DNA from: Actinomycetota bacterium
GTDB taxonomy: Bacteria > Actinomycetota > Geothermincolia > Fen-727 > Anoxymicrobiaceae
Length of the DNA stretch: 64,000 bases
Reading direction: 5' to 3'
Assembly: GCA_018831265.1 (NCBI GenBank)
Contig: JAHJCO010000019.1
Location: forward strand, 104,534-168,533
Each line of letters begins with the position of its first letter. Position 1 is the first letter of the stretch. The notes beneath the pieces were generated by a model. That model was given only the letters and a program-made list of their open reading frames with translations. It was not told the origin of the DNA and did not search any database. The translations under genes and the position numbers were made by a program. Of the stretch, positions 1 through 64,000 are shown piece after piece.

Positions 1-17025: not shown

Positions 17026-17931
17026 ATGGGACAGGAAACCGACGGCCTGCTACACGAGGTCACGGAGAACATCTACCTCCTCAGGGGTGAGAACGGGGGG
17101 CGCTTCCCGTTCCCGTACTCGGTCGTGGTCACCGGCGGGCCCAACGTGCTGTTCGACACCGGGTGCGGCCTGCGCACGCTCGAGCGCCTCCGGGAGCGGG
17201 TGAACATCGACCTCGTGGTCAACTCGCACACCCATCCGGATCACTTCTCCGGCAACCACCTCTTCGGCGGCGTGGAGCTGCTCGTCCCAGAGGCTTTCGC
17301 GGGGATCCTCGCGGACCTCGAGGCGATGTCGGTGCGGCTGGCCGGCGGCGGCGAGCCGGCGGAGCAGTGGTTGTTCATGGTGCGCGAGATCCTCGGGCAC
17401 AGGCCCACCGAGCCCACGGGCACCTTCGTTGAGGGCCGCGTCATCGAGGCCGGGGGCTACGCATTCGAGGCGGTCCACACGCCCGGACACACCGCCGATA
17501 CCTACTGCTTCTACGACCCGGTAAGCCGCGTTCTTCTCTCCTTCGACTACGACCTGACCCCGTTCGGGCCCTGGTACGGCCACGTGGAATCGAGCCTGCC
17601 CGAGACCCGGGCTTCGATCGAGAAGCTCATCGGACTGGAGCCGGGCCTGGTGGTCTCCTCGCATCGGATGCCGCTCTCCGCCGGGATAGAGGAGGCTTTC
17701 CGGGAGTACGACGCGGTCATCGACCGGCGCACCGAGGTGGTTCTGGGCATGCTCGAGAAGGGGCCGGCGACCCCGGAGCAGCTGGCCGACCTCTCTCCCA
17801 TCTACGGGCTGAAGCCCAGCTTCGCCCTCTACCACTACTTCGAGTCGCGCCTGATCGAGAAGCACCTGGAGCTGCTGGTGGAGGAGGGCCTGGCCTCCAC
17901 GAACGAGTCCGGCACCTACTCTCTACCTTGA
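17026..17931 (+). CDS. MBL-fold metallo-hydrolase
   Basis: VVNSHTHPDHFSGN (HxHxDH) motif. Start taken as the internal ATG at 17026. Confidence 0.85.
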   Translation: MGQETDGLLHEVTENIYLLRGENGGRFPFPYSVVVTGGPNVLFDTGCGLRTLERLRERVNIDLVVNSHTHPDHFSGNHLFGGVELLVPEAFAGILADLEAMSVRLAGGGEPAEQWLFMVREILGHRPTEPTGTFVEGRVIEAGGYAFEAVHTPGHTADTYCFYDPVSRVLLSFDYDLTPFGPWYGHVESSLPETRASIEKLIGLEPGLVVSSHRMPLSAGIEEAFREYDAVIDRRTEVVLGMLEKGPATPEQLADLSPIYGLKPSFALYHYFESRLIEKHLELLVEEGLASTNESGTYSLP

Positions 17932-18194
17932 GCAGCCACAAAGTGACTAAACCAGGGGTCAGGCACAATTCAAGTCACAGCCAGGTCGCATCGACGTTCA
18001 TCTCGGGCCGCACCACGTTGCCCTGCTCTTGACAGACCTACATACAGGGTCATGATGTGACTGGTTGAGTAGCCTGAAATTGAATGCTTTTCTCGAGCAA
18101 CCACAAAGTGACTAGGCCAGGGGTCAGGCACAATTCAAGTCACACCATACAGGTTGTCCGGCATTGAAGCTGACATTGAATTGAGCCTGACCCC
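17932..18194. repeat. Two tandem copies of the GGGGTCAGGC-TIR MITE-like element. Each starts with ...CCACAAAGTGACTA(A/G)(A/G)CCAGGGGTCAGGCACAATTCAAGTCACA. The first copy is truncated at the right end. The second ends in GAGCCTGACCCC.
   Basis: Direct repeat of a ~50-bp left end. The first copy begins at the MBL stop codon. Confidence 0.75.
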
Positions 18195-18199
18195 ATTTG

Positions 18200-21100
18200 C
18201 TAGCCGGAGGAGCCTCCGATCGTGTCCGTACCGGCACCGCGGCTGTTCCAGTACATGGCGCGCTCCACCATTATTTTCCCGCCTTCCGTGGTGCAGCGCA
18301 CCAGGACGGAGGCCCGCCCGTTGAGCCCCGCGTCGAGCATGTTGAAGGTCTTGCGCGAGTTGCCGGGCACGGTGTCGTTGACGGTGATGTTCCCCACCCC
18401 GTTGGGCAGGAGGTACTGAATCTCGACGGCGACGTCGCCGTCGTTCGGGTTCTGGACCAGCGTGTAGGTCTCGCGCCCGTTGGTGGTCTCGCCGTCGGGC
18501 AGGTAGAAGGTCACGTGGGGCTGCGCCATCCCGATGGAGTCGTGGCACGACTCCCCCGCTCCCGCGTCCCAGTACATCGCCCGCTCGGCGATGATGGGCT
18601 GCGTGCCGTGCACCTGCGTAGAGCAGTCCTGCCCCGCCAGGACGTCGTTCACCCTCATCGTCTGCCGGGAGTTGGCGGCCATCTGGAATGCGGGCTGGAC
18701 CTGGGGACCGCCGCTGGTCATGTAGGTTATGGTGACGTCCGCCGCGGAGTCGTTCGGGTTCTGTATGAGGACGTAGGTGGTGAAGCCCCAGGCGGTTGTT
18801 CCCTCGGCCAGGTAGTAGTCGTAGGCGGGCGTGGTGGTGCCTGTCGAGTCGTGACCCTCCCGTCGGTTGTTGCGGTACATGGCCCTCTCGGGGATCACCG
18901 GCAGGTCGGAGGCCACCTTGATGGAGGCGTCCTCGGCCCCGATGTCGTCGACCATCGGGAAGGTGGCCCTCCCGTTGGCCGGCACCTGGTGGGCCACCTC
19001 CATGGGGGTCTTCCCCTGGATCATATAGGTGAGCGTGCAGTTCGCGACGCTGGAGTTGGGGTTCTGGACGAGCAGGAAGCACTCGAACCCCCAGTTGGTC
19101 GAGCCCTCCGGCAGGTACCAGGTCTTCGCGGAGGCTGTGATACCGACCGCGGAGTGCCCCTCCTCGAACGGCGTCCCTCCGTTCCACGACATCGTGCGGT
19201 CCACGGCGATCCCCAGGTCGTTGGTGCACTCCACCTTCGTAGAGAAGTCCCGCTCGCCCAGGGTTTCGCGGGGGAAGATGGTGGACTGGCTCATCGCCGG
19301 CATGGAGAAGGCGGGCCCAACCACCTGCCCGGTGTCGGTCATGTAGGTGACCTGGACGTCGGCGGCGCTGTTGTTCGGGTTCTCGACCGATACGTAGGTC
19401 TGGAACCCCCAGGCGGTCGTCCCCTCGGCCAGGTACCAGGTGGGCTGCGAGCCTCCGCCCAGCGCGCGCGCAGCGTTTATCCGGCCCCATCCGAACTTGT
19501 CGTCCCTGCCGCCGTCACCGAGGTCCTCCGCCGTGCTCTCGAGCCTCTGCTCGATCTCGTCGTTGGACATGCCGGGGTTCTGCGAGAAGACCAGCGCACC
19601 CAGCCCGGCGGCCATCGGGCAGGCCATGGAGGTGCCGGACAGGAAGTCGTAGTTCAAGTTGTAGCCCTCCAGGTTGGAGGTGACCGGGTAGGTCGGCAGC
19701 GTCGCGTAGATGTCCTTGCCCGGGGCGCTCAGGTCGACGCTGGAGTTGTACTGGGAGAAGTCGGCCTTCTTGTCCTTATTAGTGGTCGCTGCCACCCCGA
19801 TCACATGGTCGTACCCCGCCGGGTAGCTGATCTCGCTATTCCCGTCGTTCCCGACTGCCGCGAAAAGAGTGCAGCCCTTGTTGTAGGCGTAAGTGCAGGC
19901 GTCCCTTATCGCGGTCGACTGGCTCGAACCCCCCAGGCTCATGCTGATGATGTCGGCCCCGTGATCGGCCGCGTAGTAGATGCCGTTGGAGATCGCGGAG
20001 TTGCTTCCGCTGCCGGCCGAGTCCAGGACCTTCACCGGCAGCACGCGTGCCCCCGGGCAGGTGCCCGCCACGCCCACCCCGTTATCGGTGACCGCGGCCG
20101 CGATGCCGGCGCAGTGGGTCCCGTGCCCCCCGTCGTCGCGCGGCTTGCTGTTGGGGTTGGTCCTGAAGTAGAAGTCGTCGAACCCCAGGCCGCCCTGCTG
20201 CCAGCCCTGGGTAGTGTTGTAGAACCATCCGACACCGTCGGCGTATACAGGCTCGCTGAGAGCAGAGTAGTTGTAATAGAGGTTATAGTAATTGGCAAGG
20301 CCGGGGTCGGTATTATCAACCGCGATCTTGATGTAGTACGTGGCTCCGTTGGTCAGCGTTACCGGGGTCGGGAGCGCCTTGTATATCTCGCTGCCGGCGG
20401 TAGTGACCTCCGATGGGGTGATGGTGTAGTAAGTGATGGCACCGCCGGGCGGGTCGAGGCTGGTTGCGACGCCGACGTAGATGTTGCCCGTTCCTCCCCC
20501 TCCTACCGGGGGATTCCCCACCTTCTGAACCGCGATACCGATGTGGGTGAGCTGGCCACCGGTGCCCTTGATGGACTGTGCGAAGTACCAGTTCTCGAAC
20601 TGCCCCGCGGGTGCCTGGTAGTTTAGCTTCGACTGGGTTATACCGGCGTAGTTGTACCCGTTGGACAGCAGCTTGGACTTCTGGTCGGGGTGCGTGAAGT
20701 CGCAGCCGGTGTCAACGATAGCGATGGTGGGCGGGTTGGAGTATCCCTGCTCGATGTCCCAGGCCTCCTCCATGTCTATGTCGCAGCCTGCCGTGCCGGT
20801 GCTTCCCTCTATGCTCTGCCCGGTGTTCCGGTACCCCCACTGCGACCCGTAAGAAGGGTCGTCCGGCCTGCCGGATGCCCGGTAGACGTAGTTCGGCTCG
20901 GCATAGCGGACATAGTCGCGCGCGGACAGCTCGGCGACCGCCTGCTCGACCGAGACGCCCGGCCGAAGCGCGAGCACCCTGGCGCTCTCACCTCCCGGCG
21001 GCCCGATCTCGCCCAGTACCGTTGCGCCTCCGGCATCCGCCGCGATGCGCTCCCGGCTCGGGGCGTCGACCCCCGGCTCGAAGCCGACCACCACCTGTCC

Positions 21101-21253
21101 GGGGACATACTCGTCGAAGGAGACGCCTGCGGGCGCGGCCCCGGGGAAGGTATCGACCGGCGCCGCGGCGGCGGGAACAGCCGCGAAGGTCACACAGGCG
21201 AGCCCCAGGGCGACAACGAGAACGATGGAGGTGAGAGTGGAAGATCGCCGCAT
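18200..21253 (-). CDS. Secreted S8 subtilisin-like serine protease. Signal peptide, Asp/His/Ser catalytic domain, then six tandem ~105-aa repeat modules.
   Basis: AIVDTGCD, HGTHCAGI and GTSMACPMAAG motifs. Repeats with WYLAEGTTAWGF..Y...QNPN...A.V.VTYM. The GGGAGGCGG SD favours the ATG at 21253. The antisense ORF 18197..20626 is a GC artefact. Confidence 0.9.
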   Translation of the reverse strand: MRRSSTLTSIVLVVALGLACVTFAAVPAAAAPVDTFPGAAPAGVSFDEYVPGQVVVGFEPGVDAPSRERIAADAGGATVLGEIGPPGGESARVLALRPGVSVEQAVAELSARDYVRYAEPNYVYRASGRPDDPSYGSQWGYRNTGQSIEGSTGTAGCDIDMEEAWDIEQGYSNPPTIAIVDTGCDFTHPDQKSKLLSNGYNYAGITQSKLNYQAPAGQFENWYFAQSIKGTGGQLTHIGIAVQKVGNPPVGGGGTGNIYVGVATSLDPPGGAITYYTITPSEVTTAGSEIYKALPTPVTLTNGATYYIKIAVDNTDPGLANYYNLYYNYSALSEPVYADGVGWFYNTTQGWQQGGLGFDDFYFRTNPNSKPRDDGGHGTHCAGIAAAVTDNGVGVAGTCPGARVLPVKVLDSAGSGSNSAISNGIYYAADHGADIISMSLGGSSQSTAIRDACTYAYNKGCTLFAAVGNDGNSEISYPAGYDHVIGVAATTNKDKKADFSQYNSSVDLSAPGKDIYATLPTYPVTSNLEGYNLNYDFLSGTSMACPMAAGLGALVFSQNPGMSNDEIEQRLESTAEDLGDGGRDDKFGWGRINAARALGGGSQPTWYLAEGTTAWGFQTYVSVENPNNSAADVQVTYMTDTGQVVGPAFSMPAMSQSTIFPRETLGERDFSTKVECTNDLGIAVDRTMSWNGGTPFEEGHSAVGITASAKTWYLPEGSTNWGFECFLLVQNPNSSVANCTLTYMIQGKTPMEVAHQVPANGRATFPMVDDIGAEDASIKVASDLPVIPERAMYRNNRREGHDSTGTTTPAYDYYLAEGTTAWGFTTYVLIQNPNDSAADVTITYMTSGGPQVQPAFQMAANSRQTMRVNDVLAGQDCSTQVHGTQPIIAERAMYWDAGAGESCHDSIGMAQPHVTFYLPDGETTNGRETYTLVQNPNDGDVAVEIQYLLPNGVGNITVNDTVPGNSRKTFNMLDAGLNGRASVLVRCTTEGGKIMVERAMYWNSRGAGTDTIGGSSG

Positions 21254-21427
21254 AACTACCGCCTCCCGGTCAGCCATAAGACAAAACGTGCCTGCATGGG
21301 TTTATTCGGTCATCTGGTGCCACCCCTTAACCCTGCAGCCCGTGTTGCATGATGGCCAGGCCTTTCTGCAACTCACCTGTCGTAGGTTTGCGGGGAGGCG
21401 ATCCGGCTGAGGAGGAGTCTGCCGGGG

Positions 21428-21856
21428 CTAAGGGCTGCTCGAGGTCAGGGCGTTCTCAATAGCCTTCAGTACGGCCTTGGAGCTCACCGTGGCGCCGGAG
21501 ACGGTGTCTACCTGGAGCGTCTGCCTGTCCACCACCCGGTCGATCACCTCTTCCATCTGCTGCCTGTTCGCGTCTCCCCCGGTAAGGGTTATCCTCGTGA
21601 TCTCTCCGTCGCGGACCGTCACGCTGACGCCGGCCGAGACGTGGAAGACCTTGAAGTCGCCGGGGTACTCCCCGTCCGGGACCCTGGAGATGTCGACGTC
21701 CTCGATCGTTATCTTCCTGGTCGCGCTCAGGAACCGCCAGGAGTAGATGCCGGCGACGACCATGAGCACCAGTACCACCGCTCCGACACTCATGCCCACT
21801 ATCAGCGCGATCTTGCCTTTTCTACTCAACTTCAGCCTCACTTTCATCAGGGGCAC
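21428..21856 (-). CDS. FMN-binding domain protein (membrane-anchored)
   Basis: N-terminal TM helix. VDTVSGATVSSKAVLKAIENAL (FMN_bind S-G-A-T motif). Confidence 0.7.
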   Translation of the reverse strand: MPLMKVRLKLSRKGKIALIVGMSVGAVVLVLMVVAGIYSWRFLSATRKITIEDVDISRVPDGEYPGDFKVFHVSAGVSVTVRDGEITRITLTGGDANRQQMEEVIDRVVDRQTLQVDTVSGATVSSKAVLKAIENALTSSSP

Positions 21857-22523
21857 CGAAGCGCGCCTTGATGTGGCTCCCGTCGCACAGCGGCTTGTTC
21901 TCCGATCTTCCGCAGCGGCACAGGGTGACGCGGTTCCTGGTCTCGTAGGGGGTCCCGTCCTCCGACTCGATAGGGACCCCGCCCCTGACCCACAGCGGAC
22001 CGCTGACCCCGGCCCCGGGATCCTCGACGACGCCTATCGACGGCTCGAAGTCCGGCTCGATCGGCTCGCCGGACCTCCAGGCCACCAACCTACCCGAGGG
22101 GCAGTTGCACGCCTGCTCTATCGCCAGGTCCCGCGCCTCGGGATCGTCCGACCTCCTCACCAGCCGCCAGGTCCCGCCCTCACGGTGGCAGAAACGGGCC
22201 TGGGAGCACAACTCGGAGGCGTCCGTGAGGTCTATCTCCGGACCCTCGAGCTTCCGGCACTTGTCCGCGTAATCGCGGCGGTCGCAGGTCTCCTCGCCCT
22301 CGAAGCCGATATTCTCGTGGGAGCCGTCGCAGTACGGCCTGTCCCCGGAGCGGCCGCACCGACACAGTCTGTACTCCTCGCGGCGAGGGTACTCGCCGCC
22401 GTGCTTCCATGCGACCGGGTCGCCTTTCTCGTCAGGCTCGGCGACCTCCCTCAGCAGCGGGACCCCGCCGGTGACCCGGTAGGGGCCGTTCCTGGTGATG
22501 ACGATCCTCTTCTTTTCATTCAC
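21822..22523 (-). CDS. CDGSH iron-sulfur domain protein (two CDGSH-type 2Fe-2S motifs)
   Basis: CRCGRSGDRPYCDGSH and CRCGRSENKPLCDGSH. Overlaps the FMN-binding gene by 35 nt. Confidence 0.8.
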   Translation of the reverse strand: MNEKKRIVITRNGPYRVTGGVPLLREVAEPDEKGDPVAWKHGGEYPRREEYRLCRCGRSGDRPYCDGSHENIGFEGEETCDRRDYADKCRKLEGPEIDLTDASELCSQARFCHREGGTWRLVRRSDDPEARDLAIEQACNCPSGRLVAWRSGEPIEPDFEPSIGVVEDPGAGVSGPLWVRGGVPIESEDGTPYETRNRVTLCRCGRSENKPLCDGSHIKARFGAPDESEAEVE

Positions 22524-22597
22524 AGCGAGACCATTTCGTATAATGGAGCGGGCACATATCTCTTTTTATCACTTTTCCGGCGCGGAAAGGAGAGGCT

Positions 22598-22805
22598 GAT
22601 GTCGGACACGGACAAGGTGAAGAAGGTCCTTGTGAGCCTGGCCGCGATGCACTTCATCGAGGCGCTCATCGCGGCGCGGGCGGCTTCGAGGCGGGGGAAG
22701 AGCCCCGTGCTCTACTTCCTGCTCACGCAGGTGCTGGGAGTCTTCGTGCTGGTGCCGCTGCTCCGCAAGCCCAGGCTGGAGGCTGCGCCGCAGGAGGAGT
22801 GCTAG
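22598..22805 (+). CDS. Hypothetical small membrane protein (68 aa)
   Basis: GGAGAGG SD before ATG 22598. Two hydrophobic helices. Confidence 0.4.
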
Positions 22806-22809
22806 AGAG

Positions 22810-23592
22810 TCACTCTATCTCGAAGGCGTTCTCTGCCTCCATGCCGAACCCGTCGGAGTTGACGATTCTCAGGTCGTAGAGGCCCGGAGGGCATCCCGTA
22901 AGGCTGAACTGGCACCGGATAACGTCGTCTCCGTACAGGATAACCGAGCTGCCTGAGACCTTGGCGCTTCCGCCGTGCTGCATGAGAGAGATCGAAAGAC
23001 CTTTCTTGAAATTGTCACCGGACACGTTCGCGGACACGGTCATCCCCTGCGAGCCTTTGGAGGGGCTCATCCCGGTGATGACGGGAGGGCCGGTGCCGGG
23101 TGTGGAGCTCGGGGTAGTGCCGCGGTATGGAGTCGTATATGTATCCGGGTAGTAGGTCCTTCCCTGCTGATTGTACTCCTCCTGCATCTGCTCGTTGTAC
23201 TTCTGCACCGCTGACTCGTAGTCGCTGCGGCTGCCGGTCAGGGAGGGGATAAGGAGGAGGGCCCCCACGAACGTCACCACCAGGAGCACGGCGGCGATGA
23301 CGATGCCTATCATCCGCCAGTTGCCGTAACCGCTGGACGGTGGGGGCATGGGGAAGTCCGCGATGGGGTCGAAGCCTGCGCTTCCCCGGCCTCCGAAACT
23401 TGCCGCTACGATGGCGTCGTAGTCCGGCAGCTCACCGGTCGATTCCTTCAAGAGATCGGTGACGGGTCCGGGGGGTGGCGGACCGGACGCCGTAGTGTCC
23501 CCGGCCGCGGCCGCGGGCTCGAACGGGTGGTAGCATAGCCCGCAGAACCTGCTCGATTCCGGGTTTTCAGCGCCGCACTCGGGACATTCCAA
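22810..23592 (-). CDS. Zinc-ribbon membrane protein. N-terminal CxxC...CxxC ribbon, Pro-rich linker, one TM, then a C-terminal globular domain.
   Basis: MECPECGAENPESSRFCGLCY. The architecture repeats in the 63212..end ORF and at the N-terminus of the giant protein. Confidence 0.6.
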   Translation of the reverse strand: MECPECGAENPESSRFCGLCYHPFEPAAAAGDTTASGPPPPGPVTDLLKESTGELPDYDAIVAASFGGRGSAGFDPIADFPMPPPSSGYGNWRMIGIVIAAVLLVVTFVGALLLIPSLTGSRSDYESAVQKYNEQMQEEYNQQGRTYYPDTYTTPYRGTTPSSTPGTGPPVITGMSPSKGSQGMTVSANVSGDNFKKGLSISLMQHGGSAKVSGSSVILYGDDVIRCQFSLTGCPPGLYDLRIVNSDGFGMEAENAFEIE

Positions 23593-23680
23593 GCGTACTT
23601 CCCCCGTCTTGATACCTAGTTCGGATTATACGCCGCGCAGGGGCGAATAGACACGCCACGCGGGTCCCCGGAAGGCCTGT

Positions 23681-24401
23681 TCAGTCCGCGTCGGGCGCGG
23701 CCGTGCGGCCGTGGGGGCAGACATAGACGCATAGTCCACAGACACCGCGGGCGTCGCACGAGCGCAGCCCGGTCAGGTAGCGCTCGCAGGCCCGCGCATC
23801 GAAACGCGCCTCGCGCGGCTCACCCTCGGTGAAAGCCCTGCCCGTGAACGCGCCGACCGGGCAGATGCTCACGCACTCCTCGCAGTCCCCGCACCGCTCG
23901 GGCTCCGGCGCGCCGGTAGCCTCCAGCGGGGCATCCGTCAGCACAGCGGCCCAGCGGACCCTGGGACCTACCTCGGGCGTGACCAGCAGGCAGCTCCTTC
24001 CAATCCAGCCAAGCCCGGCCAGGCGTGCGGCCATCTTGTTGGAGAAGATGGCGCGGATGAGCTCGTCGTCGTAACGCTTCGACGCCGGCACCGGGAGGGC
24101 GGCGTGACCCGCGGATCGCAGCTCGGTCGCCAGGCGGGAGGTCATGTTGTCCAGCTTGTAGTTGATGACGTCGTAGCAGTGGTGCATGTAGCGGGCGGCC
24201 ACGGAGGGCTCCTCGCGGCGCGGGAGCATGTCCACTATCTCGCCGACCATCTTTATTCCCACCGATACGGCGCGGTGGTAGCCGGCAACCACGTTGCCAC
24301 CCTGCTCGACCACGGTGCCCAGCACCGGCCCGAGGTCGGCGACCCCGTAGAAGTCGGCCCCCAGCCGCTCGGCCAGGCTTTCCAGCTTTGAATCCGGATC
24401 C
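23681..24401 (-). CDS. Epoxyqueuosine-reductase (QueG)-like 4Fe-4S protein
   Basis: LAGLGWIGRSCLLVTPEVGP (QueG/DUF1730-like) motif plus two CxxCxxCxxxCP motifs. Start taken as the internal ATG of the 367-aa ORF. Confidence 0.55.
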
Positions 24402-24569
24402 ATGCCTGCCTTTCGGATAATGCCTGGAAGCATAACCGATTCGCCACTGATATGCTGTTCGCATAACGCAACGGGGGCTTTCGCATCGGGGTCAGACGCC
24501 GATGCGAAAACGGATGCGAGAAGCCCGGTCTCCTTGTTCCCCGTTGACACTCCGGCGTGGGAGGATGGT

Positions 24570-25349
24570 ATGTGGAAGGTAAGGATCGTGGTCGCTCTGA
24601 TGGAGTTCTGCGAGGGGCACCCGTTGCTGGTCAGGTGCCTGTTCAAGCCGCTCGCCAACCTGCCGTGGGTGTCCGACAGGCTGCATGTGATGATACGTGC
24701 GTACATGGGGGCCACGGCGTTCCAGATACACGACGTCGACGCCTCCAGGGGGCGTATCGGCATCGGCGGGGTCGACGAGATCATGTTCGGCTCGGAGCTG
24801 CTGTGGGTGCTGCACGAGGTCCTGGGCAGGATGGGCCCGGAGGAAAAGGACAGGGCGCTCTACGACGTCGGTTTCATCACGGGCTACTACGAGGCAAAGG
24901 ACGCCATCCGCAAGGGGCAGTGGGCGCCGAAGCCGTTCCTGCCGCTCATCGAGGGCGGACGCCTGCTGGAGAGTGCACGCTCCGACCCGCTGATGGCCAG
25001 GTTCCTGGACGGGGTCCTCAAGACCGAGTCGGCCCTCATCATCACCGGTGGAGGCTGGGGCAACATAACGGATTTCGACTACAGTGGACCGGTCATCAGG
25101 GTCGAGCACGAGTTCGCCCAGGAGGCAGCCTGGCTTGGGCCCTCGGACGGCCCGGTCTGCCGTTACTTCGCAGGTGGTATGGCGGGCCACGTGAGCGCGG
25201 TGGCGGGCCGGTGGTACGAGGCGCGGGAGGTCGAGTGCGCCGCGGAGGGAGCGCCCCGCTGCGTCTTCGAGGCGAGCCCCTCGTCGGAGAGCGACGCCGA
25301 GCTGGAGCGGCGGGAGTCGGTCGAGCGGCTGCTCGCCAGGCGGTCATAG
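24570..25349 (+). CDS. V4R (4-vinyl reductase-like) domain protein
   Basis: C-terminal CRYFAGGMAGHVSAVAGRWYEAREVECAAEGAPRCVFE matches the V4R Cys pattern. Confidence 0.5.
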   Translation: MWKVRIVVALMEFCEGHPLLVRCLFKPLANLPWVSDRLHVMIRAYMGATAFQIHDVDASRGRIGIGGVDEIMFGSELLWVLHEVLGRMGPEEKDRALYDVGFITGYYEAKDAIRKGQWAPKPFLPLIEGGRLLESARSDPLMARFLDGVLKTESALIITGGGWGNITDFDYSGPVIRVEHEFAQEAAWLGPSDGPVCRYFAGGMAGHVSAVAGRWYEAREVECAAEGAPRCVFEASPSSESDAELERRESVERLLARRS

Positions 25350-25387
25350 GCACATATAACCCCAAATGACCTTTAAGGGGGTTGTTG

Positions 25388-26710
25388 ATGAGCGTGGTGG
25401 TTGTCGGGGGCGGGACCTCCGGGCTGGCGGCGGCGGTAGTACTCGAGCAGGCGGGCACGCCGTGCCTGGTGCTGGAGAAGAGGGAGTTCCCGGGCGGGCG
25501 CATAGCCGCGCGCGAGCGGGACGGGTTCCGCCTGGACCTGGGCGCGCAGTTCATGTTCAAGGACTACCCGGCGACCAGGGAGATGGCCCGGCGGCTGGGG
25601 ATAGCCGATGAGTTCGTGGAGTTCTCCGCCTGGCTGGCGGTCTTTCGCGACGGTTGCCTGTACGAGCTGAACACCGACCTCGCGCAGAACTTCAAGGAGT
25701 TCGCGGGCGCCTTCCGCGCGCGGCGCCTGCTCTCGGTGGGAGGCAGGCTCCAGGCGGGGAGGTTCCTGGGCAGGCTCCTGTCCCTGCGCTCACACCTGGA
25801 CTTCGACCACCCGGAGAAGGCGCTGGACCTGGACGCGGTCTCCTTCGCCGACTACGTCCGCGAGGGGTTCGGCGAGGAGCTACTGGAGTACGTGGCACAG
25901 CCGATCGCCGGCACCCTCACACTGGGAGAACCGGAGGAGATATCCGCCGCGCACGGGCTCGCGCTCTCCCTCTACATGCTCAGGGGGCTCAGTATGTTCC
26001 GGAAGGGCATCGGCTTCCTGGCGGAGGAGATGAGCAGGGCAGCGGGCGAGATCAGGCTCGGGGCGGACGTCAGGCGGATAGTGGTGGAGGACGGCCGGGT
26101 AAAGGGGGTGAGGGCGGACACCGGTGCGGGCGAGGAGCTCATCGAGGCCGACCACGTGATATGCACCGCGCCCGCCAACCTCGCGGCCGAGCTGCTGGGG
26201 GACCTGCCCGCTTCCATCACCGACGCCCTGCGGACCGTACGCTACAGCTCGTGCCTGCACGTTATGTTCGGCCTGCAGGGTCGGCCCTTCGGCAAGGACT
26301 TCGCCATCGCGCTGCCGCGCCGGGAGGGGTTCGGCTTCCCCGGGCTCACCGAGAACTCGCTCAAGGCCTCCTGCGCGCCGGACGGGTGCGGAATGGTGCA
26401 CGTCTACACCAACGACCGGTACGCCGCCGAGCTGCTGGAGCTTACCCGGGACGAGGTCAGGCTGCGGGTCGCCTGGGAGCTCCAGAAGATCGAGCCGTCC
26501 TTCCCCGAGGAGCCGCTCTTCTGCGAGACGTTCTACTGGCCCGAGGCCCTGTGCCTGGCCGGGCCCGGGCACTTCGCGAGGATGGAGGCGCTCAAGGAGT
26601 CGGTGCGCGGGTTCGAGGGCCTGCACCTGGCCGGCGAGTACCTGGGCATCCCCTCCATGGAGGCAGCCATCGACAGCGGTATGCGCGCCGCCGAGGCCGT
26701 GCTCGGCTAA
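25388..26710 (+). CDS. FAD-dependent oxidoreductase (protoporphyrinogen oxidase / phytoene desaturase-like amine-oxidase fold)
   Basis: VVVGGGTSGLAAAVVL ... E-x-R-x-x-GGR dinucleotide-binding motif. 441 aa. Confidence 0.75.
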   Translation: MSVVVVGGGTSGLAAAVVLEQAGTPCLVLEKREFPGGRIAARERDGFRLDLGAQFMFKDYPATREMARRLGIADEFVEFSAWLAVFRDGCLYELNTDLAQNFKEFAGAFRARRLLSVGGRLQAGRFLGRLLSLRSHLDFDHPEKALDLDAVSFADYVREGFGEELLEYVAQPIAGTLTLGEPEEISAAHGLALSLYMLRGLSMFRKGIGFLAEEMSRAAGEIRLGADVRRIVVEDGRVKGVRADTGAGEELIEADHVICTAPANLAAELLGDLPASITDALRTVRYSSCLHVMFGLQGRPFGKDFAIALPRREGFGFPGLTENSLKASCAPDGCGMVHVYTNDRYAAELLELTRDEVRLRVAWELQKIEPSFPEEPLFCETFYWPEALCLAGPGHFARMEALKESVRGFEGLHLAGEYLGIPSMEAAIDSGMRAAEAVLG

Positions 26711-26772
26711 TACTTTGGCCCTAAGGTGCCAGGCACATTAGCCCGGGATTATTAGTGCCTGGCGCTTATGGA
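26711..26772. repeat. GTGCCAGGCAC-family palindromic element immediately after a stop codon
   Basis: CTAAGGTGCCAGGCACATTAGCCCGGGATTATTAGTGCCTGGCGC. Similar to 7731..7845. Confidence 0.6.
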
Positions 26773-26779
26773 ACTATGA

Positions 26780-28351
26780 CTAGGCCCAGCCGCAGGCGCG
26801 CCCGACCGCCTTCTTCCAGCCGCCGAGCAACTTCTCCCTCATCTCCGGGCTCATCTTCGGCTCGAACTCGCGCTCGACGCGGTGGATGCGCAGGATGTCG
26901 TCGGGGTACTTCCAGATGCCCGCCGCTATCCCGGCGAAGTAGGCCGCCCCCAGCGCGGTCGCCTCGAGCATCTCGGGTCGCTCGACCTTCACCTCGAGGA
27001 TGTCGGCCAGGAACTGCAGCAGGAAGTTGTTCTGCGAAGCGCCCCCGTCCGCCTTCACCATGCTCACCTCTATGTCGGTGTCCTCCTGTATGGCGGTCAC
27101 CACGTCCTTGCACTGATACGCTATCGACTCCAGCGTGGCCCGCACCACCTGCTCCCTGGAGGTGGAGCGCGTGAGCCCTATAACCGTGCCGCGCGCGTAA
27201 GGGTCCCAGTACGGAGCGGTCAGGCCCGTGAAAGCCGGAACAACGTAGACACCGCCTGAGTCCTCGACGCTGAAGGCACACTCCTCCGAGTCGGACGCCT
27301 TCTCGATGATGCACAGGTTGTCGCGCAGGAACTGGATGGATGAGCCGGCGCTGGAGATCATGCCCTCCAGCATGTAGGTGGTCTTTCCGTCCATCTTCCA
27401 GGCGATGAACGGGGTCAGGTTGTGGATGGAGGCTATGGCCTCCTCGCCGGTATTCATGTCGATGAAGGTGCCCGTGCCGTTGGTGCACTTGACGCTTCCC
27501 ACCTCGAAGCAGGCGTCACCGAAAAGGGCGGCCTGCTGGTCGGCCACCAGGCTCCTGATTGGGATGGAGGCCCCGAACAGCCCGGCCTCGGTTGACCCGA
27601 AGTCGCCGGAGGTCTCCCTTATCTCCGGCAGCACCATCTTCCCCGGCAGCCCGAAGGGCTTGAGCAGCTGAGAGCTCCAGTCCATGTTGTAGGGGTCCCA
27701 CATGCCGGTGGAACTGATGTTGGAGAAGTCGGTGGCGTGGACCCTGCCTCCGGTGTACTTCCAGAGCAGCCAGGTGTCTACGGTGCCGAACAGCAGGTCG
27801 CCCGCGGCCTCCTTCGCCGCGGCTCCCTCCACGTTGTCCAGAACCCATCGCACGTGGGGGGCCGACATGGCCGGGGTGATGGTGAGGTGCGCGGCGGCCA
27901 CCAGCATCTTGCCGACCGGGTTTCTCTTGAGGCCGGCGCTCAGAGGCGCGATCTTTCCGTATGCGCCCCCCACCACGTGCAGCACCTTGAAGAACGCGCT
28001 CCTGTTTATTCGCTCGCACTCGTCGGCCATGCGCGTGTCCTGCCAGGTGATGAAGTTGTAGACGGGCTCGCCGGTGTTCCTGTCCCAGAGCAGGTTGGTG
28101 GTGCGCTGGGTGGCTATCCCCATGGCGGTGATGTCGGACGCCTCGAGCTTCGCGGCCTTCAGGGCGTCCTTCGTGACCTGTACGCACTTGTCGTAGATGA
28201 CGATCGGGTCCTGCTCCGTCCAGCCCGGCTCGGGGAATACAGACGGGAGCTCGGTGTACTCCTCGGCCACCACCCTTGTCTCCCCGTCGTAGATGACGGC
28301 CCTCGTGCCGGTGGTGCCCACATCGTTGACCAGGATGTACTTGCCGCTCAT
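26780..28351 (-). CDS. glpK: Glycerol kinase
   Basis: FGGY kinase N-terminus ILVNDVGTTGTRAVIYD. 523 aa, typical GlpK length and motifs. Confidence 0.95.
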   Translation of the reverse strand: MSGKYILVNDVGTTGTRAVIYDGETRVVAEEYTELPSVFPEPGWTEQDPIVIYDKCVQVTKDALKAAKLEASDITAMGIATQRTTNLLWDRNTGEPVYNFITWQDTRMADECERINRSAFFKVLHVVGGAYGKIAPLSAGLKRNPVGKMLVAAAHLTITPAMSAPHVRWVLDNVEGAAAKEAAGDLLFGTVDTWLLWKYTGGRVHATDFSNISSTGMWDPYNMDWSSQLLKPFGLPGKMVLPEIRETSGDFGSTEAGLFGASIPIRSLVADQQAALFGDACFEVGSVKCTNGTGTFIDMNTGEEAIASIHNLTPFIAWKMDGKTTYMLEGMISSAGSSIQFLRDNLCIIEKASDSEECAFSVEDSGGVYVVPAFTGLTAPYWDPYARGTVIGLTRSTSREQVVRATLESIAYQCKDVVTAIQEDTDIEVSMVKADGGASQNNFLLQFLADILEVKVERPEMLEATALGAAYFAGIAAGIWKYPDDILRIHRVEREFEPKMSPEMREKLLGGWKKAVGRACGWA

Positions 28352-28500
28352 TCGATCACCCCTGTGTATCGATAACCGGTCCCGGCGGCGGCAGCCGGGC
28401 CGCCCGGGAGAAAGACCATCAACGATAGTAACACGCCGGAGGGCGGGCTGCGGCGGTGCGGCCCGTGCTAGAGTACGCGTATGACAAATAAGGAGGGAGC

Positions 28501-29325
28501 ATGCGCGAGCTCGGCGGCAAGAGGGTCCTGGTCACGGGGGCGGCGGACGGCATAGGCAGGGGCGCGGCGCTGGCGTTCGCGCGCGAAGGCTCGCGGCTCA
28601 TCCTGGTCGACATCGACGGTGACAGGATGCGATCGGTGGAGGAGGAAGCGCGCCGGCTGGGCGCGCAGTGTGCCTCTTACGCCTGTGACGTGGCCGACGC
28701 GAAAGCGGTGGAGGACCTTGCCGCGCGGGTGGACTCGGAGTACGGAGGGGTGGACGTCCTGGTGAACGTCGCCGGGGTATGCGTCGTCTCGGACATCCTG
28801 GACATGGACATGGACGACTGGCACTGGGTGCTGGGGGTGAACCTGCTGGGCCCCGTGCACACCATAAGGGCGTTCGTCGGCGGCATGGTGCAGAGAAGAA
28901 GCGGGCACGTGGTCAACGTCGCCTCGGCCGGCGGGCTGGTGCACTTCGGGCTGATCGGGGCGTACTGCGCGACCAAGGCCGGCCTGGTGGCGCTCTCGGA
29001 GGCCCTCGCCCAGGAGGTCTTCGACGCGGGGGTGGGCGTGACCGCGGTGTGCCCCGGGGTTACCAACACCCGCATCGTGGAGAAGATGCGCTTCCACGAG
29101 TACTCGCGTGAGAAGCTCCAGCGGACGTTTGACAGGTTCATGGCCCGCTCGCTCAGCGCCGAGAGGACGGGCGAGCTGATGGTGCTGGCCGTGGAGCGCA
29201 ACCGGCCGCTGCTGGTGACCACGCTCCCGGCGAAGATCCTCGTTCCCGTCAACCGCTTGCTCCCGGGGCTCATCAGGTTCATCCTACGCAGGGGAAAGAA
29301 GATGAATATCCGTCTTTACCGTTAA
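28501..29325 (+). CDS. SDR-family short-chain dehydrogenase/reductase
   Basis: TGAADGIGRGAA (TGxxxGxG), NVAS and YCATKAG (YxxxK) motifs. AGGAGGG SD. Confidence 0.9.
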   Translation: MRELGGKRVLVTGAADGIGRGAALAFAREGSRLILVDIDGDRMRSVEEEARRLGAQCASYACDVADAKAVEDLAARVDSEYGGVDVLVNVAGVCVVSDILDMDMDDWHWVLGVNLLGPVHTIRAFVGGMVQRRSGHVVNVASAGGLVHFGLIGAYCATKAGLVALSEALAQEVFDAGVGVTAVCPGVTNTRIVEKMRFHEYSREKLQRTFDRFMARSLSAERTGELMVLAVERNRPLLVTTLPAKILVPVNRLLPGLIRFILRRGKKMNIRLYR

Positions 29326-30621
<1,296 letters not shown>

Positions 30622-30754
30622 CTGAAACCGGGGTCAGGCGGGATTCAAGTCAGCCAGGTCGAATAGGCGGACTGATTGGGTTGCACCACGATACCCGGGC
30701 TTCAGTAAGGCCTATGTGCAAGGTCACGATGTAGCTGAATCCCGCCTGACCCCA
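30622..30754. repeat. GGGGTCAGGC-TIR MITE-like element (TGACTGAAACCGGGGTCAGGCGGGATTCAAGTCA ... TAGCTGAATCCCGCCTGACCCC), about 20-bp TIRs
   Basis: Starts at the enolase stop codon. The internal sequence resembles the 17932..18194 copies (CCAGGTCG...GTTGCACCACG). Confidence 0.75.
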
Positions 30755-30838
30755 ACCGTAGTCGTTCCCGCCCAGTGAGAAAAGACCTCAACCACCAGTT
30801 CCCCACGACCTGAAACCTTGCTTTGATAGACTGAGCCG

Positions 30839-32464
30839 GTGAATAGAGAGCAGTTGACCAAGGCCGCCGGAGACGCCGGCACTACCGCACGCAAGGTATC
30901 GCCCGCGTTCCTGCTCGCCGGGCTGGGGATGGCGCAGTTCATCAACACCTACGACACAGTGGCGATGAATGTGGCTGTCTCCAAGGTGGTGCAGGACCTA
31001 CACACGACGGTCACCGGGGTACAGTTCGCCCTGGCCTTCTACACGCTCGTGATGGCGGCCTTCATGATCCCCGGCGCAAAGCTCGGCGACGTATGGGGCA
31101 AGAAGCGCACCTTCACGCTCGGGGTCGCGATGTACGGGACGGGAGCGCTCATCACGTCGCTGTCACCCAACCTCACGGTCATGATCCTCGGATGGTGCGT
31201 GTGTGAGGGCCTGGGGTCTGCCCTGATGATACCCTCCATCTACGCGATACTGCCCGCCGCGTTCAAGGAGCCGGAGCAGAGGGTGAAGGCCTTCGCGGTG
31301 ATGGGTGCTATCACCGGTGCGGGGGCGGCCCTGGGCCCGCTCATCTGCGGAATCATCTCCACCTACCTCACCTGGAGGGTATCCTTCGCGGCCGAGTTCG
31401 TGGTGGTGCTGGTGATCATCGGCATGTCGCTCAGGATCAAAGGGCCCCCGCGGGTGGAGGACCGCCCGGAGTTCGACACGCTGGGGGCGGCGCTCTCGGC
31501 TGTGGGTATCGGCCTGCTCGTGACGGGGATACTGCAGGCGAACCACGTATCGACCAAGGGGTTCTGGCCGGTCATCGTGCTGGTCGGCGCCGGAGTGCTG
31601 GTCCTGCTCGGGTTCCTCTACTGGCAGGTCAGGCGCAAGCGCGCCGGACGGTCGCAGCTCATGGACCCCGCGATGCTCAGGGTCAGGCAGGTACAGCTGG
31701 GACTCCCACTCTCCGTGGTCATGATGTTCATGATGTCCGGTGCCCTCTTCGTCATCCCGGTGTTCCAGCAGATGGCGCTGGGCTTCGAGCCGGTGACCAC
31801 GGGCCTGACCTTCCTGCCCAACACGCTGGCGATGATCGTCTTGAGCCAGGTGACGGCGCGCCTCGTGCCGCGCGCGGGCAGGAAGTGGTTCGTCTTCTCC
31901 GGGCTCATCGTAACCAGCGTGGGCATCGGCGTAATAGCCGCGATGATAGACACGAGCTCCACGGCTTGGACGTTCCTCCCGGGGACGCTTCTCATGGGCG
32001 TGGGCATCGGCATGGTGATGGCGCCGCTGCAGGACCTCATCCAGTCGTCGGTTCCGCTCGAGAAGCAGAGCGAGATATCGGGGGTCTCCAGGTCCTTCTT
32101 CAACCTGGGAAGCTCGCTCGGGACGGCGATTGCCGGAGCGGTGCTGACAGCGGTGCTGATAAGCGGCATAACCTCGATGGTGATGGCCAGCCCTGCCATC
32201 ACTGCGGATCAGAAACAGCAGATTACGGCGGCCGTGCGTGTGGACACCACGACCATGAGCGACGAGGAGCTCAAGGAGTTACTCGATCAGAAGAACACGC
32301 CCCAGGAGCTCACCGATACGCTGGTCGGGATTAACTCGAAGGCGCGCAACAGGGCGCTGAAGACGGCCCTGGCGATGGTGGCCCTCATCGGGTTCATCGG
32401 CGCCTTCCTCGGGCTGATGCTGCCGGGGGACCGGCAGGGCCGTCCAAACCCGCCCGGCACCTGA
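30839..32464 (+). CDS. MFS transporter (14-TMS drug:H+ antiporter-like)
   Basis: 541 aa, 14 hydrophobic segments, MFS signature loops. GTG start at 30839, or an ATG slightly downstream. Confidence 0.85.
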   Translation: MNREQLTKAAGDAGTTARKVSPAFLLAGLGMAQFINTYDTVAMNVAVSKVVQDLHTTVTGVQFALAFYTLVMAAFMIPGAKLGDVWGKKRTFTLGVAMYGTGALITSLSPNLTVMILGWCVCEGLGSALMIPSIYAILPAAFKEPEQRVKAFAVMGAITGAGAALGPLICGIISTYLTWRVSFAAEFVVVLVIIGMSLRIKGPPRVEDRPEFDTLGAALSAVGIGLLVTGILQANHVSTKGFWPVIVLVGAGVLVLLGFLYWQVRRKRAGRSQLMDPAMLRVRQVQLGLPLSVVMMFMMSGALFVIPVFQQMALGFEPVTTGLTFLPNTLAMIVLSQVTARLVPRAGRKWFVFSGLIVTSVGIGVIAAMIDTSSTAWTFLPGTLLMGVGIGMVMAPLQDLIQSSVPLEKQSEISGVSRSFFNLGSSLGTAIAGAVLTAVLISGITSMVMASPAITADQKQQITAAVRVDTTTMSDEELKELLDQKNTPQELTDTLVGINSKARNRALKTALAMVALIGFIGAFLGLMLPGDRQGRPNPPGT

Positions 32465-32483
32465 CTCCTTGAGCCCGGTAATT

Positions 32484-32628
32484 GTGAAAGAATGCCTCTG
32501 AAAGAATACCTCAGACCAAAACTTTCACGGGAAGGCGAGATCCAGCGGTTTGCACAGCGATGAAAGAAATGGTCTGAGGTTTTCTTTCATTCACAGCGAT
32601 GAAAGAAATGGTCTGAGGTATTCTTTCA
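32484..32628. repeat. Array of the 29-bp imperfect palindrome TGAAAGAA-N2-(GGTCTGAGG or its complement)-N3-TTCTTTCA. One partial unit plus three full units (32499..32527, 32561..32589, 32600..32628).
   Basis: Lies between the convergent MFS and hydrolase genes. The last unit ends 1 nt from the hydrolase stop codon. Confidence 0.8.
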
Positions 32629-32629
32629 T

Positions 32630-33847
32630 TCAGGCGGGCATCACTGAGGCCAGCCAGTCGAACATCCTCTTGTCGTAGAGAGCGCGGGCCTTGGGCTCGC
32701 AGTGCCAGTTGGCCCCCTCCTCGCGGGTGAACGGCACAAGCGCCTTCGGTGACTCGAGAGCGTCGTACACCTCCCGCGACTGGCCGGGCCAGAACTGCTC
32801 GTCGTCGGGGTCCGCGATGAACATTGGGCAGGTTATCTGCTTGATCACTTCGCGGGCGTTGTATTCCTGCGAGGCCTTGATCCACTCGAAATAGCTGTCG
32901 GCCCCGTAAGGCTTCATGCGCCAGGCGACCGTCTGGCGCGTCTCCTGCCCCATCATCTTCAGGGCGAGTCCCATCTCCTTGTTGAACTCCTCCTCCTCAC
33001 CGGCCTCCAGCAGCTTCATCATGCGCTTGGGGAACCTGCCGGCCACCGCTGTAGAGACGTCCATCACCCCGGGGTCCGCGATTCCCGCCGCGATGCGGTG
33101 CTCGAAGGCGAGCGCGCGGAGTATCCAGTAGCCGCCCTGACTGATCCCGGAGAGCGCGATGCGGTTCGGGTCGACATCCGGGCGTGCGACGAGAAAGTCC
33201 ACCACCGGGGTTATGACAGCCTCCCAGTCCGGGCGGAACGGCAACTTGTGCATGAAGAGCATGGCGTTCTGGCCCGGGCCGTCGAAGACCAGTGCGGCAT
33301 ACCCCCGCGCGAGCGCCCCCGCCACCCCGGAGCCCCACATCGCCACGGTCGGCCCGTCGCTGCCGTTGTTGAAGATGATGGTCGCCCATGGCCCGCCGGA
33401 GTCGTCCGGCTTGAAGAAGTAGCCGGGCATGGGGGTCTTCTCGTACGGTATCTCCACCCTCTCGGCCGGCGGGGAGAGCCTCGAGCAGAACCGGTCGAAG
33501 CATTCGATGTGCTCCTTCCAGTAGTCGGCGCCCCTGCCAGGGTCGTCCGTCCCGTCGATCATAGAGAGCGTCGCGGCGTAGTACGCGGAGGCGCGGAGGT
33601 AAGCCTGCCGGGCGCTCACGTCGTTCCCGCTCCCCACCGACTCGTCGGCGTACCCCCTAACCCGCGCCGCGGTCTCCAGCCAGCCGTCAACCCAGCTCTC
33701 CGCGTCGCCGGACCGGATACACTCGGCCGTCATGAGGATCTCTCCGGCGTCGGCGGTTCCGAAGTAACACGAGCCCAGCATTATCTGGAGCTCGAAGTCC
33801 ATCTGCTCGTGCTTGAAGAACCACTGCTTAGCCTTCGCGGCGGCCAT
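32630..33847 (-). CDS. Alpha/beta-hydrolase (dienelactone-hydrolase / S9-like)
   Basis: GISQGGYW nucleophile elbow. Start taken at MAAAKAKQW (33847). The 742-aa ORF upstream extension is R/G-rich junk. Confidence 0.75.
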   Translation of the reverse strand: MAAAKAKQWFFKHEQMDFELQIMLGSCYFGTADAGEILMTAECIRSGDAESWVDGWLETAARVRGYADESVGSGNDVSARQAYLRASAYYAATLSMIDGTDDPGRGADYWKEHIECFDRFCSRLSPPAERVEIPYEKTPMPGYFFKPDDSGGPWATIIFNNGSDGPTVAMWGSGVAGALARGYAALVFDGPGQNAMLFMHKLPFRPDWEAVITPVVDFLVARPDVDPNRIALSGISQGGYWILRALAFEHRIAAGIADPGVMDVSTAVAGRFPKRMMKLLEAGEEEEFNKEMGLALKMMGQETRQTVAWRMKPYGADSYFEWIKASQEYNAREVIKQITCPMFIADPDDEQFWPGQSREVYDALESPKALVPFTREEGANWHCEPKARALYDKRMFDWLASVMPA

Positions 33848-33936
33848 CGGTAAACCTCGCTTTCGTCCGTCCCTCTCGAGGGTGCAAGCCCCCTCACCCT
33901 GCCCTCTCCCCCGGGGGGGGAGAGGGTTCAATAGTA

Positions 33937-34332
33937 TCACCGCCGCAGGATGACCGCCGTGGAGGTGGAGGTCGATATCAGTCGCCCCTCCTCGTCGGTG
34001 ATCTTCGCCTCGAGGAACGATATGTTCCGCCCCCTCCTGGTCACCGACCCCTCGCCGATGAACTTGCCGCGCCTCATGGGTCGCAGGAAGTTGATCTTCA
34101 GCTCGGCGCTGCTGAACGTCTCTCCCTCCTCGACGGTGGTGGCCATCGCCGAGCCCATCAGCTCGTCCGCGAACACGGCCAGGAAGCCGCCCAGTACGTT
34201 GCCCACGGGGTTGTCGAACCGGTCGTCGACAATGGTCCAGGTCCAGCGGGTGTAACCGTCCTTCATCACCTCGATGTCGAAGCCCATGGTCCTGTCGCAC
34301 GGCGGCGGCATGGCTATCTCGTCCGAGCGCAT
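33937..34332 (-). CDS. PaaI/hotdog-fold thioesterase
   Basis: NPVGNVLGGFLAVFADE ... hotdog motif. 131 aa. Confidence 0.8.
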   Translation of the reverse strand: MRSDEIAMPPPCDRTMGFDIEVMKDGYTRWTWTIVDDRFDNPVGNVLGGFLAVFADELMGSAMATTVEEGETFSSAELKINFLRPMRRGKFIGEGSVTRRGRNISFLEAKITDEEGRLISTSTSTAVILRR

Positions 34333-34504
34333 GGTGGCTCTCCTTTACTTGCGCACTACCTGGCATAGATTCTAAACCCGGGCGTTGAATCCCGCACCCG
34401 GTCCGGCGTGACAACCCGGGGCAGGGCATCGGGCCCGGGCGTCGTATAGGAACCGTGCACGAGGAGTACAGGGATTGTAAGTGCCTGGCACGGGTCGGTG
34501 GGGG

Positions 34505-36220
34505 ATGGACTACAACATCAAGATCGGCGGGGCGGCGGGTCAGGGCATCCAGACCATCGGTGACACGCTCTCCGCGGTGTTCGCACGGTCGGGCTACCAC
34601 CTGTTCTCGCACCAGGACTACGAGTCGAGGGTGCGCGGTGGGCACAACTTCACCTGCATCAGGCTCTCGGACACCCCGGTGTACGCCCCGCGCGACCCCG
34701 TGGACGTACTCGTCGCGCTGGACAACGCGAGCATCGAGCGGCACACCGGGGAGCTTTCCTCCGACGGCAAGGTCGTCTACGACTCCGGGGGCTTGAAGAG
34801 GAAGGTCGACGATCCCCGGTTCGTAGACGTTCCTTTCGTAAGGCTCGCCGAGGAGCACGGGGGTAGGAAGGTCATGGCCAACACCGTGGCCTCAGGGGCG
34901 GTGCTGGGGATGCTGGGCGTCGAGGTGGACCTGCTGGTCGAGGCGCTCACAAGGGCGCTCAAGCACCCCACCCCCGAGATACTGGAGGGGAACGAGAGGG
35001 CCGCGCGCGCGGGGCACTCCTACGGCGTCGAGCACTGCCCGGACTGCCGGTTCGCGGTGTCGGGGAGGAGCGTGCGCAAGATGGTCATCGAGGGGAACCA
35101 GGCGATAGCCCTGGCCGCCATCGCGTCGGGCTGCAGGTTCTACTCCGCCTACCCCATGACTCCCTCCACCGGGATACTCAACTTCATGGCGTCGAAGGCC
35201 GCCGATTACGGCCTGGTCGTCGAGCAGGCCGAGGACGAGATGTCGGCCATAAACATGATCCAGGGGGCCTCCTTCGCCGGGGTCCGGTCCATGACCGGGA
35301 CCTCGGGGGGCGGCTTCGCGCTGATGGTGGAGGGCATGTCACTGGCCGGGATGACCGAGACCCCGGTGGTGGTGGTGCTGGCGCAGCGTCCCGGGCCGGC
35401 CACGGGCTTTCCCACCCGCACCGAGCAGTCGGACCTGCTGTTCGGGCTGTTCGCGGGGCACGGCGAGGTACCGCGTATCGCGTTCGCCCCCGGCACCCCC
35501 GAGCAGGCGTTCCGGGCGGTCAACAGGGCGTTCGACCTGGCGGAGAAGTACCAGGTCCCGGCCCTCATCATCACCGATCAACACTACGCGGACTCACGCT
35601 GGACCCTGGAGGGCATAGACCCCGAGACCTTCGTCTACAACGACTATCGTGTCGGGGGGGAGGCCTTCGCCGAGCTCCCCGAGTACGCGAGGCACTCCTT
35701 CACAGACAGTGGGGTCTCACCGCTGGCGGTCCCCGGCGACGCGCCCCACCTGGTGGTGACCGACTCCGACGAGCACGACGAGGAGGGGCACATCGTAGAG
35801 GACGCGGAGACCAGGGTGAAGATGGTGGAAAAGCGCCTGCTACGCAAGCTTCCGCTCATAGGGGCCGAGATGGAGCCGCCGGAGCACTACGGCAGCGACT
35901 CGCCGGAGGTGGTGCTGGTCGGCTGGGGCTCGAACTACGGGGTCCTGAGGGAGGCCGTGGACGCGCTCTCCGGGGAGCGGGAGGTCGCCATGCTGCACTT
36001 CTGCGACCTGTGGCCGTTCCCGCTTCCGGCCAGGCAGGAGTTCCTGGAGGTCCTGCGGGCAGCGAGGACCGCGATCTGCGTGGAGAACAACGCCACGGGC
36101 AAGCTGGCCTGGCTTATCCGGGCCGAGACCGGGTTCGAGTTCGCCGAGCGCATCAACAGGTTCGACGGAAGGCCGTTCACGTGTGAGGGCCTCCTGGAGG
36201 AGATAGATGGACGCCTCTGA
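34505..36220 (+). CDS. 2-oxoacid:ferredoxin oxidoreductase alpha subunit (gamma-alpha fusion type)
   Basis: N-terminal gamma-like IKIGGAAGQGIQT. Adjacent beta subunit. Confidence 0.9.
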   Translation: MDYNIKIGGAAGQGIQTIGDTLSAVFARSGYHLFSHQDYESRVRGGHNFTCIRLSDTPVYAPRDPVDVLVALDNASIERHTGELSSDGKVVYDSGGLKRKVDDPRFVDVPFVRLAEEHGGRKVMANTVASGAVLGMLGVEVDLLVEALTRALKHPTPEILEGNERAARAGHSYGVEHCPDCRFAVSGRSVRKMVIEGNQAIALAAIASGCRFYSAYPMTPSTGILNFMASKAADYGLVVEQAEDEMSAINMIQGASFAGVRSMTGTSGGGFALMVEGMSLAGMTETPVVVVLAQRPGPATGFPTRTEQSDLLFGLFAGHGEVPRIAFAPGTPEQAFRAVNRAFDLAEKYQVPALIITDQHYADSRWTLEGIDPETFVYNDYRVGGEAFAELPEYARHSFTDSGVSPLAVPGDAPHLVVTDSDEHDEEGHIVEDAETRVKMVEKRLLRKLPLIGAEMEPPEHYGSDSPEVVLVGWGSNYGVLREAVDALSGEREVAMLHFCDLWPFPLPARQEFLEVLRAARTAICVENNATGKLAWLIRAETGFEFAERINRFDGRPFTCEGLLEEIDGRL

Positions 36221-37058
36221 CGAGTTCAAGGGCCAGAAGCCGGCATGGTGCCCGGGGTGCGGCAACTTCGGGATACTGACGGCCTGGCGCAGGGCCATGG
36301 CGGACCTCGGGCTGAAGCCGCACCAGCTCACGGTGGTCTCGGGGATAGGTCAGTCCGGCAAGTTCCCGCACTACACGCAGTGCAACACCTTCAACGGCCT
36401 GCACGGGCGCACCCTGCCAGTGGCCACGGGGATACGGCTTGCCAACCACGAGATGCCGGTGGCCGCGTTCGCGGGGGACGGTGACTGCTACGGCGAGGGG
36501 GGCAACCACTTCCTCCACGCGATGCGGCGCAATATAAACGTCAAGCTGTTCGTGCACGACAACCAGGTCTACGGGCTGACCAAGGGCCAGGCCTCCCCGA
36601 CCAGCGTGGTCGGGATGAAGACACCGGTGCAGCCGGAGGGGGTCCTCTCCGACGAGATGAACCCGGTGGCCCTGGCGGTGGCGATGGACTGCAGCTTCGT
36701 GGCCCGCGGTTTCGCGGGAGACCTCGACCAGTTGGCCGAGCTGATGAAGGCGGCAATGGAGCACAGGGGCTTCAGCCTGGTGGACATCTTCCAGCCGTGT
36801 GTGACATTCAACCGGCTCAACACCTACCAGTGGTACAGGGAGAGGGTCAGGCCGCTGGAGGCGGAGTACGACCCGGGCGATCGCGTCACCGCCTGGCAGC
36901 GCGCGCTGGAGTTCGAGGACACCATCCCCACCGGCATCCTGTACAGGCACGAGCGACCCACCTACGAAGAGCGCGTGGCGGCGCTGGCCGCCGGCCCGCT
37001 GGTGAAGCAGCCGTTCGACGCGTCGAAGCTCGCGGCCGCCTTCCGCGAGTTCTACTGA
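36207..37058 (+). CDS. 2-oxoacid:ferredoxin oxidoreductase beta subunit (TPP-binding)
   Basis: CPGCGNFGIL and GDGDCYGEGGNH TPP motifs. Overlaps the alpha subunit stop. Confidence 0.9.
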   Translation: MDASDEFKGQKPAWCPGCGNFGILTAWRRAMADLGLKPHQLTVVSGIGQSGKFPHYTQCNTFNGLHGRTLPVATGIRLANHEMPVAAFAGDGDCYGEGGNHFLHAMRRNINVKLFVHDNQVYGLTKGQASPTSVVGMKTPVQPEGVLSDEMNPVALAVAMDCSFVARGFAGDLDQLAELMKAAMEHRGFSLVDIFQPCVTFNRLNTYQWYRERVRPLEAEYDPGDRVTAWQRALEFEDTIPTGILYRHERPTYEERVAALAAGPLVKQPFDASKLAAAFREFY

Positions 37059-37059
37059 C

Positions 37060-37176
37060 TGAAAGAAGACCTCAAACCATTTCTTTCATTCTGGAGGATG
37101 AGGCGGACTGAAAGTTTTGGTCTGAGGTAATCTTTCACAGGTTTCTGTGAAAGAATCGGTCTGAGGTAATCTTTCA
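37060..37176. promoter_or_regulatory. Three-unit module of the TGAAAGAA...GGTCTGAGG...TTCTTTCA palindrome (37060..37088, 37109..37137, 37148..37176) filling the 5' region of the CoA-transferase-GNAT gene. The last unit overlaps the ATG.
   Basis: Units read directly. The GAGGT SD-like sequence sits in the loop of the last palindrome, 8 nt before ATG 37176. Confidence 0.75.
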
Positions 37177-39056
37177 TGATCGAGTATGACCCCGAGGCGC
37201 TGACAAGGCGGTACCCCGGGAAGTTCGCGCCCGACGAGAAGGTCTTCGATGCCATCCGCAGGGGCGACCACCTCTACGTCGGCACCGGCTGCGGCGAGCC
37301 TCAGCACCTGCTCAAGGCGCTGGCCGCATTCGTGGACGACAACCCCAAGGCGTTCTTCGACGCCGAGGTGTTCCAGGTCTGGACCCTGGGGGTCGCTCCT
37401 TACGCCGAGGAGAAGTTCCTCTCCAACTTCCGGCACAACTCCTTCTTCATCGGGGACAACACGCGACAGGCGGTGAACGAGGGGCTGGCCGACTACACGC
37501 CCGTGTTCCTCTCCGAGGTGCCGGACCTGTTCCGCCGGGGACTGGTTCCCATCGACGTAGCGCTCATCCAGGCATCACCGCCGGACCGCAACGGCTACAT
37601 GAGCCTGGGTGTCAGCGTAGACATAACCAAGGCGGCGGTCGAGGTCGCGGACAGGGTAATCTGCCAGGTCAACCCCCGCATGCCGCGCGTGTTCGGGGAC
37701 TCCTTCATCCACGTCGAGGACGCGACCTTCCTGGTGCACTTCGAGGAGCCGCTGCTGGAGTATACGGCAACGGTCCCCGGCGAGCTGGCCCGTAAGATCG
37801 GGGGGTACGTGGCCAGGATTGTCGAGGACGGAGACACCATCCAGGTCGGTTACGGGAGCATACCGAACGCAATCCTGGCCGGGCTCGCCGAGAAGAAGCA
37901 CCTGGGAGTGCACACCGAGCTGCTGAGCGACGGCATCGTCGACCTCACGCGCTCCGGGGCCGTGGACAACAGCATGAAGGCGGTCGATAAGGGCAAGACG
38001 GTCGCAACGTTCTGCATGGGCACCGCGCCCACCTACGAGTTTATCGGGGACAACCCCTCCATCGAGTTCAGGCCCATAGACCGGACCAACAACCCGCTGG
38101 TCATCGCGGCCAACAGCCGCATGACCGCTATCAACGGCGCGCTGGCCGTGGACCTCACCGGCCAGTCCACCGCCGAGTCAATCGGCCCCATGTTCTACTC
38201 GGGCATCGGCGGCCAGGCCGACTTCATGAGGGGGGCGGTGCTCTCCCCCGGGGGGAAGTCGATACTGGTCCTGCCCTCCACCACCGCGGACGGGGAGACC
38301 TCCCGGATCGTGCCAAGCATCCCCGAAGGGGCGGGCGTGACCCTGACCCGCGGGGACATCCACTACGTGGTGACCGAGTACGGCATCGCCTACCTGCACG
38401 GCAAGAACATCCGGCAGCGGGCCATGGAGCTGATCGCCATCGCCCACCCACGGTTCAGGCAGTGGCTCATCGACGAGGCGAAGGGCTCCAACCTAATCTA
38501 CAGCGACCAGATCTTCGTCTCCGGCAAGGAGGGGGAGTACCCCGAGGAGCTCGAGAAGCCCCGCACCACCCGCGCCGGCCTGGAGATACTGCTGCGCCCG
38601 GTCCGCATGAGCGACGAGCCGCTGATCAAGGACTTCTTCTACTCCCTGTCCGACCAGAGCAACTACCGGCGGTTCATCATGCTGCGACAGCGGCTCTCGC
38701 ACGAGGTCCTGCAGAAGTTCGTGGCCATAGACTACACGCGTGAGATGGCGATTCTGGCGACGGTGCGGGAGGAGGAGATGGAGAAGGTGGTCGGCATGGG
38801 CCAGTACGTGGTCACGGGGGACACGCACACGGCCGAGGTCGCGCTGGCCGTGCGGGACGATCACCAGAAGCAGGGTATCGGCACCGAGCTGCTCCAGCAG
38901 CTCGAGCGGGCGGCCCGGCGCCAGGGCCTCCTGGGTTTCACCGCCGTGGTCCTGGGCGAGAACAGGCCGGTGATGAAGATGCTGGAGCGCTCCGGGTATG
39001 ACGTGCACAAAAGCAGCTCGGAGGGGGTCGTCCACCTCACCGCCAACTTCCGCTGA
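37176..39056 (+). CDS. Bifunctional acetyl-CoA hydrolase/transferase-family domain fused to a C-terminal GNAT acetyltransferase domain
   Basis: N-terminal ~430 aa matches the CoA-transferase family III-like Cat1/Ach1 fold (GTGCGEPQ ... GIGGQADF). C-terminal GNAT Q/R-x-x-G-x-G/A motif HQKQGIGTELL. Paralog at 48006..49898 (-). Confidence 0.8.
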   Translation: MIEYDPEALTRRYPGKFAPDEKVFDAIRRGDHLYVGTGCGEPQHLLKALAAFVDDNPKAFFDAEVFQVWTLGVAPYAEEKFLSNFRHNSFFIGDNTRQAVNEGLADYTPVFLSEVPDLFRRGLVPIDVALIQASPPDRNGYMSLGVSVDITKAAVEVADRVICQVNPRMPRVFGDSFIHVEDATFLVHFEEPLLEYTATVPGELARKIGGYVARIVEDGDTIQVGYGSIPNAILAGLAEKKHLGVHTELLSDGIVDLTRSGAVDNSMKAVDKGKTVATFCMGTAPTYEFIGDNPSIEFRPIDRTNNPLVIAANSRMTAINGALAVDLTGQSTAESIGPMFYSGIGGQADFMRGAVLSPGGKSILVLPSTTADGETSRIVPSIPEGAGVTLTRGDIHYVVTEYGIAYLHGKNIRQRAMELIAIAHPRFRQWLIDEAKGSNLIYSDQIFVSGKEGEYPEELEKPRTTRAGLEILLRPVRMSDEPLIKDFFYSLSDQSNYRRFIMLRQRLSHEVLQKFVAIDYTREMAILATVREEEMEKVVGMGQYVVTGDTHTAEVALAVRDDHQKQGIGTELLQQLERAARRQGLLGFTAVVLGENRPVMKMLERSGYDVHKSSSEGVVHLTANFR

Positions 39057-39136
39057 CTAAGATAGGGGTCAGGCGGGAGTCTATTCACATGGTTGTTGGC
39101 GTGACTTGACTGGTGCCTGACCCCGATTCTAGTCAG
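39054..39136. repeat. GGGGTCAGGC-TIR element with extended TIRs CTGACTAAGATAGGGGTCAGGC / GCCTGACCCCGATTCTAGTCAG
   Basis: Begins at the stop codon of the preceding gene. Confidence 0.75.
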
Positions 39137-39666
39137 GCGTTGAGCTTGTTCTTCACCTTGTCCACCTTGGGAGCCACCACCATCCTGCAGTAAGGCTGCA
39201 TGGGATTCTTCGCGAAGTACGCCTGGTGGTACTCCTCGGCGGGGTGGAAGGCGACCAGTGGCTTCACCTCGGTGACGATCGGCTTGTCGTAGCGATCCGC
39301 GATCCGCTCCATGAACCGCTCGACCCGCTCCTTCTGCTCGTCTGAGCCGTACAGGACTACCGAGCGGTACTGGGTCCCCACGTCAGCCCCCTGGCGGTCG
39401 GGCGAGGTGGGGTCGTGGGTGTAGAAGAAGAACTCCAGCACGTCCTCCAGGGGCACGGTGCCCGGGTCGAACTCCACCTCGACGACCTCGGCATGGCCGG
39501 TCCTGCCCCGGCAGACCTCCTCGTAGGTCGGGTCGGGTGTGATCCCGCCCGCGTACCCGGGAGTCGCCCGGATGACCCCGGGGATGCTCGCCAGCGCCGC
39601 CTCCGTGCACCAGAAGCAGCCGCCCCCCAGGACGATTGTCTCGGTCCTGTCACTCATCATCCTCAC
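39133..39666 (-). CDS. msrA: Peptide-methionine (S)-S-oxide reductase
   Basis: [10 protein letters not shown] active-site motif. Confidence 0.9.
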
Positions 39667-40030
39667 CCCTGAGCTTGAGCGATATCGAGTTCACGCAGTG
39701 CCGCGTGTTCTTCGGGGTAAGACCTTCTCCCTCGAAGACGTGGCCCAGGTGGCCGCCGCAGCGCGCGCAGGTTATCTCCGTCCGGAAGCCGTCCGCGTCG
39801 GTGGTCCGCACGACCGCCCCCTCGATCTCGTCATCGAACGCCGGCCACCCGCAGCCCGAGCGGAACTTGTCCACGGACCTGTAAAGGGGCGCCTCGCACC
39901 TCCTGCATACGTAAGTACCGGGCTCGAAGCAGCCCTCGTATTCGCCCGAGAACGGCATCTCGGTGCCCTTGTCGACCATGACGCGCTCTTCCTCGGGGGT
40001 CAACTCGTTCAGCTTCATGTCATTCTCCAT
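39650..40030 (-). CDS. msrB: Peptide-methionine (R)-S-oxide reductase
   Basis: CxxC...CxxC zinc site and the [17 protein letters not shown] catalytic region. Overlaps msrA by 17 nt. Confidence 0.9.
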
Positions 40031-40036
40031 AATAGA

Positions 40037-40132
40037 GGGGCGTCGGACACTTTCATTGCGTTATGACGCTAACGACATCGGCCTGGTCCAACGGCACTGC
40101 AAGTGTCCGACCCCCCGGTTCGTCCAAGGGTC
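40037..40132. repeat. GGGGCGTCAGAC-family MITE-like element (GGGGCGTCGGACACTTTCATTGCG ... CCAACGGCACTGCAAGTGTCCGACCCCCCGGTTCGTCCAAGGGT)
   Basis: Shares TIR and internal core with 14831..14928 and 63020..63186. Confidence 0.7.
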
Positions 40133-40410
40133 GGTCATCCCTTACGTCCCGGTGTAACTTTTGTCACATGGAGCGTAGCGCCTCCCCCTGCGTCTGGCAT
40201 ATGAGCCCGGTCAACCCGGGCCCCACCCCGCGCCCACCCGGGCGCCCGCAGTGAGAGGCGCTGATGTCGGGAGTTCAACGCCCGGGGCCCGAATCCTGCA
40301 CGCGCCTGAGATTATTCCGAAGTCTGGCCCCGTCATTCGTGACGGTTCAGTCACGGGACCATTTTCCCGATATACCATGTGGGGGTCGGACGCCTATCCA
40401 GGGGGTAGTC

Positions 40411-43400
40411 ATGGGCAAGAGAGCGACCGCACCGATTGCATGCTTTCTCGTGCTGGTGGGACTCGTGTTCGGGGTCGGGTGGAACTGCCGGTCGGCGAGC
40501 GCGGGGCGGGCGGAGATCTCCGGCGACCACGTGCCGGGCGAGGTAATCGTCAAGTTCAAGCCCGCGGTGGCGGCCAGCACCGAGGACGCCGTACTGGCAA
40601 CGGAACGACTCACAGTCAAGCACGAGAACGAGCGGCTTGGCTTCAAAGTGGTCGACCTTCCCGGAGGCACCTCGGTTGCTGAGGCCGTGGCCGATCTTTC
40701 TGCCGACCCACGGGTGGAGTATGCCGAGCCCAACTACATCGACCACGTCCTCGATGAGCCTGCGATGGTCCCCGACGATCCCCTGTACCCCAGCCAGTGG
40801 CACATGCACGGCTTCGCCGAGGGCGGCATCGACGCCCAGACCGCCTGGGACACCGAGGAGGGCGACCCCACGGTCATAGTGGCGGTGGTGGACACCGGGG
40901 TAGCCTACGAGAACTACGGGAGTTACAGCCAGGCGCCGGACCTGGCGGGTACCACCTTCGTTTCGCCGTACGACGCAATCGACCTGGACGGGCACCCGAA
41001 CGACACTAACGGCCATGGGACGCACGTGACCGGGACCATAGCCCAGACGACCAACAACGCGCTGGGGTGCGCCGGCGCAGCCCACGGGTGTACCATTATG
41101 CCTGTGAGGGGCATCGGTACGCATTCCCAGATGGCCGATGCCTACACCTGGGCCACCGACCACGGGGCGGATGTGATCAACTACAGTGGCGGCGGTAGCG
41201 CTTCGGAGACAAAGAGGGCCGCCTGCCAGTACGCGTACGACAACGGTGTCACCATCTGCGCCGCTACCGGGAATGACAACGGCCCGATTATTTACCCGGC
41301 GGCATATGATCTGTACTGCATCGCCGTAGGGGCCACCGACCGTAACAAGAACCGCGCATGGTACTCCAACTACGGTCCGCAGATAGACGTTGTCGGTCCC
41401 GGTGGGGACACGACAGGCGGGTCGGTGAACGGCGTCTGGCAGCAGACCTACGTGACCGAAGACGACCCCTCCAGCGGCTTCAATTACCAGGGCTGGCAGG
41501 GGACGTCAATGGCCACGCCTCACGTGAGTGCGACGGCTGCTCTCTATATCTCAAACTCGGGGATAATCAACAACCCCGACGCGGTGAGGTCCCGTCTCCA
41601 GACCACGGCACACGACCTCGGCGGAGCCGGCTGGGACCAGTACTTCGGTTACGGGCTGGTTGACGCGAACCTCGCGGTGATAGCCGACAATCCCGTGCCG
41701 GTCACCACATCCATTTCGCCTGACAACCGGAACGCCGGGGCCCCCGGCTTCACCCTGACCGTCAACGGGGCGGGATTCGTAGCGGACTCACAGGTCCGCT
41801 GGAACGGCTCAGACCGCACCACGACCTACATATCGGGCAACCAGCTGACGGCGCAGATCGCGGCCGGAGACATCACAACCGCCGGGAGCGCCCTGGTCAC
41901 CGTGTTTAACCCCGCTCCGGGGGGCGGCACCTCCAACGTACAGACATTCGACATCCAGACCCCGGTGAACCCGGCACCGAGCATTTCATCGCTCTCACCT
42001 GACCACGCGACGGCCGGCGGCCCCGGGTTCACCCTGACCGTCAACGGTACGGGGTTCATCGGTGATTCGCAGGTGAGCTGGAATGGCGCGAACCTTCCCA
42101 CCACTTACGTCTCGAGCACCAGGCTCACGGCTACCGTCCCGGCGGCGAGCATCGCCGGCGGAGGGGCCGCACAGGTGTGCGTGTCGAACCCCCCGCCCGG
42201 GGGAGGGGAGTCGGCCGCGAAGTCGTTCTCCATCGTCCAGGCCGCCTCGGAGTGGTACCTGGCCGAGGGCACGACCGGTTGGGGCTTCGACACCTACGTA
42301 TCGATCGTCAACCCCAACGACAGCGCGGTGAACGCTCAGGTGACCTACAACACAACGAGCGGCCCGATGGACGGAGGCACGGTGAACATGCCGCCCGAGA
42401 GCCGGGCCACCGTCTACCCCAGGGACGTCCTGGGCGAGGCCGACTTCTCGACCACGGTGACCTGCGCGGGGGGAAAGCCGATAGCGGTGGACCGCACCAT
42501 GACATGGACCGGCACGGGGGCGGCCGCCGCCGAGGAGCACTCCTCCATAGGGGTCACGGCCCCCGCTACCACCTGGTACCTGCCCGAGGGCTCGTCCGCA
42601 TGGGGGTTCGAGACCTGGCTGCTCATCCAGAACCCTGGCGCGACCGGCGCGACCTGCCAGGTCACCTACATGCTGGAGGGCGAGCCGCCGGTCACGGTCC
42701 AGAAGGGCGTCCCGGCCGGCTCCAGGCAGTCCTTCAACATCGCGGAGGACATCGGGACCAGGGATGCCAGCATCTCCGTTGTGTCCGACGCGCCCGTCAT
42801 CCCCGAGCGCGCCATGTACAAGGACGCCCGGCGCGAGGGCCACGACTCCATAGGCACCACCACCCCGGCGGCCGACTACTACCTGGCGGAGGGCACCACG
42901 GCCTGGGGGTTCACCACCTACGTGCTGGTGCAGAACCCGCAGGACCAGGCGGCCGACGTGACCGTCACCTACATGACACCGGAGGGTGCGCTCGAGCAGC
43001 CTGCCTTCAGCCTGCCCGCGAACTCACGCAAGACCATAAGGGTCAACGACGTGAGCCCCGCGGCCGGCTACCCCATAGACGTCTCCAACACCGACTTCTC
43101 GACCCGGGTACACGCCAGCAAGCCCATAATCGCGGAGCGGGCTATGTACTGGGAGTCCGAGACGGGCCAGGCCTGCCACGACTCCATCGGTATGAGCGAG
43201 CCGCACGCGACCTTCTACCTGCCTGACGGACAGGCGGGAGCCCAGGTGGAGACCTGGACCCTGGTGCAGAATCCCAACGGCACCCCGGTCGAGGTCGAGG
43301 TGACCTACCTCTCGCCCGACGGCACCGCGAACAAGACCTTCACCGTCACCATCCCCGCCAATTCCCGCTCTACCTTCAACATGGCCGATCAGGGCGTAGA

Positions 43401-43521
43401 CGGAAGGGCCGGGATCATGGTCACCTGCCTCACTCCCGGCGCGAAGATCATGGCCGAGCGCGCCATGTACTTCGACAACAGGTCCGGCGGTACGGATACC
43501 ATAGGCGGCTACAGCGATTAG
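40411..43521 (+). CDS. Secreted S8 subtilisin-like serine protease with Fn/Ig-like spacer domains and tandem C-terminal ~105-aa repeat modules (paralog of 18200..21253)
   Basis: Signal peptide MGKRATAPIACFLVLVGLVFG. VVDTGV, HGTHVTGTIA and GTSMATPHVS motifs. Repeats WYLAEGTTGWGF...VNPN. Confidence 0.9.
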   Translation: MGKRATAPIACFLVLVGLVFGVGWNCRSASAGRAEISGDHVPGEVIVKFKPAVAASTEDAVLATERLTVKHENERLGFKVVDLPGGTSVAEAVADLSADPRVEYAEPNYIDHVLDEPAMVPDDPLYPSQWHMHGFAEGGIDAQTAWDTEEGDPTVIVAVVDTGVAYENYGSYSQAPDLAGTTFVSPYDAIDLDGHPNDTNGHGTHVTGTIAQTTNNALGCAGAAHGCTIMPVRGIGTHSQMADAYTWATDHGADVINYSGGGSASETKRAACQYAYDNGVTICAATGNDNGPIIYPAAYDLYCIAVGATDRNKNRAWYSNYGPQIDVVGPGGDTTGGSVNGVWQQTYVTEDDPSSGFNYQGWQGTSMATPHVSATAALYISNSGIINNPDAVRSRLQTTAHDLGGAGWDQYFGYGLVDANLAVIADNPVPVTTSISPDNRNAGAPGFTLTVNGAGFVADSQVRWNGSDRTTTYISGNQLTAQIAAGDITTAGSALVTVFNPAPGGGTSNVQTFDIQTPVNPAPSISSLSPDHATAGGPGFTLTVNGTGFIGDSQVSWNGANLPTTYVSSTRLTATVPAASIAGGGAAQVCVSNPPPGGGESAAKSFSIVQAASEWYLAEGTTGWGFDTYVSIVNPNDSAVNAQVTYNTTSGPMDGGTVNMPPESRATVYPRDVLGEADFSTTVTCAGGKPIAVDRTMTWTGTGAAAAEEHSSIGVTAPATTWYLPEGSSAWGFETWLLIQNPGATGATCQVTYMLEGEPPVTVQKGVPAGSRQSFNIAEDIGTRDASISVVSDAPVIPERAMYKDARREGHDSIGTTTPAADYYLAEGTTAWGFTTYVLVQNPQDQAADVTVTYMTPEGALEQPAFSLPANSRKTIRVNDVSPAAGYPIDVSNTDFSTRVHASKPIIAERAMYWESETGQACHDSIGMSEPHATFYLPDGQAGAQVETWTLVQNPNGTPVEVEVTYLSPDGTANKTFTVTIPANSRSTFNMADQGVDGRAGIMVTCLTPGAKIMAERAMYFDNRSGGTDTIGGYSD

Positions 43522-43570
43522 GTGGGGTCAGACCCGTGAACTTGGATCTACCTGCGAGGGTCTGACCCCG
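43517..43570. terminator. Hairpin GGGGTCAGACCC-N23-GGGTCTGACCCC immediately after the protease stop codon (GGGTCAG repeat family)
   Basis: Inverted repeat read directly. Confidence 0.6.
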
Positions 43571-43809
43571 TAGGGCCGAGTGCTGCACCCTCGCGGTTTC
43601 GGCATGTCATTGAGACGCATTTGAAATGGTGGCAACTTGACCCAGTACTTGACGCATAGGGCCGCGCGCCTGGCCGAGGACCCGGAGTCCTGAGGTCTGC
43701 TCGGGCTCGCCCCCGGGACGTTCGGACTCGACGGTTGCGCCCTGGGTTACCCGGAGGAGATCCCGCCCCCGACCAGGCGGCCGGAGTTCGCGAAGGCGGT
43801 CACCTGGCA

Positions 43810-44571
43810 CTACGTGTAGGTCACGTATTCACGGATGCGTTCTACCGTCTTGTCCACGAAGTCCGGGTCGGACATCGCGACCTCGATGGCGTCCCTGGGG
43901 CACACCGTGGCGCACCGCCCGCAGGCCCGGCACATCTGTGTGATGACCGCCCGCTTGTCCACGACCTCGATCGCCCCGATGTAGCACTTCTCGGCGCATT
44001 TTCCGCAGCCCTTGCACTCGTCGGTCACGGTTATGGTGACACCCTCCAGGTGCGGCTGCGCGCCCTCGATGACGCTCAGGGGGCTCAGCGCGGTGTAGCG
44101 CGTGACACAGCAGCACTCGCAGCAGTAGCAGACCGTGACCATCCGGCTGCGGTCCTTGATGCCGAAGATGAAGTTGTCCACCCGCGCCTTGCCGATTATC
44201 GGCACCAGCCCCGCGTCCACCGCCTTGCGGGAGTGCTCCTTGGCCTCCTCGACGCTGACCTCGCGGCTGGGGTACCTGTGCTGCTCCATCGCCGAGTCGC
44301 CCATCAGCAGGCAGCCGACCTCGACGGGGTAGTGCTCACACTTGAATCCCCTGCGGCACCCGCAGTAGTCGATGATGACGCGGTGGGACGCCTCCTCGAC
44401 GATGCGGTCCAGGACGGCGAGCGGCATGGGCATGTCACCATGCATCTGGATGTCCTCGTTTATCGGCAGCCACCGCATGTCGGTCTTGTCGGCCCGCACC
44501 CAGGGGTGCCAGCGGTCGATGAGCGGCAGGTGGTTGAAGACCGCCATGGTGCCTCGGACCAGCCGTCCCAT
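43810..44571 (-). CDS. Uncharacterised Fe-S protein, short paralog. Cys-rich domain ending in a C-Y-C-C-E-C-C-C motif plus 2x[4Fe-4S] ferredoxin domain.
   Basis: TVCYCCECCCVTRYT. CKGCGKCAEKC and CRACGRCATVC. The longer ORF start at 44637 lies inside a repeat element. Start taken as ATG 44571 (MGRLVRG); ATG 44547 (MAVFNHL) is an alternative. Confidence 0.65.
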   Translation of the reverse strand: MGRLVRGTMAVFNHLPLIDRWHPWVRADKTDMRWLPINEDIQMHGDMPMPLAVLDRIVEEASHRVIIDYCGCRRGFKCEHYPVEVGCLLMGDSAMEQHRYPSREVSVEEAKEHSRKAVDAGLVPIIGKARVDNFIFGIKDRSRMVTVCYCCECCCVTRYTALSPLSVIEGAQPHLEGVTITVTDECKGCGKCAEKCYIGAIEVVDKRAVITQMCRACGRCATVCPRDAIEVAMSDPDFVDKTVERIREYVTYT

Positions 44572-44612
44572 CCCCTTGTTCTGCTGAGTGCCCTTCAATG
44601 AACCTTCCTTTC

Positions 44613-44690
44613 CCTGACTAAGAATGGGGTCAGGCACTATTCTGAGTCATTGCACTGAATCGAATCGCGCCTGACCCCTATCCTAGTCAC
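44613..44690. repeat. GGGGTCAGGC-TIR element with TIRs CTGACTAAGAATGGGGTCAGGC / GCCTGACCCCTATCCTAGTCAC
   Basis: Between flavodoxin and the short Fe-S gene. Confidence 0.75.
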
Positions 44691-45189
44691 CGGCCTTTGC
44701 GATCACCTCACGGGCGAACTCGCGCGCCCGCTCGATGCGAGACTCGTCCGGCTGCCCCTTCCCCTCGCCGGACGCACCCGCCTCACCGAACGCCCTGAGC
44801 TTCGGGTCGTCGGCCTTGAGCAGGAAGTCGATTATCGCCTGGTCCACCTCACCCTGGCAGTCGAACAACCCCAGCAGGTCGGCTTCGGACGCCGCCTCCC
44901 TGCAGGCCGCCAGCCAGCCGGCGACGTCCTCGTGGTCCTCCGGGGCGCCGTGGGTGGTGAAGACCGCGACCGTCTTGCCGGCGACGTTATTCTCGATGAA
45001 CTCCTTCGCCGCCGGGTTGGGACCCCCGGCGTTGATGGGAAAGCCGATGAAGATGAGGTCGTAGGCCTCGAGGCTCTCGATCCCTGACAGCTCCCCGAAC
45101 TCCTTCTCCCCGGGGACCTCCCCGAAGATCGCCTCGGCGACCCTCCTGGTGTTGCCGGTGTTGGATACGTAGGTCACGAGCGTCTTCAT
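44683..45189 (-). CDS. Flavodoxin
   Basis: MKTLVTYVSNTGNTRRVAEAI FMN-phosphate loop. 168 aa. Confidence 0.85.
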   Translation of the reverse strand: MKTLVTYVSNTGNTRRVAEAIFGEVPGEKEFGELSGIESLEAYDLIFIGFPINAGGPNPAAKEFIENNVAGKTVAVFTTHGAPEDHEDVAGWLAACREAASEADLLGLFDCQGEVDQAIIDFLLKADDPKLRAFGEAGASGEGKGQPDESRIERAREFAREVIAKAGD

Positions 45190-45293
45190 CCTTCAGGACC
45201 TCCCGGGTCGTTTCAGTGCGGTTCGATCAGACTATTATAGTGTGGACGGTCTCCGTACGCATTGTCACCACCGGAAGGCCCTTGCTTGACAGA

Positions 45294-46383
45294 TCAAGGT
45301 GAGTTCAGCCTGATGAAATCCTCGAGCTTCCCCTTCTCGGATAGTATCGCCAGGCCCACGTCCCGGCCGGTCGCCGCGGGCTCCGGTACGCCCTCGCGCC
45401 GCACCAGGGTGAGGGCGCGCTCCGGGCATCCCGTCACGCACAGACCGCAGCCGATGCATCTGGCCGGCTCGACCGTGGCGAGGTCGTCCACGACCAGTAT
45501 GGCCCCCATCACGCAGCGCTGATCAGCGCAGGTCCCGCACCCCACGCAGACGTCCGGATCGACCTCGGGCAGGAACCCGCTGCTCACCAGCACGCTCGGG
45601 TTGTCGAACTCGGTGAGGGAGCGAAGCAGGTGACAGCAGCACGGGCAGCAGTTGCATATCAGGCTCAGCTTGTCCCGCGAGTTGTTGACCTGGTGGACCA
45701 GGCCGGCCTCGTCCAGCTCGCGAAGCATCCGCTTCATCTCGTCTTTGGTGATGTACCGGGCGAAACCGTGCTCGACCAGGAAGTCGCAGGCGCCGTCGAA
45801 GACCATGCACGCCTCGCGCGGGGCGTCGCAGCGCTGCTCGCTCTCGCGGCAGGCGCAGTGGGCGATCCCGACGGCCTTCGCCCGGTCGATGAGGTCGTAG
45901 AGCATCTCGCAGGTGAGGACCCCGGGCGCGCTCTCGACCTCCTCCTGGATCGGGACGATGCGGGATATCGCCATGCCGGGGCTGCCCAGACCCTTGCCCA
46001 GCACCGGCATGTAGGCTCGCCACAGGGGCGCCAGCCTCTCGGTGAGCTCGTTACTCTCGCCCTTCATGAACGGGAACTCGAACAGCCCCGGCATCACCGG
46101 GAGCAGGGAGTATCGCGTCGTGCCGTCCTTCTCGCGCGCCATTACAACCCCGCGGTCGGCGAGCGCCTCCAGCACCTCCGCCGCGCCGGGCGCGGGAAAC
46201 CCGGCCTTCTCCGCCACCTCGTCCGGGGCTCGGGGGACGAACGCCAGGCCGCAGGCCAGCAGCGCCTCGTCCTCGCTGAACAGGAGGCGCAGTATCTCGT
46301 CTATCTCGGGCGCCGGTGGGCAGCCGGTCACGTAAGTGTCGATGTTCCGGCGCAGCTGCTCGTATACGTCGTCCTCTTCCATA
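45294..46383 (-). CDS. Uncharacterised Fe-S protein, long paralog. Winged-helix-like N-domain, Cys-rich domain with a C-N-C-C-P-C-C-C motif, and 2x[4Fe-4S] ferredoxin domain.
   Basis: LICNCCPCCCHLLRSL. CVGCGTCADQRC and CIGCGLCVTGCP. GAGGAGG SD before ATG 46383. Confidence 0.7.
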
Positions 46384-46489
46384 GTGCTCCTCCTCGCTCC
46401 CTCCGCGGCACGGGCCATGAGACCACGTTCCTTCAGATAAACTATATGATGTGTGCGGATAAGGAAATGACGGCTGACGGAGCCCGGAC

Positions 46490-47926
46490 ATGCACCCCTT
46501 GAAGCAGTTGATGTACCCGGAGTCGATCGCGTTCTGGGGCGCGTCCAACAACCCCATGAAGATGGGGACCATGCAGCTCGCGAACGTGCTGGAGACCGGA
46601 TTCGCGGGCGATGTCTACCCCGTCCACCCCACCGAAGCGACCGTGCTGGGTCTGCCCGCGTACCGGAGCATCGCCGAGGTGGGCGGGCCCGTGGACCTCG
46701 CCCAGCTCACCCTCCCAACCGACCTGGTGCCGGGGGTGCTCGACGAGTGCGGCCGGGCCGGGATCCGTCGCGCCATAGTCATCTCGGGCGGCTTCAAGGA
46801 GGTGGCGGGCGAGAAGGGCAGGGAGCTCGAGCGCGAGGTGCTACGGGTGGCGCGCAAGCACGGGATCCGCTTCCTGGGCCCCAACTGCGTGGGCGTCTTC
46901 AACTCGATCGTATCGCTGAACTCGACCACCATCCCGCGGCCCCCGGCAGGCGGCAGGATAGCCTTCGCTTCGCAGTCGGGCGCCTACACGGCCATGATGA
47001 ACCCGTACCTGTGGTCGCAGGGGATAAGGACGTGCCAGACCATCAGCGTCGGGAACGAGGCGGACATAGACCTGGTCGACTGCCTTGATTTCCTGGCCGA
47101 GGAGCCGGAGGTGAACGCGGTAGGGCTCTACATCGAGACGGTCAGGCGGCCCCGCGAGTTCATCGAGGCCGCCCGCGAGACCGTGAAGAGCAAGCCGGTT
47201 GTCGCCGTGTACGTCGGCGGGGGAGAGGCGGGGTCGCGCTCATCGCTTTCTCACACGGGGGCGCTCACCGGGCCGGAAGTGCTCTACGAGGGGCTGCTAC
47301 GCCAGGCGGGGGTCATGATCGCTGACGACCTGGACCGGATGATGGACATGCTGCATGCCCTGTCGCTGGCACCGCTGCCGGCCGGCGGGCGCATGGCGGT
47401 GGTGAGCAACTCCGGCGGGCCGGGGACCTCGCTCGCCAACCAGGCAGAGAAGGCGGGCCTGGCCGTTCCCCTGTTCTCGGACGCGCTCCAGGAGCGGCTG
47501 AAAGCCGAGACCGGGAGGCTGGCCTACGTCGGCAACCCCATCGACCTGACCTTCGAGGTGGACCTGTCGCTGTTCGAGCGGCTGATCGAGATCGTGTTCC
47601 AGTCGGGGGAGGTGGACGGCGCCATGCTGTACGGCATCTTCGGCTGGCCCGACTTCATCGTGAACCTGGAGAAGCGCTTTCCCGCCCTCGAGCAGTTCCG
47701 CGCGGAGTGGGAAAAGGGCTACCTGGAATTCCTCGGCCGCCTCGCCGCTATCCCGGAGGCACACGGCAAGCCGCTCATCGTGATGTCCTTCTCCAGGGCG
47801 GAGGGCCCGTCCATGGACCCGCTCATCAGGAAAGGCGTCCCGGTCTACCCGTCGGCCAACCGCTGCGCCCGCGCAATGAGCTCCCTCGTCCGCTACCGGG
47901 AAACGCGGGATCAGCACCCCATGTAG
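46490..47926 (+). CDS. Stand-alone alpha-type subunit of ADP-forming acetyl-CoA synthetase (CoA-binding plus CoA-ligase domains), with no beta/ATP-grasp partner nearby
   Basis: CoA-binding N-terminus. Conserved phosphohistidine loop SHTGALTG. 478 aa. Confidence 0.8.
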   Translation: MHPLKQLMYPESIAFWGASNNPMKMGTMQLANVLETGFAGDVYPVHPTEATVLGLPAYRSIAEVGGPVDLAQLTLPTDLVPGVLDECGRAGIRRAIVISGGFKEVAGEKGRELEREVLRVARKHGIRFLGPNCVGVFNSIVSLNSTTIPRPPAGGRIAFASQSGAYTAMMNPYLWSQGIRTCQTISVGNEADIDLVDCLDFLAEEPEVNAVGLYIETVRRPREFIEAARETVKSKPVVAVYVGGGEAGSRSSLSHTGALTGPEVLYEGLLRQAGVMIADDLDRMMDMLHALSLAPLPAGGRMAVVSNSGGPGTSLANQAEKAGLAVPLFSDALQERLKAETGRLAYVGNPIDLTFEVDLSLFERLIEIVFQSGEVDGAMLYGIFGWPDFIVNLEKRFPALEQFRAEWEKGYLEFLGRLAAIPEAHGKPLIVMSFSRAEGPSMDPLIRKGVPVYPSANRCARAMSSLVRYRETRDQHPM

Positions 47927-47930
47927 CAAC

Positions 47931-48002
47931 AGTGTTTCAAAAGTGCCTGACCCTTTTGCTACACTCGACTCATCTGACTTGACTGCCGCCTGACCCCCGG
48001 CT
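47931..48002. repeat. Compound GGGTCAGGC-family repeat. Minimal hairpin CAAAAGTGCCTGACCCTTTTG plus a second GCCTGACCCC end and a CTGAGTCAC flank.
   Basis: Read directly, between convergent genes. Confidence 0.55.
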
Positions 48003-48005
48003 GAG

Positions 48006-49898
48006 TCACTCGCCGAATGGCATCTGGAGGTAGTACACCCCCGAATCGATGTTCTGTTCCAGAGTGAACATCTTCTCGAAGATGTGGTACATGGGCTTGT
48101 TCTCGACCAGAACCTCCGCCGTGAAGCCGAGCAGGCCGTGGCGCTTGGCGAGCTGGGTCAGGTAGGCGAGCAGCTCGGTGCCAATCCCCTTGTCCTGGTA
48201 CTGGTCGCCCACGACGAAGGCGACGTCGGCGGTGTGGTGGGCCTCGTCGATGTCGTAGGAGCCCATCCCCGCGATAATCTCCCTGTCACCCTCGTGGACC
48301 ACCGCCAGTATGATCATCTCCCTGGTGAAGTCGATGACCACGAACTCCTGGAGGCGCTCGTGGGGCATGTCCGTGCGCATGGAGATGAACCGCCTGTACA
48401 TGCTGTCGTCGGAGAGAGAATAGAAGAAGTCCTTGAGGGCGGGCTCGTCGCTGATGCGAACCGGGCGGAACAGCACCTCTACCCCGTCCCGGGTGGTCCG
48501 GTATGTCTCCAGCTCCTCGGGGTACTGGCCCTTCTCCCCGGGGATGAACGCCTGGTCGGGATAGACCAGGTTCAGCCGCCTGGCCTCGGAGATAAGCCAC
48601 TGCTGGAACCTCGGGTGTGCGATGGCGATGAGCTCCATGGCCCGCTCGCGCACGTTCTTGCCGTGCAGGTAGGCGATACCGAACTCGGTGACCACGTAGT
48701 GGATGTCGCCCCGGGTCAGGGTCACCCCGGCCCCCTCGCCGACGAACGGCACGATCCTGGATACCTCCCCGTCCCCCGCGGTCGAGGGCAGCGCCAGGAT
48801 GGTCTTCCCCCCCGGCGCCAGTACAGCGCCACGCATGAAGTCGGCCTGACCGCCTATACCGGAGTAGAACTGCCGGCCGATGGACTCGGCCGTCGACTGA
48901 CCAGTAAGGTCGATCTGCAGGGCCGTATTAATCGCCGTCATGTTGTGGTTTCGGGCTATGTTAAGCGGGTTGTTGGTGTAATCGATGGGCCTGAACTCAA
49001 TGGACGGGTTGTCGTCGATGAACTCGTAGGTATCGGCTGTACCCATACAGAAAGTGGCCACGGTCTTGCCGCGGTCGATGGTCTTGCGACTGTTGTCGAT
49101 GACCCCCTTGCGGATCAGCTCCACGATACCGTCGCTGAGCAGCTCGGTGTGGACGCCCAGGCTCTTCTTGTCCGACAGGTTCGCGAGGATGGCGTTGGGG
49201 ATGCTCCCGTAGCCGACCTGGATGGTGTCCCCGTCCTCGATGATGCGGGCCACGTACCTGCCCAGCTGCAGGGTCAGCTCGTCGGAGACACTGGGAGCGT
49301 ACTCCAGAAGGGGCTCGTCGAAGGGCACCACGAAGTCGACGTCGTCCATGTGCACGAAGGTGTCGCCGTGCACCCGGGGCATCCGGCAGTTCACCTGCGC
49401 TATGACGACGGAGGCCTTCTCGACGCCGGCCTTGGTGATGTCCACGCTCACGCCCAGGCTCATGTACCCGTTCCTGTCCGGGGGCGAGGTCTGCACCAGT
49501 GCTACGTCGATAGGGATGAAGCCCCTGCGGAACAGGTCGGGGACCTGCGAAAGAAATACCGGGGAGTAGTCGGCGAGCCCCTGGTTGACCGCGTCCCGGG
49601 TGTTGTCCCCGATGAAGAAGGAGTTGTGGCGGAAGTTGTGGCGGAACCTCTCCTCGGCGTACGGCGCGACGCCCAGCGTCCAGACGTGGAACACCTCGGT
49701 ATCGTAGAACGCCTTGGGGTGAGAGTCGACGTACTCGGCCAGGGACGCCACCAGGTGCTGCGGCTCCCCGCATCCCGTGCCCACGAAGAGGTGGTCACCC
49801 CTCCTGATACGGTCGAACACCTTCTCCTCCGGGACGAACTTCCCGGCGCTGCCGAGACGCATCCTCTCCATGGCTTCAGCGCACTCCCGCGGGTCCAT
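48006..49898 (-). CDS. Bifunctional acetyl-CoA hydrolase/transferase-family domain fused to a C-terminal GNAT acetyltransferase domain (paralog of 37176..39056)
   Basis: Co-linear similarity to the other paralog over the full length. GNAT motif DKGIGTELL. GGGAGGTG SD before ATG 49898. Confidence 0.8.
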   Translation of the reverse strand: MDPRECAEAMERMRLGSAGKFVPEEKVFDRIRRGDHLFVGTGCGEPQHLVASLAEYVDSHPKAFYDTEVFHVWTLGVAPYAEERFRHNFRHNSFFIGDNTRDAVNQGLADYSPVFLSQVPDLFRRGFIPIDVALVQTSPPDRNGYMSLGVSVDITKAGVEKASVVIAQVNCRMPRVHGDTFVHMDDVDFVVPFDEPLLEYAPSVSDELTLQLGRYVARIIEDGDTIQVGYGSIPNAILANLSDKKSLGVHTELLSDGIVELIRKGVIDNSRKTIDRGKTVATFCMGTADTYEFIDDNPSIEFRPIDYTNNPLNIARNHNMTAINTALQIDLTGQSTAESIGRQFYSGIGGQADFMRGAVLAPGGKTILALPSTAGDGEVSRIVPFVGEGAGVTLTRGDIHYVVTEFGIAYLHGKNVRERAMELIAIAHPRFQQWLISEARRLNLVYPDQAFIPGEKGQYPEELETYRTTRDGVEVLFRPVRISDEPALKDFFYSLSDDSMYRRFISMRTDMPHERLQEFVVIDFTREMIILAVVHEGDREIIAGMGSYDIDEAHHTADVAFVVGDQYQDKGIGTELLAYLTQLAKRHGLLGFTAEVLVENKPMYHIFEKMFTLEQNIDSGVYYLQMPFGE

Positions 49899-49914
49899 CC
49901 GCACCTCCCTTCCA

Positions 49915-50037
49915 TGAAAGAATACCTCAGACCAAAACTTTCATCCGCGCGGAAGAAAACCTCAGACCAGTTCTCTCGCGGGGTTTGCTGCCGTGGGTTG
50001 GTGAATAGTGAAAGAAATGGTTTGAGGTTTTCTTTCA
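49915..50037. promoter_or_regulatory. Second three-unit module of the TGAAAGAA...GGTCTGAGG...TTCTTTCA palindrome (49915..49943, degenerate 49952..49976, 50009..50037), upstream of the minus-strand CoA-transferase-GNAT paralog
   Basis: Read on the minus strand, the order and orientation (complement form, then two GGTCTGAGG forms, then SD-ATG) match the 37060..37176 module. Unit 49915..49943 differs by 1 nt from unit 37109..37137. Confidence 0.75.
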
Positions 50038-50050
50038 TAGATGGCGATCG

Positions 50051-50869
50051 TCAGTCCTTGCGCTCCAGGAACCCCGCGGCGCCTTCCACCGACCTGTCCT
50101 GCTGCCACATCTTGAAGAGGGGATCGCCTGTCTCGAGGACTTGCCTGATCCTCCTGATGGTGTCACCGCGGAGCTGGGTCTTGACCCGGTTGTAGACCAG
50201 GGTTGAGAGGGCCCCCAGTTCCGACGCCTTCTCCAGCGCCCTGGGTATCAGGCGCTCGGGCGCAACGAGCTCATCGAGGACCTCACCCTCCAGGGCTTCC
50301 CGGGGACCGATTGGCCGACCGGTGAGGATGAGCCTCCTGGCCATCGCCGGAGTCAGCTCGGACTTGAGGACCTCCATGGTGGAGATCGGGAACGGTATTC
50401 CCACCCTGACCTCCGAGACCCCCATCTGGTAGGAGCCCTCCGCGCCTACGCGGTAGTCGCACGACATCATCAGGATGAAACCCCCGGCGACGGCATGCCC
50501 GTTCACCGCCGCGATGATCGGCTTGGAGGCGCCGTAGACACCCGTTATCACCCTGTTGGTGATGTCCATCAGCTCCTTCTGGTCCTCGGGCGAGTAGAAG
50601 GGAACCACCTTGAGGTCCAGCCCGGCGCAGAAGCACGGGCCGTCCCCGGTGACTATGATGGCTCGGACGGCGTCGTCGGCCTCGAGAGCGCCCATGCTCG
50701 CCTCGGCCTCCCGCAGCAACTGCAGGTCGACCGCGTTCACCGGCGGCTTGGTCAGCTTCAGAAACGCTATCTCACCTTCGCGATCTACTGTTACGCTGCT
50801 CACTGCTCTCACCTCACGACGTCGAACGACAACCACCCCGGGACTGAAGTCCCGACCCAAGCCTCGCAA
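50051..50869 (-). CDS. Enoyl-CoA hydratase/isomerase (crotonase fold)
   Basis: AAVNGHAVAGGFILMMSCD oxyanion-hole region. The true start is probably downstream of the ORF start. Confidence 0.85.
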   Translation of the reverse strand: MRGLGRDFSPGVVVVRRREVRAVSSVTVDREGEIAFLKLTKPPVNAVDLQLLREAEASMGALEADDAVRAIIVTGDGPCFCAGLDLKVVPFYSPEDQKELMDITNRVITGVYGASKPIIAAVNGHAVAGGFILMMSCDYRVGAEGSYQMGVSEVRVGIPFPISTMEVLKSELTPAMARRLILTGRPIGPREALEGEVLDELVAPERLIPRALEKASELGALSTLVYNRVKTQLRGDTIRRIRQVLETGDPLFKMWQQDRSVEGAAGFLERKD

Positions 50870-51024
50870 ACCCCGATGCCCTCAGTGCTTTTTGGACCAT
50901 TAGCGACGCCATGGTGCTAATACTGTGCATATAGGTCGACTGACTTGTGCGCACGTAACGCGAACCAAGTTGAAGGCCGCACAGACCTGGCTGGGCGCGG
51001 ACCTCAGTCCGCGAACCCGGGCAG

Positions 51025-52299
51025 CTACCTCAGCAACTCGATCGCGGCGAGATACACCAGCAGTACCACCGCCAGCACTACCACGGTCACGACCGAGGTC
51101 GGCAACAGGAGCAGCAGCAGGAACACGACGACAGCGCCCCCGATGCGGAACGCCCAGGCGTGCTCGCCGAGGAAAGCGCTTACCGGCCCGGGTGCCGCCT
51201 CTCCACTCTTGCGCCGCTCCCTCCAGCTCGAGAACAGCCCGCCGACCTTCGTGCGCACCCAGACCGCCCATTTGTAGGGCCCGGCGACGGCGGCCCCAAC
51301 GGCCAGCAGCAGGCCGAACACCAGCAGCCCCCAGTCGGTCACCCTGAGACCGTGGAACAGGTGCGTCCAGATCACCTGCGCGGCCTCCTTGTTGGCGGGA
51401 ACCTTTATCTGGTCCAGTAGCACGACCTTGGTGATATTGAGCGCGATGAGGACTATCGCGGTGGCGATGGCCAGGCCGATCCCGACCCCCATGGTCGCCT
51501 TCCTACGGTCGGGCGCGATAACAATCGCGACACCGAAGAACACCAGCGAGAGTGCCGGAAGCAGCCAGTTCAGCGTCTCCAGGAGGTCCACGCCGTGCTT
51601 TATGGCCCCCAGCTGCTCGGCCTCGAACAAGGTCACCTGGCCGGCGCTCTCCGGGATGGGAACGTTCTCCAGTACGGTGAGGCCCTGTTCCACCAGGTCG
51701 TCCTTAATACCGTTGAGCAGTGCCCCGATGTCGAGCACGACCTGGCCCTGTTCGTTGATCGACACGTCGCCTTCGCCGGTCAGCACCTTGACCGCCTGCG
51801 AATGGGCCAGTGACACGATCTTATCCAGGACCACCTGGAACTGATCGCTCTTGAGGATCTCCTCGGCAGCCTTCTTCGCGGCGCTCTCGAGCCCGCCGGC
51901 TATCGGCTCGGCGATGAAATCCAGTTCGGGGTCGATCTTCTTGACGGCGCTCTCCACCTTGCCCACGATGTCCACCTGCTCGAACAACCTCTTGACGGCG
52001 ACGTCCGAAATAGCTTTGGCGACTGCTTCCTCCTGGACGATGGGCACCATCGTGTTGGTGAAGTCCTTCGTGTTCAGGGCGGTGGCGTCGAGCCATGTGG
52101 CGAGCACGCCCCCGAAGGCGCTGATGCTGCCGAGGACGATGAGGAGCCAGACTACGAAGCTTATCCAGAAGTGCTTCCTCGGCTTCTTCGGTTGCGAGAG
52201 CTGAGCCTTCAGCGCCTCGTTCTCGGCCCGGAGCTTCTCCAGCTCGTCGGGCGCCTCGCTGCCACCCTCGCCCGCGCCCTGGTCCTGCTCCTCCGCCAT
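51025..52299 (-). CDS. Hypothetical membrane protein with an N-terminal coiled-coil and at least 4 TM helices
   Basis: ELEKLRAENEALKAQL coiled coil. Hydrophobic segments. Confidence 0.6.
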   Translation of the reverse strand: MAEEQDQGAGEGGSEAPDELEKLRAENEALKAQLSQPKKPRKHFWISFVVWLLIVLGSISAFGGVLATWLDATALNTKDFTNTMVPIVQEEAVAKAISDVAVKRLFEQVDIVGKVESAVKKIDPELDFIAEPIAGGLESAAKKAAEEILKSDQFQVVLDKIVSLAHSQAVKVLTGEGDVSINEQGQVVLDIGALLNGIKDDLVEQGLTVLENVPIPESAGQVTLFEAEQLGAIKHGVDLLETLNWLLPALSLVFFGVAIVIAPDRRKATMGVGIGLAIATAIVLIALNITKVVLLDQIKVPANKEAAQVIWTHLFHGLRVTDWGLLVFGLLLAVGAAVAGPYKWAVWVRTKVGGLFSSWRERRKSGEAAPGPVSAFLGEHAWAFRIGGAVVVFLLLLLLPTSVVTVVVLAVVLLVYLAAIELLR

Positions 52300-52418
52300 G
52301 ACCGCTCCCTTCGGTAGGGGACTTCTAGAGCCTGTGTGTCTCCCGCAAACAATACATCATCCACCGCGCAGACGATAGAATGGATGGCGGACACGCGAGA
52401 AGAAAGCGGGGCGATGAG

Positions 52419-52661
52419 ATGGCCGGGCACGGAGAGGTCCTCGGTGTACCCTACGACTTCCGCCTCCCCACCTGGAGGAAGCTCAAGAGACACTACTGGA
52501 ACCCGGCCGACGAGCGGCTGTTCGTGCCCAGGGCGTTCGGCATCGGCTGGGACGTGAACCTCTACACCTTCAGGGAGCGATATCCGGGGCTCTTCTACGC
52601 GGCGTTGATCGCCACGGTGATGAGCGTAATGCTGAAGCTCATCAGGCGCGAAAGGCGGTGA
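52419..52661 (+). CDS. Hypothetical small membrane protein
   Basis: C-terminal TM helix. Start uncertain (52380 or 52419). Confidence 0.4.
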   Translation: MAGHGEVLGVPYDFRLPTWRKLKRHYWNPADERLFVPRAFGIGWDVNLYTFRERYPGLFYAALIATVMSVMLKLIRRERR

Positions 52662-52693
52662 CGTGCAAAAGGGTCAGACCCTGATGCAAATGG

Positions 52694-53716
52694 CTACCGC
52701 GCCAGCTCGCCTGAGAAGTCGGCGTACTCCGTGAAGCCGGTGCCGCTCCACAATGCGGAGCTCCTATAGGGGTGGTGGTAGGCGCCCTCGAACTCGAAGC
52801 CGAGGAACCCGCCACCCGGCAGCACCGGCGCGACCGGCGTCGCCGCGCGTGCCACGTATCGGAACTCCCCCCGGCTGTCCCGCATCACGCCCTCCCAGCT
52901 CGCGGGGACCAGGAACTCGCGCCCGTCGGGACGGGTGCCCTGGGCGAACTCCAGGTAGCGCAGCGAAAGCCCGCGCATCGGTACCTCGTTCCGCCCGGGC
53001 AGCCGTGCGGCGGCCTTGAGCCCCAGGAACGGCTCGCCCTTCAGGCTTATGCTCAAGCCGGCGGCGGACTCGGCCCGGCCCCCCGGGGTGTGGAACGCCA
53101 GCACGTCCCAGTGGTAACCGAACGGAAGACGCCTGGTGAAGTCGAAAGGCAGCGAGGTCCCGCTCACGTGCTCGATGACCCCGAAGCCGGCATGGGTCTC
53201 CTCCGTCTCGCCCCGCCAGAGTGTCAGGCGCAGTGTCGAGTGCTGGCCGACGTAGGAGAGGAGCCGGCCGTAACGCGCCCACCAGATCGGCCAGGAGGCC
53301 TGGAAGTCGAACGAGGCTCCAGACCCGGACTCTGGCAGGGAGAACGACATCCCGTAGCGGGGGCGCGAGCCGGCCAGCGCGAACCTCCCCGGCAGCGAGA
53401 CACGCACCGAGTCGGTTGACGACTCCAGCGGACCGGGGTCCACCTTTCCGGTGAACGTCTCGACCCCGTCATCGGTCGCCCAGGAGAGCATGACCTCGCT
53501 CTCCACCAGGCACTCCACCGCCGACAGGGGGTGCCATCCCGCGGGGCCGCCCTTCCTGAAGAAATGCGCCTTCGCCCACCGGAGCGTCGAGCCGGCCGGG
53601 AAGATCCCGATGGCGAACCAGCCGTCCCAGGTCGCCCCGCTGGTCGGCAGGAGGTGAACCGCGCCGGGCACCCGGTGGACTGACCCACCCAGAGACGGGA
53701 TGTTTATCTCGCGCAT
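52694..53716 (-). CDS. Hypothetical protein (beta-rich, Trp/Gly-rich)
   Basis: Protein-like composition across about 340 aa. No recognisable motif. Confidence 0.45.
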   Translation of the reverse strand: MREINIPSLGGSVHRVPGAVHLLPTSGATWDGWFAIGIFPAGSTLRWAKAHFFRKGGPAGWHPLSAVECLVESEVMLSWATDDGVETFTGKVDPGPLESSTDSVRVSLPGRFALAGSRPRYGMSFSLPESGSGASFDFQASWPIWWARYGRLLSYVGQHSTLRLTLWRGETEETHAGFGVIEHVSGTSLPFDFTRRLPFGYHWDVLAFHTPGGRAESAAGLSISLKGEPFLGLKAAARLPGRNEVPMRGLSLRYLEFAQGTRPDGREFLVPASWEGVMRDSRGEFRYVARAATPVAPVLPGGGFLGFEFEGAYHHPYRSSALWSGTGFTEYADFSGELAR

Positions 53717-53875
53717 CGAAACACTCCTTGTGAGGTCCCGCATATCATATGGCAAGACAGCCTCAGCAGGTAGGCCTGGAGTGCGCGCGGCGCCTCATCC
53801 CGGCAGGGGTCCGCGGCATCGGGTAGAAGGTTATATAATCGGCCTGATGGGCGCTTCGAGCGGGAGGTATGGAGG

Positions 53876-54157
53876 ATGGGGTGCTTCGTAGCCGTTATTG
53901 CGGTGTTCACGCCGCGCATAGCGTTGCTGATAATGTGGATCTTCACCCCGTATATCAGCAGGGCTTTCCACGGGGGCTTCATCTGGCCGTTCCTGGGCTT
54001 GCTGTTCCTGCCCTTCACCACGATCATGTACTCGCTTGCCTTCTCTCCGACCCGGGGTGTGACCGGCACGGCTTGGGTATGGGTGGGGTTAGGAGTATTT
54101 CTGGACCTGGTCTGGCACGGCGGGGGGGTGCACGGGTCCCGCAGGGACTACGACTAA
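53876..54157 (+). CDS. Hypothetical small membrane protein (3 TM)
   Basis: GGAGGTATGGAGGAT SD before the ATG. Hydrophobic helices. Confidence 0.55.
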   Translation: MGCFVAVIAVFTPRIALLIMWIFTPYISRAFHGGFIWPFLGLLFLPFTTIMYSLAFSPTRGVTGTAWVWVGLGVFLDLVWHGGGVHGSRRDYD

Positions 54158-54188
54158 TACTAAGGTGCCAGGCACCTTAGTATTAGTC
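54155..54188. terminator. Perfect hairpin CTAATACTAAGGTGCC-AGGCACCTTAGTATTAG between convergent genes (GTGCCAGGCAC family)
   Basis: Inverted repeat read directly. Overlaps the stop codon of 53876..54157. Confidence 0.7.
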
Positions 54189-54190
54189 GA

Positions 54191-54625
54191 TCAGGTGAGT
54201 CTCCCGGCGGCGGCGGCGCAGAACTCCACGAACGGCGGGCACACCGACTCGAATACGCCTTCCTCCCGCGCCTTCTGCAGCCCCTCGGGGGTCGAGACGT
54301 CCCTGTTTATCAGCAGGGCGCACGAGCAGGAGCCAAACTCCCCGGTGAAGTCGCGCACCAGGGAGGCGGCGAACTCGATCAGAGCGTCGATGTCCTCGTC
54401 CGGACGGCCCCGCCCGAGCACCGCGCCCGCGGCCATCACCGCACCCACGATGGCGCCGCAGACCATCCCGCTTCGCCCCATGCCCGCGGCAAACCCCGTC
54501 GCGACCCCCGGATACCAGTCCCCCTCGATGCCGAGCCGCTCCATGTTCGCGCTCAGCACCGCCTCGGCGCAGTTGCGGGAGGAGAGGAACAGCTCCCTGG
54601 CCCGCTTTGCCACCTCGTCGCTCAT
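54191..54625 (-). CDS. C_GCAxxG_C_C family putative redox-active protein
   Basis: NCAEAVL ... GMVCGAIVGAVMAAG matches the C-GCAxxG-C-C signature. Confidence 0.7.
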   Translation of the reverse strand: MSDEVAKRARELFLSSRNCAEAVLSANMERLGIEGDWYPGVATGFAAGMGRSGMVCGAIVGAVMAAGAVLGRGRPDEDIDALIEFAASLVRDFTGEFGSCSCALLINRDVSTPEGLQKAREEGVFESVCPPFVEFCAAAAGRLT

Positions 54626-54681
54626 CTGAGGCTCCTTGCTGCCGTCGGCGTACAAGCCGTTCCTGTTGTAGGATTACCCCC

Positions 54682-56070
54682 ATGACGATATCCGGCATGG
54701 ACACGTTCTTCAACCCTCGGGGAGTCGCCCTGGTGGGTGCGCGCAGCACCCCCGGCTTCGGCTTCGGCATCCCCCTGGTGCTGAGGCGCGAGGGGTGGGA
54801 CGACCGGCTCTACCTGGTCAACCCGAGGGGCGGTGAGCTCCACGGCTACAGCGTCTACGCGGATGTCGCGGGTGTGCCGGACCCCGTCGACCTGGCTATC
54901 GTTGTCGTCCCGGCACTGTCTGTCCCAGGCGTGCTGGAGGAGGTCGCCGATCGCGGGATACGCCACGTCATCATCGAGAGCGCGGGATTCGCGGAGGTGG
55001 GCGGCGACGGGATCGCCCTGCAGGAGGCGGCCCGCGAGGTGGCGGCGCGCAGGGGGATGCGCATCATCGGTCCCAACTGCGTCGGTGTGGTCAACACCTC
55101 CCACCACTTCACCTCGGTCGAGGTCATCGAGGAGGCGATGCTCGGGGGCACGACCTCCATCATCGCGCAGAGCGGCGTGTTCGGCGCCGTCATGCTGGAC
55201 ATGCTGTTCCAGTACGGGCTGCACGTCTCCAAGGCCGTGACGCTGGGCAACCGCATGGACGTCGACGAGTGCGACATGCTGGATTACCTCGCGGGTGACG
55301 ATGCCACCCGTTCGATAATGATGTATCTGGAGGGGGCGAGAGACGGCCGCAGGCTCAAGGAGACGCTCGGCCGCGTCGCCTCCGGGAAGCCGGTGCTCAT
55401 CCTGAAGAGCGGGCGCAGCGAGGCCGGGCGCCAGGCGACCGCCTCCCACACCGCGAGCCTGTCGGGGGAGGACGAGATATACGAGGCGGTGTTCCGCCAG
55501 ACGGCCGCCGTCCGAGCGGGCAGCCTGGAGGAGCTGGTTGAGATGACCCGTGTGTTCTCGACACAGCCGATGCCGCGGGGCTCCCGACTCGGCATCGTCA
55601 CCTCGAGCGGGAGCCTGGGAGTACTGGCGACGGACGCGGCGGCGGCAATCGGGCTGGAGGTCCCACCGCTGTCGGAGGGATCCGCGGACAGGGTGGCCGA
55701 GGCAGCCCCCGGCTGGATGAACGTGCGCAACCCGGTGGATGTGGGACCCAGCCCGCAGTTCCCGGTCGCGCTCGAGGCTCTTCTCGGCGACACCGGTGTG
55801 GACATGGTCCTTGGGATAGCGGTCCTGCCGTACTTCATCTTCAGAGAGGTCACCAGCCGCGGTTCGACGGGGCATACCTGGTTCGGGGACGTGGCGGCCA
55901 TCCGCGAGCGCCACCCCGGCAAGCCGTTCGCCATCTGCGCGGTCGGGCACAGCGATTTCGTAGACAGGGTCCGGGAGCTCTCCGGCCCCCAGGTGCCGGT
56001 CTTCGTATCCCCGGAGCCCGCGGTCAGGGCCCTGGCCGCCCTTACCCGCTACGCCTCGATGCTGAGGTGA
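54682..56070 (+). CDS. Second stand-alone alpha-type subunit of ADP-forming acetyl-CoA synthetase
   Basis: Phosphohistidine loop ASHTASLSG. Co-linear with 46490..47926. Confidence 0.8.
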   Translation: MTISGMDTFFNPRGVALVGARSTPGFGFGIPLVLRREGWDDRLYLVNPRGGELHGYSVYADVAGVPDPVDLAIVVVPALSVPGVLEEVADRGIRHVIIESAGFAEVGGDGIALQEAAREVAARRGMRIIGPNCVGVVNTSHHFTSVEVIEEAMLGGTTSIIAQSGVFGAVMLDMLFQYGLHVSKAVTLGNRMDVDECDMLDYLAGDDATRSIMMYLEGARDGRRLKETLGRVASGKPVLILKSGRSEAGRQATASHTASLSGEDEIYEAVFRQTAAVRAGSLEELVEMTRVFSTQPMPRGSRLGIVTSSGSLGVLATDAAAAIGLEVPPLSEGSADRVAEAAPGWMNVRNPVDVGPSPQFPVALEALLGDTGVDMVLGIAVLPYFIFREVTSRGSTGHTWFGDVAAIRERHPGKPFAICAVGHSDFVDRVRELSGPQVPVFVSPEPAVRALAALTRYASMLR

Positions 56071-56140
56071 GAATTAACCTCAACCATCTTTTCCCAATCA
56101 GGCGGTTCCGATGAGAAATAATGGTTGAGGTGAATTCCCA

Positions 56141-58078
56141 CTAGTACTTGAAGCCCCAGAGGTTCCAGAAGGCGGTCCACCAGATGAAAGCCAGGAGCGC
56201 GAGTGCCACCAGCGAGTAGTAGGCGCGGCCGATGGGCTTCCAGAAGCGCAGCGCCCAGGCGACGACCGCGAGCACGAGCACGAGGCCCGCGAGCACCGTG
56301 GCGGCGATGGGGATCACCAGCATGGTCTTGCTGAACGCGGTGACGGTATAGTCCGACGACCTCACCATCCACAGGACCCAGGCCAGGAACCCGAGGTCGA
56401 GAAGGCAGGTGATCCATGCCAGCAGACGGGCGATGCCGGCAAGCCGCGGGGGGACGCCACTGCTCCGCCGCCTCCTGCGGTTGTAGATGAGGGCGGCGGG
56501 ACCGAAGACGAGCATCGAGGCGAACACGGCGGCCATCGCCCAGGCCACCCCGCGCTGGAAGTCCACGTCCTCGAACCACTTCTGCTTCACGTACCCGCCG
56601 GACGGGTCGTTGTAGTAGAGCATGTAGGTGGCCTGCGCCCAGGTGTCGGGCCTGAACGCGATCGCCCCGCGGATCCCGAAGGCACCGTCCGCGCGCTCGA
56701 AGAAGTCGTCGGCGGTGCGTACCCAGCGGTCCTTCGCCCCGTCCGGGCCGAAGGTGGTGCCGCCGCCGCTCAGGCCCGTGCACATGCCGACCGTCGAGTT
56801 GAAACGGTCCAGCTTCTCGAGCGTCTTGTAGGCCGAGCGGGCCGGGGTGTAGTGGCCGCTCACGAAGCGGGAGGTCTTGGCCGCGGCGACGCCGGGCACC
56901 GCGGGGCTCTCAACAGGGAAGTAGCGGTCCATGAAAGCCTCGAGGAGCTCGTCGCGCCCTTCCTTGCCGCCCGGGCTGTTGTAGAGGGCGACCAGGGCCA
57001 CCCCCTCGTCCGGCACCAGGTAGAACCCCCCGCTGAAGACCTCGGTATCGCATGACATCCAGAGCACGCGCCGCCCGTTCACGGCCATCTCCATGAAGGC
57101 GGGGGTCCACCCCGGCAACCGGGGATCGTTGGTGAACAGCTGCGTCTGCATCCGGACGGCGGTGTCCTCCTCGAGGATCCGCCCGTCCTCGAAGGCGCCG
57201 AGCTGGAGCATGGCGATGCCGAACGAGGCGAGGTCGTTGGCGGTCGAGCTCATGGCTAGAGCGGGCACGGGGCGCGCCCACTCGAACCCGGCCTTCCTGT
57301 AGGCCCCTTCCGAGTACAGGTAGCCGCTGGCCACGGAATCGGTCAGCCCGCCCGGTGGCTGGGCGAAGCTGCTCCTGTCCATGCCGAGAGGGGTAAGGAT
57401 CTTGGCGTCCACGTAAGAGTCGAAGGGCATCCCCGCGGCCTTCTCCATTATATTGCCGGCGGTCGCCACACCGTACTCGGAGTAAGAGGTAAGGGTCCCG
57501 GGGGGCCGAACCAGGGCGGGCCTGTTCGTCTGCACGTAGATGCCCAGCGGCTGCACACCTTCGGAGCCGTCCGCGTACAGTCGGTCGGTCCTCTCCTCGA
57601 AGCCGGCGGTCTGGGTCAGCAGGTTCCCCAGCGTGACCGGCTGCTTGTACATCCTGAGCGGCAGCGGGTACTCGGTGAGGTAGGCGTTGACCTGCGCGTC
57701 CAGGTTCAGCGCCCCTATCTCCACCTGCTGCATCACTGCGGTCGAGGTGATCACCCCGGAGAAGGAACCCACGCGGAACAGCGTCTCGGCGGGGTCTACA
57801 GCGATGCCCTCGCCCAGGTCGGCATAGCCGTAGCCCCTCGCGGTCAGAAGCGCCCCGTCACGCACCACGGCGACGGCTGCGCCTGGTACGTGGTGAGCCT
57901 GCAGCTGGCCGGCCATCACCCCGTCGATGAAGCGCTCGAGCTCCACCGGGTCGGTCGGCTGCGCCCCCGCGGGACCCGCGAAAAGGGGGACCAGCAGGGT
58001 GGCGAGCAGCAACCCGGCCGCGGCTCGCAGCACTGTTTTCCTGAAATAACTGGTAGCTATCACTGGAATAGTGTTCAA
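56141..58078 (-). CDS. Beta-lactamase-related serine hydrolase domain protein with a signal peptide and C-terminal TM segments
   Basis: 645 aa. Transpeptidase-fold N-domain. The canonical SxxK motif is not clearly identifiable, so the assignment is tentative. Confidence 0.6.
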   Translation of the reverse strand: MNTIPVIATSYFRKTVLRAAAGLLLATLLVPLFAGPAGAQPTDPVELERFIDGVMAGQLQAHHVPGAAVAVVRDGALLTARGYGYADLGEGIAVDPAETLFRVGSFSGVITSTAVMQQVEIGALNLDAQVNAYLTEYPLPLRMYKQPVTLGNLLTQTAGFEERTDRLYADGSEGVQPLGIYVQTNRPALVRPPGTLTSYSEYGVATAGNIMEKAAGMPFDSYVDAKILTPLGMDRSSFAQPPGGLTDSVASGYLYSEGAYRKAGFEWARPVPALAMSSTANDLASFGIAMLQLGAFEDGRILEEDTAVRMQTQLFTNDPRLPGWTPAFMEMAVNGRRVLWMSCDTEVFSGGFYLVPDEGVALVALYNSPGGKEGRDELLEAFMDRYFPVESPAVPGVAAAKTSRFVSGHYTPARSAYKTLEKLDRFNSTVGMCTGLSGGGTTFGPDGAKDRWVRTADDFFERADGAFGIRGAIAFRPDTWAQATYMLYYNDPSGGYVKQKWFEDVDFQRGVAWAMAAVFASMLVFGPAALIYNRRRRRSSGVPPRLAGIARLLAWITCLLDLGFLAWVLWMVRSSDYTVTAFSKTMLVIPIAATVLAGLVLVLAVVAWALRFWKPIGRAYYSLVALALLAFIWWTAFWNLWGFKY

Positions 58079-58134
58079 AGGAGAGCGCGCTCATACCTTC
58101 CAGACCTCGATCTTCAGCCCCGAGTAGAGCCCAG

Positions 58135-58163
58135 TGAAAAAAGTGGTCTGAGGTTATTTTTCA
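58135..58163. repeat. Solo unit of the GGTCTGAGG palindrome family (TGAAAAAAGTGGTCTGAGGTTATTTTTCA) overlapping the stop codon of 58154..58663
   Basis: Read directly. Confidence 0.65.
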
Positions 58164-58663
58164 AGCGTGCCCTCGACCCACAGCCGCCACGAGCAATGGT
58201 CGTCGCCCCTGGGCAGCGAGCGGGTTATCTCCATGCGGACGGCCGGGTTCACGCTGTCCAGCCAGTGCAGGAAGATGGTGTTGTCCACGAACTCGCAGTC
58301 CACCACGTCCTCGCGCGAGGAGCGCCTCAGGTTCTCCCACCACGGGCAGCGAAGAACGTCGAAGCGGGCCTCGGCGGGACCGGTCATCTCCCAGGCGCAT
58401 GTTGTGCCGTCGATCCGGCAGAGCTGCTCCATCAGCATGTTCACGGTCTGAAGGTCCGGCGGGTCCTCCTCCGAGAGGGTGATTTCGAGCTTCCGCGCCA
58501 CGCGCCTCAGCTGCACCGGCCCGTATCGCTTCCAGACCTCCAGGTCCAGCTCGAACGCCGCCTCGAAGCCGAGTCTCTCCTCGGCCGCCAGGAACCATAG
58601 TCCGTCGATGGCGGTGATGGCCCCCAGGCGCAGCCTCTCCAGTTGTTCGTCGTCCAGCTCCAT
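58154..58663 (-). CDS. Hypothetical cytosolic protein, paralogous to 7198..7722
   Basis: Shared DGLWF ... RRVARKL ... Cys pattern. Confidence 0.55.
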   Translation of the reverse strand: MELDDEQLERLRLGAITAIDGLWFLAAEERLGFEAAFELDLEVWKRYGPVQLRRVARKLEITLSEEDPPDLQTVNMLMEQLCRIDGTTCAWEMTGPAEARFDVLRCPWWENLRRSSREDVVDCEFVDNTIFLHWLDSVNPAVRMEITRSLPRGDDHCSWRLWVEGTLEK

Positions 58664-58713
58664 AGGTCATATAATACAGGTGCCGCGTGAGGCGGTTCGA
58701 GGGGAGGCTGGCG

Positions 58714-59229
58714 ATGACGATGTGGCGGCGATTGTGCAAAAGGGTCAGGCCCTTTTGCACGGTTCTGGTGATTACGGCGGTTATTGCGGGACTGGTGGCG
58801 CTGGGCGGGTGTGACGATAAGACGACGACGACCACGCCGGAGACCTCAACCACGACCCAGACAGAGAGCGGTAAGACCGGGGAACACCCGGCCGAAGAGC
58901 AGGTCATCTACGACTACTTCGATGCCATCAACAGGGGCGACTACGAGGCCGCCTACGAGCTTCGCACCATGTCCAGGCAGCCGCAGTCGGACCACCAGGC
59001 GTTCGTCGCCTCCTACCAGCCCTACATCAAGTCCGTCAAGGTCGTATCGGTCAAGAAGCTGCCCGAGTTCAGCTCGGCCGAGCGCGAGGAGTTCCAGGTC
59101 GAGTTCGACGCGACCTACATCAAGCAGTACCCGGCGGGCAGCGGCTATCTCCCGCTCTTCTACGTTGTTGTCCCGGACACACAGAACGAGGGCGAGTGGC
59201 TCATCGAGTCGGAGGGGACAGGACCATGA
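58714..59229 (+). CDS. Putative lipoprotein (lipobox LGGC, Thr-rich linker)
   Basis: Signal peptide plus LVALGGCDD. Overlaps the next gene by 4 nt (ATGA). Confidence 0.6.
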   Translation: MTMWRRLCKRVRPFCTVLVITAVIAGLVALGGCDDKTTTTTPETSTTTQTESGKTGEHPAEEQVIYDYFDAINRGDYEAAYELRTMSRQPQSDHQAFVASYQPYIKSVKVVSVKKLPEFSSAEREEFQVEFDATYIKQYPAGSGYLPLFYVVVPDTQNEGEWLIESEGTGP

Positions 59230-59783
59230 CAATACCTGCGGACACCGCGCTCAGCTACCTCGCCGGCCAGGTCTACGCGATCGCCGGGGCCGAGGCGATC
59301 AAAGAAGGCCTGGAGGGCGAGGCGGCGTGCCTCAATCGCGGGCGCGCCTTCACCACCTTCGTGACCGTGCCCATCGGCACCTACTTCGTGTCGCGATGGC
59401 CGGAGTGGTCCTGGATGTACCTCGCCGGTGAGACGGCGAGGTCGCCCGTGGCCAAGGCCTGCGGCCTTTCCGCCTATGTGGGGGCCCACGAGCTGGGGTT
59501 CCGATGCGCCGCGAAGCAGCTGCGCAAGGGGAAGCTCGGAAGGGCGGTGGCACACCTGGTGGTCTCGAGCCTGGTCGTAGCGGTGCTGGGTCTGTTCGGC
59601 CTGGAGAGGCTTCGCTGGCTGGGGGACGAGCGCTCCTACCGGCTCGGCCTCGCCACCGACGTCCTGCACTACCCGGACTTCATGATCTCCATGGGGTGCG
59701 CGGCCGCATACGCGGTACCGTTCGTGGTCCTGGTGATACTCAAGAACTACCGCGAGGGAAGGGGAGCGACCCCCACGGATTGA
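59226..59783 (+). CDS. Hypothetical membrane protein
   Basis: Translationally coupled to the lipoprotein gene. 4 hydrophobic helices. Confidence 0.55.
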   Translation: MTIPADTALSYLAGQVYAIAGAEAIKEGLEGEAACLNRGRAFTTFVTVPIGTYFVSRWPEWSWMYLAGETARSPVAKACGLSAYVGAHELGFRCAAKQLRKGKLGRAVAHLVVSSLVVAVLGLFGLERLRWLGDERSYRLGLATDVLHYPDFMISMGCAAAYAVPFVVLVILKNYREGRGATPTD

Positions 59784-59814
59784 CCGGCCTCGAGGCCTGA
59801 AGCTACATCTGGCG

Positions 59815-59850
59815 ACCGGTTGACCAACCCTTGGACGAACCGGGGGGTCA
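59815..59850. repeat. Solo or truncated left TIR of the GGGGCGTCAGAC family (CAACCCTTGGACGAACCGGGGGGTCAGACACTTGAACGTGC)
   Basis: Matches the left end of 14831..14928. No right TIR found. Confidence 0.6.
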
Positions 59851-59922
59851 GACACTTGAACGTGCTCGATTCCCATAAACACCACGATTGGGGTCCACGC
59901 GTTAAAGAGTCTGCCCCTCTAT

Positions 59923-61542
59923 CTAGAAGAACACCTTCTTCATCCGGCCGGTGTCGTACTCCCAGCGGCGGTTGGAGACGTTGTTGGGATCGAGAGTCAT
60001 CTTCACCGCGGTGAACGCCCTCATGAACTCGACCATGTTCGGCTGGACCGCGGGCATCACCAGGTCCTCCATGCCCGGCATGCCCTTGAGCACGGCCCCG
60101 TTGCCCCCGGCGATTATCATCCCCTTGCCCATGGCGCGGCCCGTGGCCCGGAAGTACCCGAAGAGCATGCGCAGCAGGTCGTCCTTGTCACACTGGCTGG
60201 TGTAGAGGTCGTACTCCAGGTACGCCGCGCGCCCCATGTGGTACGGCTGCAGGTAGGTGGAGGCGTCGTCCGGGGAGAACGCGTCGCCGGTGCTGCCGAT
60301 CTGGTTGGTGCACGCCTCGCGCATCATCTTCTCGATGCCCACCATGTTGTCCAGCTTGTCGATGAGCCCGCCGATCATGAAGGACCCGCGCACCCTCTGC
60401 ACGCGCACCGTCACGTTGAAGAACTTCACCCATTTGTCGAAGTTCACGAACTCGTTTTCCTCGGTCAGGTCCTCGAGGGCTTCCCCCGGCAGGTAATCGA
60501 ACATGGGGAAGCGCTCCTCCAGCATCCGCCGGGTGACCCGGGCTTTCAGGTCGGCCTCCTCGAGGGTCTCGCCGCCGAATATGGTGAGCAGGTTGTGCCG
60601 GGGCATCATCGTCATGAGCTTCTGGGCTTCGAAGTTGTCGTCGCCCATGAAGATGCCGTAGAAGGAGTCCATGAGGTGGGCGAGCTCGATGGCGAGGTTA
60701 TCGTTGGCCACGTCGTACAGTGCGTCGGCCATGACCTCCAGGCGGTCTTCCTCGTAGCACGGAAAGACCTGCGAGTGGAACGGGGGCTCGGGGTAGAGCC
60801 TGACCGTCATTCTGGTAACGATGCCCAGCGTACCGAAGGCGTAGCGGTAGATGTAGGAGAGGTCGGGCCCGGGACCCGGCACGTGCCCCTTCACCGTACC
60901 GGCGCGGGAAGCGGGGCCCGTCTTCAAGACCTCGCCGGTGGGCAGCACCATCTCCACGTCTATGATGCTGTCCATCCCGAACCCGTACTTGGAGGCCATG
61001 GTGTTGATGTTGCAGAAGCCGTGGTTGCTGATGACCCCGGCGGTGGCGGAGGTGGAGGGGTTCAGAAGGCGGAGCCCCTCCCTCTGCGCCGCGGCCTGCA
61101 GCATCAGGTAGTTGACACCCGGCTCGATGACGGCGTACATGTTCTCGCCGTCTATCTCGACGATCCTGTCCATGCGACGCAGGTCGCAGACGATGCCGCC
61201 GTACGGGGGAAGGGTGAGCCCCACGGTGGTCAGCCCCGTGCCCACGGGCATCACGTCGACGAGGTGCTCGTTGGCGACGCGGTACACAGCGCGGACCTCA
61301 TCGGTGCTCGCCGGGAGGCACACGATATGTGGGTAGCAAGCGGGCGTGAAGCTCTGGTCGCGGGCATAGCCGCACAGGATGGACGCTGCGTCCGTGGCCC
61401 ACTCGTCCCCCAGGGCATCCTTCAGGTCACGGAGCGCGGCGGCCAGGCTCCCCGCACGGTTGTGCACCGGGTCCTTCTCCATGACCTGCGGCCGGTGGAC
61501 TACCCGCCGCTCCCGTATCTCTTCCCTTATCCTGCTCACCAC
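59923..61542 (-). CDS. FAD-linked oxidase (PCMH-type FAD-binding domain plus C-terminal oxidase domain)
   Basis: 539 aa. FAD_binding_4-like N-domain pattern (VMPVGTGLTTVGLTLPPYGGIVCDL). Confidence 0.75.
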   Translation of the reverse strand: MVSRIREEIRERRVVHRPQVMEKDPVHNRAGSLAAALRDLKDALGDEWATDAASILCGYARDQSFTPACYPHIVCLPASTDEVRAVYRVANEHLVDVMPVGTGLTTVGLTLPPYGGIVCDLRRMDRIVEIDGENMYAVIEPGVNYLMLQAAAQREGLRLLNPSTSATAGVISNHGFCNINTMASKYGFGMDSIIDVEMVLPTGEVLKTGPASRAGTVKGHVPGPGPDLSYIYRYAFGTLGIVTRMTVRLYPEPPFHSQVFPCYEEDRLEVMADALYDVANDNLAIELAHLMDSFYGIFMGDDNFEAQKLMTMMPRHNLLTIFGGETLEEADLKARVTRRMLEERFPMFDYLPGEALEDLTEENEFVNFDKWVKFFNVTVRVQRVRGSFMIGGLIDKLDNMVGIEKMMREACTNQIGSTGDAFSPDDASTYLQPYHMGRAAYLEYDLYTSQCDKDDLLRMLFGYFRATGRAMGKGMIIAGGNGAVLKGMPGMEDLVMPAVQPNMVEFMRAFTAVKMTLDPNNVSNRRWEYDTGRMKKVFF

Positions 61543-61702
61543 ATCGACCCCCGGTCAACACCCGTGCCAGGCACATTCAACGGTAGAAGTTATTAGCGGG
61601 GGCGGCCGCACCGTGCCGCGCCCTCGTAAGGATTATACAGTCCACCTGCCGGCCGGATGCGTATTATAATCTTCGCAGGGTCCGCTAGCGAGGGGGGAAA
61701 CA

Positions 61703-63016
61703 ATGGCTGAGGAGGAGACGTACACAAGATACGGCTACCGCTGGACCATCCTGGTCGTCTACGGGCTGGTCATGTGCGTCCAGGCTTTTCTGTGGCTGAG
61801 CTTCGCCCCTATCGAGAGCTCGGTGCAGGACGTGCTGGGCAAGAGCGCCACCCTGATCGGGCTGCTGGCCCTGGTGGGCCCGTTCATGTTCATCATCGTC
61901 GCATCTCCCGCCGGCGCGCTGTCCGACAAGCGTGGGTGGAGGTACTCGACCTCCATCGGAGTGGTCATGCTGATCGTGGCGGCCGTGGTGAAGGCGGTCA
62001 CCCCACACCTCACCGGCAACACCGACGTGCAGTACTGGGTCTACCTGCTGATGCAGGTACTGAGCGGCACGGGCGCCGTGTTCGCCATGGTCAACCTCTC
62101 CAAGATGCCCATCAAGTGGTTCCCCGAGAAGCAGAGGGCACTGGCCAACGGGCTGACCACCATGAGCATGTACCTGGGCGCAGCCATCGGGCTGCCGCTG
62201 GTGACCGCCATCGCCGCTATACCCGAGGGCGCGTCGCGCGCGACGGCCACGGCCGGCCTCAACAGGGTGCTCCTGGTGATGGCGATAATCATGGGAGTCG
62301 TGGGAGTACTGTTCTTCCTGCTCTCCAAGGAGGCGCCGCCGACCCCCGCCGGGCCGGAGCCGGAGGTCGAGACCCTCTCGCTTCGTGAGACCTTCCCGCG
62401 CTTCATGCGCTCGGCGCAGTTCCGCGTGCTGTGCCTTGTCTCGCTGGTCGGCTACGGGGTGTACATCTCCCTGACCGTGACCATGGAAAAGCTGATGACC
62501 TACCACGGCTTCACCACGAGCTTCGCGGCGTTCGTAGCCGCCGGGATAACCATGGGCGGCATAGTTGGCGCCGCGGTGATACCCGGGCTGTCCGAGAAGG
62601 TCGGCCTGCGCAAGCCGTTCCTCATTGCCGCCGCGGTCCCCGCCATACCGGGCCTGCTGATCCTGGCGTTCGTGGGCAGCGAGCCGCTGGCCCTCATCAC
62701 GGGGATAATCATGGGGTTCTTCCTCCTGCCGGCGCTGCCGGTGACGTTCACCATTGTGGGCGAGATGCCCGACATCGGGCCCAAGCTCGCCGCCACCGCC
62801 GTTGGTACCCTGCTGGCGGTGGGGAGCATCGGCTCCGCGTTCGTGCCGCTCCTTGTCCGGGCCATGGGCCGGAAGCAGGCCGGTGACGTGATCGACTACA
62901 GGATCGCCCTGGTGCTCCTGGCGGCGCTGACGGCGGTGGCGCTGGTGCTCGTCATCATCTACGTCAAGGAGACGGGTCCCAAGAGGAAAGGCGCCGTGGC
63001 ACCCGAGTCCGAATGA
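61703..63016 (+). CDS. MFS transporter (12 TMS)
   Basis: GAGGGGGGAAACA SD. 437 aa with 12 hydrophobic segments. Confidence 0.85.
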   Translation: MAEEETYTRYGYRWTILVVYGLVMCVQAFLWLSFAPIESSVQDVLGKSATLIGLLALVGPFMFIIVASPAGALSDKRGWRYSTSIGVVMLIVAAVVKAVTPHLTGNTDVQYWVYLLMQVLSGTGAVFAMVNLSKMPIKWFPEKQRALANGLTTMSMYLGAAIGLPLVTAIAAIPEGASRATATAGLNRVLLVMAIIMGVVGVLFFLLSKEAPPTPAGPEPEVETLSLRETFPRFMRSAQFRVLCLVSLVGYGVYISLTVTMEKLMTYHGFTTSFAAFVAAGITMGGIVGAAVIPGLSEKVGLRKPFLIAAAVPAIPGLLILAFVGSEPLALITGIIMGFFLLPALPVTFTIVGEMPDIGPKLAATAVGTLLAVGSIGSAFVPLLVRAMGRKQAGDVIDYRIALVLLAALTAVALVLVIIYVKETGPKRKGAVAPESE

Positions 63017-63019
63017 TGA

Positions 63020-63186
63020 GGGGCGTCAGACGTTTTCGTTGCGCAATGGCCTAATCGAAATCGGCGTAGTCCAACGGTCCGAACACAGAGTGGCGTCAGA
63101 GGTTTTCATTGCGTGATAACCTTGTCGAAATCGACGTAGTCCAACGGCACTGCAAACCTCTGACCCCACGGCTCGTCCAGGGGTTG
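63020..63186. repeat. Two tandem copies of the GGGGCGTCAGAC-family MITE-like element. The first is truncated. The second is complete and ends in CCTCTGACCCCACGGCTCGTCCAGGGGTTG.
   Basis: Direct comparison with 14831..14928, whose reverse complement is nearly identical. Confidence 0.75.
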
Positions 63187-63211
63187 ATCGGCCGCTCCGT
63201 TCAGATGTTTC

Positions 63212-64000
63212 CTAGTTGAGCTTGTTATCCGAGCGCAGCTTGTCCGCCTTTTCGCGGAGTTCTGTGGCTTCCTCACCCATTGAGGTTACGTTGTCGATGT
63301 ACTCGGTGCTGGTCTGCTGTATCTCCTCGACGCTCACGGGCTGTCCCGCGTCCGCCGCCTCGTACTGCCCTTCTATGTAATCCAGGTACTCGTTTGTGGT
63401 GTCCTGTATCTTGTAGTCCAGGGCGATGAGCTCGAGCACCGTCTTCGCGTACTCCTTGTACTTCTCGACCCCTTTCAGGCCCCCTACCTGCTTGTACTCG
63501 CCCTCGGCCGACTTCAGCTCCTCCTGGGCGGCATCGATGGCCTCCCTGATCACGTCGGCTTCCTCCTTGAACTCGGCGGCGGTAGCGATGTTCTCGATCT
63601 TGCTGGTCAGCAGCTCGTCGAGCGCCTCGGCCCCGGCGTCGGCCTCGGCCTGCATGGCCTCCATGTACTTGTCACCGCTCTTCACCAGCGTCTTGGCCTT
63701 GCCCGTGTCGCTCTTGAAGACGGTGAACACCAGGACCAGCACCACGGCGACGATCACCAGCAGGATCCCTATCGCGGCGATCAGCACGATGGGTCCCTTC
63801 CCGGATTTCTTCGCGGCGGGGACGGGTGTGGGTAACGCCGGTGGAGGGCCCGCGGCCTGCATCGGAGGCGCGGCGGGGGGCATCGCCGGGGGCACCGCGG
63901 GAGGCGGCGCGGGCACGGGAGCGCCGGGGGGCTCGGGAGCCGGGGGCTGAGAGGCCTCCGCCTCTATGGGGGTCCCGCACTTGCTGCAGAACGAATCCCC
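63212..64000 (-). CDS. Zinc-ribbon / Pro-rich / single-TM / coiled-coil protein. N-terminus beyond the window end.
   Basis: The reverse complement of 63970..64000 encodes ...DSFCSKCGT (zinc-ribbon half). The ORF is open to the window edge. Confidence 0.6.
   Translation of the reverse strand, partial: GDSFCSKCGTPIEAEASQPPAPEPPGAPVPAPPPAVPPAMPPAAPPMQAAGPPPALPTPVPAAKKSGKGPIVLIAAIGILLVIVAVVLVLVFTVFKSDTGKAKTLVKSGDKYMEAMQAEADAGAEALDELLTSKIENIATAAEFKEEADVIREAIDAAQEELKSAEGEYKQVGGLKGVEKYKEYAKTVLELIALDYKIQDTTNEYLDYIEGQYEAADAGQPVSVEEIQQTSTEYIDNVTSMGEEATELREKADKLRSDNKLN

Follow-up and report, generated by a model that had tools for sequence, protein, structure and literature searches.

The window analysed here, meaning the whole stretch of 64,000 nucleotides, is a 63-68% G+C segment of chromosome with housekeeping gene content, encoding an enolase, an MFS transporter, MsrA, a flavodoxin, CoA-ligase-like proteins and S8 peptidases with DUF5719 repeats. 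As a marker of the host lineage, its enolase shares 81% identity with the enolase of Candidatus Anoxymicrobium japonicum, of the class Geothermincolia. Short elements with inverted ends recur between these genes, and the original prediction regarded them either as an active family of non-autonomous elements or as a genome-wide terminator or insulator system. The locus raises the question of whether such repeats are the products of a mobile element, or fixed signals of the host. This work demonstrates that the ends of a transposase gene occur as dispersed repeats, in several arrangements and without target-site duplications. The best explanation, to which we attach a probability of roughly 0.8, is that the inverted ends of one chromosomal RAYT/TIRYT-type Y1 (HUH) transposase gene, located elsewhere in the genome, gave rise to the elements as non-autonomous copies.

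Aligning the ends of the elements defined the repeat unit as a 35-nt module, nTGACT-N6-GGGGTCAGGC-N3-AKTCAAKTCA, longer than originally described. Counting both strands, the window contains 12 exact copies of the decamer GGGGTCAGGC, and 11 matches to TGACT-N6-GGGGTCAGGC when up to two mismatches are allowed, compared with 0.36 expected in each case from shuffled sequences (dinucleotide-preserving for the decamer). An nhmmer profile of the ~38-nt end identified ten strong and two weak modules, all 12 of which contain the core GGGGTCAG, corresponding to one module per 5.3 kb across the 64 kb. By contrast, the same profile found no modules in the negative control of 44 unrelated JGI metagenome loci totalling 414 kb; these loci, in which the best match to the neighbouring CoA-binding protein had 70% identity, were unsuited to presence/absence comparison. 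Three conserved blocks make up each module, and the spacers between them vary in sequence but are fixed in length, with the conservation at positions 13-35 inflated by the choice of loci from a related metagenome-assembled genome (MAG) using a pattern that covered those positions. Either GTCA or TGAC is present in every block, with TGACT, at positions 2-6, being complementary both to GGTCA in the core, through one G-T pair, and to AGTCA at positions 31-35. TGACT and its two complementary stretches are invariant among module copies, and the junctions of module arrays form the palindrome AGTCA-C-TGACT.

Within the window, four elements are inverted doublets, which form hairpins, another is a composite of 255 bp, and the last is a solo module. 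The features, with modules placed by nhmmer, are:

980-1085 (E1), inverted doublet: left arm partial at 982-1005 (+), without the TGACT block; right arm complete at 1048-1085 (-)
17943-18197 (E2), composite: forward modules at 17943-17980 and 18108-18146; inverted partial module at 18176-18197
30618-30765 (E3), long-form inverted doublet of 148 bp: modules at 30618-30654 (+) and 30729-30764 (-)
39053-39136 (E4), short inverted doublet of 84 bp: modules at 39054-39090 (+) and 39099-39135 (-)
44614-44690 (E5), short inverted doublet of 77 bp: modules at 44614-44652 (+) and 44652-44690 (-)
47972-48009 (E6), solo module on the - strand
47931-47966, short hairpin AGTGTTTCAAAAG-TGCCTGACC-CTTTTGCTACACT adjoining E6, carrying the shared core but not a module of this family

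These six elements account for most of the eight loci originally grouped into one family. The remaining two candidates, at 12936-13068 and 43517-43570, were rejected as members, as they are GGGGTCAGACCC...GGGTCTGACCCC hairpins that have only a GGGGTCAGAC-like core in common with the modules, and neither is matched by the profile. Hairpins of the type GTGCAAAAGGGTCAGGCCCTTTTGCAC, as found at 47931-47966, were also observed at 58733-58760, 52655-52690 and many loci of the related MAG, JAZDFZ01. The internal sequence that had been proposed to be shared between elements was confirmed by alignment of 17943-18100 with 30618-30765. In E3, this spacer is ~75 nt long, reading GCCAGGTCG...GCACCACG...CCTA. 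In E2, the long-form spacer extends to ~18085, where the right arm has decayed, followed by the junction GCAACCACAAA. What had been described as a tandem pair at 17932-18194 is instead a single composite, in which outer inverted modules enclose an internal forward module, and which recurs as a unit in a related genome.

The modules have a consistent relationship with gene ends. At least 88% of the window is coding, yet the modules are all intergenic, with all 12 lying outside ORFs supported by GC3 apart from 3-8 nt at stop codons. Convergent genes flank three of the elements and co-directional genes the other three, with none between divergent genes. E1 follows the stop of the gene at 1-987 (+) and precedes the next + strand gene, while E2 is flanked by the convergent genes at 16819-17931 (+) and 18200-21277 (-). 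The module starts with TGA-C-TAA, TGA-C-TAG or TGA-C-TGA, meaning it often provides the stop codon of the upstream gene. Across the window and related loci, 30 of 75 modules have a long, high-GC3 ORF ending no more than 30 nt away; the stop is the module's TGA (positions 2-4) in 19 of these 30, and a TAA or TAG at positions 6-8 in a further five or six. The association with stop codons is therefore stronger than was first claimed, with five gene ends in the window using a stop within a module: those of enolase, both acetyl-CoA hydrolase/GNAT paralogues, MsrA and flavodoxin. The enolase TGA (30619-30621) lies in the left module of E3; the convergent genes either side of E4, at 37176-39056 (+) and 39133-39666 (-), each terminate at a module TGA; the TAG of the right module of E5 is the stop of the flavodoxin gene at 44683-45189 (-); and the TGA of E6, the complement of 48006-48008, ends the gene at 48006-49904 (-). 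The apparent overlap of some elements with the starts of ORFs, on the other hand, was a product of choosing the longest ORF, as in the public annotation the gene at 43810-44598 begins ahead of the element. The termini of GTAG REPs are also reported to supply stop codons often (PMC3733652).

No Y1 transposase gene of the relevant kind is present within the 64-kb window. However, positions 34683-55189 are 100% identical to contig JAHJFB010000018.1 of assembly GCA_018824995.1, and another contig of that assembly, JAHJFB010000042.1 (L097), encodes a 279-aa Y1/HUH transposase. An exact-protein search with the flavodoxin likewise matched only this genome, at 100% identity. The original prediction proposed a search for an IS200/RAYT-type transposase whose ends match the elements, and just such a gene is found, flanked by modules, in the window's own genome. 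The protein is 96% identical to its 280-aa orthologue in MAG JAZDFZ01 (L010:2241-3083), on which the tests of domains and structural relatives were run. The latter has the HUH motif NHYHLL and the tyrosine motif ARYIVINPV, scores 35.5 bits against Pfam Y1_Tnp (gathering score 23) and 84 bits against NCBIfam NF047646, "REP-associated tyrosine transposase" (cut-off 80), and has as its best PDB sequence match E. coli TnpA-REP (4ER8, E = 0.007), with both motifs aligned. Its C-terminus resembles a sigma-70 region-4 helix-turn-helix (HTH), at a score below the Pfam cut-off (21.7 vs 24.1 bits).

At L010, two forward modules precede the transposase gene and an inverted module lies across its stop codon, and the same layout of forward modules upstream and an inverted module at the stop is found at L097 and at two further orthologues, L041 (96% identity) and L042 (80%). 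In the 75% orthologue (L043), the upstream forward module is of the GGTGCCAGGC type, and the inverted copy at the stop has decayed, giving a weak score. The gene order dnaX-ybaB-recR-[transposase]-CYTH-FtsX is present in L095-L098, and the 96%, 80% and 75% orthologues, which come from other samples, have CYTH downstream in two cases and, in one, an upstream sequence resembling the 3' end of recR, as far as their contigs reach. Synteny on the recR side is kept in five close genomes and at one homologue of 47% identity. A second Y1 paralogue (L018), with 31% identity, does not have modules of this family at its flanks.

The association of this type of transposase with inverted ends extends to three of its distant relatives. 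The search at E <= 1e-10 identified 5456 database proteins, most of them 280-290 aa long, and many with a recorded HTH domain. Inverted ends flank all three homologues examined, which are at 43-47% identity, with lengths of 35 nt at L091 (GATGGGGTCAGGTCTTGAAACG...), 24 nt at L094 (ATGGGGTCAGGTCTTGAAAT...) and 17 nt at L093 (TAGGGTCAAGTCTTTCT). These ends start with (G)ATGGGGTCAGGTCTTGAAA in L091 and L094, and with TAGGGTCAAGTC in L093; a related core, GGGGTCAGG, is found in the ends of two of the three loci (L091 and L094). The stop codons of the genes in L091 and L093 are a TGA inside CCTGACCCC or CTTGACCC, and the L091 homologue, in another Actinomycetota MAG, is the one at 47% identity that lies directly 3' of recR. 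The outer TGACT block is missing from the ends of all these homologues, and no dispersed copies of their ends were seen within 10 kb either side of L093 and L094, or on the whole 7-kb contig of L091.

Closer to the window, the modules are dispersed between genes. Scanning species-representative genomes for the module pattern returned at least 40 stretches, those listed all coming from MAG Actinomycetota bacterium JAZDFZ01, which is 92-94% identical to the window where the two overlap. The loci of this MAG that were chosen by the module pattern contained 62 modules in 307 kb according to the profile, some of them solo and others in exact head-to-tail arrays of 35-36-nt units, in hairpins of back-to-back modules, or in long forms and composites. 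The composite unit of E2 recurs there with 86-90% identity in unrelated flanks, at L039 5779-6024 and L024 3918-4079, and L032 and L040 each contain it in part. The discovery of a module-flanked transposase in the same genome supports the original proposal of a non-autonomous family as regards its origin. Support for current activity, by contrast, was not forthcoming. At ~93% nucleotide identity, all six sites that could be compared between the window genome and L022 or L010, namely four around the transposase together with E5 and E6, were filled in both genomes. The module of E6 is identical at the orthologous site in L022, whereas the E5 site has been remodelled, combining a left module that has a GGTGCCAGGC core with a different right half. 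The search for enolase homologues provided one usable relative (L090), at ~86% identity, in which the site after enolase is empty, in a region that also differs by two extra genes or other rearrangements; this enolase, with 87% protein identity, ends at the same codon using its own TAG. Variation in presence or absence among relatives was thus detected at this one divergent and rearranged site, but not at the six sites in the closer comparisons. With six sites filled at ~93% identity, and one empty at ~86%, turnover of the modules appears slow, judging from these sequence comparisons, and no transposition event was seen when L022, L010 and L090 were compared with the window genome. REPIN populations have similarly been described as persisting for long periods.

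The conservation of these sites, between genomes that are about 7% apart, could be expected of fixed signals maintained by the host, such as terminators, stabilisers of mRNA 3' ends or insulators, whose likeness to the ends of a transposase would be incidental or historical. The location of every copy at the 3' ends of genes, with convergent or co-directional neighbours, is also consistent with such a role, as are the strong hairpins formed by the doublets. Folded as single-stranded DNA, the four plain doublets of the window and a sub-unit of E2 (E2b) have z-scores of -4.2 to -5.8 (E1, -24.8 kcal/mol and z = -4.2; E3, -35.8 kcal/mol and z = -4.4; E4, -23.2 kcal/mol and z = -5.8; E5, -19.2 kcal/mol and z = -5.2), and a back-to-back pair of modules in the related genome reaches z = -10. 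Yet this property belongs to the doublets: in the same folding, a lone module gives no significant hairpin (z = -0.8 for the consensus module and -2.0 for the copy at 17943-17980), and neither the solo modules nor the head-to-tail arrays, both of which are common, form hairpins. Furthermore, a consensus scan of positions 30001-50000, covering E3 to E6, found no intrinsic terminator, consisting of a GC-rich hairpin and a T-tract, at any element, and no Rfam 15 family matched at gathering thresholds anywhere in the window. A structured RNA in the long-form spacer, of which at least eight copies were found beyond those in E2 and E3, was considered and rejected, as RNAalifold applied to ten copies recovered only the pairing of the arms, with a covariation term of -0.42. 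The proposed terminator or insulator system thus receives no support from canonical features, and any RNA-level role would be secondary. As fixed signals would also not explain why, in five genomes, modules form the ends of a transposase gene, or why a composite unit has been copied to unrelated loci, we regard this explanation as improbable.

Two other explanations address the mobility and the conservation of the modules in different ways. The short architecture of paired terminal inverted repeats resembles that of Correia-type MITEs, and the elements might be the MITEs of a DDE transposon, for instance one of the IS630/Tc1-like type targeting TA, if TGAC-TA...TA-GTCA were read as containing a duplicated TA. 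A TA is indeed present at module positions 6-7 on both sides of six of 11 doublets, but as TA is its own reverse complement, this agreement is predicted by the inverted repeat alone, and the other five doublets have unequal dinucleotides. When all offsets and lengths were considered at these 11 doublets, no consistent target-site duplication was detected, as expected of HUH transposition. Across ~390 kb of the lineage, tblastn and inspection of ORFs identified no DDE transposase flanked by modules, with only the Y1 gene being so flanked, and neither solo modules nor 35-nt direct arrays are products of DDE MITEs, making this origin hardly credible. Alternatively, the modules could constitute a dispersed array of binding sites, kept for chromosome organisation or regulation, and recognised by the C-terminal HTH of a domesticated transposase, or by a nucleoid protein reading GTCA/TGAC half-sites. 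The three conserved blocks with their spacers of fixed length, the GTCA or TGAC in each block, the palindromic array junctions and the sub-threshold HTH of the protein would all fit such putative binding, which is predicted from sequence, and the conservation at positions 13-35 is inflated by the selection of loci. This function appears distinctly improbable as a full account, and because it leaves dispersal unexplained, it would complement, rather than replace, an origin from the transposase.

An origin of the elements as copies of the ends of the Y1 transposase gene suggests how they may have spread. By analogy with the TnpA of IS200/IS605 and with E. coli TnpA-REP (PMC3333891), the transposase would cut and rejoin single-stranded copies of its ends, probably at replication forks, thereby spreading them without target-site duplication, and without copying its own gene. 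The surviving copies would be those that sit at the 3' ends of genes, and any role at the level of the host, such as the formation of 3'-end hairpins on mRNAs, would be secondary. As the single module forms no significant hairpin, and the position table contains no conserved GTAG, the recognition rules of TnpA-REP are not simply transferable to this enzyme. One specific version of the mechanism, which we consider unlikely although not negligible, is that the Y1-HTH transposase may mobilise a single, non-palindromic 35-nt end rather than a REP-like hairpin, with TGAC(T) acting as the cleavage or target tetranucleotide, and new copies preferring TGA stops. Such single-end movement directed to stop codons would account for the 19 of 30 genes that end in the module TGA, the exact lengths of enolase and RecR, and the exact 35-nt head-to-tail arrays. 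The same enzyme might also serve other small repeat families of this genome that have a G(G/T)G(T/C)CAG(G/A)C core.

These results extend the REP/RAYT and TIRtron systems to an uncultured anaerobic lineage of Actinomycetota related to Geothermincolia, and provide a clear case in which a dispersed repeat is the transposase's own inverted end. The modules account for many of the short intergenic hairpins of the genome, and for several stop codons within repeats, and are probably one cause of contig breaks in the MAGs of this group. Given the large family of related transposases, and the GGGGTCAGG core in two of the three distant loci, the system could help in studying how Y1 enzymes recognise ends that are not hairpins. 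The kind of system, a bacterial miniature repeat of the TIRtron/REP type, has already been described; what is new here is the host lineage, the density, the additional TGACT block on the outer side of the module and the arrays in which 35-nt units follow each other head to tail.

Among the known repeats of Actinomycetota, MIRUs are short units found between genes, capable of forming head-to-tail arrays and of extending over flanking stop codons. The modules have each of these characteristics in common with them, as well as the host phylum; however, MIRUs have no sequence similarity to the module, and to our knowledge they are direct repeats only, never inverted, with no associated transposase. 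The Correia elements of Neisseria, and MITEs such as ERIC, RUP and BOX, are similarly 70-150 bp in length, intergenic, bounded by terminal inverted repeats, able to form hairpins, and often co-transcribed with their neighbours. Correia elements are accompanied by TA duplications, and we know of no cognate transposase for them, whereas the present elements lack a duplication and have a cognate Y1 gene. The IS200/IS605 elements, including IS608 and ISDra2, belong to the same catalytic family (Pfam Y1_Tnp) and likewise generate no target-site duplication, and IS608 also has a short conserved sequence at its left end, with TGAC(T) here corresponding to its TTAC target or cleavage site. Yet these elements have subterminal hairpins without terminal inverted repeats, and move as whole, multicopy units, whereas here multiplication is confined to the ends, and the gene, which keeps its synteny, appears to be single.

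The genomes of E. coli and S. maltophilia are about 4.6 Mb and 4.9 Mb in size, respectively. With ~600 REPs in E. coli and >1600 in S. maltophilia (PMC3333891), the corresponding densities are roughly one per 8 kb and one per 3 kb. The density of the modules, originally thought to far exceed that of typical REPs, is instead comparable with that in REP-rich proteobacteria. The REP/REPIN-RAYT systems (PMC3333891, PMC3116915, PMC5581495) also combine a Y1 transposase whose locus is syntenic and fixed, and which is flanked by the repeats that it presumably mobilises, with abundant extragenic repeats that are found at the 3' ends of genes and are sometimes clustered. They similarly form inverted hairpin doublets, a category that includes four of the six window elements in plain form, with E2 also being bounded by inverted modules; many copies in MAG JAZDFZ01, by contrast, are solo or in direct arrays. 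The differences are that the present unit is non-palindromic and without a GTAG tag, that it forms exact head-to-tail arrays, and that the L010 protein, with its C-terminal HTH, exceeds E. coli TnpA-REP in length by ~115 aa (280 vs 165 aa). In Bertels et al. (2017), highly abundant flanking repeats were found only in RAYT groups 2 and 3, exemplified by Escherichia and Pseudomonas.

The closest counterparts are the TIRtrons, in which long terminal inverted repeats take the place of GTAG REPs beside RAYT-like tyrosine transposases, or "TIRYTs" (Di Nocera, De Gregorio & Rocco 2013, BMC Genomics 14:522; PMC3733652). That report describes GGGGWSAS in many, but not all, TIRtron ends, some of which overlap the 3' end of the gene, and families in some genomes that are "moderately abundant", with single, dimeric and grouped copies; the hosts it names are S. 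maltophilia, Pseudomonas and Acidobacteria. The present system correspondingly has a Y1 transposase with HUH and tyrosine motifs that is longer than the classical RAYTs, and is flanked by long inverted repeats, the 3' one overlapping the end of the gene, without GTAG REPs. The GGGGWSAS motif is fitted both by GGGGTCAG here and by the ends of L091 and L094, and the dispersed copies occur as singles, dimers and groups. It differs in its host, an uncultured lineage of Actinomycetota, in the extra outer TGACT block of its module, and in its density, at ~1 per 5 kb compared with the "moderately abundant" families of that report. The system matches the TIRYT class of 2013 by these described features, rather than by alignment of its protein with the four TIRYT groups. 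Hence, with the classical definition of a REP not applying, and the architecture of a TIRtron present in the features tested, this system works like REP/REPIN-RAYT, but is better filed as a member of the TIRtron type.

The orthologous sites of E5, a short inverted doublet of family-A modules (35-nt dispersed copies of the inverted ends flanking a Y1 (HUH) RAYT/TIRYT-type transposase gene), differ between the window (44614-44690) and the related MAG (L022, ~4430-4510), at ~93% nucleotide identity between the two genomes. The left module is GGGGTCAGGC in the window but GGTGCCAGGC in the related MAG, and the right half of the latter's site is unrelated to that of the window. The left module differs by exactly the pair of substitutions that sets the variant sub-family apart, which suggests that the sequence was converted or replaced and did not simply drift at random. 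In the same comparison, the related MAG has ~3.4 kb of additional genes (L022, 198-3621), versus 284 bp in the window (43526-43810) that contain one GGGGTCAGAC hairpin.

Further repeats and repeated genes in the window
12936-13068 and 43517-43570: hairpins with GGGGTCAGACCC / GGGTCTGACCCC at their boundaries
14809-14929, 40024-40156, 63007-63208 and 59818-59858: third repeat family
7740, 7836 (-), 26726, 54165, 61564, 34491 (-) and 4945: GTGCCAGGC-based palindromes
47931-47966, 52655-52690, 58733-58760 and 4936-4965: short perfect hairpins
32485-32630, 37060-37178, 49915-50039 and 58127-58165: clusters of a ~29-nt repeat
37176-39056 (+) and 48006-49904 (-): inverted paralogs encoding acetyl-CoA hydrolase/transferase fused to GNAT acetyltransferase
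1-987, 18200-21277 (-) and 40264-43521 (+): several large secreted-looking proteins with repeated ~100-aa DUF5719-like units

The original prediction counted the first pair of hairpins as family members, but neither was detected by the module profile, and both were dropped from family A. The third repeat family is ~105-125 nt long, with ends GGSGTCAGACGTTT / AAACGTCTGACSCC that contain the shared GGGTCAG core, and adjoins family-A modules at three comparison loci (L002, L009 and L020). The palindromes are near-perfect, with the form CTAAGGTGCC-A-GGCACATTAG, and are built on the variant core that flanks the transposase ortholog of 75% identity in L043. The short hairpins have the form GTGCAAAAGGG-TCAGG-CCCTTTTGCAC, centred on the shared core. 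They are REP-like palindromes, some of which start with GTAG (GTAGCAAAAG...), and are frequent beside family-A modules in the related MAG.

A separate near-palindromic repeat, TGAAAGAA-N3-GGTCTGAGGT-N2-TCTTTCA, of ~29 nt forms the clusters, two of which lie immediately upstream of the two acetyl-CoA hydrolase/GNAT paralogs; similar units occur in L024 and in L090, a relative with ~86% nucleotide identity. These paralogs are 75-80% identical at the nucleotide level, and each takes its TGA stop codon from a family-A module. The proteins with DUF5719-like units (motif YLPEGSSAWGFETWLLLQNP), two of which have S8 peptidase domains, account for the majority of the window's long DNA repeats, both direct and inverted.

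Y1-HTH genes were also found in other genomes.

L018:1551-2321 (-): second Y1 and HTH paralog, related MAG
L093:9099-10870: homologous Y1-HTH gene in two copies arranged in tandem, distant genome (51% G+C)

The L018 paralog is 31% identical to the module-flanked transposase, and no family-A modules were found in its flanks. The tandem L093 copies have 17-nt inverted ends (TAGGGTCAAGTCTTTCT) in common, and adjoin a DDE transposase; hence the Y1-HTH unit in this host looks more like an insertion sequence.

Follow-up and report, generated by a model that had tools for sequence, protein, structure and literature searches.

In REP/RAYT systems the transposase gene is typically flanked by inverted REPs, which is their canonical layout (PMC3337134; PMC2817692). 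One RAYT serves one REP family, and RAYT genes are single-copy and syntenic between relatives in the REPIN-RAYT systems described (PMC3337134, PMC5581495). A GTAG or CGTC tag marks most described REPs, though not all (PMC3733652). As far as their text is searchable, key surveys of REPs and RAYTs make no mention of Actinobacteria. The palindromic units described in this work have been identified in a 64-kb stretch of actinobacterial DNA, analysed as a whole and called the window hereafter. We propose, with a probability of roughly 0.87, that they are REP elements, occurring singly, as REPIN-like inverted doublets and in small BIME-like clusters, and that they belong to a REP/RAYT system in the genome of an uncultivated member of the Actinomycetota.

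Units fit the 29-nt consensus TGAAAG-N4-GGTCTGAGGT-N3-CTTTCA, and are denoted F when the GGTCTGAGGT core lies on the plus strand, R when the reverse complement of that core does. The arm pattern TGAAAG-N17-CTTTCA, searched in the window with up to 2 mismatches, matched 10 times against 0.76 expected, and 10 matches were reached in 0 of 100 shuffles; one of the 10, at 16003, has no core and is put down to chance. The exact core is found at 8 places, and 10 units reside at 4 loci in the window (Table 1). The GC content of units is 34%, that of the window about 65% (63-68%). In a set of 38 distinct units, 84.5% of the stem positions are paired, a level that none of 500 shuffles and no slid register attained; two-sided changes are seen at 6 of the 9 stem pairs. 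The outer six stem pairs are strongly conserved in this set, and the core G11-T20, GGT(C/T)TGAGGT, is nearly invariant. The conserved loop, of 11-13 nt, is unusually long, and stems are weak, the predicted folds of units as single-stranded DNA ranging from -1.8 to -5.3 kcal/mol.

Two subtypes can be distinguished. Alpha units (TGAAAGAAA...TTTCTTTCA) have a stem of the full 9 bp (-5.3 kcal/mol as ssDNA), whereas that of beta units (TGAAAGTTT...ATTCTTTCA) has 6 bp (-1.8 kcal/mol as ssDNA), and the AAA (alpha) versus TTT (beta) asymmetry is an orientation mark of each unit. Adjacent R-F pairs are heterotypic in 11 of 11 cases, with spacers of 5-65 nt. The alpha/beta doublet folds into a long imperfect hairpin in which a 3x3 internal mismatch is fixed, and any transcript crossing a doublet is predicted to carry a strong hairpin. 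Same-orientation tandems and single units are common as well. Neither the GTAG nor the CGTC tetranucleotide is conserved within or beside the units whose flanks were listed. A consensus scan of the region 32300-37400 revealed no sigma-70-like promoter motif, and the same region has 0 sites resembling an intrinsic terminator, i.e. a G+C-rich stem followed by a T tract; unit stems are A/T-rich. Rfam and tRNA scans of the window returned nothing, and no match coincides with units.

Table 1. Repeat units, neighbouring genes and related features. Positions refer to the window, except in the last line.
Feature	Position	Strand	Remarks
MFS transporter gene	30854..32464	+	stop 20 nt upstream of the cluster
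Partial unit, 14 nt, TGAAAGAATGCCTC	32485..32498	-	same as nt 1-14 of the adjacent unit (repeat copy 32485-32513)
REP unit, beta, TGAAAGTTTTGGTCTGAGGTATTCTTTCA read on the minus strand	32499..32527	- (R)	repeat and pattern searches
33-nt spacer of the inverted doublet	32528..32560	.	without homology to spacers of other modules
REP unit, alpha, TGAAAGAAATGGTCTGAGGTTTTCTTTCA, perfect 9-bp stem	32561..32589	+ (F)	pattern search, ssDNA fold
REP unit, alpha	32600..32628	+ (F)	tandem duplicate of the preceding unit and its spacer
Alpha/beta hydrolase (peptidase S9-like), 405 aa	32630..33847	-	convergent with the MFS gene; stop codon 32630-32632
4HBT thioesterase, 131 aa	33937..34332	-	public gene calls
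Second REP cluster	37060..37176	+	R-alpha 37060-37088, F-beta 37109-37137, F 37148-37176
Third REP cluster	49915..50037	-	50009-50037 (F), 49950-49978 (R, degenerate), 49915-49943 (R)
Solo REP unit	58135..58163	+	carries the last two codons and the stop (58154-58156) of gene 58154-58663(-)
GTGACT family	1048-1085, 17943-17977, 18108-18145, 30618-30652, 30731-30765, 39050-39087, 39097-39136, 44615-44648, 44656-44693, 47965-48009		second hairpin-repeat family
RAYT-1 gene on L043	4001-4765		R alpha units upstream at 3844 and 3888; F beta units downstream at 4811, 4861 and 4892

The cluster at 32485-32628, called locus A, had been singled out as an array of one partial and three full units set between the stops of convergent genes, 1 nt from the hydrolase stop. 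All coordinates of the original prediction are correct, the array ending at 32628, next to the stop codon at 32630-32632. Its F units arose as a local 39-nt tandem duplication (32553-32591 versus 32592-32630, 97% identity). The RNA of locus A is predicted to fold at -74.9 kcal/mol (z = -6.8), with the partial unit paired to the 3' half of the extra F unit at 32600-32628. Read on the minus strand, locus A has the order alpha(R)-alpha(R)-spacer-beta(F), which is the layout found around the RAYT gene, minus the gene. The same locus A is present in a second assembly, GCA_018824995.1. The three hydrolase homologues compared (P0004, P0007, P0011; 70-73% identity) are not syntenic with locus A, and have no units nearby. 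A 742-aa ORF spanning 32630-34858(-) was discarded as a read-through artefact of a high-GC genome: third-position GC changes phase near 33870, and public gene calls give two genes in different frames, the hydrolase and the thioesterase of Table 1. As a side observation, Logan contigs L033, L034, L044 and L046 (SRR2540949 / SRR2544004) begin or end within REP units, and these breaks include the unit beside the hydrolase stop; short-read assemblies of this population are broken at these sites because of the REP repeats.

The second cluster has on one side the stop (37058) of the beta gene of a 2-oxoacid:ferredoxin oxidoreductase (OFOR), and on the other the ATG (37176) of gene B, which encodes an acyl-CoA (acetyl-CoA) hydrolase/transferase + GNAT protein. 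Unit 37148-37176 supplies the A of this ATG and a GAGG located 9 nt upstream of it, and in the predicted RNA fold (-50.6 kcal/mol, z = -3.0) the R unit pairs with the unit bearing GAGG and start codon. Judged from the sequence, any effect of this unit would concern translation signals, not a promoter. The third cluster, which is R-F-F when read on the minus strand, separates the stop of an enoyl-CoA hydratase gene (50051) from paralogue C, which has its ATG at 49898 and a GGAGG of its own. Both modules sit between co-directional genes. The finding of three-unit arrays upstream of both paralogues has, for the window, a chance of about 0.02, a rough post-hoc estimate. The gain of triplets at both places is a mild coincidence, which could reflect target preference, chance or recruitment.

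The original prediction saw the same three-unit module recur at these loci, suggestive of a mobile cassette. Unit 32499-32527 is indeed identical to 49915-49943 (29/29 positions), the solo unit does overlap a stop codon, and the three modules have a common R-F-F arrangement. The likeness ends there, as a position-wise comparison of modules A, B and C shows different unit subtypes, and their spacers have no significant similarity (p = 0.63, 0.085, 1.0). Modules A, B and C were therefore rejected as copies of one cassette, given the different subtype order, the unrelated spacers, and the origin of one unit pair by local tandem duplication. Inheritance of the modules along with the duplication of genes B and C was rejected too, because the similarity of the paralogues begins 40-50 nt inside the coding regions, and relatives lack the modules.

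Units are not confined to the window. Contig JAHJJV010000042.1 of MAG GCA_018822775.1 (Actinomycetota bacterium) matches the window at 99.995% identity. Among homologues of the encoded proteins are those named Candidatus Geothermincolia and Anoxymicrobiaceae, and the sister MAG JAZDFZ01 (GCA_043807425.1) has 88-95% nucleotide identity to the window population in shared loci. When species-representative genomes were searched with a relaxed unit pattern, JAZDFZ01 proved to host units on at least 15 contigs, with at least 19 matches; the other 11 among the matches listed are single, have different stems, come from unrelated phyla and look like chance. In JAZDFZ01 some units immediately follow stop codons, others lie between convergent genes or upstream of starts, and one is inside a coding 3' end (L026, 2789-2817). 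Locus L043, described below, has 6 units. The strict unit pattern had 0 matches in JGI metagenome contigs. The units are a dispersed repeat family, and not a site tied to two promoters.

Pfam searches of the about 50 window genes revealed no transposase or recombinase gene. A first lead to a RAYT came from tblastn with RayT and IS200 queries (E = 0.006), which hit an ORF between two inverted units at the sister-genome locus L005, and was pursued with Pfam and NCBIfam. The corresponding protein of the window population, RAYT-1 (P0241, 254 aa), is encoded at L043 (contig JAHJJV010000032.1, GCA_018822775.1) and is 98% identical to the L005 protein. Both genes have the same layout, between inverted units, and the two loci (L042/L043 versus L005) are 88-92% identical and syntenic. 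RAYT-1 matches Pfam Y1_Tnp (PF01797) at 40 bits, the cut-off being 23. Its best NCBIfam match is REP_Tyr_transpos, over the whole model length (E = 2e-17), at 63 bits, which is less than the equivalog cut-off of 80. The HUH histidines His60 and His62, and Tyr119 in the motif YxxLNPV, are invariant in 23 homologues, and the profile of these homologues matches, among solved structures, only E. coli TnpArep bound to REP (PDB 4ER8). A single-sequence PDB search returned only spurious kinase matches, and the profile was required. At the C-terminus RAYT-1 has a helix-turn-helix-like tail, with weak matches to LacI and sigma-70 region 4.

A second RAYT, P0242, 69% identical to RAYT-1, is present in the same population (L045), and is syntenic in JAZDFZ01 (L049). 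Each RAYT protein is found on one contig per assembly. RAYT-2 is flanked by a sister repeat family that has the same core and different arms (TGAGAA/TGGGAA). This variant, with the core GGTTTGAGGT or GGTTGAGGT, was noted at L045 (3843-3964 and 4852-4914) and L049 (2383-2411 and 3375-3434), and has no copy in the window. Scanning JGI metagenome contigs for RAYT proteins yielded one distant relative (46% identity, L048), flanked by a different inverted repeat. No flanking direct repeat is found at 18 of 26 unit clusters, and the others have direct repeats of 1-2 nt, which is chance level. Missing target-site duplications fit the chemistry of REP/RAYT systems, which is of the IS200/IS605 type.

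Presence and absence of units at orthologous sites are informative. In L047 (JAZDFZ01 contig 54), which is 89-95% identical to the window over 43.7-55.9 kb and encodes an orthologue of paralogue C of 97% identity, the 127-nt module C of the window is replaced by 89 nt of unrelated DNA. The alignment has sharp borders, ...CTATG on one side and GGAGGTGCGGATG... on the other, and similarity between the two inserts does not exceed that of shuffles. The GGAGG of paralogue C lies downstream of the module, and is identical in this REP-free sister. At L038 the gene B orthologue (88% identity at the amino acid level), the OFOR genes upstream, the MIEYD start and the spacer length of 117 nt are all as in the window, but the spacer contains no units. 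RAYT flanks vary too, with 2+3 units in one genome and 1+1 in its sister. Homologue loci of 70-75% identity have no units. Since the orthologous junctions upstream of both paralogues are unit-free in relatives, sequence comparison indicates that the arrays at the gene B and C junctions are recent, and not ancient operators. As unrelated DNA replaces the module at both REP-free sites, gain in one lineage and loss in the other are not formally separable. Several other intergenic segments differ between the L047 genome and the window, despite genes 90-95% identical. As an example, a MqsA-like + DUF4258 toxin-antitoxin-like pair resides in a spacer of the sister (L047 9681-10240) and is missing in the window (about 45387-46450).

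Other repeats occur in the window. A second hairpin family, GTGACT-N6-GGGGTCAGGC-N4-TTCAAGTCAC, is more abundant there than the REP units, and is mostly found as inverted pairs just past stops (Table 1). The position of the pair downstream of gene B is conserved in the relative L038. The 46%-identical RAYT relative at L048 is flanked by inverted GGGTCAGGTCTTGAAATAT, and for this reason the GTGACT family may be another RAYT-linked REP family. A family of 70-120-nt repeats (75-90% identity) is found at 14808-14937, 40024-40156 and 63007-63208, with two tandem copies at 63007-63146, and an 83-nt match (94% identity) in the sister genome (L006, 3493-3575). A 30-nt intergenic motif, GTGCCAGGCACATTAGC..., has three copies (7740-7769, 26726-26755, 54165-54194), and a 41-nt inverted intergenic pair, 40100-40140 / 59818-59858, is 93% complementary and contains GGGGGGTCAGACAC. 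Large secreted subtilase paralogues, encoded at 18200-21277 (-), 40264-43521 (+) and 1-987 (+), have tandem DUF5719-type repeats of roughly 100 aa, and explain the long DNA repeats, direct and inverted, numbered D1-D4 and I3-I7.

The original prediction had left the choice between a REP- and a MITE-like element open, and had suggested to look for target-site duplications and for a RAYT elsewhere in the genome. A RAYT-type gene was found, on another contig and flanked by inverted units, which favours REPs; duplications were not, which fits REP/RAYT and speaks against MITEs. That the units are ends or fragments of MITEs, moved by a DDE transposase recognising a 16-20-nt terminal inverted repeat (TGAAAGAAnACCTCAGACCA), is thus very unlikely. 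The inverted doublets resemble terminal inverted repeats, and four sister-genome loci (L002, L012, L028, L026) share a composite of about 135 nt. Yet units often stand alone or in same-orientation tandems, searches of the window genes revealed no DDE transposase, and the only gene found flanked by units encodes a Y1/RAYT transposase. The nature of this enzyme bears also on a dif- or lox-like reading, in which the units would serve a tyrosine site-specific recombinase as core sites. A division of the 29 nt into an 11-nt arm, a 7-nt asymmetric centre and a second 11-nt arm is possible, and the arms match as inverted repeats at 9 of 11 positions, but with dozens of copies dispersed in either orientation recombination would be lethal, and no recombinase gene is nearby. 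Copy number and the association with a HUH/Y1 transposase make this reading scarcely credible, and it was rejected. Inverted arms may also look like the half-sites of an operator. A transcription factor co-regulating acyl-CoA metabolism would bind as a dimer to TGAAAG-N17-CTTTCA, at three sites per promoter, as could be imagined from the triplets directly upstream of both paralogous acyl-CoA hydrolase/GNAT genes. This is highly improbable. Units also reside between the convergent stops of locus A, inside gene ends, around a transposase gene, and beside unrelated genes on at least 15 contigs; a site for a symmetric dimer would not normally have an asymmetric core like the invariant one seen here; and the scanned region offers no sigma-70-like motif. 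Regions upstream of orthologues of 88-97% protein identity (L038 for gene B, L047 for gene C) do without units, and the operator hypothesis is largely refuted by these sites. An array shared by all relatives was the outcome that the original prediction had named as contrary to mobility, and it is not what is seen; the checks that the prediction had suggested all favour the REP reading. The proposed co-option at two paralogous promoters is not supported, as the scanned region has no promoter-like motif, the genes on either side of each module are co-directional, and sister genomes lack these modules.

A role at the RNA level is compatible with the REP nature of the units, and would come in addition to it. 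The cluster at locus A may act as a 3'-end stabiliser of, or a barrier to, the two convergent transcripts. That of gene B may switch translation, with the R unit pairing with one F unit or the other, and thereby able to mask the GAGG and AUG of the last unit. The strong hairpins predicted at both loci point in this direction, and so do the start of gene B, which in the window coincides with the final base of a unit and is shared, as MIEYD, by the L038 orthologue, and the many units which adjoin or supply stop codons. Effects of REPs on mRNA turnover have been reported (PMC3479197). However, an inverted doublet yields a hairpin automatically, no terminator-like T tract is present, sister genomes do without the modules, and paralogue C retains its own GGAGG downstream of the module, as the REP-free sister does. 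A selected role of this kind is rather unlikely.

A bolder combination of ideas may be contemplated, though we regard it as unlikely. The REP triplets preceding both acyl-CoA hydrolase/GNAT paralogues may have become, by independent recruitment in this species, an RNA switch common to the two, R pairing with either F to expose or hide the GAGG and AUG of gene B, and both paralogues being placed under one control. The system may at the same time be the first REP/RAYT system described in Actinomycetota, with untagged A/T-rich REPs and a RAYT provided with an extra DNA-binding tail, and hence with a recognition mode unlike that of E. coli TnpArep.

Under the REP/RAYT reading, which we prefer, each 29-nt unit would form a weak hairpin, rich in A/T, whose stem has 6-9 bp. 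The single-copy RAYT-type HUH/Y1 transposase most likely recognises and cuts unit hairpins on single-stranded DNA, and cutting would move or copy doublets into intergenic DNA without target-site duplication. That this RAYT mobilises the units is suggested by its association with them and by the paradigm of IS200/IS605 and TnpArep. Arrays would then expand and shrink locally via tandem duplication or slippage, and the cluster at locus A may be regarded as one deposit at a tolerated site between converging genes. The substrate recognised may differ from that of the E. coli model, because of the lack of a GTAG/CGTC tag, the long conserved loop and the weak stems.

The A/T-rich palindromes of this genome find an explanation as products of a REP/RAYT system, and annotators and regulon hunters should not call them operators or promoters. 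They are an ordinary kind of bacterial selfish repeat, and extend REP/RAYT pairs to a little studied, uncultivated lineage of anaerobic actinobacteria. Two co-diverged RAYT/REP pairs, with an untagged long-loop REP, are usable to study how Y1 transposases recognise hairpins. The clusters also provide concrete cases of REPs giving host genes stop codons, a start codon and a Shine-Dalgarno-like motif.

Similarities to, and differences from, known repeats are marked. Like Correia, ERIC, BOX and mycobacterial MIRU elements, which are MITEs or modular repeats, the units are small intergenic sequences which can lie between cistrons, overlap stops and starts, and give rise to long RNA hairpins. Those elements, however, make target duplications or lack a dedicated transposase, whereas the units described here make no duplication and flank a RAYT. 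IS200/IS605 elements have in common with this system a Y1 HUH transposase (Pfam PF01797), subterminal hairpins, and the lack of an inverted-repeat/duplication signature. In contrast to them, the transposase is here single-copy, and resides at a fixed chromosomal locus in two relatives (about 90% nucleotide identity), and the hairpins, in many copies, are dispersed by themselves.

The resemblance to the REPIN-RAYT systems of Pseudomonas fluorescens SBW25 is closer. In both, the inverted doublet is recurrent and spacers are unique to each doublet (PMC3116915, PMC3337134), several RAYT paralogues are each associated with a REP family of their own, RAYTs are single-copy and syntenic between relatives, and an AA/TT-type asymmetry, here AAA in alpha and TTT in beta units, gives REPs their orientation. 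Doublet spacing is variable here (5-65 nt), unlike in SBW25 REPINs, and same-orientation tandems are frequent. Compared to the REP/BIME-RayT system of E. coli, the host belongs to the actinobacteria, not the gammaproteobacteria; units carry no GTAG tag, are A/T-rich (34% GC) in a 65% GC genome, and have an 11-13-nt conserved loop in place of a short loop with a stem bulge; and the RAYT is about 90 aa longer, the helix-turn-helix-like tail being located at its C-terminus. Yet in both systems short imperfect extragenic palindromes occur singly and in clusters, with alternating orientation and subtype, as the Y and Z REPs of BIMEs do; inverted REPs flank the transposase gene; HUH and catalytic Tyr motifs align with those of TnpArep (4ER8); and target-site duplications are missing. 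On the whole, the system has most of the features that define the E. coli REP/BIME-RayT and the Pseudomonas REPIN-RAYT systems.

Follow-up and report, generated by a model that had tools for sequence, protein, structure and literature searches.

The closest described systems are the REP, BIME and REPIN elements of E. coli and Pseudomonas and their RAYT (TnpAREP) transposases (Bertels and Rainey, 2011, PMC3116915; Quentin et al., 2018, PMC6006769). The hallmark of REP-RAYT systems is a single repeat family per transposase paralog (PMC6006769). The TIRtrons and their TIRYT transposases (Di Nocera et al., 2013, PMC3733652) are equated by Quentin et al. with TnpAY1 subclass 2.1 and with Bertels Group 1 (PMC6006769). 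Di Nocera et al. reported that TIRYT terminal repeats have no GTAG, are sometimes self-complementary, and in some species make up families of moderate abundance (PMC3733652), and Quentin et al. did not find REP-like sequences near subclass 2.1 genes (PMC6006769). With a probability of roughly 0.85, the palindromes analyzed here are a REP-like family whose inverted pairs are REPIN/BIME-like elements spread by a Y1 HUH transposase that is flanked by the same units.

The window, i.e., the whole 64-kb stretch of DNA analyzed, contains two paralogous acetyl-CoA hydrolase/transferase-GNAT genes (37176–39056 on the plus strand and 48006–49898 on the minus strand), each preceded by a module of short palindromes. 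The consensus unit in the window, hereafter family A, is TGAAAGAA-NN-GGTCTGAGG-NNN-TCTTTCA (29 nt). Allowing up to three mismatches, the pattern TGAAAGAANNGGTCTGAGGNNNTCTTTCA matched nine times, compared with 0.00 matches expected from 100 dinucleotide-preserving shuffles, so chance is excluded. Two degenerate copies bring the total to 11. Because the G+C content of the window is about 65%, these A/T-rich units are conspicuous. There are two sub-types, namely the A-type (TGAAAGAA...) and the T-type (TGAAAGTTTT...).

The module before gene 37176 lies downstream of two genes that encode subunits of a 2-oxoacid:ferredoxin oxidoreductase (34481–36220 and 36207–37058). Its first unit (37060–37088, minus strand) begins 1 nt past the TGA stop of the beta gene, has an A-type arm of the GGTTTGAGG variant, and reads TGAAAGAAGACCTCAAACCATTTCTTTCA on the plus strand. 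This unit and a T-type unit (37109–37137, plus strand) form a canonical hetero-type inverted pair (REPIN), which is followed by an extra A-type unit (37148–37176, plus strand). In the second module, a T-type unit (49915–49943, minus strand) is located 16 nt upstream of the ATG of the paralog (49898). It is accompanied by a degenerate unit with 23 of 29 consensus bases (CGAGAGAACTGGTCTGAGGTTTTCTTCCG; 49950–49978, minus strand) and by an A-type unit with GGTTTGAGG (50009–50037, plus strand); read on the minus strand, the latter begins 13 nt past the stop of an enoyl-CoA hydratase gene (50051–50869, minus strand). The third cluster (32485–32628) consists of a half unit (32485–32498), a T-type unit on the minus strand (32499–32527), and two A-type units on the plus strand (32561–32589 and 32600–32628). 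It occupies the spacer between the convergent genes for an MFS transporter (30839–32464, plus strand) and a peptidase S9-like protein (32630–34858, minus strand). Finally, a minus-strand gene has a solo unit (58135–58163, plus strand) at its 3' end; a stem pair of this unit has changed from G:C to A:T in a compensatory manner.

Most of what the first-pass annotation had described at these sites was borne out. The pattern matches recovered the 29-nt units that it had reported, the second module does lie close to the start of its gene, and no gene starts at 32484–32628 because this is the spacer between convergent genes. The solo copy was absent from that annotation. It had also described the same three-unit order before both paralogs. 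The units are indeed present at both, but the modules are not collinear: the TGAAAGTTTT sub-type occupies the middle position at gene 37176 and the final one at gene 49898, and the inter-unit spacers of the two modules are unrelated. In addition, a truncated left half abuts a full unit in the window (32485–32513, TGAAAGAATGCCTC joined to TGAAAGAATACC...) as well as at another locus (L016 871–918, TGAAAGAAGACCTCGAACC joined to TGAAAGAACACC...), which suggests nested insertion or slippage within loops.

Family A is not confined to the window. When one genome per GTDB species was scanned with TGAAARNNNNGGTYTGAGGTNNTYTTTCA, 24 loci on about 20 contigs were found, all in the single MAG JAZDFZ01 (GCA_043807425.1, Actinomycetota bacterium). 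This MAG is related but not identical to the source of the window, and one gene common to both has 82% nucleotide identity. It contains at least 56 unit copies in 28 clusters (24 loci), nearly all of which are intergenic. A metagenome scan also matched four contigs of 33–39% G+C, which were judged to be chance matches in unrelated organisms and set aside. Taken together, the 29-nt unit is a dispersed repeat family rather than a feature of the two paralogs.

For gene context, 32 clusters with 67 units were compared with background spacers; genes in the related loci were called by a self-trained, crude codon-usage finder. Among the 30 classifiable clusters, 15 lie between tandem genes (117 background spacers), 13 between convergent genes (43 background spacers), and two between divergent genes (39 background spacers). 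One further cluster is at a contig edge and one of the 32 is possibly intragenic, two classes for which the background was not counted. Thus, 28 of the 30 clusters adjoin a gene 3' end and only two are in divergent, promoter-only spacers; the units show no enrichment at gene 5' ends, an outcome that the first-pass annotation had set against its own regulatory reading. All 15 clusters between tandem genes start immediately past the upstream stop codon. The start of the unit is usually 0–30 nt beyond the stop codon, and in at least eight clusters the leading TGA of the unit doubles as the stop codon (distance −3). These patterns indicate that the units favor gene 3' ends and avoid promoter-only spacers. 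Moreover, the consensus begins with TGA, and some copies donate stop codons, Shine-Dalgarno (SD) sequences, or start codons to host genes.

The arrangement of units within clusters is highly regular. All 20 mixed clusters have a minus-then-plus polarity, with the patterns −+ (10 clusters), −++ (eight), −−+ (one), and −−−+ (one). The order of one complement unit followed by two forward units, as seen in the window, is therefore simply the commonest multi-unit layout. Cluster geometry is identical from both strands, such that an incoming gene meets the CCTCAGACC form first. At 19 of the 20 (−)/(+) junctions, an A-type arm faces a T-type arm. An element that reads TGAAAGAAGACCTCAGCACGTCTTGTTGC on the plus strand is the left partner of family-A units three times (L001 4557–4585, L009 2014–2042, and L022 2667–2695) and looks like a chimeric or variant arm.

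Each unit comprises an A/T-rich stem of 6–8 bp and a large, invariant 13-nt loop. The central GGT-N-TGAGGT is invariant among 63 units, and this 10-nt center is asymmetric. Five of the eight pairs in the flanking stem show compensatory changes (e.g., TGCAAG...TTTGCA, CGCAAG...TTTGCG, and TGAAAAA...TTTTTCA), and none of 500 shuffles reached the covariation score of the stems, for units that had been preselected for at least six of eight paired positions. A lone unit folds weakly (−6 to −8 kcal/mol). In comparison, the inverted pairs are predicted to form RNA hairpins of −35 to −63 kcal/mol (z −4 to −8), in which a G+C-rich core stem (CCTCAGACC/GGTCTGAGG) lies between A-rich and U-rich arms; folded as single-stranded DNA (ssDNA), they have z scores of −4.3 and −6.6. 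Neither GTAG nor CGTC is present in the unit consensus, which begins with TGAAAG and is preceded by a variable base (A, G, or C). Rfam gave no match for the entire window at the gathering threshold or for 36950–37300 at E ≤ 1, and a consensus scan of 31000–50900 for promoters and terminators called no site at the modules.

Two further resemblances were considered and rejected. The units resemble a SECIS element, in which a UGA precedes a hairpin whose loop contains GGUC, but the strand past the genes carries the complement form CCUCAGACC. As for a sigma-70 promoter, the TTGAAA and TANNNT-like hexamers would be just about 14 nt apart and none was called in the scan.

A candidate transposase for family A was found at locus L004, where inverted units 886 nt apart enclose an ORF on the minus strand (4497–5261). 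A tblastn search with an IS200 sequence served only as a lead to this locus; the identification was then confirmed by Pfam and NCBIfam. The product (254 aa; ...AIYHVISRGN...GHHYHLLLE...QGRYRS...KYIVLNPV...) has an HUH motif (HHYH) and a tyrosine motif (YIVLNP). It matched Pfam Y1_Tnp (PF01797; 5.1e-10, 40 bits compared with a cutoff of 23) and the full length of NCBIfam REP_Tyr_transpos (NF047646; positions 4–146 of 146, 3.2e-17), the latter with a score of 62.8 bits that is under the equivalog cutoff of 80. A weak C-terminal helix-turn-helix (HTH) match was found at residues 179–244 (LacI/sigma-70 region 4), and HTH_23 was matched in homologs. There are thousands of homologs, and many of these have been named "REP element-mobilizing transposase RayT" or "REP-associated tyrosine transposase" by JGI and NCBI. 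A sequence search of the PDB yielded only spurious kinase matches and one marginal match, to E. coli TnpAREP (4er8, E 0.31).

The association between the repeats and this transposase is repeated in a second genome. The MAG GCA_018824995.1, which encodes a protein identical to the product of gene 37176 in the window, also has a 98%-identical transposase (P0001, locus L033). At this locus, two complement-form A-type units (2844 and 2888) are upstream of the transposase gene and three forward-form T-type units (3811, 3861, and 3892) are downstream. The two arms of the dispersed pairs thus match the units flanking the transposase gene on its 5' and 3' sides, such that a REPIN corresponds to that locus minus the gene. 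A second, paralogous Y1 transposase (65–69% identical) occupies a syntenic site in both MAGs and is flanked in both by a sister family of repeats, TGAGAA..GGTTGAGGTG..TTCTCA; the stop codon of the upstream gene is the TGA of the repeat. Each transposase paralog is therefore paired with its own repeat family, and each MAG examined appears to have one transposase gene copy per repeat family. The sister-family sites are located at L029 2845–2990 and 3850–4020 and at L031 2883–2912 and 3875–3935. They include variants ending in TTCCCA, and the upstream arm in L029 is amplified about fourfold.

Comparisons of orthologous sites revealed filled and empty states. In JAZDFZ01, the ortholog of the second paralog has the same neighborhood: an enoyl-CoA hydratase gene precedes it and the same 3' repeat follows it. 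The flanks are near-identical to those of the window until ...GATCGCCGTCTATG and again from GGAGGTGCGGATGGACCCGCGG, and the intervening stretch of approximately 100 nt is unrelated and has no units. Similarly, the first paralog has an 88%-identical ortholog that follows the oxidoreductase genes and has kept ATGATCGAGTA, and here the spacer is different, the SD is different (GAAGG), and family-A units are absent. Start codons and flanks are conserved at the orthologous sites. Given that the repeats are missing where the flanks are kept, both modules are lineage-specific insertions. The filled and empty sites differ by the replacement of about 100 nt instead of a clean insertion, and for this reason the target site is unreadable.

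Within the window, homology between the paralogs ends about 40 nt inside the coding region. Inheritance of the module with the gene duplication is excluded by this end of homology, together with the unrelated spacers, the differing order of sub-types, and the unit-free orthologs. Together, these findings indicate that the modules were neither duplicated along with the genes nor conserved as regulators. The remark in the first-pass annotation that the module behaves like a mobile cassette has thus held up well, given the dispersed family, the transposase flanked by units, and the unit-free orthologous sites.

The reading of the palindromes as a REP-like family suggests the following mechanism. 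The pairs would be non-autonomous elements dispersed by a single-copy transposase that is of the RAYT/TIRYT type and bears a C-terminal HTH. If E. coli TnpAREP and IS200/IS605 are a guide (PMC3479197; PMC6006769), the hairpins would form on ssDNA, and the transposase, with its HHYH motif and a putative catalytic tyrosine in YIVLNP, would recognize, cleave, and rejoin them, spreading gene-less doublets. Copies may persist chiefly beyond stop codons, where little harm is done, through selection against disruptive insertions. Alternatively, the placement at stop codons may be explained by a target preference involving TG or TGA. The two modules before the paralogs would be two insertions gained in this lineage. 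Effects on expression may follow: judging from the predicted folds, it is plausible that the pairs terminate or stabilize transcripts in both directions, or protect mRNA 3' ends. A bolder extension, which is possible but doubtful, is that an HTH-bearing Y1 transposase (subclass 2.1/TIRYT) runs bona fide REPINs as domesticated shapers of gene boundaries, acting as bidirectional terminators or coupling hairpins.

The start region of gene 37176 provides a concrete case of an insertion that became part of a gene. The last unit (37148–37176) supplies both the SD and the A of the ATG. As the first-pass annotation had noticed, the start codon overlaps this palindrome, the shared A being its last base, and GAGGT (37163–37167) is in its loop, 8 nt before the ATG; this is the sole SD-like sequence for the gene. 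An in-frame TAA at 37167–37169 precedes the ATG, which makes the ATG at 37176 the only possible start. The folding check called for in that annotation gave a minimum free energy (MFE) structure for the leader in which the first unit pairs with the third and both SD and AUG are predicted to be buried (−48 kcal/mol, z −4.0). It is plausible that this hairpin hides the SD and AUG, as a local side effect of the insertion. Since the first unit begins 1 nt past the upstream stop codon, a ribosome terminating there could open the hairpin, which would amount to translational coupling. The paralog starting at 49898 has its own SD, GGGAGGTG, outside the repeats. In the related MAG, L019 1814–1944 is a (−)(+)(+) triple of family A in a divergent spacer. 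Its third unit (CGCAAGAA..TTTTTGCG, with compensatory stem changes) gives GAGGT and the GTG start to a sirtuin-like gene (GAGVSEESGIPTFRG), and the SD-plus-start geometry at 1944 is the same as at gene 37176.

Alternative explanations start from the modules before the paralogs or from the hairpins themselves. That the module is a dedicated cis-regulatory RNA leader, i.e., a 5' UTR whose structure gates translation and arose under selection for these genes, would account for the SD and AUG of gene 37176 within the last unit, for their burial in the fold with the first unit, and for the recurrence of the same geometry at L019 1944. However, the 88%-identical ortholog has a different SD and spacer, the SD of the paralog is outside the repeats and the ortholog of that paralog has no units, Rfam gave no match even at E ≤ 1, and the units are mostly at 3' ends, so that this explanation is unlikely. 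A conserved regulated leader shared by both genes, as the first-pass annotation proposed, is not supported, since the orthologous spacers lack the repeats while flanks and start codons are conserved. Regulation at gene 37176 may be real, but as a by-product of the insertion and not as the reason for the element. The other proposal of that annotation, operators for a dimeric repressor, fares worse. The units could be operators of a dimeric transcription factor with a regulon that includes both paralogs and perhaps the sirtuin-like gene of L019, given that the half-sites TGAAAGAA/TTCTTTCA are 21 bp apart (center to center) and that units stand directly upstream of all three genes. Of the four spacers in the window that carry family A, two lie before the paralogs, a placement with a naive post-hoc hypergeometric probability of about 0.004. 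Nevertheless, operators are very unlikely because nothing starts within the 13 of 30 clusters that are convergent and only two of 30 are in divergent promoter spacers, the 10-nt center is invariant and asymmetric, unlike an operator spacer, orthologs of both paralogs lack units, and units flank a transposase gene. The placement before both paralogs, singled out post hoc, is an unexplained coincidence.

The inverted pairs could also be primarily bidirectional terminators or stabilizers of mRNA 3' ends that serve the host and are repetitive through selection. In the DUS/USS pairs of Neisseria and Haemophilus, selection makes terminator-like pairs look repetitive. Consistent with a terminator, the pairs are found 0–30 nt past stops, are enriched between convergent genes, and have a G+C-rich core stem with A-rich and U-rich arms. 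Yet the U-tract is interrupted and a simple terminator scan did not call the pairs. Termination also leaves unexplained why the cognate transposase is flanked by units and why transposase paralogs and repeat families co-vary, and a primary role of this kind is extremely unlikely. As a secondary, exapted role, termination is compatible with the reading of the pairs as REPIN/BIME-like elements.

Several other repeats are present nearby. A second family of palindromes, GTGACT..GGGGTCAGGC..AAGTCAC (about 35 nt), is found for the most part in inverted pairs at the 3' ends of genes. In the window, copies lie at 1051–1085, 17943–17977, 18108–18142, 30618–30652, 30731–30765, 39053–39087, 39102–39136, 44614–44648, 44656–44690, and 47975–48009. 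Its core, GGGGTCAG, fits the TIRYT terminal-repeat motif GGGGWSAS (PMC3733652). The TGA of this family is the stop codon of enolase (30619–30621) and of both CoA-transferase-GNAT paralogs (39054–39056 and 48008–48006), such that gene 37176 ends inside a repeat unit. The pair at 39045–39142 has a z of −6.1 when folded as ssDNA, and the related MAG has kept the copy that lies past the second paralog (L039 3366–3400). In L039, the region downstream of the ortholog of this paralog also has a palindrome with a GTAG head (GTAGCAAAAGGGTCAGGCACTTTTGC..TTGCTAC, 3405–3465), which looks like a canonical GTAG-type REP with the same GGTCAGGC core. A third short repeat, GTGCCAGGCACATTAGC..ATTATTAG, is found at three intergenic sites of the window (7740–7769, 26726–26755, and 54165–54194). 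Longer interspersed repeats of 70–122 nt (74–93% identical; 14808–14937, 40024–40156, 59818–59858, and 63007–63208) occur as direct and inverted intergenic copies. They have no relation to the 29-nt unit and could represent a further small mobile element. Finally, three regions of the window (22–987, 18200–21253 on the minus strand, and 40450–43521) are large paralogous genes with tandem repeats of about 100 aa (motif YLPEG..WGFETW..QNP), which have 60–77% DNA identity to one another within and between genes. These genes probably encode cell-surface proteins.

These findings have several implications. The shared module is not a mark of co-regulation of the two CoA-transferase-GNAT paralogs, and a false lead is thereby removed. 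The locus provides concrete cases of a mobile palindrome that supplies the ribosome-binding site and start codon, or the stop codon, of a gene, which can help in the annotation of MAGs from this lineage and in studies of how repeats reshape gene ends. Furthermore, the two-armed architecture links small repeats directly to both flanks of a transposase gene, and a clear pairing of repeats and transposase is documented outside Proteobacteria, for a type of transposase whose link to repeats had been called absent or weak.

Compared with REP/REPIN-RAYT systems, the family has every structural property examined except the GT[AG]G head. The units are short imperfect palindromes that are extragenic and present in high copy number, their inverted doublets form long hairpins, the alternation of A- and T-types recalls the Y and Z REPs of E. 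coli BIMEs, and the Y1 HUH transposase is low in copy number and has its own repeats on both sides (L004 and L033), as in a REPtron. There is one repeat family per transposase paralog, and the copies differ between related genomes, as seen in the unit-free orthologous spacers. The differences concern the 5' head (no GT[AG]G or CGTC), the short A/T stem with a large conserved loop in place of a long G+C stem closing a small loop, the C-terminal HTH domain of the transposase, and the host, an uncultivated Actinomycetota lineage for which the names of homologous proteins point to Geothermincolia/Anoxymicrobiaceae. Accordingly, two-armed units, the GTAG-less head, a TGA-first sequence, and an HTH-bearing transposase are the variant features of this system. 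IS200/IS605 elements and their MITE-like derivatives (PATEs) likewise have a Y1 HUH transposase, hairpin ends that are recognized on one strand, and left and right ends that differ from each other. In contrast to these elements, each repeat family here appears to have one transposase gene copy per MAG examined, the 3-kb flanks retrieved for the transposase loci gave no tnpB call, the hairpin ends are inverted rather than direct, and the copies are tiny and gene-less. Judged by motifs only, the transposase best fits TnpAY1 subclass 2.1 (Bertels Group 1). Proteins of the TIRYT/subclass 2.1 type have about 240 aa, an NH[YFV]H-like HUH motif, a Y[IV]xLNP tyrosine motif, and a C-terminal HTH domain; the transposase resembles them in its length of about 250 aa, its HxYH HUH motif (HHYH), Y-I-x-L-N-P (YIVLNP), and the weak C-terminal HTH match, and the flanking inverted repeats are similarly without GTAG, partly self-complementary, arranged as dimers or clusters, and moderately abundant. 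Unlike TIRYT repeats, the family-A core TGGTCTGAGGT is without the GGGGWSAS motif, and unlike TnpAY1 subclass 2.1 as described, the transposase has a clear association with repeats that are present in dozens of copies.

Follow-up and report, generated by a model that had tools for sequence, protein, structure and literature searches.

The window, the whole 64,000-nucleotide stretch of DNA analysed here, encodes three members of a protein family whose central domain carries ten near-invariant cysteines and for which we could detect no counterpart that has been characterised in structure or function. This domain lies directly N-terminal to a predicted clostridial-type 2x[4Fe-4S] ferredoxin domain and probably holds an unusual metal cluster. 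We favour the view, with a probability of about 60%, that these are modular reductase or electron-transfer proteins in which the ferredoxin domain connects a variable donor with a novel metal centre ligated by cysteines, possibly one that contains nickel.

Three paralogs in one window

The genes and domains on which the analysis rests are the following.

45294..46382, minus strand: long paralog, 362 aa, 100% identical to MBU1671362.1
46104..46310, minus strand: winged-helix domain of the long paralog, about residues 25-93
45597..45968, minus strand: ten-cysteine central domain of the long paralog (conserved columns), about residues 139-262
45633..45656, minus strand: CNCCPCCC run of the long paralog
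45387..45578, minus strand: predicted 2x[4Fe-4S] ferredoxin domain of the long paralog, about residues 269-332, CX2CX2CX4C and CX2CX2CX3CP
44683..45189, minus strand: flavodoxin, 168 aa, phosphate loop SNTGNT, Flavodoxin_3 (PF12641) at 87 bits against a cut-off of 27.5
43810..44598, minus strand: short paralog, 262 aa, without the winged helix, 100% identical to MBU1671360.1
44107..44130, minus strand: CYCCECCC run of the short paralog
14950..16005, plus strand: third paralog, 351 aa, long architecture, identical to MBU1671336.1
15673..15696, plus strand: CCCCSCCC run of the third paralog
16022..16600, plus strand: PadR-family regulator, 17 nt 3' of the third paralog

The earlier note had drawn attention to these three ORFs, and all three exist on the strands that it gave, with polycysteine runs that read exactly as reported. 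Two of the starts needed revision. The long paralog had been begun at 46383, one base out of frame, and the ATG at 46382 gives 362 aa; the short paralog had been begun at 44571 and most likely starts at TTG 44598, with GGAAGG ahead of it. A six-frame translation of the window contains the pattern C.CC.CCC exactly three times, and none of 200 shuffles of the window contains it. The three genes are paralogous, as had been proposed: their central and ferredoxin domains align with all ten central and eight ferredoxin cysteines invariant, and over these domains the 351-aa and 262-aa forms are 35% and 26% identical, respectively, to the 362-aa form. The polycysteine domain and the canonical 2x[4Fe-4S] domain are common to all three, and the long forms add a winged-helix N-domain. 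In the 362-aa paralog, for which the AlphaFold model has a pLDDT of 93, two C-terminal helices follow the ferredoxin domain.

A ten-cysteine domain without known relatives

The central domain comprises about 110 residues with a predicted alpha/beta fold and follows the pattern C-x-C-R-x6-C-x6-C ... C-x-C-C-x-C-C-C, which in the 362-aa paralog corresponds to Cys176, 178, 185, 192, 243, 245, 246, 248, 249 and 250. Both cysteine motifs are kept in 240/240 close homologs. Across 176 diverse members, cysteine occupies nine of the ten positions in 95-100% of sequences and the tenth in 85%, with a one-column offset in the short forms; the Arg that follows C-x-C is 98% conserved, and there are further conserved Gly-Leu-Val and Asn positions. 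In some distant members the sixth or the seventh cysteine of the run is missing, so the ten cysteines are not all strictly needed.

The motif had seemed unassignable to any characterised cluster-binding family, and this assessment held in every comparison that we made. The central domain matched no Pfam or NCBIfam model, a profile built from it found no PDB sequence at E ≤ 10, and the modelled domain had no structural neighbours in a comparison that left out the predicted structures of AlphaFold-DB. Profile searches for CCG, Hdr-like, DUF362 and DUF2088 domains, which the earlier note had proposed as a check, revealed no such membership. None of the three proteins matched CCG (PF02754), DUF362 or DUF2088 at E ≤ 1, the CXnCCGXmCXXC pattern is absent, and the fold is not of the HdrB type. 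FeThRed_B (PF02943) likewise gave no Pfam match and no structural match, the predicted fold of the central domain being alpha/beta and not small and all-alpha. CCG/HdrB, DUF362, DUF2088 and FeThRed_B were thus ruled out as identities of the domain by the Pfam and NCBIfam searches. A literature search on the cysteine motif and the gene context found nothing on this ten-cysteine family.

The family comprises 2,582 clusters at 50% identity and extends across Actinomycetota, Desulfobacterota, Syntrophales, Bacillota, Anaerolineae, Spirochaetota and Asgard archaea; its hosts are strict anaerobes. Genome searches gave at least 252 matches, of which 80 were examined. Homologs are present in cultured strains, among them Desulfatibacillum alkenivorans AK-01 (ACL04231.1 and the gene next downstream), and one is also known from Desulforapulum autotrophicum. 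Fusions were found to a Fer4_20 (GltD-like) module at locus L074, to an SDR module in D. alkenivorans AK-01 and, elsewhere in the family, to a TetR module. Members are annotated merely as '4Fe-4S binding protein'. Some homologs are labelled 'DUF362 domain-containing', which their listed Pfam domains do not support. Whole-protein scores lie far under every curated cut-off (rnfB, 29.9 bits against 68.7; EFR1, 48 against 75), and the name RnfB, under which homologs appear at JGI, was rejected on the former score (TIGR01944), whose alignment covers the ferredoxin part only.

The assignment of the C-terminal domain agrees between profile (Fer4 scores of 39-41 bits against a Pfam cut-off of 21.1) and predicted ferredoxin fold, with the first motif of the 362-aa form ending in CX4C. 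The nearest 2x[4Fe-4S] modules in modular redox proteins are those of the C-terminal part of RnfB, HdrA, PorD and the EFR1 'ferrodoxin', none of which contains the ten-cysteine domain. The N-domain of the long forms is a winged helix of the MarR/ArsR/TrmB kind by both fold and profile, structurally closest to the ArsR/SmtB and MarR metal sensors, and has this fold in common with DsrD-type non-DNA-binding winged helices as well. Its acidity and its fusion to redox modules set it apart from ArsR, MarR and TrmB proteins. The net charge of residues 1-110 is −5.3 and the third, putative recognition helix has a conserved Glu and Asp, which argues against DNA binding. We consider DNA binding doubtful, and contacts with other proteins would be the likelier role.

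Gene neighbourhoods across the family

The long and short paralogs flank the flavodoxin gene, all on the minus strand, as the earlier note had described. This flavodoxin has the FMN phosphate loop YVSNTGNT; an identity as BilS flavodoxin (NF045594) was rejected at 58 bits against an equivalog cut-off of 155. The suggestion that a flavodoxin might be a conserved partner did not survive comparison with other genomes: a flavodoxin gene adjoins a family member at 1 of 160 other loci, the distant locus L077, and is missing in relatives that are 73-87% identical. We conclude that the flavodoxin partnership is specific to this genome and not a family trait. The remaining neighbours had been described correctly for the window (PadR, SnoaL-like and MBL-fold genes at one locus; an ACD-alpha gene and a CoA-transferase-GNAT fusion at the other) but, a loose tendency towards TetR or PadR aside, are not conserved across the family. 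The PadR gene at 16022..16600 is a possible cognate regulator of the third paralog. Directly upstream of this paralog are hgcC, hgcA and hgcB, which had been overlooked. A functional link to hgcAB was rejected as a family trait, with linkage at 1/160 loci and a distance of 7.6 kb; the closest orthologs of the third paralog adjoin TetR, not hgcAB. Genes msrA and msrB are also present in the window, about 4 kb distant.

Three kinds of neighbour recur across the family. These are TetR or PadR regulators (PadR homologs at L025, L053 and L100), FMN proteins of several folds (FMN_red at L085; nitroreductase or Fer4-nitroreductase at L091, L094 and L075), and hypA with hypB. At L011, genes for ArsR and for a heavy-metal P-type ATPase lie upstream. 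The frequency of TetR and PadR neighbours suggests that a small molecule or a stress induces expression. Many family genes stand alone, with no same-strand neighbour within 150 bp for 32 of 79, and among 75 putative operon partners we found no conserved enzymatic partner, TetR alone recurring; nor did an enzymatic partner or pathway emerge from the neighbourhoods from which a substrate could be named. Neighbour counts are lower bounds because simple ORF calling produced false antisense ORFs at some high-GC loci; the counts for hypA and hypB were obtained by tblastn on DNA.

The genes hypA (with the N-terminal MHE motif) and hypB directly adjoin a family gene at 6/160 loci (about 4%), in three gene orders, and the six family members concerned are 31-51% identical to one another. 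In this window neither gene lies next to a family gene. Hydrogenase, CODH and urease were absent among the matches listed for the hypAB-linked loci (25 of 91 families; Pfam, ORFs of at least 200 aa), and no Rfam element, including riboswitches such as NiCo, was found in the window or at the six loci.

A model for the ten-cysteine proteins and its alternatives

In the model that we favour, the three products would be soluble, modular metalloproteins. Their ferredoxin domain would act as a two-cluster wire for single electrons. At one end of this wire would be a low-potential partner that can be exchanged, and at the other a metal centre ligated by cysteines of the ten-cysteine domain. The chain would have its functional end at this centre, which would serve as a catalytic site or as the terminal electron acceptor. 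From the conservation of the cysteines and their context we infer Fe-S binding, as opposed to another metal or redox-active disulfides. Ten cysteines exceed the need of one cubane, so the domain may hold either a pair of clusters or a single cluster that is expanded, non-cubane or heterometallic. The partner in this operon could be the co-transcribed FMN flavodoxin, which might serve both the long and the short paralog; elsewhere, nitroreductase-type, FMN_red-type, GltD/NfnB-type or fused SDR modules may take its place.

Another reading, which we regard as unlikely, is that the central domain binds two ordinary [4Fe-4S] cubanes through eight of its ten cysteines, making the protein a four-cluster polyferredoxin with no catalytic site, whose only task would be to carry electrons, for instance between unlinked enzymes and the pools of flavodoxin or ferredoxin. 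The cysteine count suits two cubanes and the ferredoxin domain is canonical; solitary genes and multiple paralogs per genome are also what is seen with ferredoxins. However, the C-x-C ... C-x-CC-x-CCC spacing is unlike any known cubane motif, the fold matches neither ferredoxins nor polyferredoxins, and the invariant Arg, Gly-Leu-Val and Asn positions suggest a site and not a wire. TetR/PadR control, fusions to SDR and GltD-like modules and the adjacency of hypA and hypB would also be unusual for a plain carrier.

We give still less credence to ferredoxin- or flavodoxin-dependent thiol chemistry, in the manner of ferredoxin:thioredoxin reductase or heterodisulfide reductase, whereby a single central [4Fe-4S] cluster beside redox-active cysteine pairs would reduce a disulfide, persulfide, polysulfide or thiol-reactive electrophile in one-electron steps. 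The surplus of cysteines over the need of a single cluster and their arrangement as C-x-C and CC pairs fit such chemistry, as do neighbours with a flavour of stress or detoxification (TetR, PadR, nitroreductase, MBL-fold, msrA/msrB) and the GltD/NfnB-type fusions, which are found in sulfur-reducing enzymes too. Against this, the domain has no kinship in sequence or fold with FeThRed_B or CCG domains, the neighbourhoods show no recurring partner that is thioredoxin-like or another thiol protein, and the hypA/hypB adjacency would be left unexplained.

It is improbable that the polycysteine domain merely handles a thiophilic metal (Ni, Co, Zn, Cd or Hg) as a metallochaperone, store or sensor, the long forms perhaps being ArsR-like metal- or redox-responsive regulators: the likeness of the winged helix to metal sensors, the six hypA/hypB loci, the genes upstream at L011 and the presence of hgcCAB beside the third paralog fit such a role, but the winged helix is acidic, including its putative recognition helix, and wholly absent from short forms, a separate TetR or PadR regulator often adjoins the gene, the hgcA linkage is not conserved, and an invariant, full 2x[4Fe-4S] relay domain would be superfluous for a store or chaperone.

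The modular redox model leaves room for nickel at the cysteine-ligated centre: with hypA and hypB repeatedly found alongside family genes, nickel is a candidate heterometal. The stronger claim, that the domain assembles a previously unrecorded Ni-Fe-S cluster with nickel delivered by HypA and HypB, is speculative, and we would not expect it to hold; the hypA/hypB pairing nonetheless makes the nickel question concrete and cheap to test. If true, the family would join [NiFe]-hydrogenase, CODH and acetyl-CoA synthase as a new class of Ni-Fe-S enzyme. Such enzymes would then occur widely among syntrophs, sulfate reducers, Geothermincolia and Asgard archaea, with exchangeable modules of the flavin or ferredoxin kind feeding them.

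Comparison with known cluster systems

The energy metabolism of anaerobes is driven by Fe-S proteins, and new cluster types have repeatedly led to new chemistry, as with the non-cubane clusters of HdrB, the double-cubane [8Fe-9S] cluster and the [4Fe-3S] cluster of O2-tolerant hydrogenases. The near-invariant cysteines, a confidently modelled fold without relatives and the thousands of clusters in the family make the ten-cysteine domain a well-defined target for cofactor discovery, and homologs in cultured strains such as D. alkenivorans AK-01 make the question of its cofactor directly testable.

Two sets of known systems offer analogies. In ferredoxin:thioredoxin reductase the working cysteines lie in CPC, CxC and CHC motifs, and those of HdrB lie in CC motifs. 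The CCG domains of HdrB and HdrD, with their non-cubane [4Fe-4S] clusters, and the catalytic subunit of ferredoxin:thioredoxin reductase are cysteine-rich, contain CC or C-x-C elements and are fed single electrons, and so may provide a plausible working analogy. In O2-tolerant [NiFe]-hydrogenases, six cysteines, including a C-x-C-C element, hold the proximal [4Fe-3S] cluster, and the A-cluster of acetyl-CoA synthase has a Cys-Gly-Cys nickel site; C-x-CC and C-x-C elements can thus build Fe-S clusters that have supernumerary cysteines or are bridged to nickel. The ten-cysteine domain resembles these proteins in short motifs alone and is not homologous to them. Both clusters belong to nickel-dependent enzyme systems, an analogy that would fit the link of the ten-cysteine family to hypA and hypB.

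Three polycysteine paralogs in the window

The earlier note described three ORFs that share a cysteine-rich central domain followed by a 2x[4Fe-4S] ferredoxin domain, two of them bracketing a flavodoxin gene. We found all three as described, except that the end it gave for the long ORF, 46383, misses the reading frame by one base, ATG 46382 being the most plausible start.

Polycysteine ORFs and intervening flavodoxin gene
45294-46418, minus: long ORF; from ATG 46382 it encodes 362 aa (long form), identical to GenBank MBU1671362.1 from the Actinomycetota MAG GCA_018824995.1
Between the long and short ORFs, same strand: Flavodoxin_3 protein, 168 aa; intergenic distances 104 and 84 nt
43810-44637, minus: short ORF; from the most plausible start, TTG 44598 with the RBS GGAAGG ahead, it encodes 262 aa (short form), MBU1671360.1
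14950-16005, plus: third ORF, 351 aa (third paralog), MBU1671336.1

The six-frame translation of the window contains the motif C.CC.CCC three times in all, once per ORF listed above, and 200 shuffles of the window never produced it. By alignment, the other two paralogs are 35% and 26% identical to the long form, and ten central-domain and eight ferredoxin-domain cysteines are invariant across the three. We conclude that the three genes are paralogs belonging to a large family, and the earlier observation and its interpretation stand overall. The flavodoxin matched Flavodoxin_3 with 87 bits (cut-off 27.5); identity as BilS was rejected (58 bits, cut-off 155). A scan of the polycysteine–flavodoxin operon found no convincing promoter or terminator. 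A secreted subtilase gene lies directly downstream on the opposite strand (40264-43521, plus); it has a paralog at 18200-21277 (minus), and both products (~1,025-1,085 aa) carry a Fervidolysin-like prodomain, Peptidase_S8 and DUF5719 repeats.

A widespread family with an uncharacterized central domain

A search of 8,000 candidates gave at least 2,844 significant homologs for the long form; for the short form the number is 333. An exhaustive profile search returned 2,582 clusters (50% identity) at E <= 1e-3 and 1,437 at E <= 1e-10, with two main length classes of ~360 and ~270 aa. Both cysteine motifs are kept in 240 of 240 close homologs. A set of 176 diverse members has Cys at nine of the ten positions in 95-100% of sequences and at the tenth, where short forms are offset by one column, in 85%; the Arg following C-x-C is 98% conserved. 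In some distant members the run carries another residue in place of its sixth or seventh Cys, as in CNCCSCHC and CNCCADCC. The hosts are strict anaerobes: Geothermincolia-type Actinomycetota, Syntrophales, Desulfobacterales, Syntrophomonadaceae, Anaerolineae and Spirochaetota, together with Helarchaeota, Jordarchaeia, Promethearchaeota and Odinarchaeota. Databases name these proteins generically or incorrectly ("4Fe-4S binding protein", "RnfB", "UDP-glucose 4-epimerase").

An AlphaFold2 model of the long form (68 homologs) reached a mean pLDDT of 93 and a pTM of 0.90.

Modelled domains of the long form
~25-93: winged helix, followed by a helical linker
~139-262: alpha/beta domain with Cys176, 178, 185, 192, 243, 245, 246, 248, 249 and 250
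~269-332: canonical ferredoxin domain, followed by two C-terminal helices

Modelled alone, the central domain gave a pLDDT of 82, with more than 83 in the ordered core; its first 18 residues are disordered. Searched as a profile built from 30 sequences of both architectures (alignment A3), this domain has no match among PDB sequences, even with the limit at E <= 10. On this ground, among others, CCG/HdrB, DUF362, DUF2088 and ferredoxin:thioredoxin reductase were therefore excluded as families, and the literature searched describes neither motif nor family. We conclude that the central domain is unrelated to anything characterized. The family is a genuine and sizeable blind spot, in which a well-known ferredoxin module carries a predicted metal-binding domain of a new kind. 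Another window protein (23681-24784, minus, 367 aa) has a C-terminal Fer4_16 double-cluster domain of the QueG/reductive-dehalogenase type and an N-terminal region without assignment.

The winged helix is acidic (mean net charge -5.3 over residues 1-110), with conserved Glu and Asp in its third helix, and the short forms lack it. Because of this acidity and its absence from short forms, a role in protein contacts is favoured over DNA binding.

Variable neighbourhoods and fusions

The flavodoxin sandwich is present in the window, but neither it nor the other neighbours reported in the earlier note are traits of the family; they are local. The sandwich is missing from the loci of a short form with 87% identity and a long form with 73%, and a flavodoxin gene is adjacent in only one of 160 further loci (L077). 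Simple ORF calling, in which neighbour counts are lower bounds, left 32 of 79 family genes from genome loci without a same-strand gene inside 150 bp, and TetR (TetR_N + TetR_C_13) is the sole recurrent Pfam family among 75 putative operon partners. By tblastn, 13 loci have a TetR gene and four a PadR gene, neighbours that suggest inducible expression. One member, P0070, is fused N-terminally to TetR (TetR_N + TetR_C_13); since separate TetR and family genes in L004 are just 1-2 nt apart, this fusion may reflect a lost stop codon.

FMN proteins of differing folds recur near family genes: FMN_red (L085), nitroreductase (L091) and Fer4-nitroreductase (L075 and L094). Genes of acyl-CoA metabolism (AMP-ligase, thiolase, hydroxyacyl-CoA dehydrogenase, acyl-CoA dehydrogenase and enoyl-CoA hydratase) are also frequent nearby, with no fixed arrangement across loci. 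In cultured Desulfatibacillum alkenivorans AK-01, an operon (L094 8001-14559; CP001322.1 ~3.301-3.308 Mb) runs from an SDR-fused short form (ACL04231.1, annotated as NAD-dependent epimerase/dehydratase) through a second short form, thiolase and AMP-dependent CoA ligase to the Fer4-nitroreductase; an HpaB/4-hydroxybutyryl-CoA-dehydratase-like gene lies divergently upstream. The SDR fusion probably explains the spurious epimerase names on many short forms. A long form in L074 (1-1331, minus) carries a C-terminal Fer4_20 fusion (GltD/NfnB/DPD-type, E 1e-21) in an ORF that extends past the edge of the fetched locus.

Other genes in the window
37176-39056 (plus), 48006-49904 (minus), 46490-47926 (plus) and 54607-56070 (plus): duplicated acyl-CoA modules, comprising two acetyl-CoA hydrolase/transferase-GNAT fusions (Pat-like) and two ADP-forming acyl-CoA synthetase alpha-type genes
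~35.3-37.1 kb: 2-oxoacid:ferredoxin oxidoreductase
39133-40030: msrB and msrA
14380-14640, minus: hgcC (NF040962, 121 bits)
13374-14417, minus: hgcA (383 bits, cut-off 275)
13082-13369, minus: hgcB (107 bits, cut-off 99)
8491-12828, minus: 1,445-aa ORF with a weak TPR match only, directly downstream of hgcB

The complete mercury-methylation cluster hgcC-hgcA-hgcB (13082-14640), which the earlier note did not mention, is divergent from the third paralog and ~310 bp upstream of it, a linkage unconserved in other genomes. hgcA occurs in one of 160 loci, 7.6 kb from the family gene, and the third paralog's closest orthologs (63-65% identity) lie downstream of a TetR gene, not hgc.

A nickel lead and a proposed mechanism

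Six loci, five among 80 from genomes and one among 80 from metagenomes, have the nickel-chaperone genes hypA and hypB immediately next to the long-form gene and in the same orientation.

Loci with adjacent hypA and hypB
L011 7584-9843, L074 4902-7221 and L113 1241-3674: family gene-hypA-hypB
L037 6541-8591 and L075 6221-8600: hypA-hypB-family gene
L053 6906-9008: hypB-family gene-hypA

The hypA copies match PF01155 (E 1e-31 to 3e-34), and all six start with the N-terminal nickel-binding MHE motif; the hypB copies match PF02492 and contain GSGKT...ENVGNLVCPA. One hypAB locus per 4-Mb genome would give, as a rough estimate, ~0.2 chance adjacencies (within 3 kb) per 160 loci. The six members come from phylogenetically distant loci, share 31-51% pairwise identity and are equally close to the window proteins (L011 versus the long form, 46%), so the association extends across the family. 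L011 also has an ArsR gene and a heavy-metal P-type ATPase immediately upstream. Hydrogenase, CODH and urease were absent from the 25 of 91 Pfam families listed for ORFs of at least 200 aa in these loci. Neither hypA nor hypB is present in the window, and neither the window nor these six loci gave any Rfam match. A nickel reading of the ten-cysteine domain is unlikely, yet it is a testable lead that makes the family more interesting.

We propose, with a probability of 0.6, that electrons from an exchangeable donor pass through the ferredoxin domain to a metal centre bound by cysteines of the central domain; this centre would be the functional site. In the window operon the donor would be the flavodoxin, which could supply both paralogs. 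One cubane would need fewer than ten cysteines; the options are two cubanes, an expanded or non-cubane cluster, a cluster flanked by redox-active Cys pairs, or a Ni heterometal cluster. Among known systems, O2-tolerant hydrogenases have C-x-CC at their six-cysteine [4Fe-3S] cluster, acetyl-CoA synthase has Cys-Gly-Cys at its nickel site, and HdrB has CC.

Follow-up and report, generated by a model that had tools for sequence, protein, structure and literature searches.

Predicted CoA-transferase–GNAT fusion proteins with Pat-type GNAT domains, encoded near alpha-only ADP-forming acyl-CoA synthetase genes in an actinomycetotal contig

In the protein acetyltransferases of the Pat family, the regulatory domain is devoid of a catalytic histidine, and motif A of the GNAT domain follows the consensus Q/R-x-x-G-x-G/A (PMC8556138). 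In PatZ, residue E809 serves as general base (PMC12184503). Among the ADP-forming acyl-CoA synthetases (ACDs) of the Thermococcales, heteromeric enzymes usually have an alpha gene that is unlinked to the beta gene. Pyrococcus furiosus contains five alpha and two beta genes, with alpha and beta reported to be unlinked in the case of ACS1 and ACS2, and its ACDs work together with 2-oxoacid:acceptor oxidoreductases (OFORs) in peptide fermentation (PMC3942289).

The window considered here, namely, the whole 64-kb stretch of DNA that was analyzed, contains two CoA-transferase–GNAT fusion genes (FUS1 and FUS2) and two ACD alpha genes (ACDa1 and ACDa2), listed with associated features in Table 1. All four ORFs were found at the positions assigned to them in the preliminary description, and gene calls publicly available for this contig agree.

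Table 1. Positions of genes, domains, motifs and repeats within the 64-kb window
Feature	Position	Strand	Description	Basis
OFOR	34481..37058	+	two-subunit 2-oxoacid:acceptor oxidoreductase, directly upstream of FUS1, same strand	TIGR03710, TIGR02177, Pfam
OFOR alpha/gamma; beta	34481-36220; 36207-37058	+		TIGR03710, TIGR02177, Pfam
Repeat cluster upstream of FUS1	37060..37176	.	three copies of the 29-nt element	
FUS1	37176..39056	+	626-aa CoA-transferase–GNAT fusion, paralogue of FUS2	
FUS1 Glu248	37917-37919	+	CoA-transferase	
FUS1 Glu554	38835-38837	+	GNAT base	
FUS1 motif A	38865-38882	+	QKQGIG	
ACDa1	46490..47926	+	478 aa, alpha-only ACD subunit	Pfam, NCBIfam
ACDa1 His255	47252-47254	+	phospho-His loop SLSHTGALTG	
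FUS2	48006..49898	-	630-aa CoA-transferase–GNAT fusion gene; stop codon 48006-48008	single ORF
FUS2 GNAT domain	48009..48533	-	aa 456-630, predicted Pat-type	best PDB matches Pat-family
FUS2 motif A/P-loop	48180..48197	-	QDKGIG, aa 568-573	motif consensus
FUS2 Asp558 codon	48225..48227	-	at Pat general-base position (PatZ E809)	PatZ alignment
FUS2 CoA-transferase domain	48534..49898	-	aa 1-455, 4-hydroxybutyrate/butyryl-CoA:acetate type	solved homologues
FUS2 GIGGQADF motif	48837..48860	-	aa 347-354, CoA-transferase domain	alignment, solved homologues
FUS2 Glu252 codon	49143..49145	-	predicted CoA-transferase nucleophile, motif LGVHTE	alignment to AbfT
Repeat cluster upstream of FUS2	49915..50037	.	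29-nt element copies in opposed orientation	
Enoyl-CoA hydratase family gene	50051..50869	-	upstream of FUS2, same strand	Pfam ECH_1
ACDa2	54682..56070	+	462 aa, second alpha-only ACD subunit	Pfam, NCBIfam
ACDa2 His256	55447-55449	+	phospho-His loop ASHTASLSG	

The fusion proteins and their family

Pfam matches above the gathering scores confirmed that two of the genes join a CoA-transferase to a C-terminal GNAT domain, with E-values in FUS1 and FUS2, respectively, of 5e-45 and 2e-48 for AcetylCoA_hydro, 2e-61 and 4e-64 for AcetylCoA_hyd_C, and 2e-13 and 8e-11 for Acetyltransf_1 (PF02550, PF13336 and PF00583 in FUS2). FUS2 is 100% identical to a MAG-derived NCBI protein that bears the name 'GNAT family N-acetyltransferase'. 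FUS1 and FUS2 share 69% identity overall, with values of 77% for the CoA-transferase part and 55% for the GNAT part. The FUS2 CoA-transferase domain matches the solved 4-hydroxybutyrate CoA-transferases 9vag and 3eh7 with an E-value of 1e-125, and FUS2 scores 276 bits with TIGR03948, not reaching the cutoff of 675. In a gap-free alignment, FUS2 Glu252 corresponds to residue 238 of AbfT (chain 3gk7), namely, Glu238, the nucleophile of that enzyme. Across an alignment of 64 homologues (at least 70% identity), H250, E252 and the G-GG-ADF motif of FUS2 are unchanged (G347, G349, G350, A352, D353 and F354 being invariant), as are Q568, G571, I572 and G573 of motif A; the GIGGQADF motif is also kept by solved CoA-transferase homologues, and the main clade of the fusion shows a mean column identity of 74%. 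In the FUS1/FUS2 clade, the CoA-transferase is thus probably still working, interconverting acyl-CoAs with acetate.

The proposal that the GNAT domain groups with Pat-type protein acetyltransferases was upheld by a profile search of PDB sequences. The nine top matches were all Pat-family lysine acetyltransferases covering the full domain, including PatZ (3.5e-32), SlPatA (1.4e-30), MsPat and MtPat (~1e-19) and Sulfolobus Pat (SsPat; 8e-13). Small-molecule and N-alpha GNATs followed after a wide gap, with E-values of 4e-9 or weaker and partial coverage. With the NCBIfam model NF058543, 'acetyltransferase Pat', the FUS2 GNAT domain gave an E-value of 2.6e-23 and 82 bits, as compared with a cutoff of 460 bits. 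On the basis of sequence, then, the GNAT domain of FUS1 and FUS2 is Pat-type; it may act on a protein rather than on a small molecule, a point for which affinity to Pat falls short of proof. The QDKGIG sequence of FUS2 conforms to the motif A consensus (PMC8556138). In FUS2 and the Actinomycetota clade to which it belongs, the general-base position is occupied by Asp, and in FUS1 and most others by Glu; the presence of Asp rather than Glu in FUS2 speaks against an acyltransferase reading.

Of the 150 GNAT cluster representatives nearest to this domain, 75 have the CoA-transferase plus GNAT architecture. The fusion occurs in both bacteria and archaea, its hosts including Actinomycetota, Bipolaricaulota, Thermoplasmatota, Nitrospirota, FCPU426, Anaerolineae and Deltaproteobacteria. 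These predicted fusions form a large, widespread family, for which a search of the literature and of curated family models returned neither a paper nor a model. The predicted plan of the family is that of a family-I CoA-transferase of the 4-hydroxybutyrate/butyryl-CoA:acetate type followed by a C-terminal Pat-family GNAT domain. When 30 full-length 50%-identity cluster representatives were aligned together with FUS1 and FUS2, G571 of motif A was conserved in 32/32 and an acidic base in 30/32 of the sequences. At the position of the CoA-transferase nucleophile, 19 family representatives have Glu, five have Asp and seven a non-acidic residue, and the GGQxDF motif is degenerate in many, as also seen at loci L014 and L015. 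As judged by the motifs of these cluster representatives, the GNAT domain is the constant part of the family.

The ACD genes and the genomic neighborhood

ACDa1 and ACDa2, sharing 30% identity, match Pfam CoA_binding_2 and Succ_CoA_lig, which, together with the His255 and His256 motifs, confirms them as alpha-type ACD subunits with an intact phosphohistidine loop. With TIGR02717, they score 363 and 360 bits, respectively, not reaching the cutoff of 567. Among PDB entries, ACDa1 is best matched by 2csu and 4xyl_A, both archaeal ACD alpha subunits, and its 120 closest homologues are alpha-only in each case (120/120). That a beta/ATP-grasp gene is lacking nearby was borne out over ~76 kb. No ATP-grasp_5/beta subunit was detected among the called ORFs of the window, tblastn with four beta domains found none in the window (best E-value 0.087), and the source contig has none in the ~5 kb that follow the window on the right or the ~7 kb that precede it on the left. 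ACDa1 and ACDa2 are most simply taken as ordinary catalytic alpha subunits of heteromeric ACDs, with the beta subunit presumably encoded at a distant site.

ACDa1 and FUS2 are convergent, as described earlier, with their stop codons lying 79 nt apart, and co-transcription of the two is therefore impossible. The only other assemblies in which the two are paired are near-identical or closely related ones (L001, L106 and L107). In GCA_020723485.1, the orthologues lie on separate contigs, in other Actinomycetota, close relatives aside, they were not seen as neighbors, and orthologues of ACDa1 are flanked by other genes. The OFOR upstream of FUS1 scores above cutoff with TIGR03710 (633 bits) and TIGR02177 (351 bits) and adjoins the fusion in no other surveyed locus, while an enoyl-CoA hydratase gene lies next to the fusion elsewhere only in relative L001 and at two other loci. 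The window also encodes ferredoxins, a flavodoxin and S8/S9 peptidases.

At the level of the family, a full-length, His-bearing alpha+beta ACD adjoins the fusion at ~33 of ~60 informative loci (about 55%), in a sample that was neither dereplicated nor random. Three gene orders were seen, namely, fusion>ACD>AAA_26-DRTGG, ACD>fusion, and a divergent arrangement, with the Pta-N-terminal-like (AAA_26-DRTGG) gene additionally present at 21 loci; in Bipolaricaulota, the genes share a 4-nt overlap. The family-level link between the fusion and ACD is real. In Actinomycetota, including the window, no full-length ACD and no clear Acs target adjoined the fusion in the flank survey. Acs-like genes occurred in only 14 of ~100 flanks, not clearly above chance.

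Both fusions are preceded by a palindromic leader, as had been noted; this leader is not, however, private to them, corresponding instead to a dispersed 29-nt repeat (consensus TGAAAG-N4-GGTYTGAGGT-N2-TCTTTCA) with nine copies in the window versus zero expected. The last copy in the FUS1 leader ends on the first base of the ATG start codon (37176-37178). RNA folding of the upstream clusters yielded -50.5 kcal/mol (z -5.9) for FUS2 and -47 kcal/mol (z -4.0) for FUS1. Because other copies lie between a pair of convergent genes and ahead of an unrelated one, and because the region preceding the FUS2 orthologue lacks the element in relative L001 (90-95% nucleotide identity), the claim that the leader implies co-regulation of the fusions fails.

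Proposed function and alternatives

The joint best reading, to which a probability of roughly 0.55 is assigned, is that of a Pat-type acyltransferase bearing a CoA-transferase domain, with ACDa1 and ACDa2 being ordinary alpha subunits. The fusion would most likely function as an acyl-CoA-responsive protein lysine acyltransferase, in which the CoA-transferase fold would occupy the place of the ACD-like, cAMP, ACT or NADP domain of known Pats and, by binding acyl-CoA and acids, would set GNAT activity. Family-wide, the fusion would partner ADP-forming acyl-CoA synthetase, with the CoA-transferase supplying acyl-CoAs, such as acetyl-CoA, from which the ACD would form ATP, and the GNAT acylating an acyl-CoA synthetase, either the ACD itself or AMP-forming Acs, so as to block futile cycling at the acetate/acyl-CoA node. 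It is from the above that we infer both the regulatory role of the CoA-transferase domain and the identity of the acylation target. ACDa1 and ACDa2 may function in the fermentation of 2-oxoacids and peptides, a role in keeping with the neighboring genes for an OFOR, ferredoxin, flavodoxin and proteases. The fusion would represent a novel Pat-type acyltransferase, with a CoA-transferase domain in place of the regulatory domains known from Pats.

It is unlikely that the fusions simply participate in CoA-ester metabolism, acting primarily as CoA-transferases (e.g., butyryl-/4-hydroxybutyryl-CoA:acetate) without acylation signaling and carrying a GNAT whose acetylation substrate is a small molecule or the N-terminus of the enzyme itself, or which is a structural appendage. 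The CoA-transferase domain is indeed ~50% identical to the solved 4-hydroxybutyrate CoA-transferases with its catalytic motifs complete, and its better conservation than the GNAT part in the paralogue comparison suggests that selection may bear mainly on the metabolic enzyme, the high column identity of the main clade pointing in the same direction. Moreover, an OFOR precedes FUS1 and an enoyl-CoA hydratase precedes FUS2, the JGI name for the GNAT part is RimJ/RimL-like, and a CoA-transferase and an ACD would by themselves be a sensible ATP-yielding pair, comparable to the ASCT/SCS cycle. The OFOR and enoyl-CoA hydratase neighbors are, however, not conserved, the GNAT is nearest to Pat over its whole length and distant from small-molecule GNATs, and GNAT motifs are kept where the CoA-transferase nucleophile is lost in about one quarter of the cluster representatives, the reverse of what would be predicted for a metabolic enzyme with a decorative GNAT. 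Since the clades without the nucleophile keep the GNAT, synthesis of the acyl donor is also not a general role. The AlphaFold model was poor (pLDDT 68; pTM 0.51) and is uninformative on channeling and domain communication. It is a fainter prospect still that the CoA-transferase makes a non-acetyl acyl-CoA from free acid and acetyl-CoA for the fused GNAT, such that target lysines receive butyryl, propionyl, hydroxybutyryl or lactyl groups in amounts that follow the fermentation acid present, even though the main clade has both of its active sites intact, the joining of the two activities shows strong conservation, and E. coli offers a precedent, with lactyl-CoA from the CoA-transferase YdiF being used by the GNAT YiaC for lysine lactylation (PMC9636275).

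The notion of an alternative acylation system stood with respect to the Pat-type GNAT and the family-level ACD link, but not with respect to the alpha-only ACDs of the window forming a split Pat. According to that idea, the fusion and an alpha-only ACD together represent a disassembled type I/II Pat, with the ACD as a regulatory subunit that senses acyl-CoA and acts on the GNAT in trans. This is very improbable. The ACDs linked to the fusion elsewhere are all full-length alpha+beta proteins, to which ACDa1 and ACDa2 are only 30-35% identical, placing the latter in a different, alpha-only subfamily. ACDa1 and ACDa2 also retain the catalytic His, unlike the Pat regulatory domain. The strong association of fusion and ACD across the family in several gene orders, the resemblance of the GNAT/ACD order to type II Pat (GNAT-ACD), the presence of single-chain GNAT-ACD and ACD-GNAT proteins (P0379 and P0269) among the nearest GNATs, and the short ACDa1-FUS2 distance all favor a split Pat. 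Nonetheless, a split Pat assembled from the ACDs of the window is opposed by their alpha-only subfamily and kept His, by convergence, and by an adjacency confined to close relatives, with differing neighbors at ACDa1 orthologues.

Comparison with described systems

The preferred Pat-type reading draws on likeness to type I Pat/PatZ (YfiQ) and type II Streptomyces PatA, to which the GNAT domain shows end-to-end homology, with the YPxxLE lead-in included, and with which it shares motif A and the acidic general-base position. In each, the GNAT is coupled to an acyl-CoA-binding enzyme fold, with an ACD-type tie at the level of the family. The partner domain in Pat is, however, ACD-like, whereas that of the fusion is a family-I CoA-transferase; the fusion is also shorter (~630 versus ~890 aa). 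The ACD-like domain of Pat lacks the catalytic His (PMC8556138), while the CoA-transferase of FUS1 and FUS2 keeps its catalytic residues. Across the fusion family, the frequent loss of CoA-transferase motifs parallels the inactive state of the Pat domain (PMC8556138). Unlike in type I/II Pats, the ACD that accompanies the fusion in other phyla is an enzyme in its own right, apparently active and encoded by an adjacent gene. As for type III Pats, comprising MtPat/MsPat with a cAMP domain as well as ACT- and NADP-GNATs, the best NCBIfam match of the fusion GNAT part is the mycobacterial Pat model NF058543, below its cutoff. The type III N-terminal domain is a small second-messenger or amino-acid sensor, whereas that of the fusion is a 450-aa fold binding the class of acyl donors.

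AbfT/Cat2 and butyryl-CoA:acetate CoA-transferases share ~50% identity with the fusion over 420 aa, along with the nucleophilic Glu and GGQxDF, yet the characterized enzymes are stand-alone proteins of ~430-450 aa without a GNAT; as the fusion falls far below the TIGR03948 equivalog cutoff, AbfT/Cat2 substrate specificity is not transferable. In the E. coli YdiF–YiaC pair, a CoA-transferase likewise provides acyl-CoA that a GNAT transfers to lysines (PMC9636275), but the two proteins are unlinked, YdiF falls in another subfamily of CoA-transferases, and YiaC is a GNAT of type IV rather than of the Pat type. Finally, ACDa1 and ACDa2 resemble the Thermococcales ACDs (ACS1-5 alpha, two beta) in being alpha-only genes of ~460-480 aa with a phospho-His loop, a system in which linkage of alpha and beta is not required and OFORs are partners in peptide fermentation (PMC3942289); they differ in that their host is a bacterium of the Actinomycetota and in that the beta partner lies outside the ~76 kb searched, if present.

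Domain composition of the CoA-transferase-GNAT fusions

As had been proposed from the sequence alone, FUS1 and FUS2, the paralogous CoA-transferase-GNAT fusion genes of the window, each encode the Pfam domains AcetylCoA_hydro and AcetylCoA_hyd_C followed by a C-terminal GNAT domain, all above thresholds. The two products are 69% identical along their length, with the CoA-transferase parts (77%) more alike than the GNAT parts (55%). The N- and C-terminal AcetylCoA_hydro domains (PF02550 and PF13336) scored 154-216 bits, as compared to Pfam gathering cutoffs of about 24, and the CoA-transferase domain is about 50% identical to the solved 4-hydroxybutyrate CoA-transferases 9vag, 3eh7, 2oas and 3gk7, with E-values down to 1e-125. 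In a gap-free alignment, Glu252 of FUS2 (within LGVHTE) corresponds to residue 238 of AbfT (3gk7), a glutamate that we take to be the nucleophile of that enzyme; a full-text literature search on AbfT Glu238 returned no match. Because Glu252 aligns with AbfT residue 238, and because H250, E252 and GIGGQADF are invariant among 64 homologues of at least 70% identity, the CoA-transferase domain looks catalytically competent in the clade of the window. The score against the TIGR03948 equivalog (273-276 bits) is far below the NCBIfam cutoff of 674.8, such that substrate specificity cannot be assigned.

The preliminary description had made its reading depend on whether the GNAT domain groups with Pat or with small-molecule acetyltransferases. 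A small-molecule grouping was not seen; rather, the nearest solved relatives are Pat enzymes. In a single-sequence search of the PDB, the best matches were 9it0 (E. coli-type Pat), 4nxy/4u5y (Streptomyces PatA) and 4ava (MtPat), together with MsPat (4orf and two more entries) and the Sulfolobus Pat 3f8k. When a 12-sequence GNAT profile was used, the nine best distinct sequences were all Pat, covering positions 3-175, and scored in the order of the single-sequence search, namely E. coli-type Pat (3.5e-32), PatA (1.4e-30), MtPat/MsPat (about 1e-19) and Sulfolobus Pat (8e-13), with non-Pat GNATs appearing from 4e-9 on and with partial coverage. The best NCBIfam match of the GNAT part was likewise the mycobacterial Pat model. 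The acetyl-CoA P-loop motif A (Q/R-x-x-G-x-G/A) reads QDKGIG in FUS2 and QKQGIG in FUS1 and is invariant in the 64 homologues. The residue proposed to be catalytic in PatZ is E809 (PMC12184503). At this position, which is that of SlPatA E123, FUS1 contains Glu554, while FUS2 and its Actinomycetota clade contain an aspartate (Asp558 in FUS2). An AlphaFold2 model of FUS2 based on 64 sequences (mean pLDDT 68, pTM 0.51) did not resolve the geometry between the domains.

Positions of features in the window and in compared loci from other assemblies (the latter in coordinates of the named locus)
Feature	Position	Strand	Description
FUS1	37176-39056	+	626 aa, single ORF
FUS2	48006-49898	-	630 aa, single ORF
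ACDa1	46490-47926	+	CoA_binding_2 + Succ_CoA_lig
ACDa2	54682-56070	+	CoA_binding_2 + Succ_CoA_lig
29-nt element, cluster	32499-32628		intergenic
29-nt element, cluster	37060-37176		intergenic
29-nt element, cluster	49915-50037		intergenic
29-nt element, single copy	58135-58163		intergenic
Large secreted S8 subtilases	7-987; 18200-21277; 40264-43521		fervidolysin-type prodomain, DUF5719 repeats
Ferredoxin-domain paralogue	45294-46418	-	about 370 aa
Ferredoxin-domain paralogue	14908-16005	+	about 370 aa
Conserved ORF	51025-52299	-	424 aa
Conserved ORF	52694-53755	-	353 aa
AAA_26-DRTGG gene, L020	14016-15053
AAA_26-DRTGG gene, L003	13993-15024
AAA_26-DRTGG gene, L002	4636-5670
Fusion variant, L014	9965-11920		HSP in place of HTE; GNAT motifs kept
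Fusion variant, L015	4429-6318		HSP in place of HTE; GNAT motifs kept
Heliorhodopsin-fusion neighborhood, L017	7852-8640
Heliorhodopsin-fusion neighborhood, L018	7202-7996
Heliorhodopsin-fusion neighborhood, L019	28-822

Alpha-only ACD genes and a dispersed repeat in the window

The window (65% G+C, GC3 near 0.9), whose relatives are labeled Geothermincolia or Anoxymicrobiaceae in the databases, contains a gene set that, when all likely genes are considered by Pfam, points to an anaerobe fermenting acyl-CoAs and peptides. Identified in this manner were a two-subunit 2-oxoacid:acceptor oxidoreductase (OFOR), several ferredoxin-domain proteins and a flavodoxin, an acyl-CoA dehydrogenase, an enoyl-CoA hydratase (ECH) and a CdhD-like protein, as well as two large S8 subtilases and an S9-like peptidase. 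The recurrence of S8 subtilases within 64 kb is consistent with a peptide-degrading lifestyle. Two paralogues of 35% identity present a C-terminal 2x[4Fe-4S] ferredoxin domain, with the minus-strand copy also showing an N-terminal TrmB/DUF7342-type HTH match; one of the pair is divergent from ACDa1, with flavodoxin and ferredoxin genes coming after it. The HTH/ferredoxin-domain protein beside ACDa1 could be a redox-sensing regulator. Two conserved ORFs upstream of ECH-FUS2, both also found in the related strain L001, had no match in Pfam or NCBIfam. OFOR upstream of FUS1 and ECH upstream of FUS2 were each considered as partners in a conserved operon, and both were ruled out, with OFOR being near the fusion in none of about 100 other loci and ECH, besides in the close relative L001, in only two. 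A promoter and terminator scan of positions 46300-50200 found none.

The reading of the window as encoding a split Pat, in which orphan ACD alpha subunits serve the fusions, began from facts that were borne out. ACDa1 and ACDa2, the alpha-only ADP-forming acyl-CoA synthetase (ACD) genes, retain an intact phospho-His loop (SLSHTGALTG with His255 and ASHTASLSG with His256, respectively), with the SHTG of the former and the SHTA of the latter aligning with the SHTG of full-length ACDs. Neither Pfam searches of the ORFs nor tblastn with four beta-domain queries (best E 0.087) detected a beta/ATP-grasp gene in the window, none was found in about 12 kb of the contig beyond the window, and ACDa1 is indeed convergent with FUS2, from which it is separated by 79 nt. 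Were these genes to supply in trans the ACD partner of a type I/II Pat, however, a dead partner would be expected, but His255 and His256 are present. A conserved, co-transcribed GNAT-ACD pairing is likewise contradicted, given that the genes are convergent here and that the pairing is absent in other Actinomycetota. Specifically, the ACDa1 orthologue on each of three further contigs from Actinomycetota is without a beta gene or a fusion gene nearby, GCA_020723485.1 carries its fusion and its ACDa1 orthologue on separate contigs, and the ACDa1-FUS2 pair recurs only in L106/L107 (100% nucleotide identity) and L001 (90-95%). Co-transcribed pairing of fusion and ACD was seen only with full-length ACDs in other phyla, to which ACDa1 and ACDa2 are only 30-35% identical (and 30% to each other).

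An alpha gene lacking a neighboring beta gene is, moreover, a known and ordinary layout, since Pyrococcus furiosus contains five alpha and two beta ACD genes, with any alpha pairing with either beta, and since the alpha and beta genes of its ACS1 and ACS2 are reported to be unlinked (PMC3942289). In peptide fermentation, the P. furiosus ACDs act on the acyl-CoAs that OFORs produce (PMC3942289), and the alpha-only layout agrees with the OFOR, ferredoxin and protease genes of the window. In 1.25 Mb of fetched loci, 34 alpha parts were followed by beta, with alpha-only genes found only in the lineage of the window; the 120 closest ACDa1 homologues listed are all alpha-only. As such, a split Pat with orphan alpha subunits is not supported in the window.

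The palindromic leader noted upstream of both fusions corresponds to a 29-nt element, TGAAAG-N4-GGTYTGAGGT-N2-TCTTTCA, of which there are nine copies in the window as compared to 0 expected. In the three clusters of about 117-130 bp, the terminal copies are inverted relative to each other and a further copy lies internally, so that a single copy is inverted and up to two are direct; the clusters fold into long hairpins (z -4.0 and -5.9). As modelled, the hairpin preceding FUS1 would sequester an SD-like GAGG and extend as far as base 1 of the start codon. Copies do precede both fusions, yet the co-regulation that was deduced from this did not hold, as the element is dispersed, with one cluster lying between convergent genes that end at 32464 and 32630 and a solitary copy upstream of a beta-lactamase-like gene. 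Among the fetched loci, the element was absent from all but copies of the same genome, including from the 90-95%-identical L001, where the spacer upstream of FUS2 is of different sequence. The element is thus a strain-specific dispersed repeat resembling REP or MITE sequences; it may have local effects on expression, but does not offer evidence of a dedicated common regulator.

The fusion family and its ACD neighbors

The CoA-transferase-GNAT architecture was seen in all of the best 120 database clusters listed (71-100% identity), where the only names assigned are 'GNAT family N-acetyltransferase' or 'acyl-CoA hydrolase/GNAT'. Genome matches were found in Actinomycetota, Thermoplasmatota archaea, FCPU426, Nitrospirota, Anaerolineae, Balneolales, Deltaproteobacteria, Leptospirales, Desulfobacteraceae and Bipolaricaulota, with 62-79% identity being conserved across phyla. 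No NCBIfam model covers the fusion at cutoff, and full-text literature searches, including on ACD acetylation, found no paper on such a fusion. In other Actinomycetota (L017, L018 and L019), a heliorhodopsin gene is found about 2 kb from the fusion, which adjoins two amine-oxidase-family flavoprotein genes, a layout conserved in two assemblies.

Domain constancy was considered by aligning FUS1 and FUS2 with 30 cluster representatives of full length. The motif-A glycine (G571) was found in 32/32 sequences and the acidic general-base residue in 30/32. At the position of the CoA-transferase nucleophile, Glu was found in 19, Asp in five and a non-acidic residue in seven sequences, with GGQxDF often being degenerate. 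Across subclades, HTE is replaced by HSP, HTI, HTV, HTC, HTS or HLA, and seven representatives (P0265, P0315, P0329, P0331, P0337, P0354 and P0365) have lost both nucleophile and GGQxDF while keeping the GNAT motifs. Judged by these residues, such subclades combine a CoA-transferase pseudo-enzyme with a Pat-type GNAT that is still intact, whereas in the clade of the window the domain appears still active. Because the GNAT motifs are kept while the nucleophile varies, the common function of the family would rest on the GNAT domain, and the capacity of the CoA-transferase fold to become a pseudo-enzyme is the main argument for regarding the N-terminal domain as the ligand-sensing partner of the GNAT. 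Of the variants, P0331 (967 aa) presents a Cys-rich (Fe-S-like) N-terminal extension of 356 aa before the CoA-transferase-GNAT portion, and P0315 (965 aa) about 420 extra C-terminal residues, low-complexity and Arg/Pro-rich, possibly due to a frame error.

The tie of the fusion to ACD is real at the level of the family. In a synteny survey of 105 loci compared by tblastn with the relevant domains, a non-random sample that was not dereplicated, about 60 loci were informative, and in about 33 of these a full-length alpha+beta ACD lies directly beside the fusion; three more present an ACD within the flank and 24 present none. The fusion precedes the ACD in 19 complete cases, and in three more that end at contig ends; in most of these, an AAA_26-DRTGG gene of 345 aa comes third. 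Overlaps of 4 nt join the three genes in Bipolaricaulota. The reverse order marks a clade at about 50% identity (in L091, for example, the ACD stop is followed 3 nt later by the start of the fusion), and the two genes are divergent in L046, L087 and L090. The linked ACDs, of about 700 aa, contain ATP-grasp_5 and an intact AASHTGSLAG loop, and their nearest characterized relatives are the ACDs 8wzu and 4xyl, not Pat. That both gene order and ACD subfamily differ argues for functional coupling of fusion and ACD.

The AAA_26-DRTGG gene was observed behind the fusion-linked ACD in 21 loci from many phyla. Its product corresponds to the regulatory, N-terminal half of a class II phosphotransacetylase, with the PTA domain being absent, and may be a regulatory subunit of the ACD. 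Full-text literature searches found no description of an ACD-DRTGG pairing or of a fusion-ACD-DRTGG operon. Acs was also considered as a conserved neighbor or target, but with AMP-binding homologues in only 14 flanks, the association was too weak; Acs genes lie near the fusion-ACD module in few lineages only (L003, L012 and L093).

Proposed role and comparison with known systems

Comparison of sequences establishes that the fusions contain two catalytic modules that look intact, that the GNAT is Pat-type and that synteny with ACD extends across the family. The initial reading is supported in part: the fusion is of Pat type and is tied to ACD at the family level, while a split Pat within the window and co-regulation of the fusions are not supported. 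We propose that the fusion would act as a Pat-like lysine acyltransferase, with activity set by binding of acyl-CoA and acid to the CoA-transferase fold, and that, together with ACD, it would control the step from acyl-CoA to acid and ATP. The probable acylation target of the GNAT would be ACD or AMP-forming Acs, such that futile cycling would be avoided. In a bolder variant, the CoA-transferase domain would make the acyl donor for the fused GNAT. E. coli offers a parallel, as the CoA-transferase YdiF makes an acyl donor for the GNAT YiaC (PMC9636275); there, the two are separate proteins, whereas in the fusion both modules are found in one chain.

The 150 closest GNAT cluster representatives at 50% identity include 75 CoA-transferase+GNAT proteins, 71 GNAT-only proteins (many short), one ACD-GNAT and one GNAT-ACD. 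The latter two (P0379, 914 aa, and P0269, 625 aa) are GNAT-ACD/ACD-GNAT single chains that keep the SHTG phospho-His, unlike canonical Pat, described as being without the catalytic His. This retention hints that Pat types I and II could have descended from pairs of GNAT and active ACD. It is conceivable, if improbable as a whole (a chance of about one in seven), that in bacterial and archaeal anaerobes the fusion, the adjacent ACD and the AAA_26-DRTGG protein form a single 'acetate switch' complex, in which the acid- and acyl-CoA-sensing CoA-transferase, itself making the matching acyl-CoA where active, would hand acyl-CoA to a GNAT that throttles ACD/Acs by acylation, with the operon being ancestral to Pat I/II via GNAT-ACD fusion and subsequent loss of the His. 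The operon also suggests a route, open to testing, by which Pat could have arisen, given that GNATs fused to His-bearing ACDs and those merely adjacent to ACDs both exist among the nearest relatives.

The family is abundant in uncultured anaerobes, both bacteria and archaea, and is tied to the ATP-yielding fermentation step catalyzed by ACD. Should the GNAT control ACD or Acs, the acetate/acyl-CoA node of subsurface and sediment communities would have in this system a main regulator of energy conservation. Of known systems, Desulfovibrio DVU3031 is a PTA-less protein similar to the AAA_26-DRTGG product and adjoins pta-ack (PMC4481167). The ACD-like domain of Pat is a pseudo-enzyme, and the CoA-transferase fold of the fusion family is likewise able to lose catalysis. 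In the type I-V scheme of bacterial lysine acetyltransferases, the regulatory domains are ACD-like, cAMP, ACT and NADP, with CoA-transferase being absent (PMC8556138, PMC12184503); the N-terminal PF02550+PF13336 domain of the fusions is none of the described Pat regulatory kinds. By its domain content, the CoA-transferase-GNAT fusion is hence a variant of the Pat kind not previously described in the literature found and, if this is borne out, would add to the five-type scheme a sixth design, with an acyl-CoA-pool enzyme itself serving as the sensor.

Follow-up and report, generated by a model that had tools for sequence, protein, structure and literature searches.

Imperfect palindromes of 100-155 bp lie at gene ends as the Correia (CREE/NEMIS) elements of Neisseria and the ERIC/IRU elements of enterobacteria, where they are co-transcribed as mRNA hairpins, occur next to start codons, can alter expression and come in size variants with different interiors; Correia elements also carry 26-bp terminal inverted repeats, a TA target duplication and IHF and promoter motifs. 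Small hairpin repeats have been well studied in Proteobacteria, and we know of no description of them in Actinomycetota. The REPINs, or REP-BIMEs, of Pseudomonas and Enterobacteria are mobilized by RAYT (Y1/HUH) transposases (PMC3116915, PMC3337134, PMC5581495), the REPIN-RAYT pattern being that of a single-copy enzyme unlinked to the repeats and of long vertical persistence (PMC3337134, PMC5581495).

In the window, by which we mean the whole 64,000-nucleotide stretch of actinobacterial DNA analyzed here, a dispersed family of hairpin repeats of ~100-140 bp lies between ordinary genes. Its members resemble REPINs in being intergenic, non-coding units of ~100 nt whose two inverted arms form a long hairpin with compensatory pairing, in sharing the genome with several other families in mosaic clusters, in their long persistence at orthologous sites, and in showing neither a linked multi-copy transposase nor, at one clean site (of the GGGGTCAGACCCC family), a target duplication. 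Unlike REPINs, they have an actinobacterial host and no RAYT in the 220 kb searched, they lack a GTAG-type 5' tetranucleotide, they have a leader and alternative tails attached, and their arms are not self-palindromic REPs (as the GGGGTCAGACCCC of a sister family is). With Correia and ERIC elements they share the form of imperfect palindromes at gene ends and next to start codons, with size variants of the interior; unlike Correia elements, they show no such terminal inverted repeats, TA duplication or IHF and promoter motifs beyond one weak promoter-like match, and no sequence similarity. The family is a previously unseen sequence family of an already known kind, that of REPIN/MITE-like hairpin repeats, with unusually clear structural covariation and a modular architecture.

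An initial annotation had described a family of dispersed repeats that have a core in common and inverted arms, with elements at 14831..14928, 40037..40132 and 63020..63186, and copies are indeed present at or near these places: the window contains three full copies, a truncated tandem unit, a diverged copy and a relative with a long interior. Repeat finding in the window returned pairwise matches among copies of 121-122 nt at 75-84% identity and of 68 nt at 90%, and the 21-mer CAACCCTTGGACGAACCGGGG, taken from the TIR of the initial annotation, occurred four times at ≤3 mismatches, against 0 expected. The copies starting at 14831 and 63093, previously taken for nearly exact reverse complements, are 84% identical over 121 nt. 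The similarity held under rigorous alignment, in which 23 copies were essentially gap-free, and a covariance model built from this alignment finds every copy with E-values of 1e-22 to 1e-25. Across 220 kb from two related genomes, the model recovered 25 full copies together with the diverged subfamily; consistently with MITE-like size and copy number, the units are non-coding, measure 100-165 bp and are present in at least 25 copies.

The window's species is represented by the MAGs GCA_018822775.1 (contig JAHJJV010000042.1, 173.6 kb) and GCA_018824995.1, with identical sequence, and a sister species by the Actinomycetota MAG JAZDFZ01 (GCA_043807425.1), with ~89% nucleotide identity over a 7.6-kb syntenic stretch. 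The initial annotation had proposed scanning the genome and its relatives, including metagenomic ones, with a consensus. This yielded at least 25 further copies in JAZDFZ01 and none in metagenomes: a 20-base core pattern searched against 185,579 GTDB representatives matched a single species, JAZDFZ01 (22 matches at 20 loci), apart from one chance match, while of two patterns searched in JGI metagenomes one had no match and the other a single chance match. No copy of the family was found in a scan of viral contigs or by BLAST against plasmids and phages, Rfam 15 gave nothing at the gathering threshold (only chance hairpin matches at E ≥ 0.5), and the arm sequences, searched as literature text, returned only primers and unrelated sequences. 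Within these collections, the family is lineage-restricted. Independent assemblies break inside element copies (L024 at its start, L029 at its end), and one contig of GCA_018824995.1 and one Logan contig end within copies, as is expected of a repeated element; element copies in this way fragment the MAGs of this lineage.

Described in the orientation of the 40037(+) copy, a unit has an A/T-rich leader of 9-14 nt with the approximate consensus TCYGAAnnAnRGA, then a core of 80 nt, and finally either of two tails, each ~45 nt long. The core reads G[G/T]GGCGTCRGA-NNN-TTTCATTGCGT...TCCAACGGCACTGCAA-NNN-TCYGACCCC[A/C]C, and all 23 aligned cores are 80 nt long and essentially free of indels, with 1 nt missing from a single copy. 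Tail A (GGTTCGTCCAWGGGTTGATCGACCRCTCCGTTCGGATG) follows a core in 18 of its 18 occurrences and never stands alone. Its distal portion repeats the leader and arm start in inverted orientation (TCCGAA..GAGTGG), which gives the long form a second, though weak, inverted repeat on the outside; tail B has the approximate sequence GGWMAKMGACGTT...AGGATGTGGCG. Inversion is confined to G[G/T]GGCGTCRGAC... and ...GTCYGACCCC[A/C]C. The conserved leader and tail lie outside these inverted arms. The TIR of ~29 nt proposed earlier proves to be the 3' arm plus the one-sided tail A, read on the other strand and not repeated at the opposite end. Within the arms, GTC-R-GA and TC-Y-GAC are invariant except for the R/Y pair, which suggests sequence-specific recognition there. 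An apical mini-hairpin, GTCGAAATCGAC, was considered as a further conserved feature and discarded, since its columns vary without compensation.

Every copy shares a hairpin of 4 bp, CxC, 11 bp, TxC, 2 bp, TxC and then at least 3 bp, that is, a 20-bp interrupted stem with three conserved mismatches, and fold energies range from -35 to -44 kcal/mol (z = -1.9 to -3.7). Standard pairs occupy 98.5% of the stem pair cells of the 23 copies, and five pairs (27 cells) have changed on both sides; none of 500 shuffles reached the observed pairing and covariation, and sliding the 3' partner by 1-3 columns lowered pairing to 31-42%. In the diverged subfamily, the inner stem is kept by further double changes, with retention of the CxC and of the first TxC mismatch. 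As in REPINs, the unit is a hairpin of two inverted arms and a spacer in which pairing is kept by compensatory change. On the canonical strand, G.U pairs outnumber A.C mismatches 5:1, an excess that is not significant (about p = 0.1). Since the arms covary, as a protein reading two double-stranded ends would not require, a folded single strand of DNA or RNA is most likely the form that is maintained, and exchange by gene conversion among three stem subtypes, instead of independent compensatory events, may account for part of the covariation.

The three full copies in the window are all of the long form. The copy at 14806..14941, on the minus strand (a covariance model match of 116 bits and a tail match), has its leader at 14928-14941, its hairpin core at 14848-14927 and tail A at ~14806-14847. 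On the plus strand, 40023..40158 (covariance model and fold) comprises a leader at 40023-40036 that abuts the RBS of msrB (start 40018, minus strand), a core at 40037-40116 with the stem variant CACTT/AAGTG, and tail A from 40117 to ~40158, with a subtilase gene on the tail side. The third belongs to a plus-strand tandem. Its first unit (63006..63076) is truncated, with a leader that includes the stop codon of an MFS gene (63014-63016) and core columns 15-71, ends at GTCCAACG, and is orthologous to the 5' half of a single copy in the sister species. The second and full unit (63076..63211; covariance model and fold) has its leader at 63076-63089, its core at 63090-63169 with the stem variant GGTTT/AAACC and GTGG/CCAC, and tail A from 63170 to ~63211, reaching the stop codon of the convergent gene 63212-64000.

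What had been read as a solo TIR at 59815-59850 is one end of a complete, diverged copy at 59802..59931(-) (model match 59836-59931(-)), which has the common arms and tail A, a different interior, a 5' arm shorter by 3 nt than in its ortholog and a weaker stem (-29.4 kcal/mol, z = -1.0), and takes up the space between two convergent genes, from stop codon to stop codon. Near the start of the window, the supposed degenerate, 170-bp AT-rich version is a related element, as had been recognized, with a different standing: 1926..2092(-) is a member of a long-interior sister subfamily with 21-nt arms (GGTGTCGGACGTTTGAATCAC and its inverted partner, at 1926-1946 and 2072-2092, 90% complementary), a 125-nt AT-rich interior and a G-rich TTCG tail (1914-1925 and beyond). 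It has paralogs in JAZDFZ (L006:845-1003 and L009:5362-5522) with the same arms and interiors 65-70% identical, and belongs to an older sister subfamily rather than being a degenerate copy.

The leader end of a unit always lies at a gene end, either 3-17 nt past a stop codon or directly against an RBS, and in the RBS-side copies the start codon is ~21 nt from the core, on the opposite strand. Long-form copies fill the whole convergent intergenic gaps 59784-59922 and 63017-63211. The neighbors in the window are hgcA/hgcB with an AbrB/MazE-like gene, an Fe-S protein with PadR, msrB-msrA, subtilases, an FAD oxidase and an MFS transporter, and in the related MAG thiolases, lexA and a PLP enzyme; all neighbors checked were ordinary housekeeping genes (precomputed Pfam for the window and flanks; 20 proteins scanned). 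Unlike a riboswitch or cis-leader, the element is found in either orientation, in 5', 3' and convergent positions and beside unrelated genes. A terminator scan of all four copies gave no call and no U-tract, and a promoter scan of the four gave one weak promoter-like match (ATGAAA-16-TATTAT at 40056-40029, abutting the RBS). A promoter or terminator module was rejected on these results.

The 14806..14941 copy lies between an AT-rich promoter-like stretch (~14750-14780) and the RBS and ATG (14950) of the Fe-S/PadR operon, to which it is reverse-oriented. It had been proposed that the element covers the first 23 codons of the ORF 14908..16005 and that such insertions might alter the 5' coding ends of flanking genes. 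The copy, extending to 14941, overlaps only ~11 codons of that ORF and stops 8 nt before the RBS of the start at 14950, the annotated start of the 351-aa Fe-S protein; most listed homologs are also 351 aa long, nearly all with full-query alignments. The start of ORF 14908-16005 is thus not the real one, and the element covers no Fe-S codons. Because the promoter-like stretch is conserved in a relative without the element, this copy is probably transcribed as part of the 5' UTR of the Fe-S operon.

Comparison of the two species and of more distant relatives revealed both movement and persistence. In three JAZDFZ composites (L006, L013 and L016), one unit with its own leader is inserted within another. 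Upstream of lexA, a composite copy is common to both species, and the window's species carries there a third nested unit (L031:976-1074) with a new interior, placed right after TCCAAC, which JAZDFZ does not have. The junction of the window's tandem likewise falls right after GTCCAACG, at a place where JAZDFZ carries just one copy, whose stem differs but is likewise matched. The space between two stop codons at L031:9416-9560 is occupied by a unit with leader and tail B, where JAZDFZ has an unrelated 62-nt GC hairpin. Between lexA and dinB, the window's species has a GGGGTCAGACCCC hairpin (~118 nt with its extension) with clean junctions and no target duplication, and JAZDFZ the empty site TAACGATG. 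The 14806-14941 copy is absent from the orthologous site upstream of the Fe-S gene in a distant relative (78% identical), as is the 40023-40158 copy upstream of msrB in a relative with an 87%-identical MsrA. The two flanks of one copy resemble each other slightly more than flanks of different copies do (p = 0.002), in no consistent register, and the studied family itself offered no clean filled/empty site. Other differences involve genes: the distant relative has an extra 143-aa gene (L025:2604-3035) between the shared promoter region and the Fe-S gene, where the window has the hairpin element, and the window's species has a PhdYeFM-type toxin-antitoxin pair downstream of dnaE2 (L031:6876-7408) that is absent there in JAZDFZ.

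The two species have both copies of the 7.6-kb syntenic stretch in common, a vertical persistence of the kind known from REPINs, so mobility appears to be slow. The 59.8-kb copy and its JAZDFZ ortholog (L014:3466-3582) are 97% identical (135/139, intergenic region), and the corresponding figures are 88-93% for coding regions, 80-86% for third codon positions and 73-86% for the remaining intergenic DNA; the window copy lacks 3 stem nt, yet is otherwise highly conserved. Given 97% identity against 80-86% at third positions, this element is constrained or homogenized rather than drifting.

The repeats share the window with at least five other hairpin families, units of different families adjoin, and about half of the intergenic regions of the window contain some repeat hairpin. 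The initial annotation had joined the families into one superfamily through a GTCAG(A/G)C core recognized by the same machinery. A single superfamily with the GGGTCAGRC families is plausible on the motif and arm evidence: the window has 24 occurrences of GGGTCAGRC (2.8 expected), nearly all of them in hairpins between genes, the 3' arm of the studied family carries GGGG(G)TCRGAC, subfamilies with unrelated interiors keep common arms, and L001:1738-1824 is a hybrid of GGGGTCAGACCCC arms and an interior resembling that of the studied family. A common machinery would be a further inference. The bare heptamer GTCWGAC is not enriched in the window (10 found, 10.3 expected). The hairpin unit at 14783..14812 (GTAGCAGAAGGGCC...CTTTTGCTAC), adjacent to the 14806..14941 copy, belongs to another family, which also directly follows tail A in two copies of the related MAG, forming mosaic clusters.

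The co-resident families differ in build. A long-hairpin family, GTGACTA..GGGGTCAGGC(NNN)ATTCAAGTCA ... GCCTGACCCC..TAGTCAC, already distinguished in the initial annotation as the GGGGTCAGGC family, occurs in many intergenic regions (990-1085, 17944-18200, 30619-30765, 39054-39135, 44615-44690 and 47975-48009 in the window). A short hairpin family with the palindromic arms GGGGTCAGACCCC / GGGGTCTGACCCC is found at 12968-13053 and 43522-43570 in the window and at L031:2072-2157 and L001:1738-1824. T-rich units of 29-39 nt (TGAAAGAAnnnGGTCTGAGGTnnTCTTTCA) form tandem and inverted arrays (32485-32630, 37060-37178, 49915-50039 and 58127-58165) and flank both acetyl-CoA hydrolase/GNAT genes and others. 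Two further small hairpin families, GT(G/A)GCAAAAGNGCCWGRCCCTTTTGC and GTGCCAGGCAC with TAATA/ATTAGC arms, have their sites at 4937-4962, 14783-14812, 47937-47965, 52663-52688 and 58734-58759, and at 7740-7838, 26726-26755 and 54165-54194.

No transposase was found in the window and the adjoining ~7 kb of contig (~1.5 kb preceding and 5.5 kb following it; precomputed Pfam), nor among the ten element-flanking proteins checked, so any mobilizing enzyme would be unlinked to the copies. The 220 kb sampled, ~6% of a genome at an assumed typical size of 3-4 Mb, held no high-identity multi-copy protein among 199 predicted proteins, no Y1/RAYT-like ORF in six frames (best E = 0.15 with the Y1 queries used) and no RAYT gene flanked by repeats; there was also no parent autonomous element with the same ends in ~220 kb. 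This outcome fits the REPIN-RAYT pattern without proving it.

Taken together, we consider it probable that these are lineage-restricted, non-autonomous, modular REPIN/MITE-like repeats that act as a single-stranded hairpin and are moved by an unlinked enzyme. Units would be copied into intergenic DNA at gene ends, into each other and beside units of the sister families, and their functional form would be the folded single strand, as ssDNA during copying, as RNA in untranslated regions, or both, the copies being presumably transcribed as 5' or 3' UTR hairpins. An unlinked, probably single-copy enzyme would act in trans through an HUH/Y1 (RAYT- or IS200-like) mechanism or another that leaves no duplication, as the lack of a target duplication at the clean GGGGTCAGACCCC site points to. 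Against this reading stand the negative transposase and RAYT searches in ~220 kb, the lack of a clean filled/empty site of the family's own, the slow mobility, the 3 nt lost from the stem of the otherwise highly conserved 59.8-kb copy, and the part that gene conversion may have had in the covariation. The arms could also be the ends of a TIR-type MITE in the classical sense, derived by internal deletion from a DDE-transposase IS or a Tn3-family element, with double-stranded ends and a target-site duplication. The length (100-160 bp), the ~24-nt inverted arms matching at ~23/27 positions, the subfamilies with common arms and different interiors and the nested insertions all agree with such an origin, as do the inversion of the leader and arm start in the distal part of tail A and the slightly greater similarity of same-copy flanks. 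We regard it as unlikely nonetheless, because the binding of two double-stranded ends does not require strict covariation of the arms, a conserved asymmetric leader and tails lie outside them, no target duplication was found in a consistent register and none at the clean GGGGTCAGACCCC insertion, and 220 kb held no transposase and no multi-copy protein. The arm start GGGGTCNGACG resembles the start of the Tn3 inverted repeat, and like Tn3 TIMEs the units have a G run followed by GTCNGACG (compare Tn3 GGGGTCTGACG), with 19/38 matching positions in a hand comparison with the Tn3 repeat; unlike in TIMEs, arm pairing is limited to ~24 nt and the vicinity has no Tn3-type transposase. TIMEs have a 38-bp inverted repeat (GGGG...TAAG) and a 5-bp duplication. 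Given the degree of match, the missing TAAG at the inner end and the missing duplication (the five nt next to the arms are conserved but not directly repeated), a Tn3-derived TIME was rejected.

Single-stranded folding would also suit what is primarily a host-selected structured RNA module, a 5' or 3' mRNA stabilizer, RNase III site or terminator without a U-tract, spread by recombination instead of transposition and retained for that role. Stable and covarying stems, conservation above synonymous sites, copies placed exactly at gene ends (near stop codons or against an RBS), the L031:9416-9560 copy standing in place of a terminator-like GC hairpin of the sister species and the 5:1 ratio of G.U pairs to A.C mismatches on the canonical strand speak for this explanation. 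It fits poorly with the presence of both orientations relative to flanking transcription, next to unrelated genes, and with the absence of a U-tract, a terminator-like call or an Rfam match. Insertion of units into one another and partial units in tandem are, moreover, characteristic of mobile DNA, and the G.U excess is not significant; we judge this explanation quite improbable. A combination of mobility and host function, in which the five or six co-resident GGGTCAGRC families are a domesticated REP/RAYT-like (or other single-strand-enzyme) system whose hairpins define the 5' and 3' ends of mRNAs, seems doubtful at present. The hairpins would then serve as terminators or stabilizers replacing ordinary intrinsic terminators, a role that would explain both the conservation above synonymous sites and the placement exactly at start and stop codons. 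That the repeat is a mini-gene, with a short acidic peptide (..QPMDEPWGRTFAVPLEYVDFDKDITQ*) coded on the reverse strand, is largely ruled out: most copies leave the frame open, their substitutions look conservative and the core is free of indels, but the short forms carry an in-frame stop immediately upstream and lack a start codon, the window copies lack an ATG, L014 has an internal stop, L020 a replaced apex, and variation shows no three-base periodicity (44% at putative third positions, permutation p = 0.25). An integron attC site was also considered. Like attC, the units are imperfect palindromes with conserved unpaired bases, lie directly after stop codons and would act as a folded single strand, and their GTCCAAC fits RYYYAAC, two nested or tandem junctions falling right after it. 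Unlike in attC, this motif is single and apical rather than terminal, there are no paired R'/R'' boxes of the RYYYAAC/GTTRRRY form, and sequence is conserved as well as structure; with copies among housekeeping genes, no cassette array and no intI, this candidate was discarded.

Should the probable reading as enzyme-mobilized hairpin repeats prove right and a dedicated enzyme come to light, long-term association between host and element of the REPIN-RAYT type would extend to a new phylum; otherwise this would be an ordinary, though well-structured, repeat family. In either case, the family and its sisters fill much of the intergenic space of an uncultured mercury-methylating (hgcAB-carrying) lineage, and copies positioned exactly at the starts and stops of genes, among them the one in the leader of the Fe-S/PadR operon, which is divergent from hgcAB, could affect expression. 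The hgcAB pair (13082-14640 of the window, minus strand) is genuine: HgcA has the cap-helix motif GINVWCAAGKGTF, HgcB has two Fe-S motifs and a C-terminal CC, and an AbrB/MazE-like gene of 86 aa precedes the pair.

Two sets of paralogs were also observed among the genes of the window. Acetyl-CoA hydrolase/GNAT fusion paralogs form an inverted pair at 37176-39056(+) and 48006-49898(-), with 71% protein identity and 76-80% DNA identity over ~1.4 kb. Large S8 subtilase/DUF5719 paralogs lie at 1-987, 18200-21253 and 40264-43521, and also in L004 and L009; they contain internal repeats of ~300 nt, and several have hairpin elements right after the stop codon or before the start.
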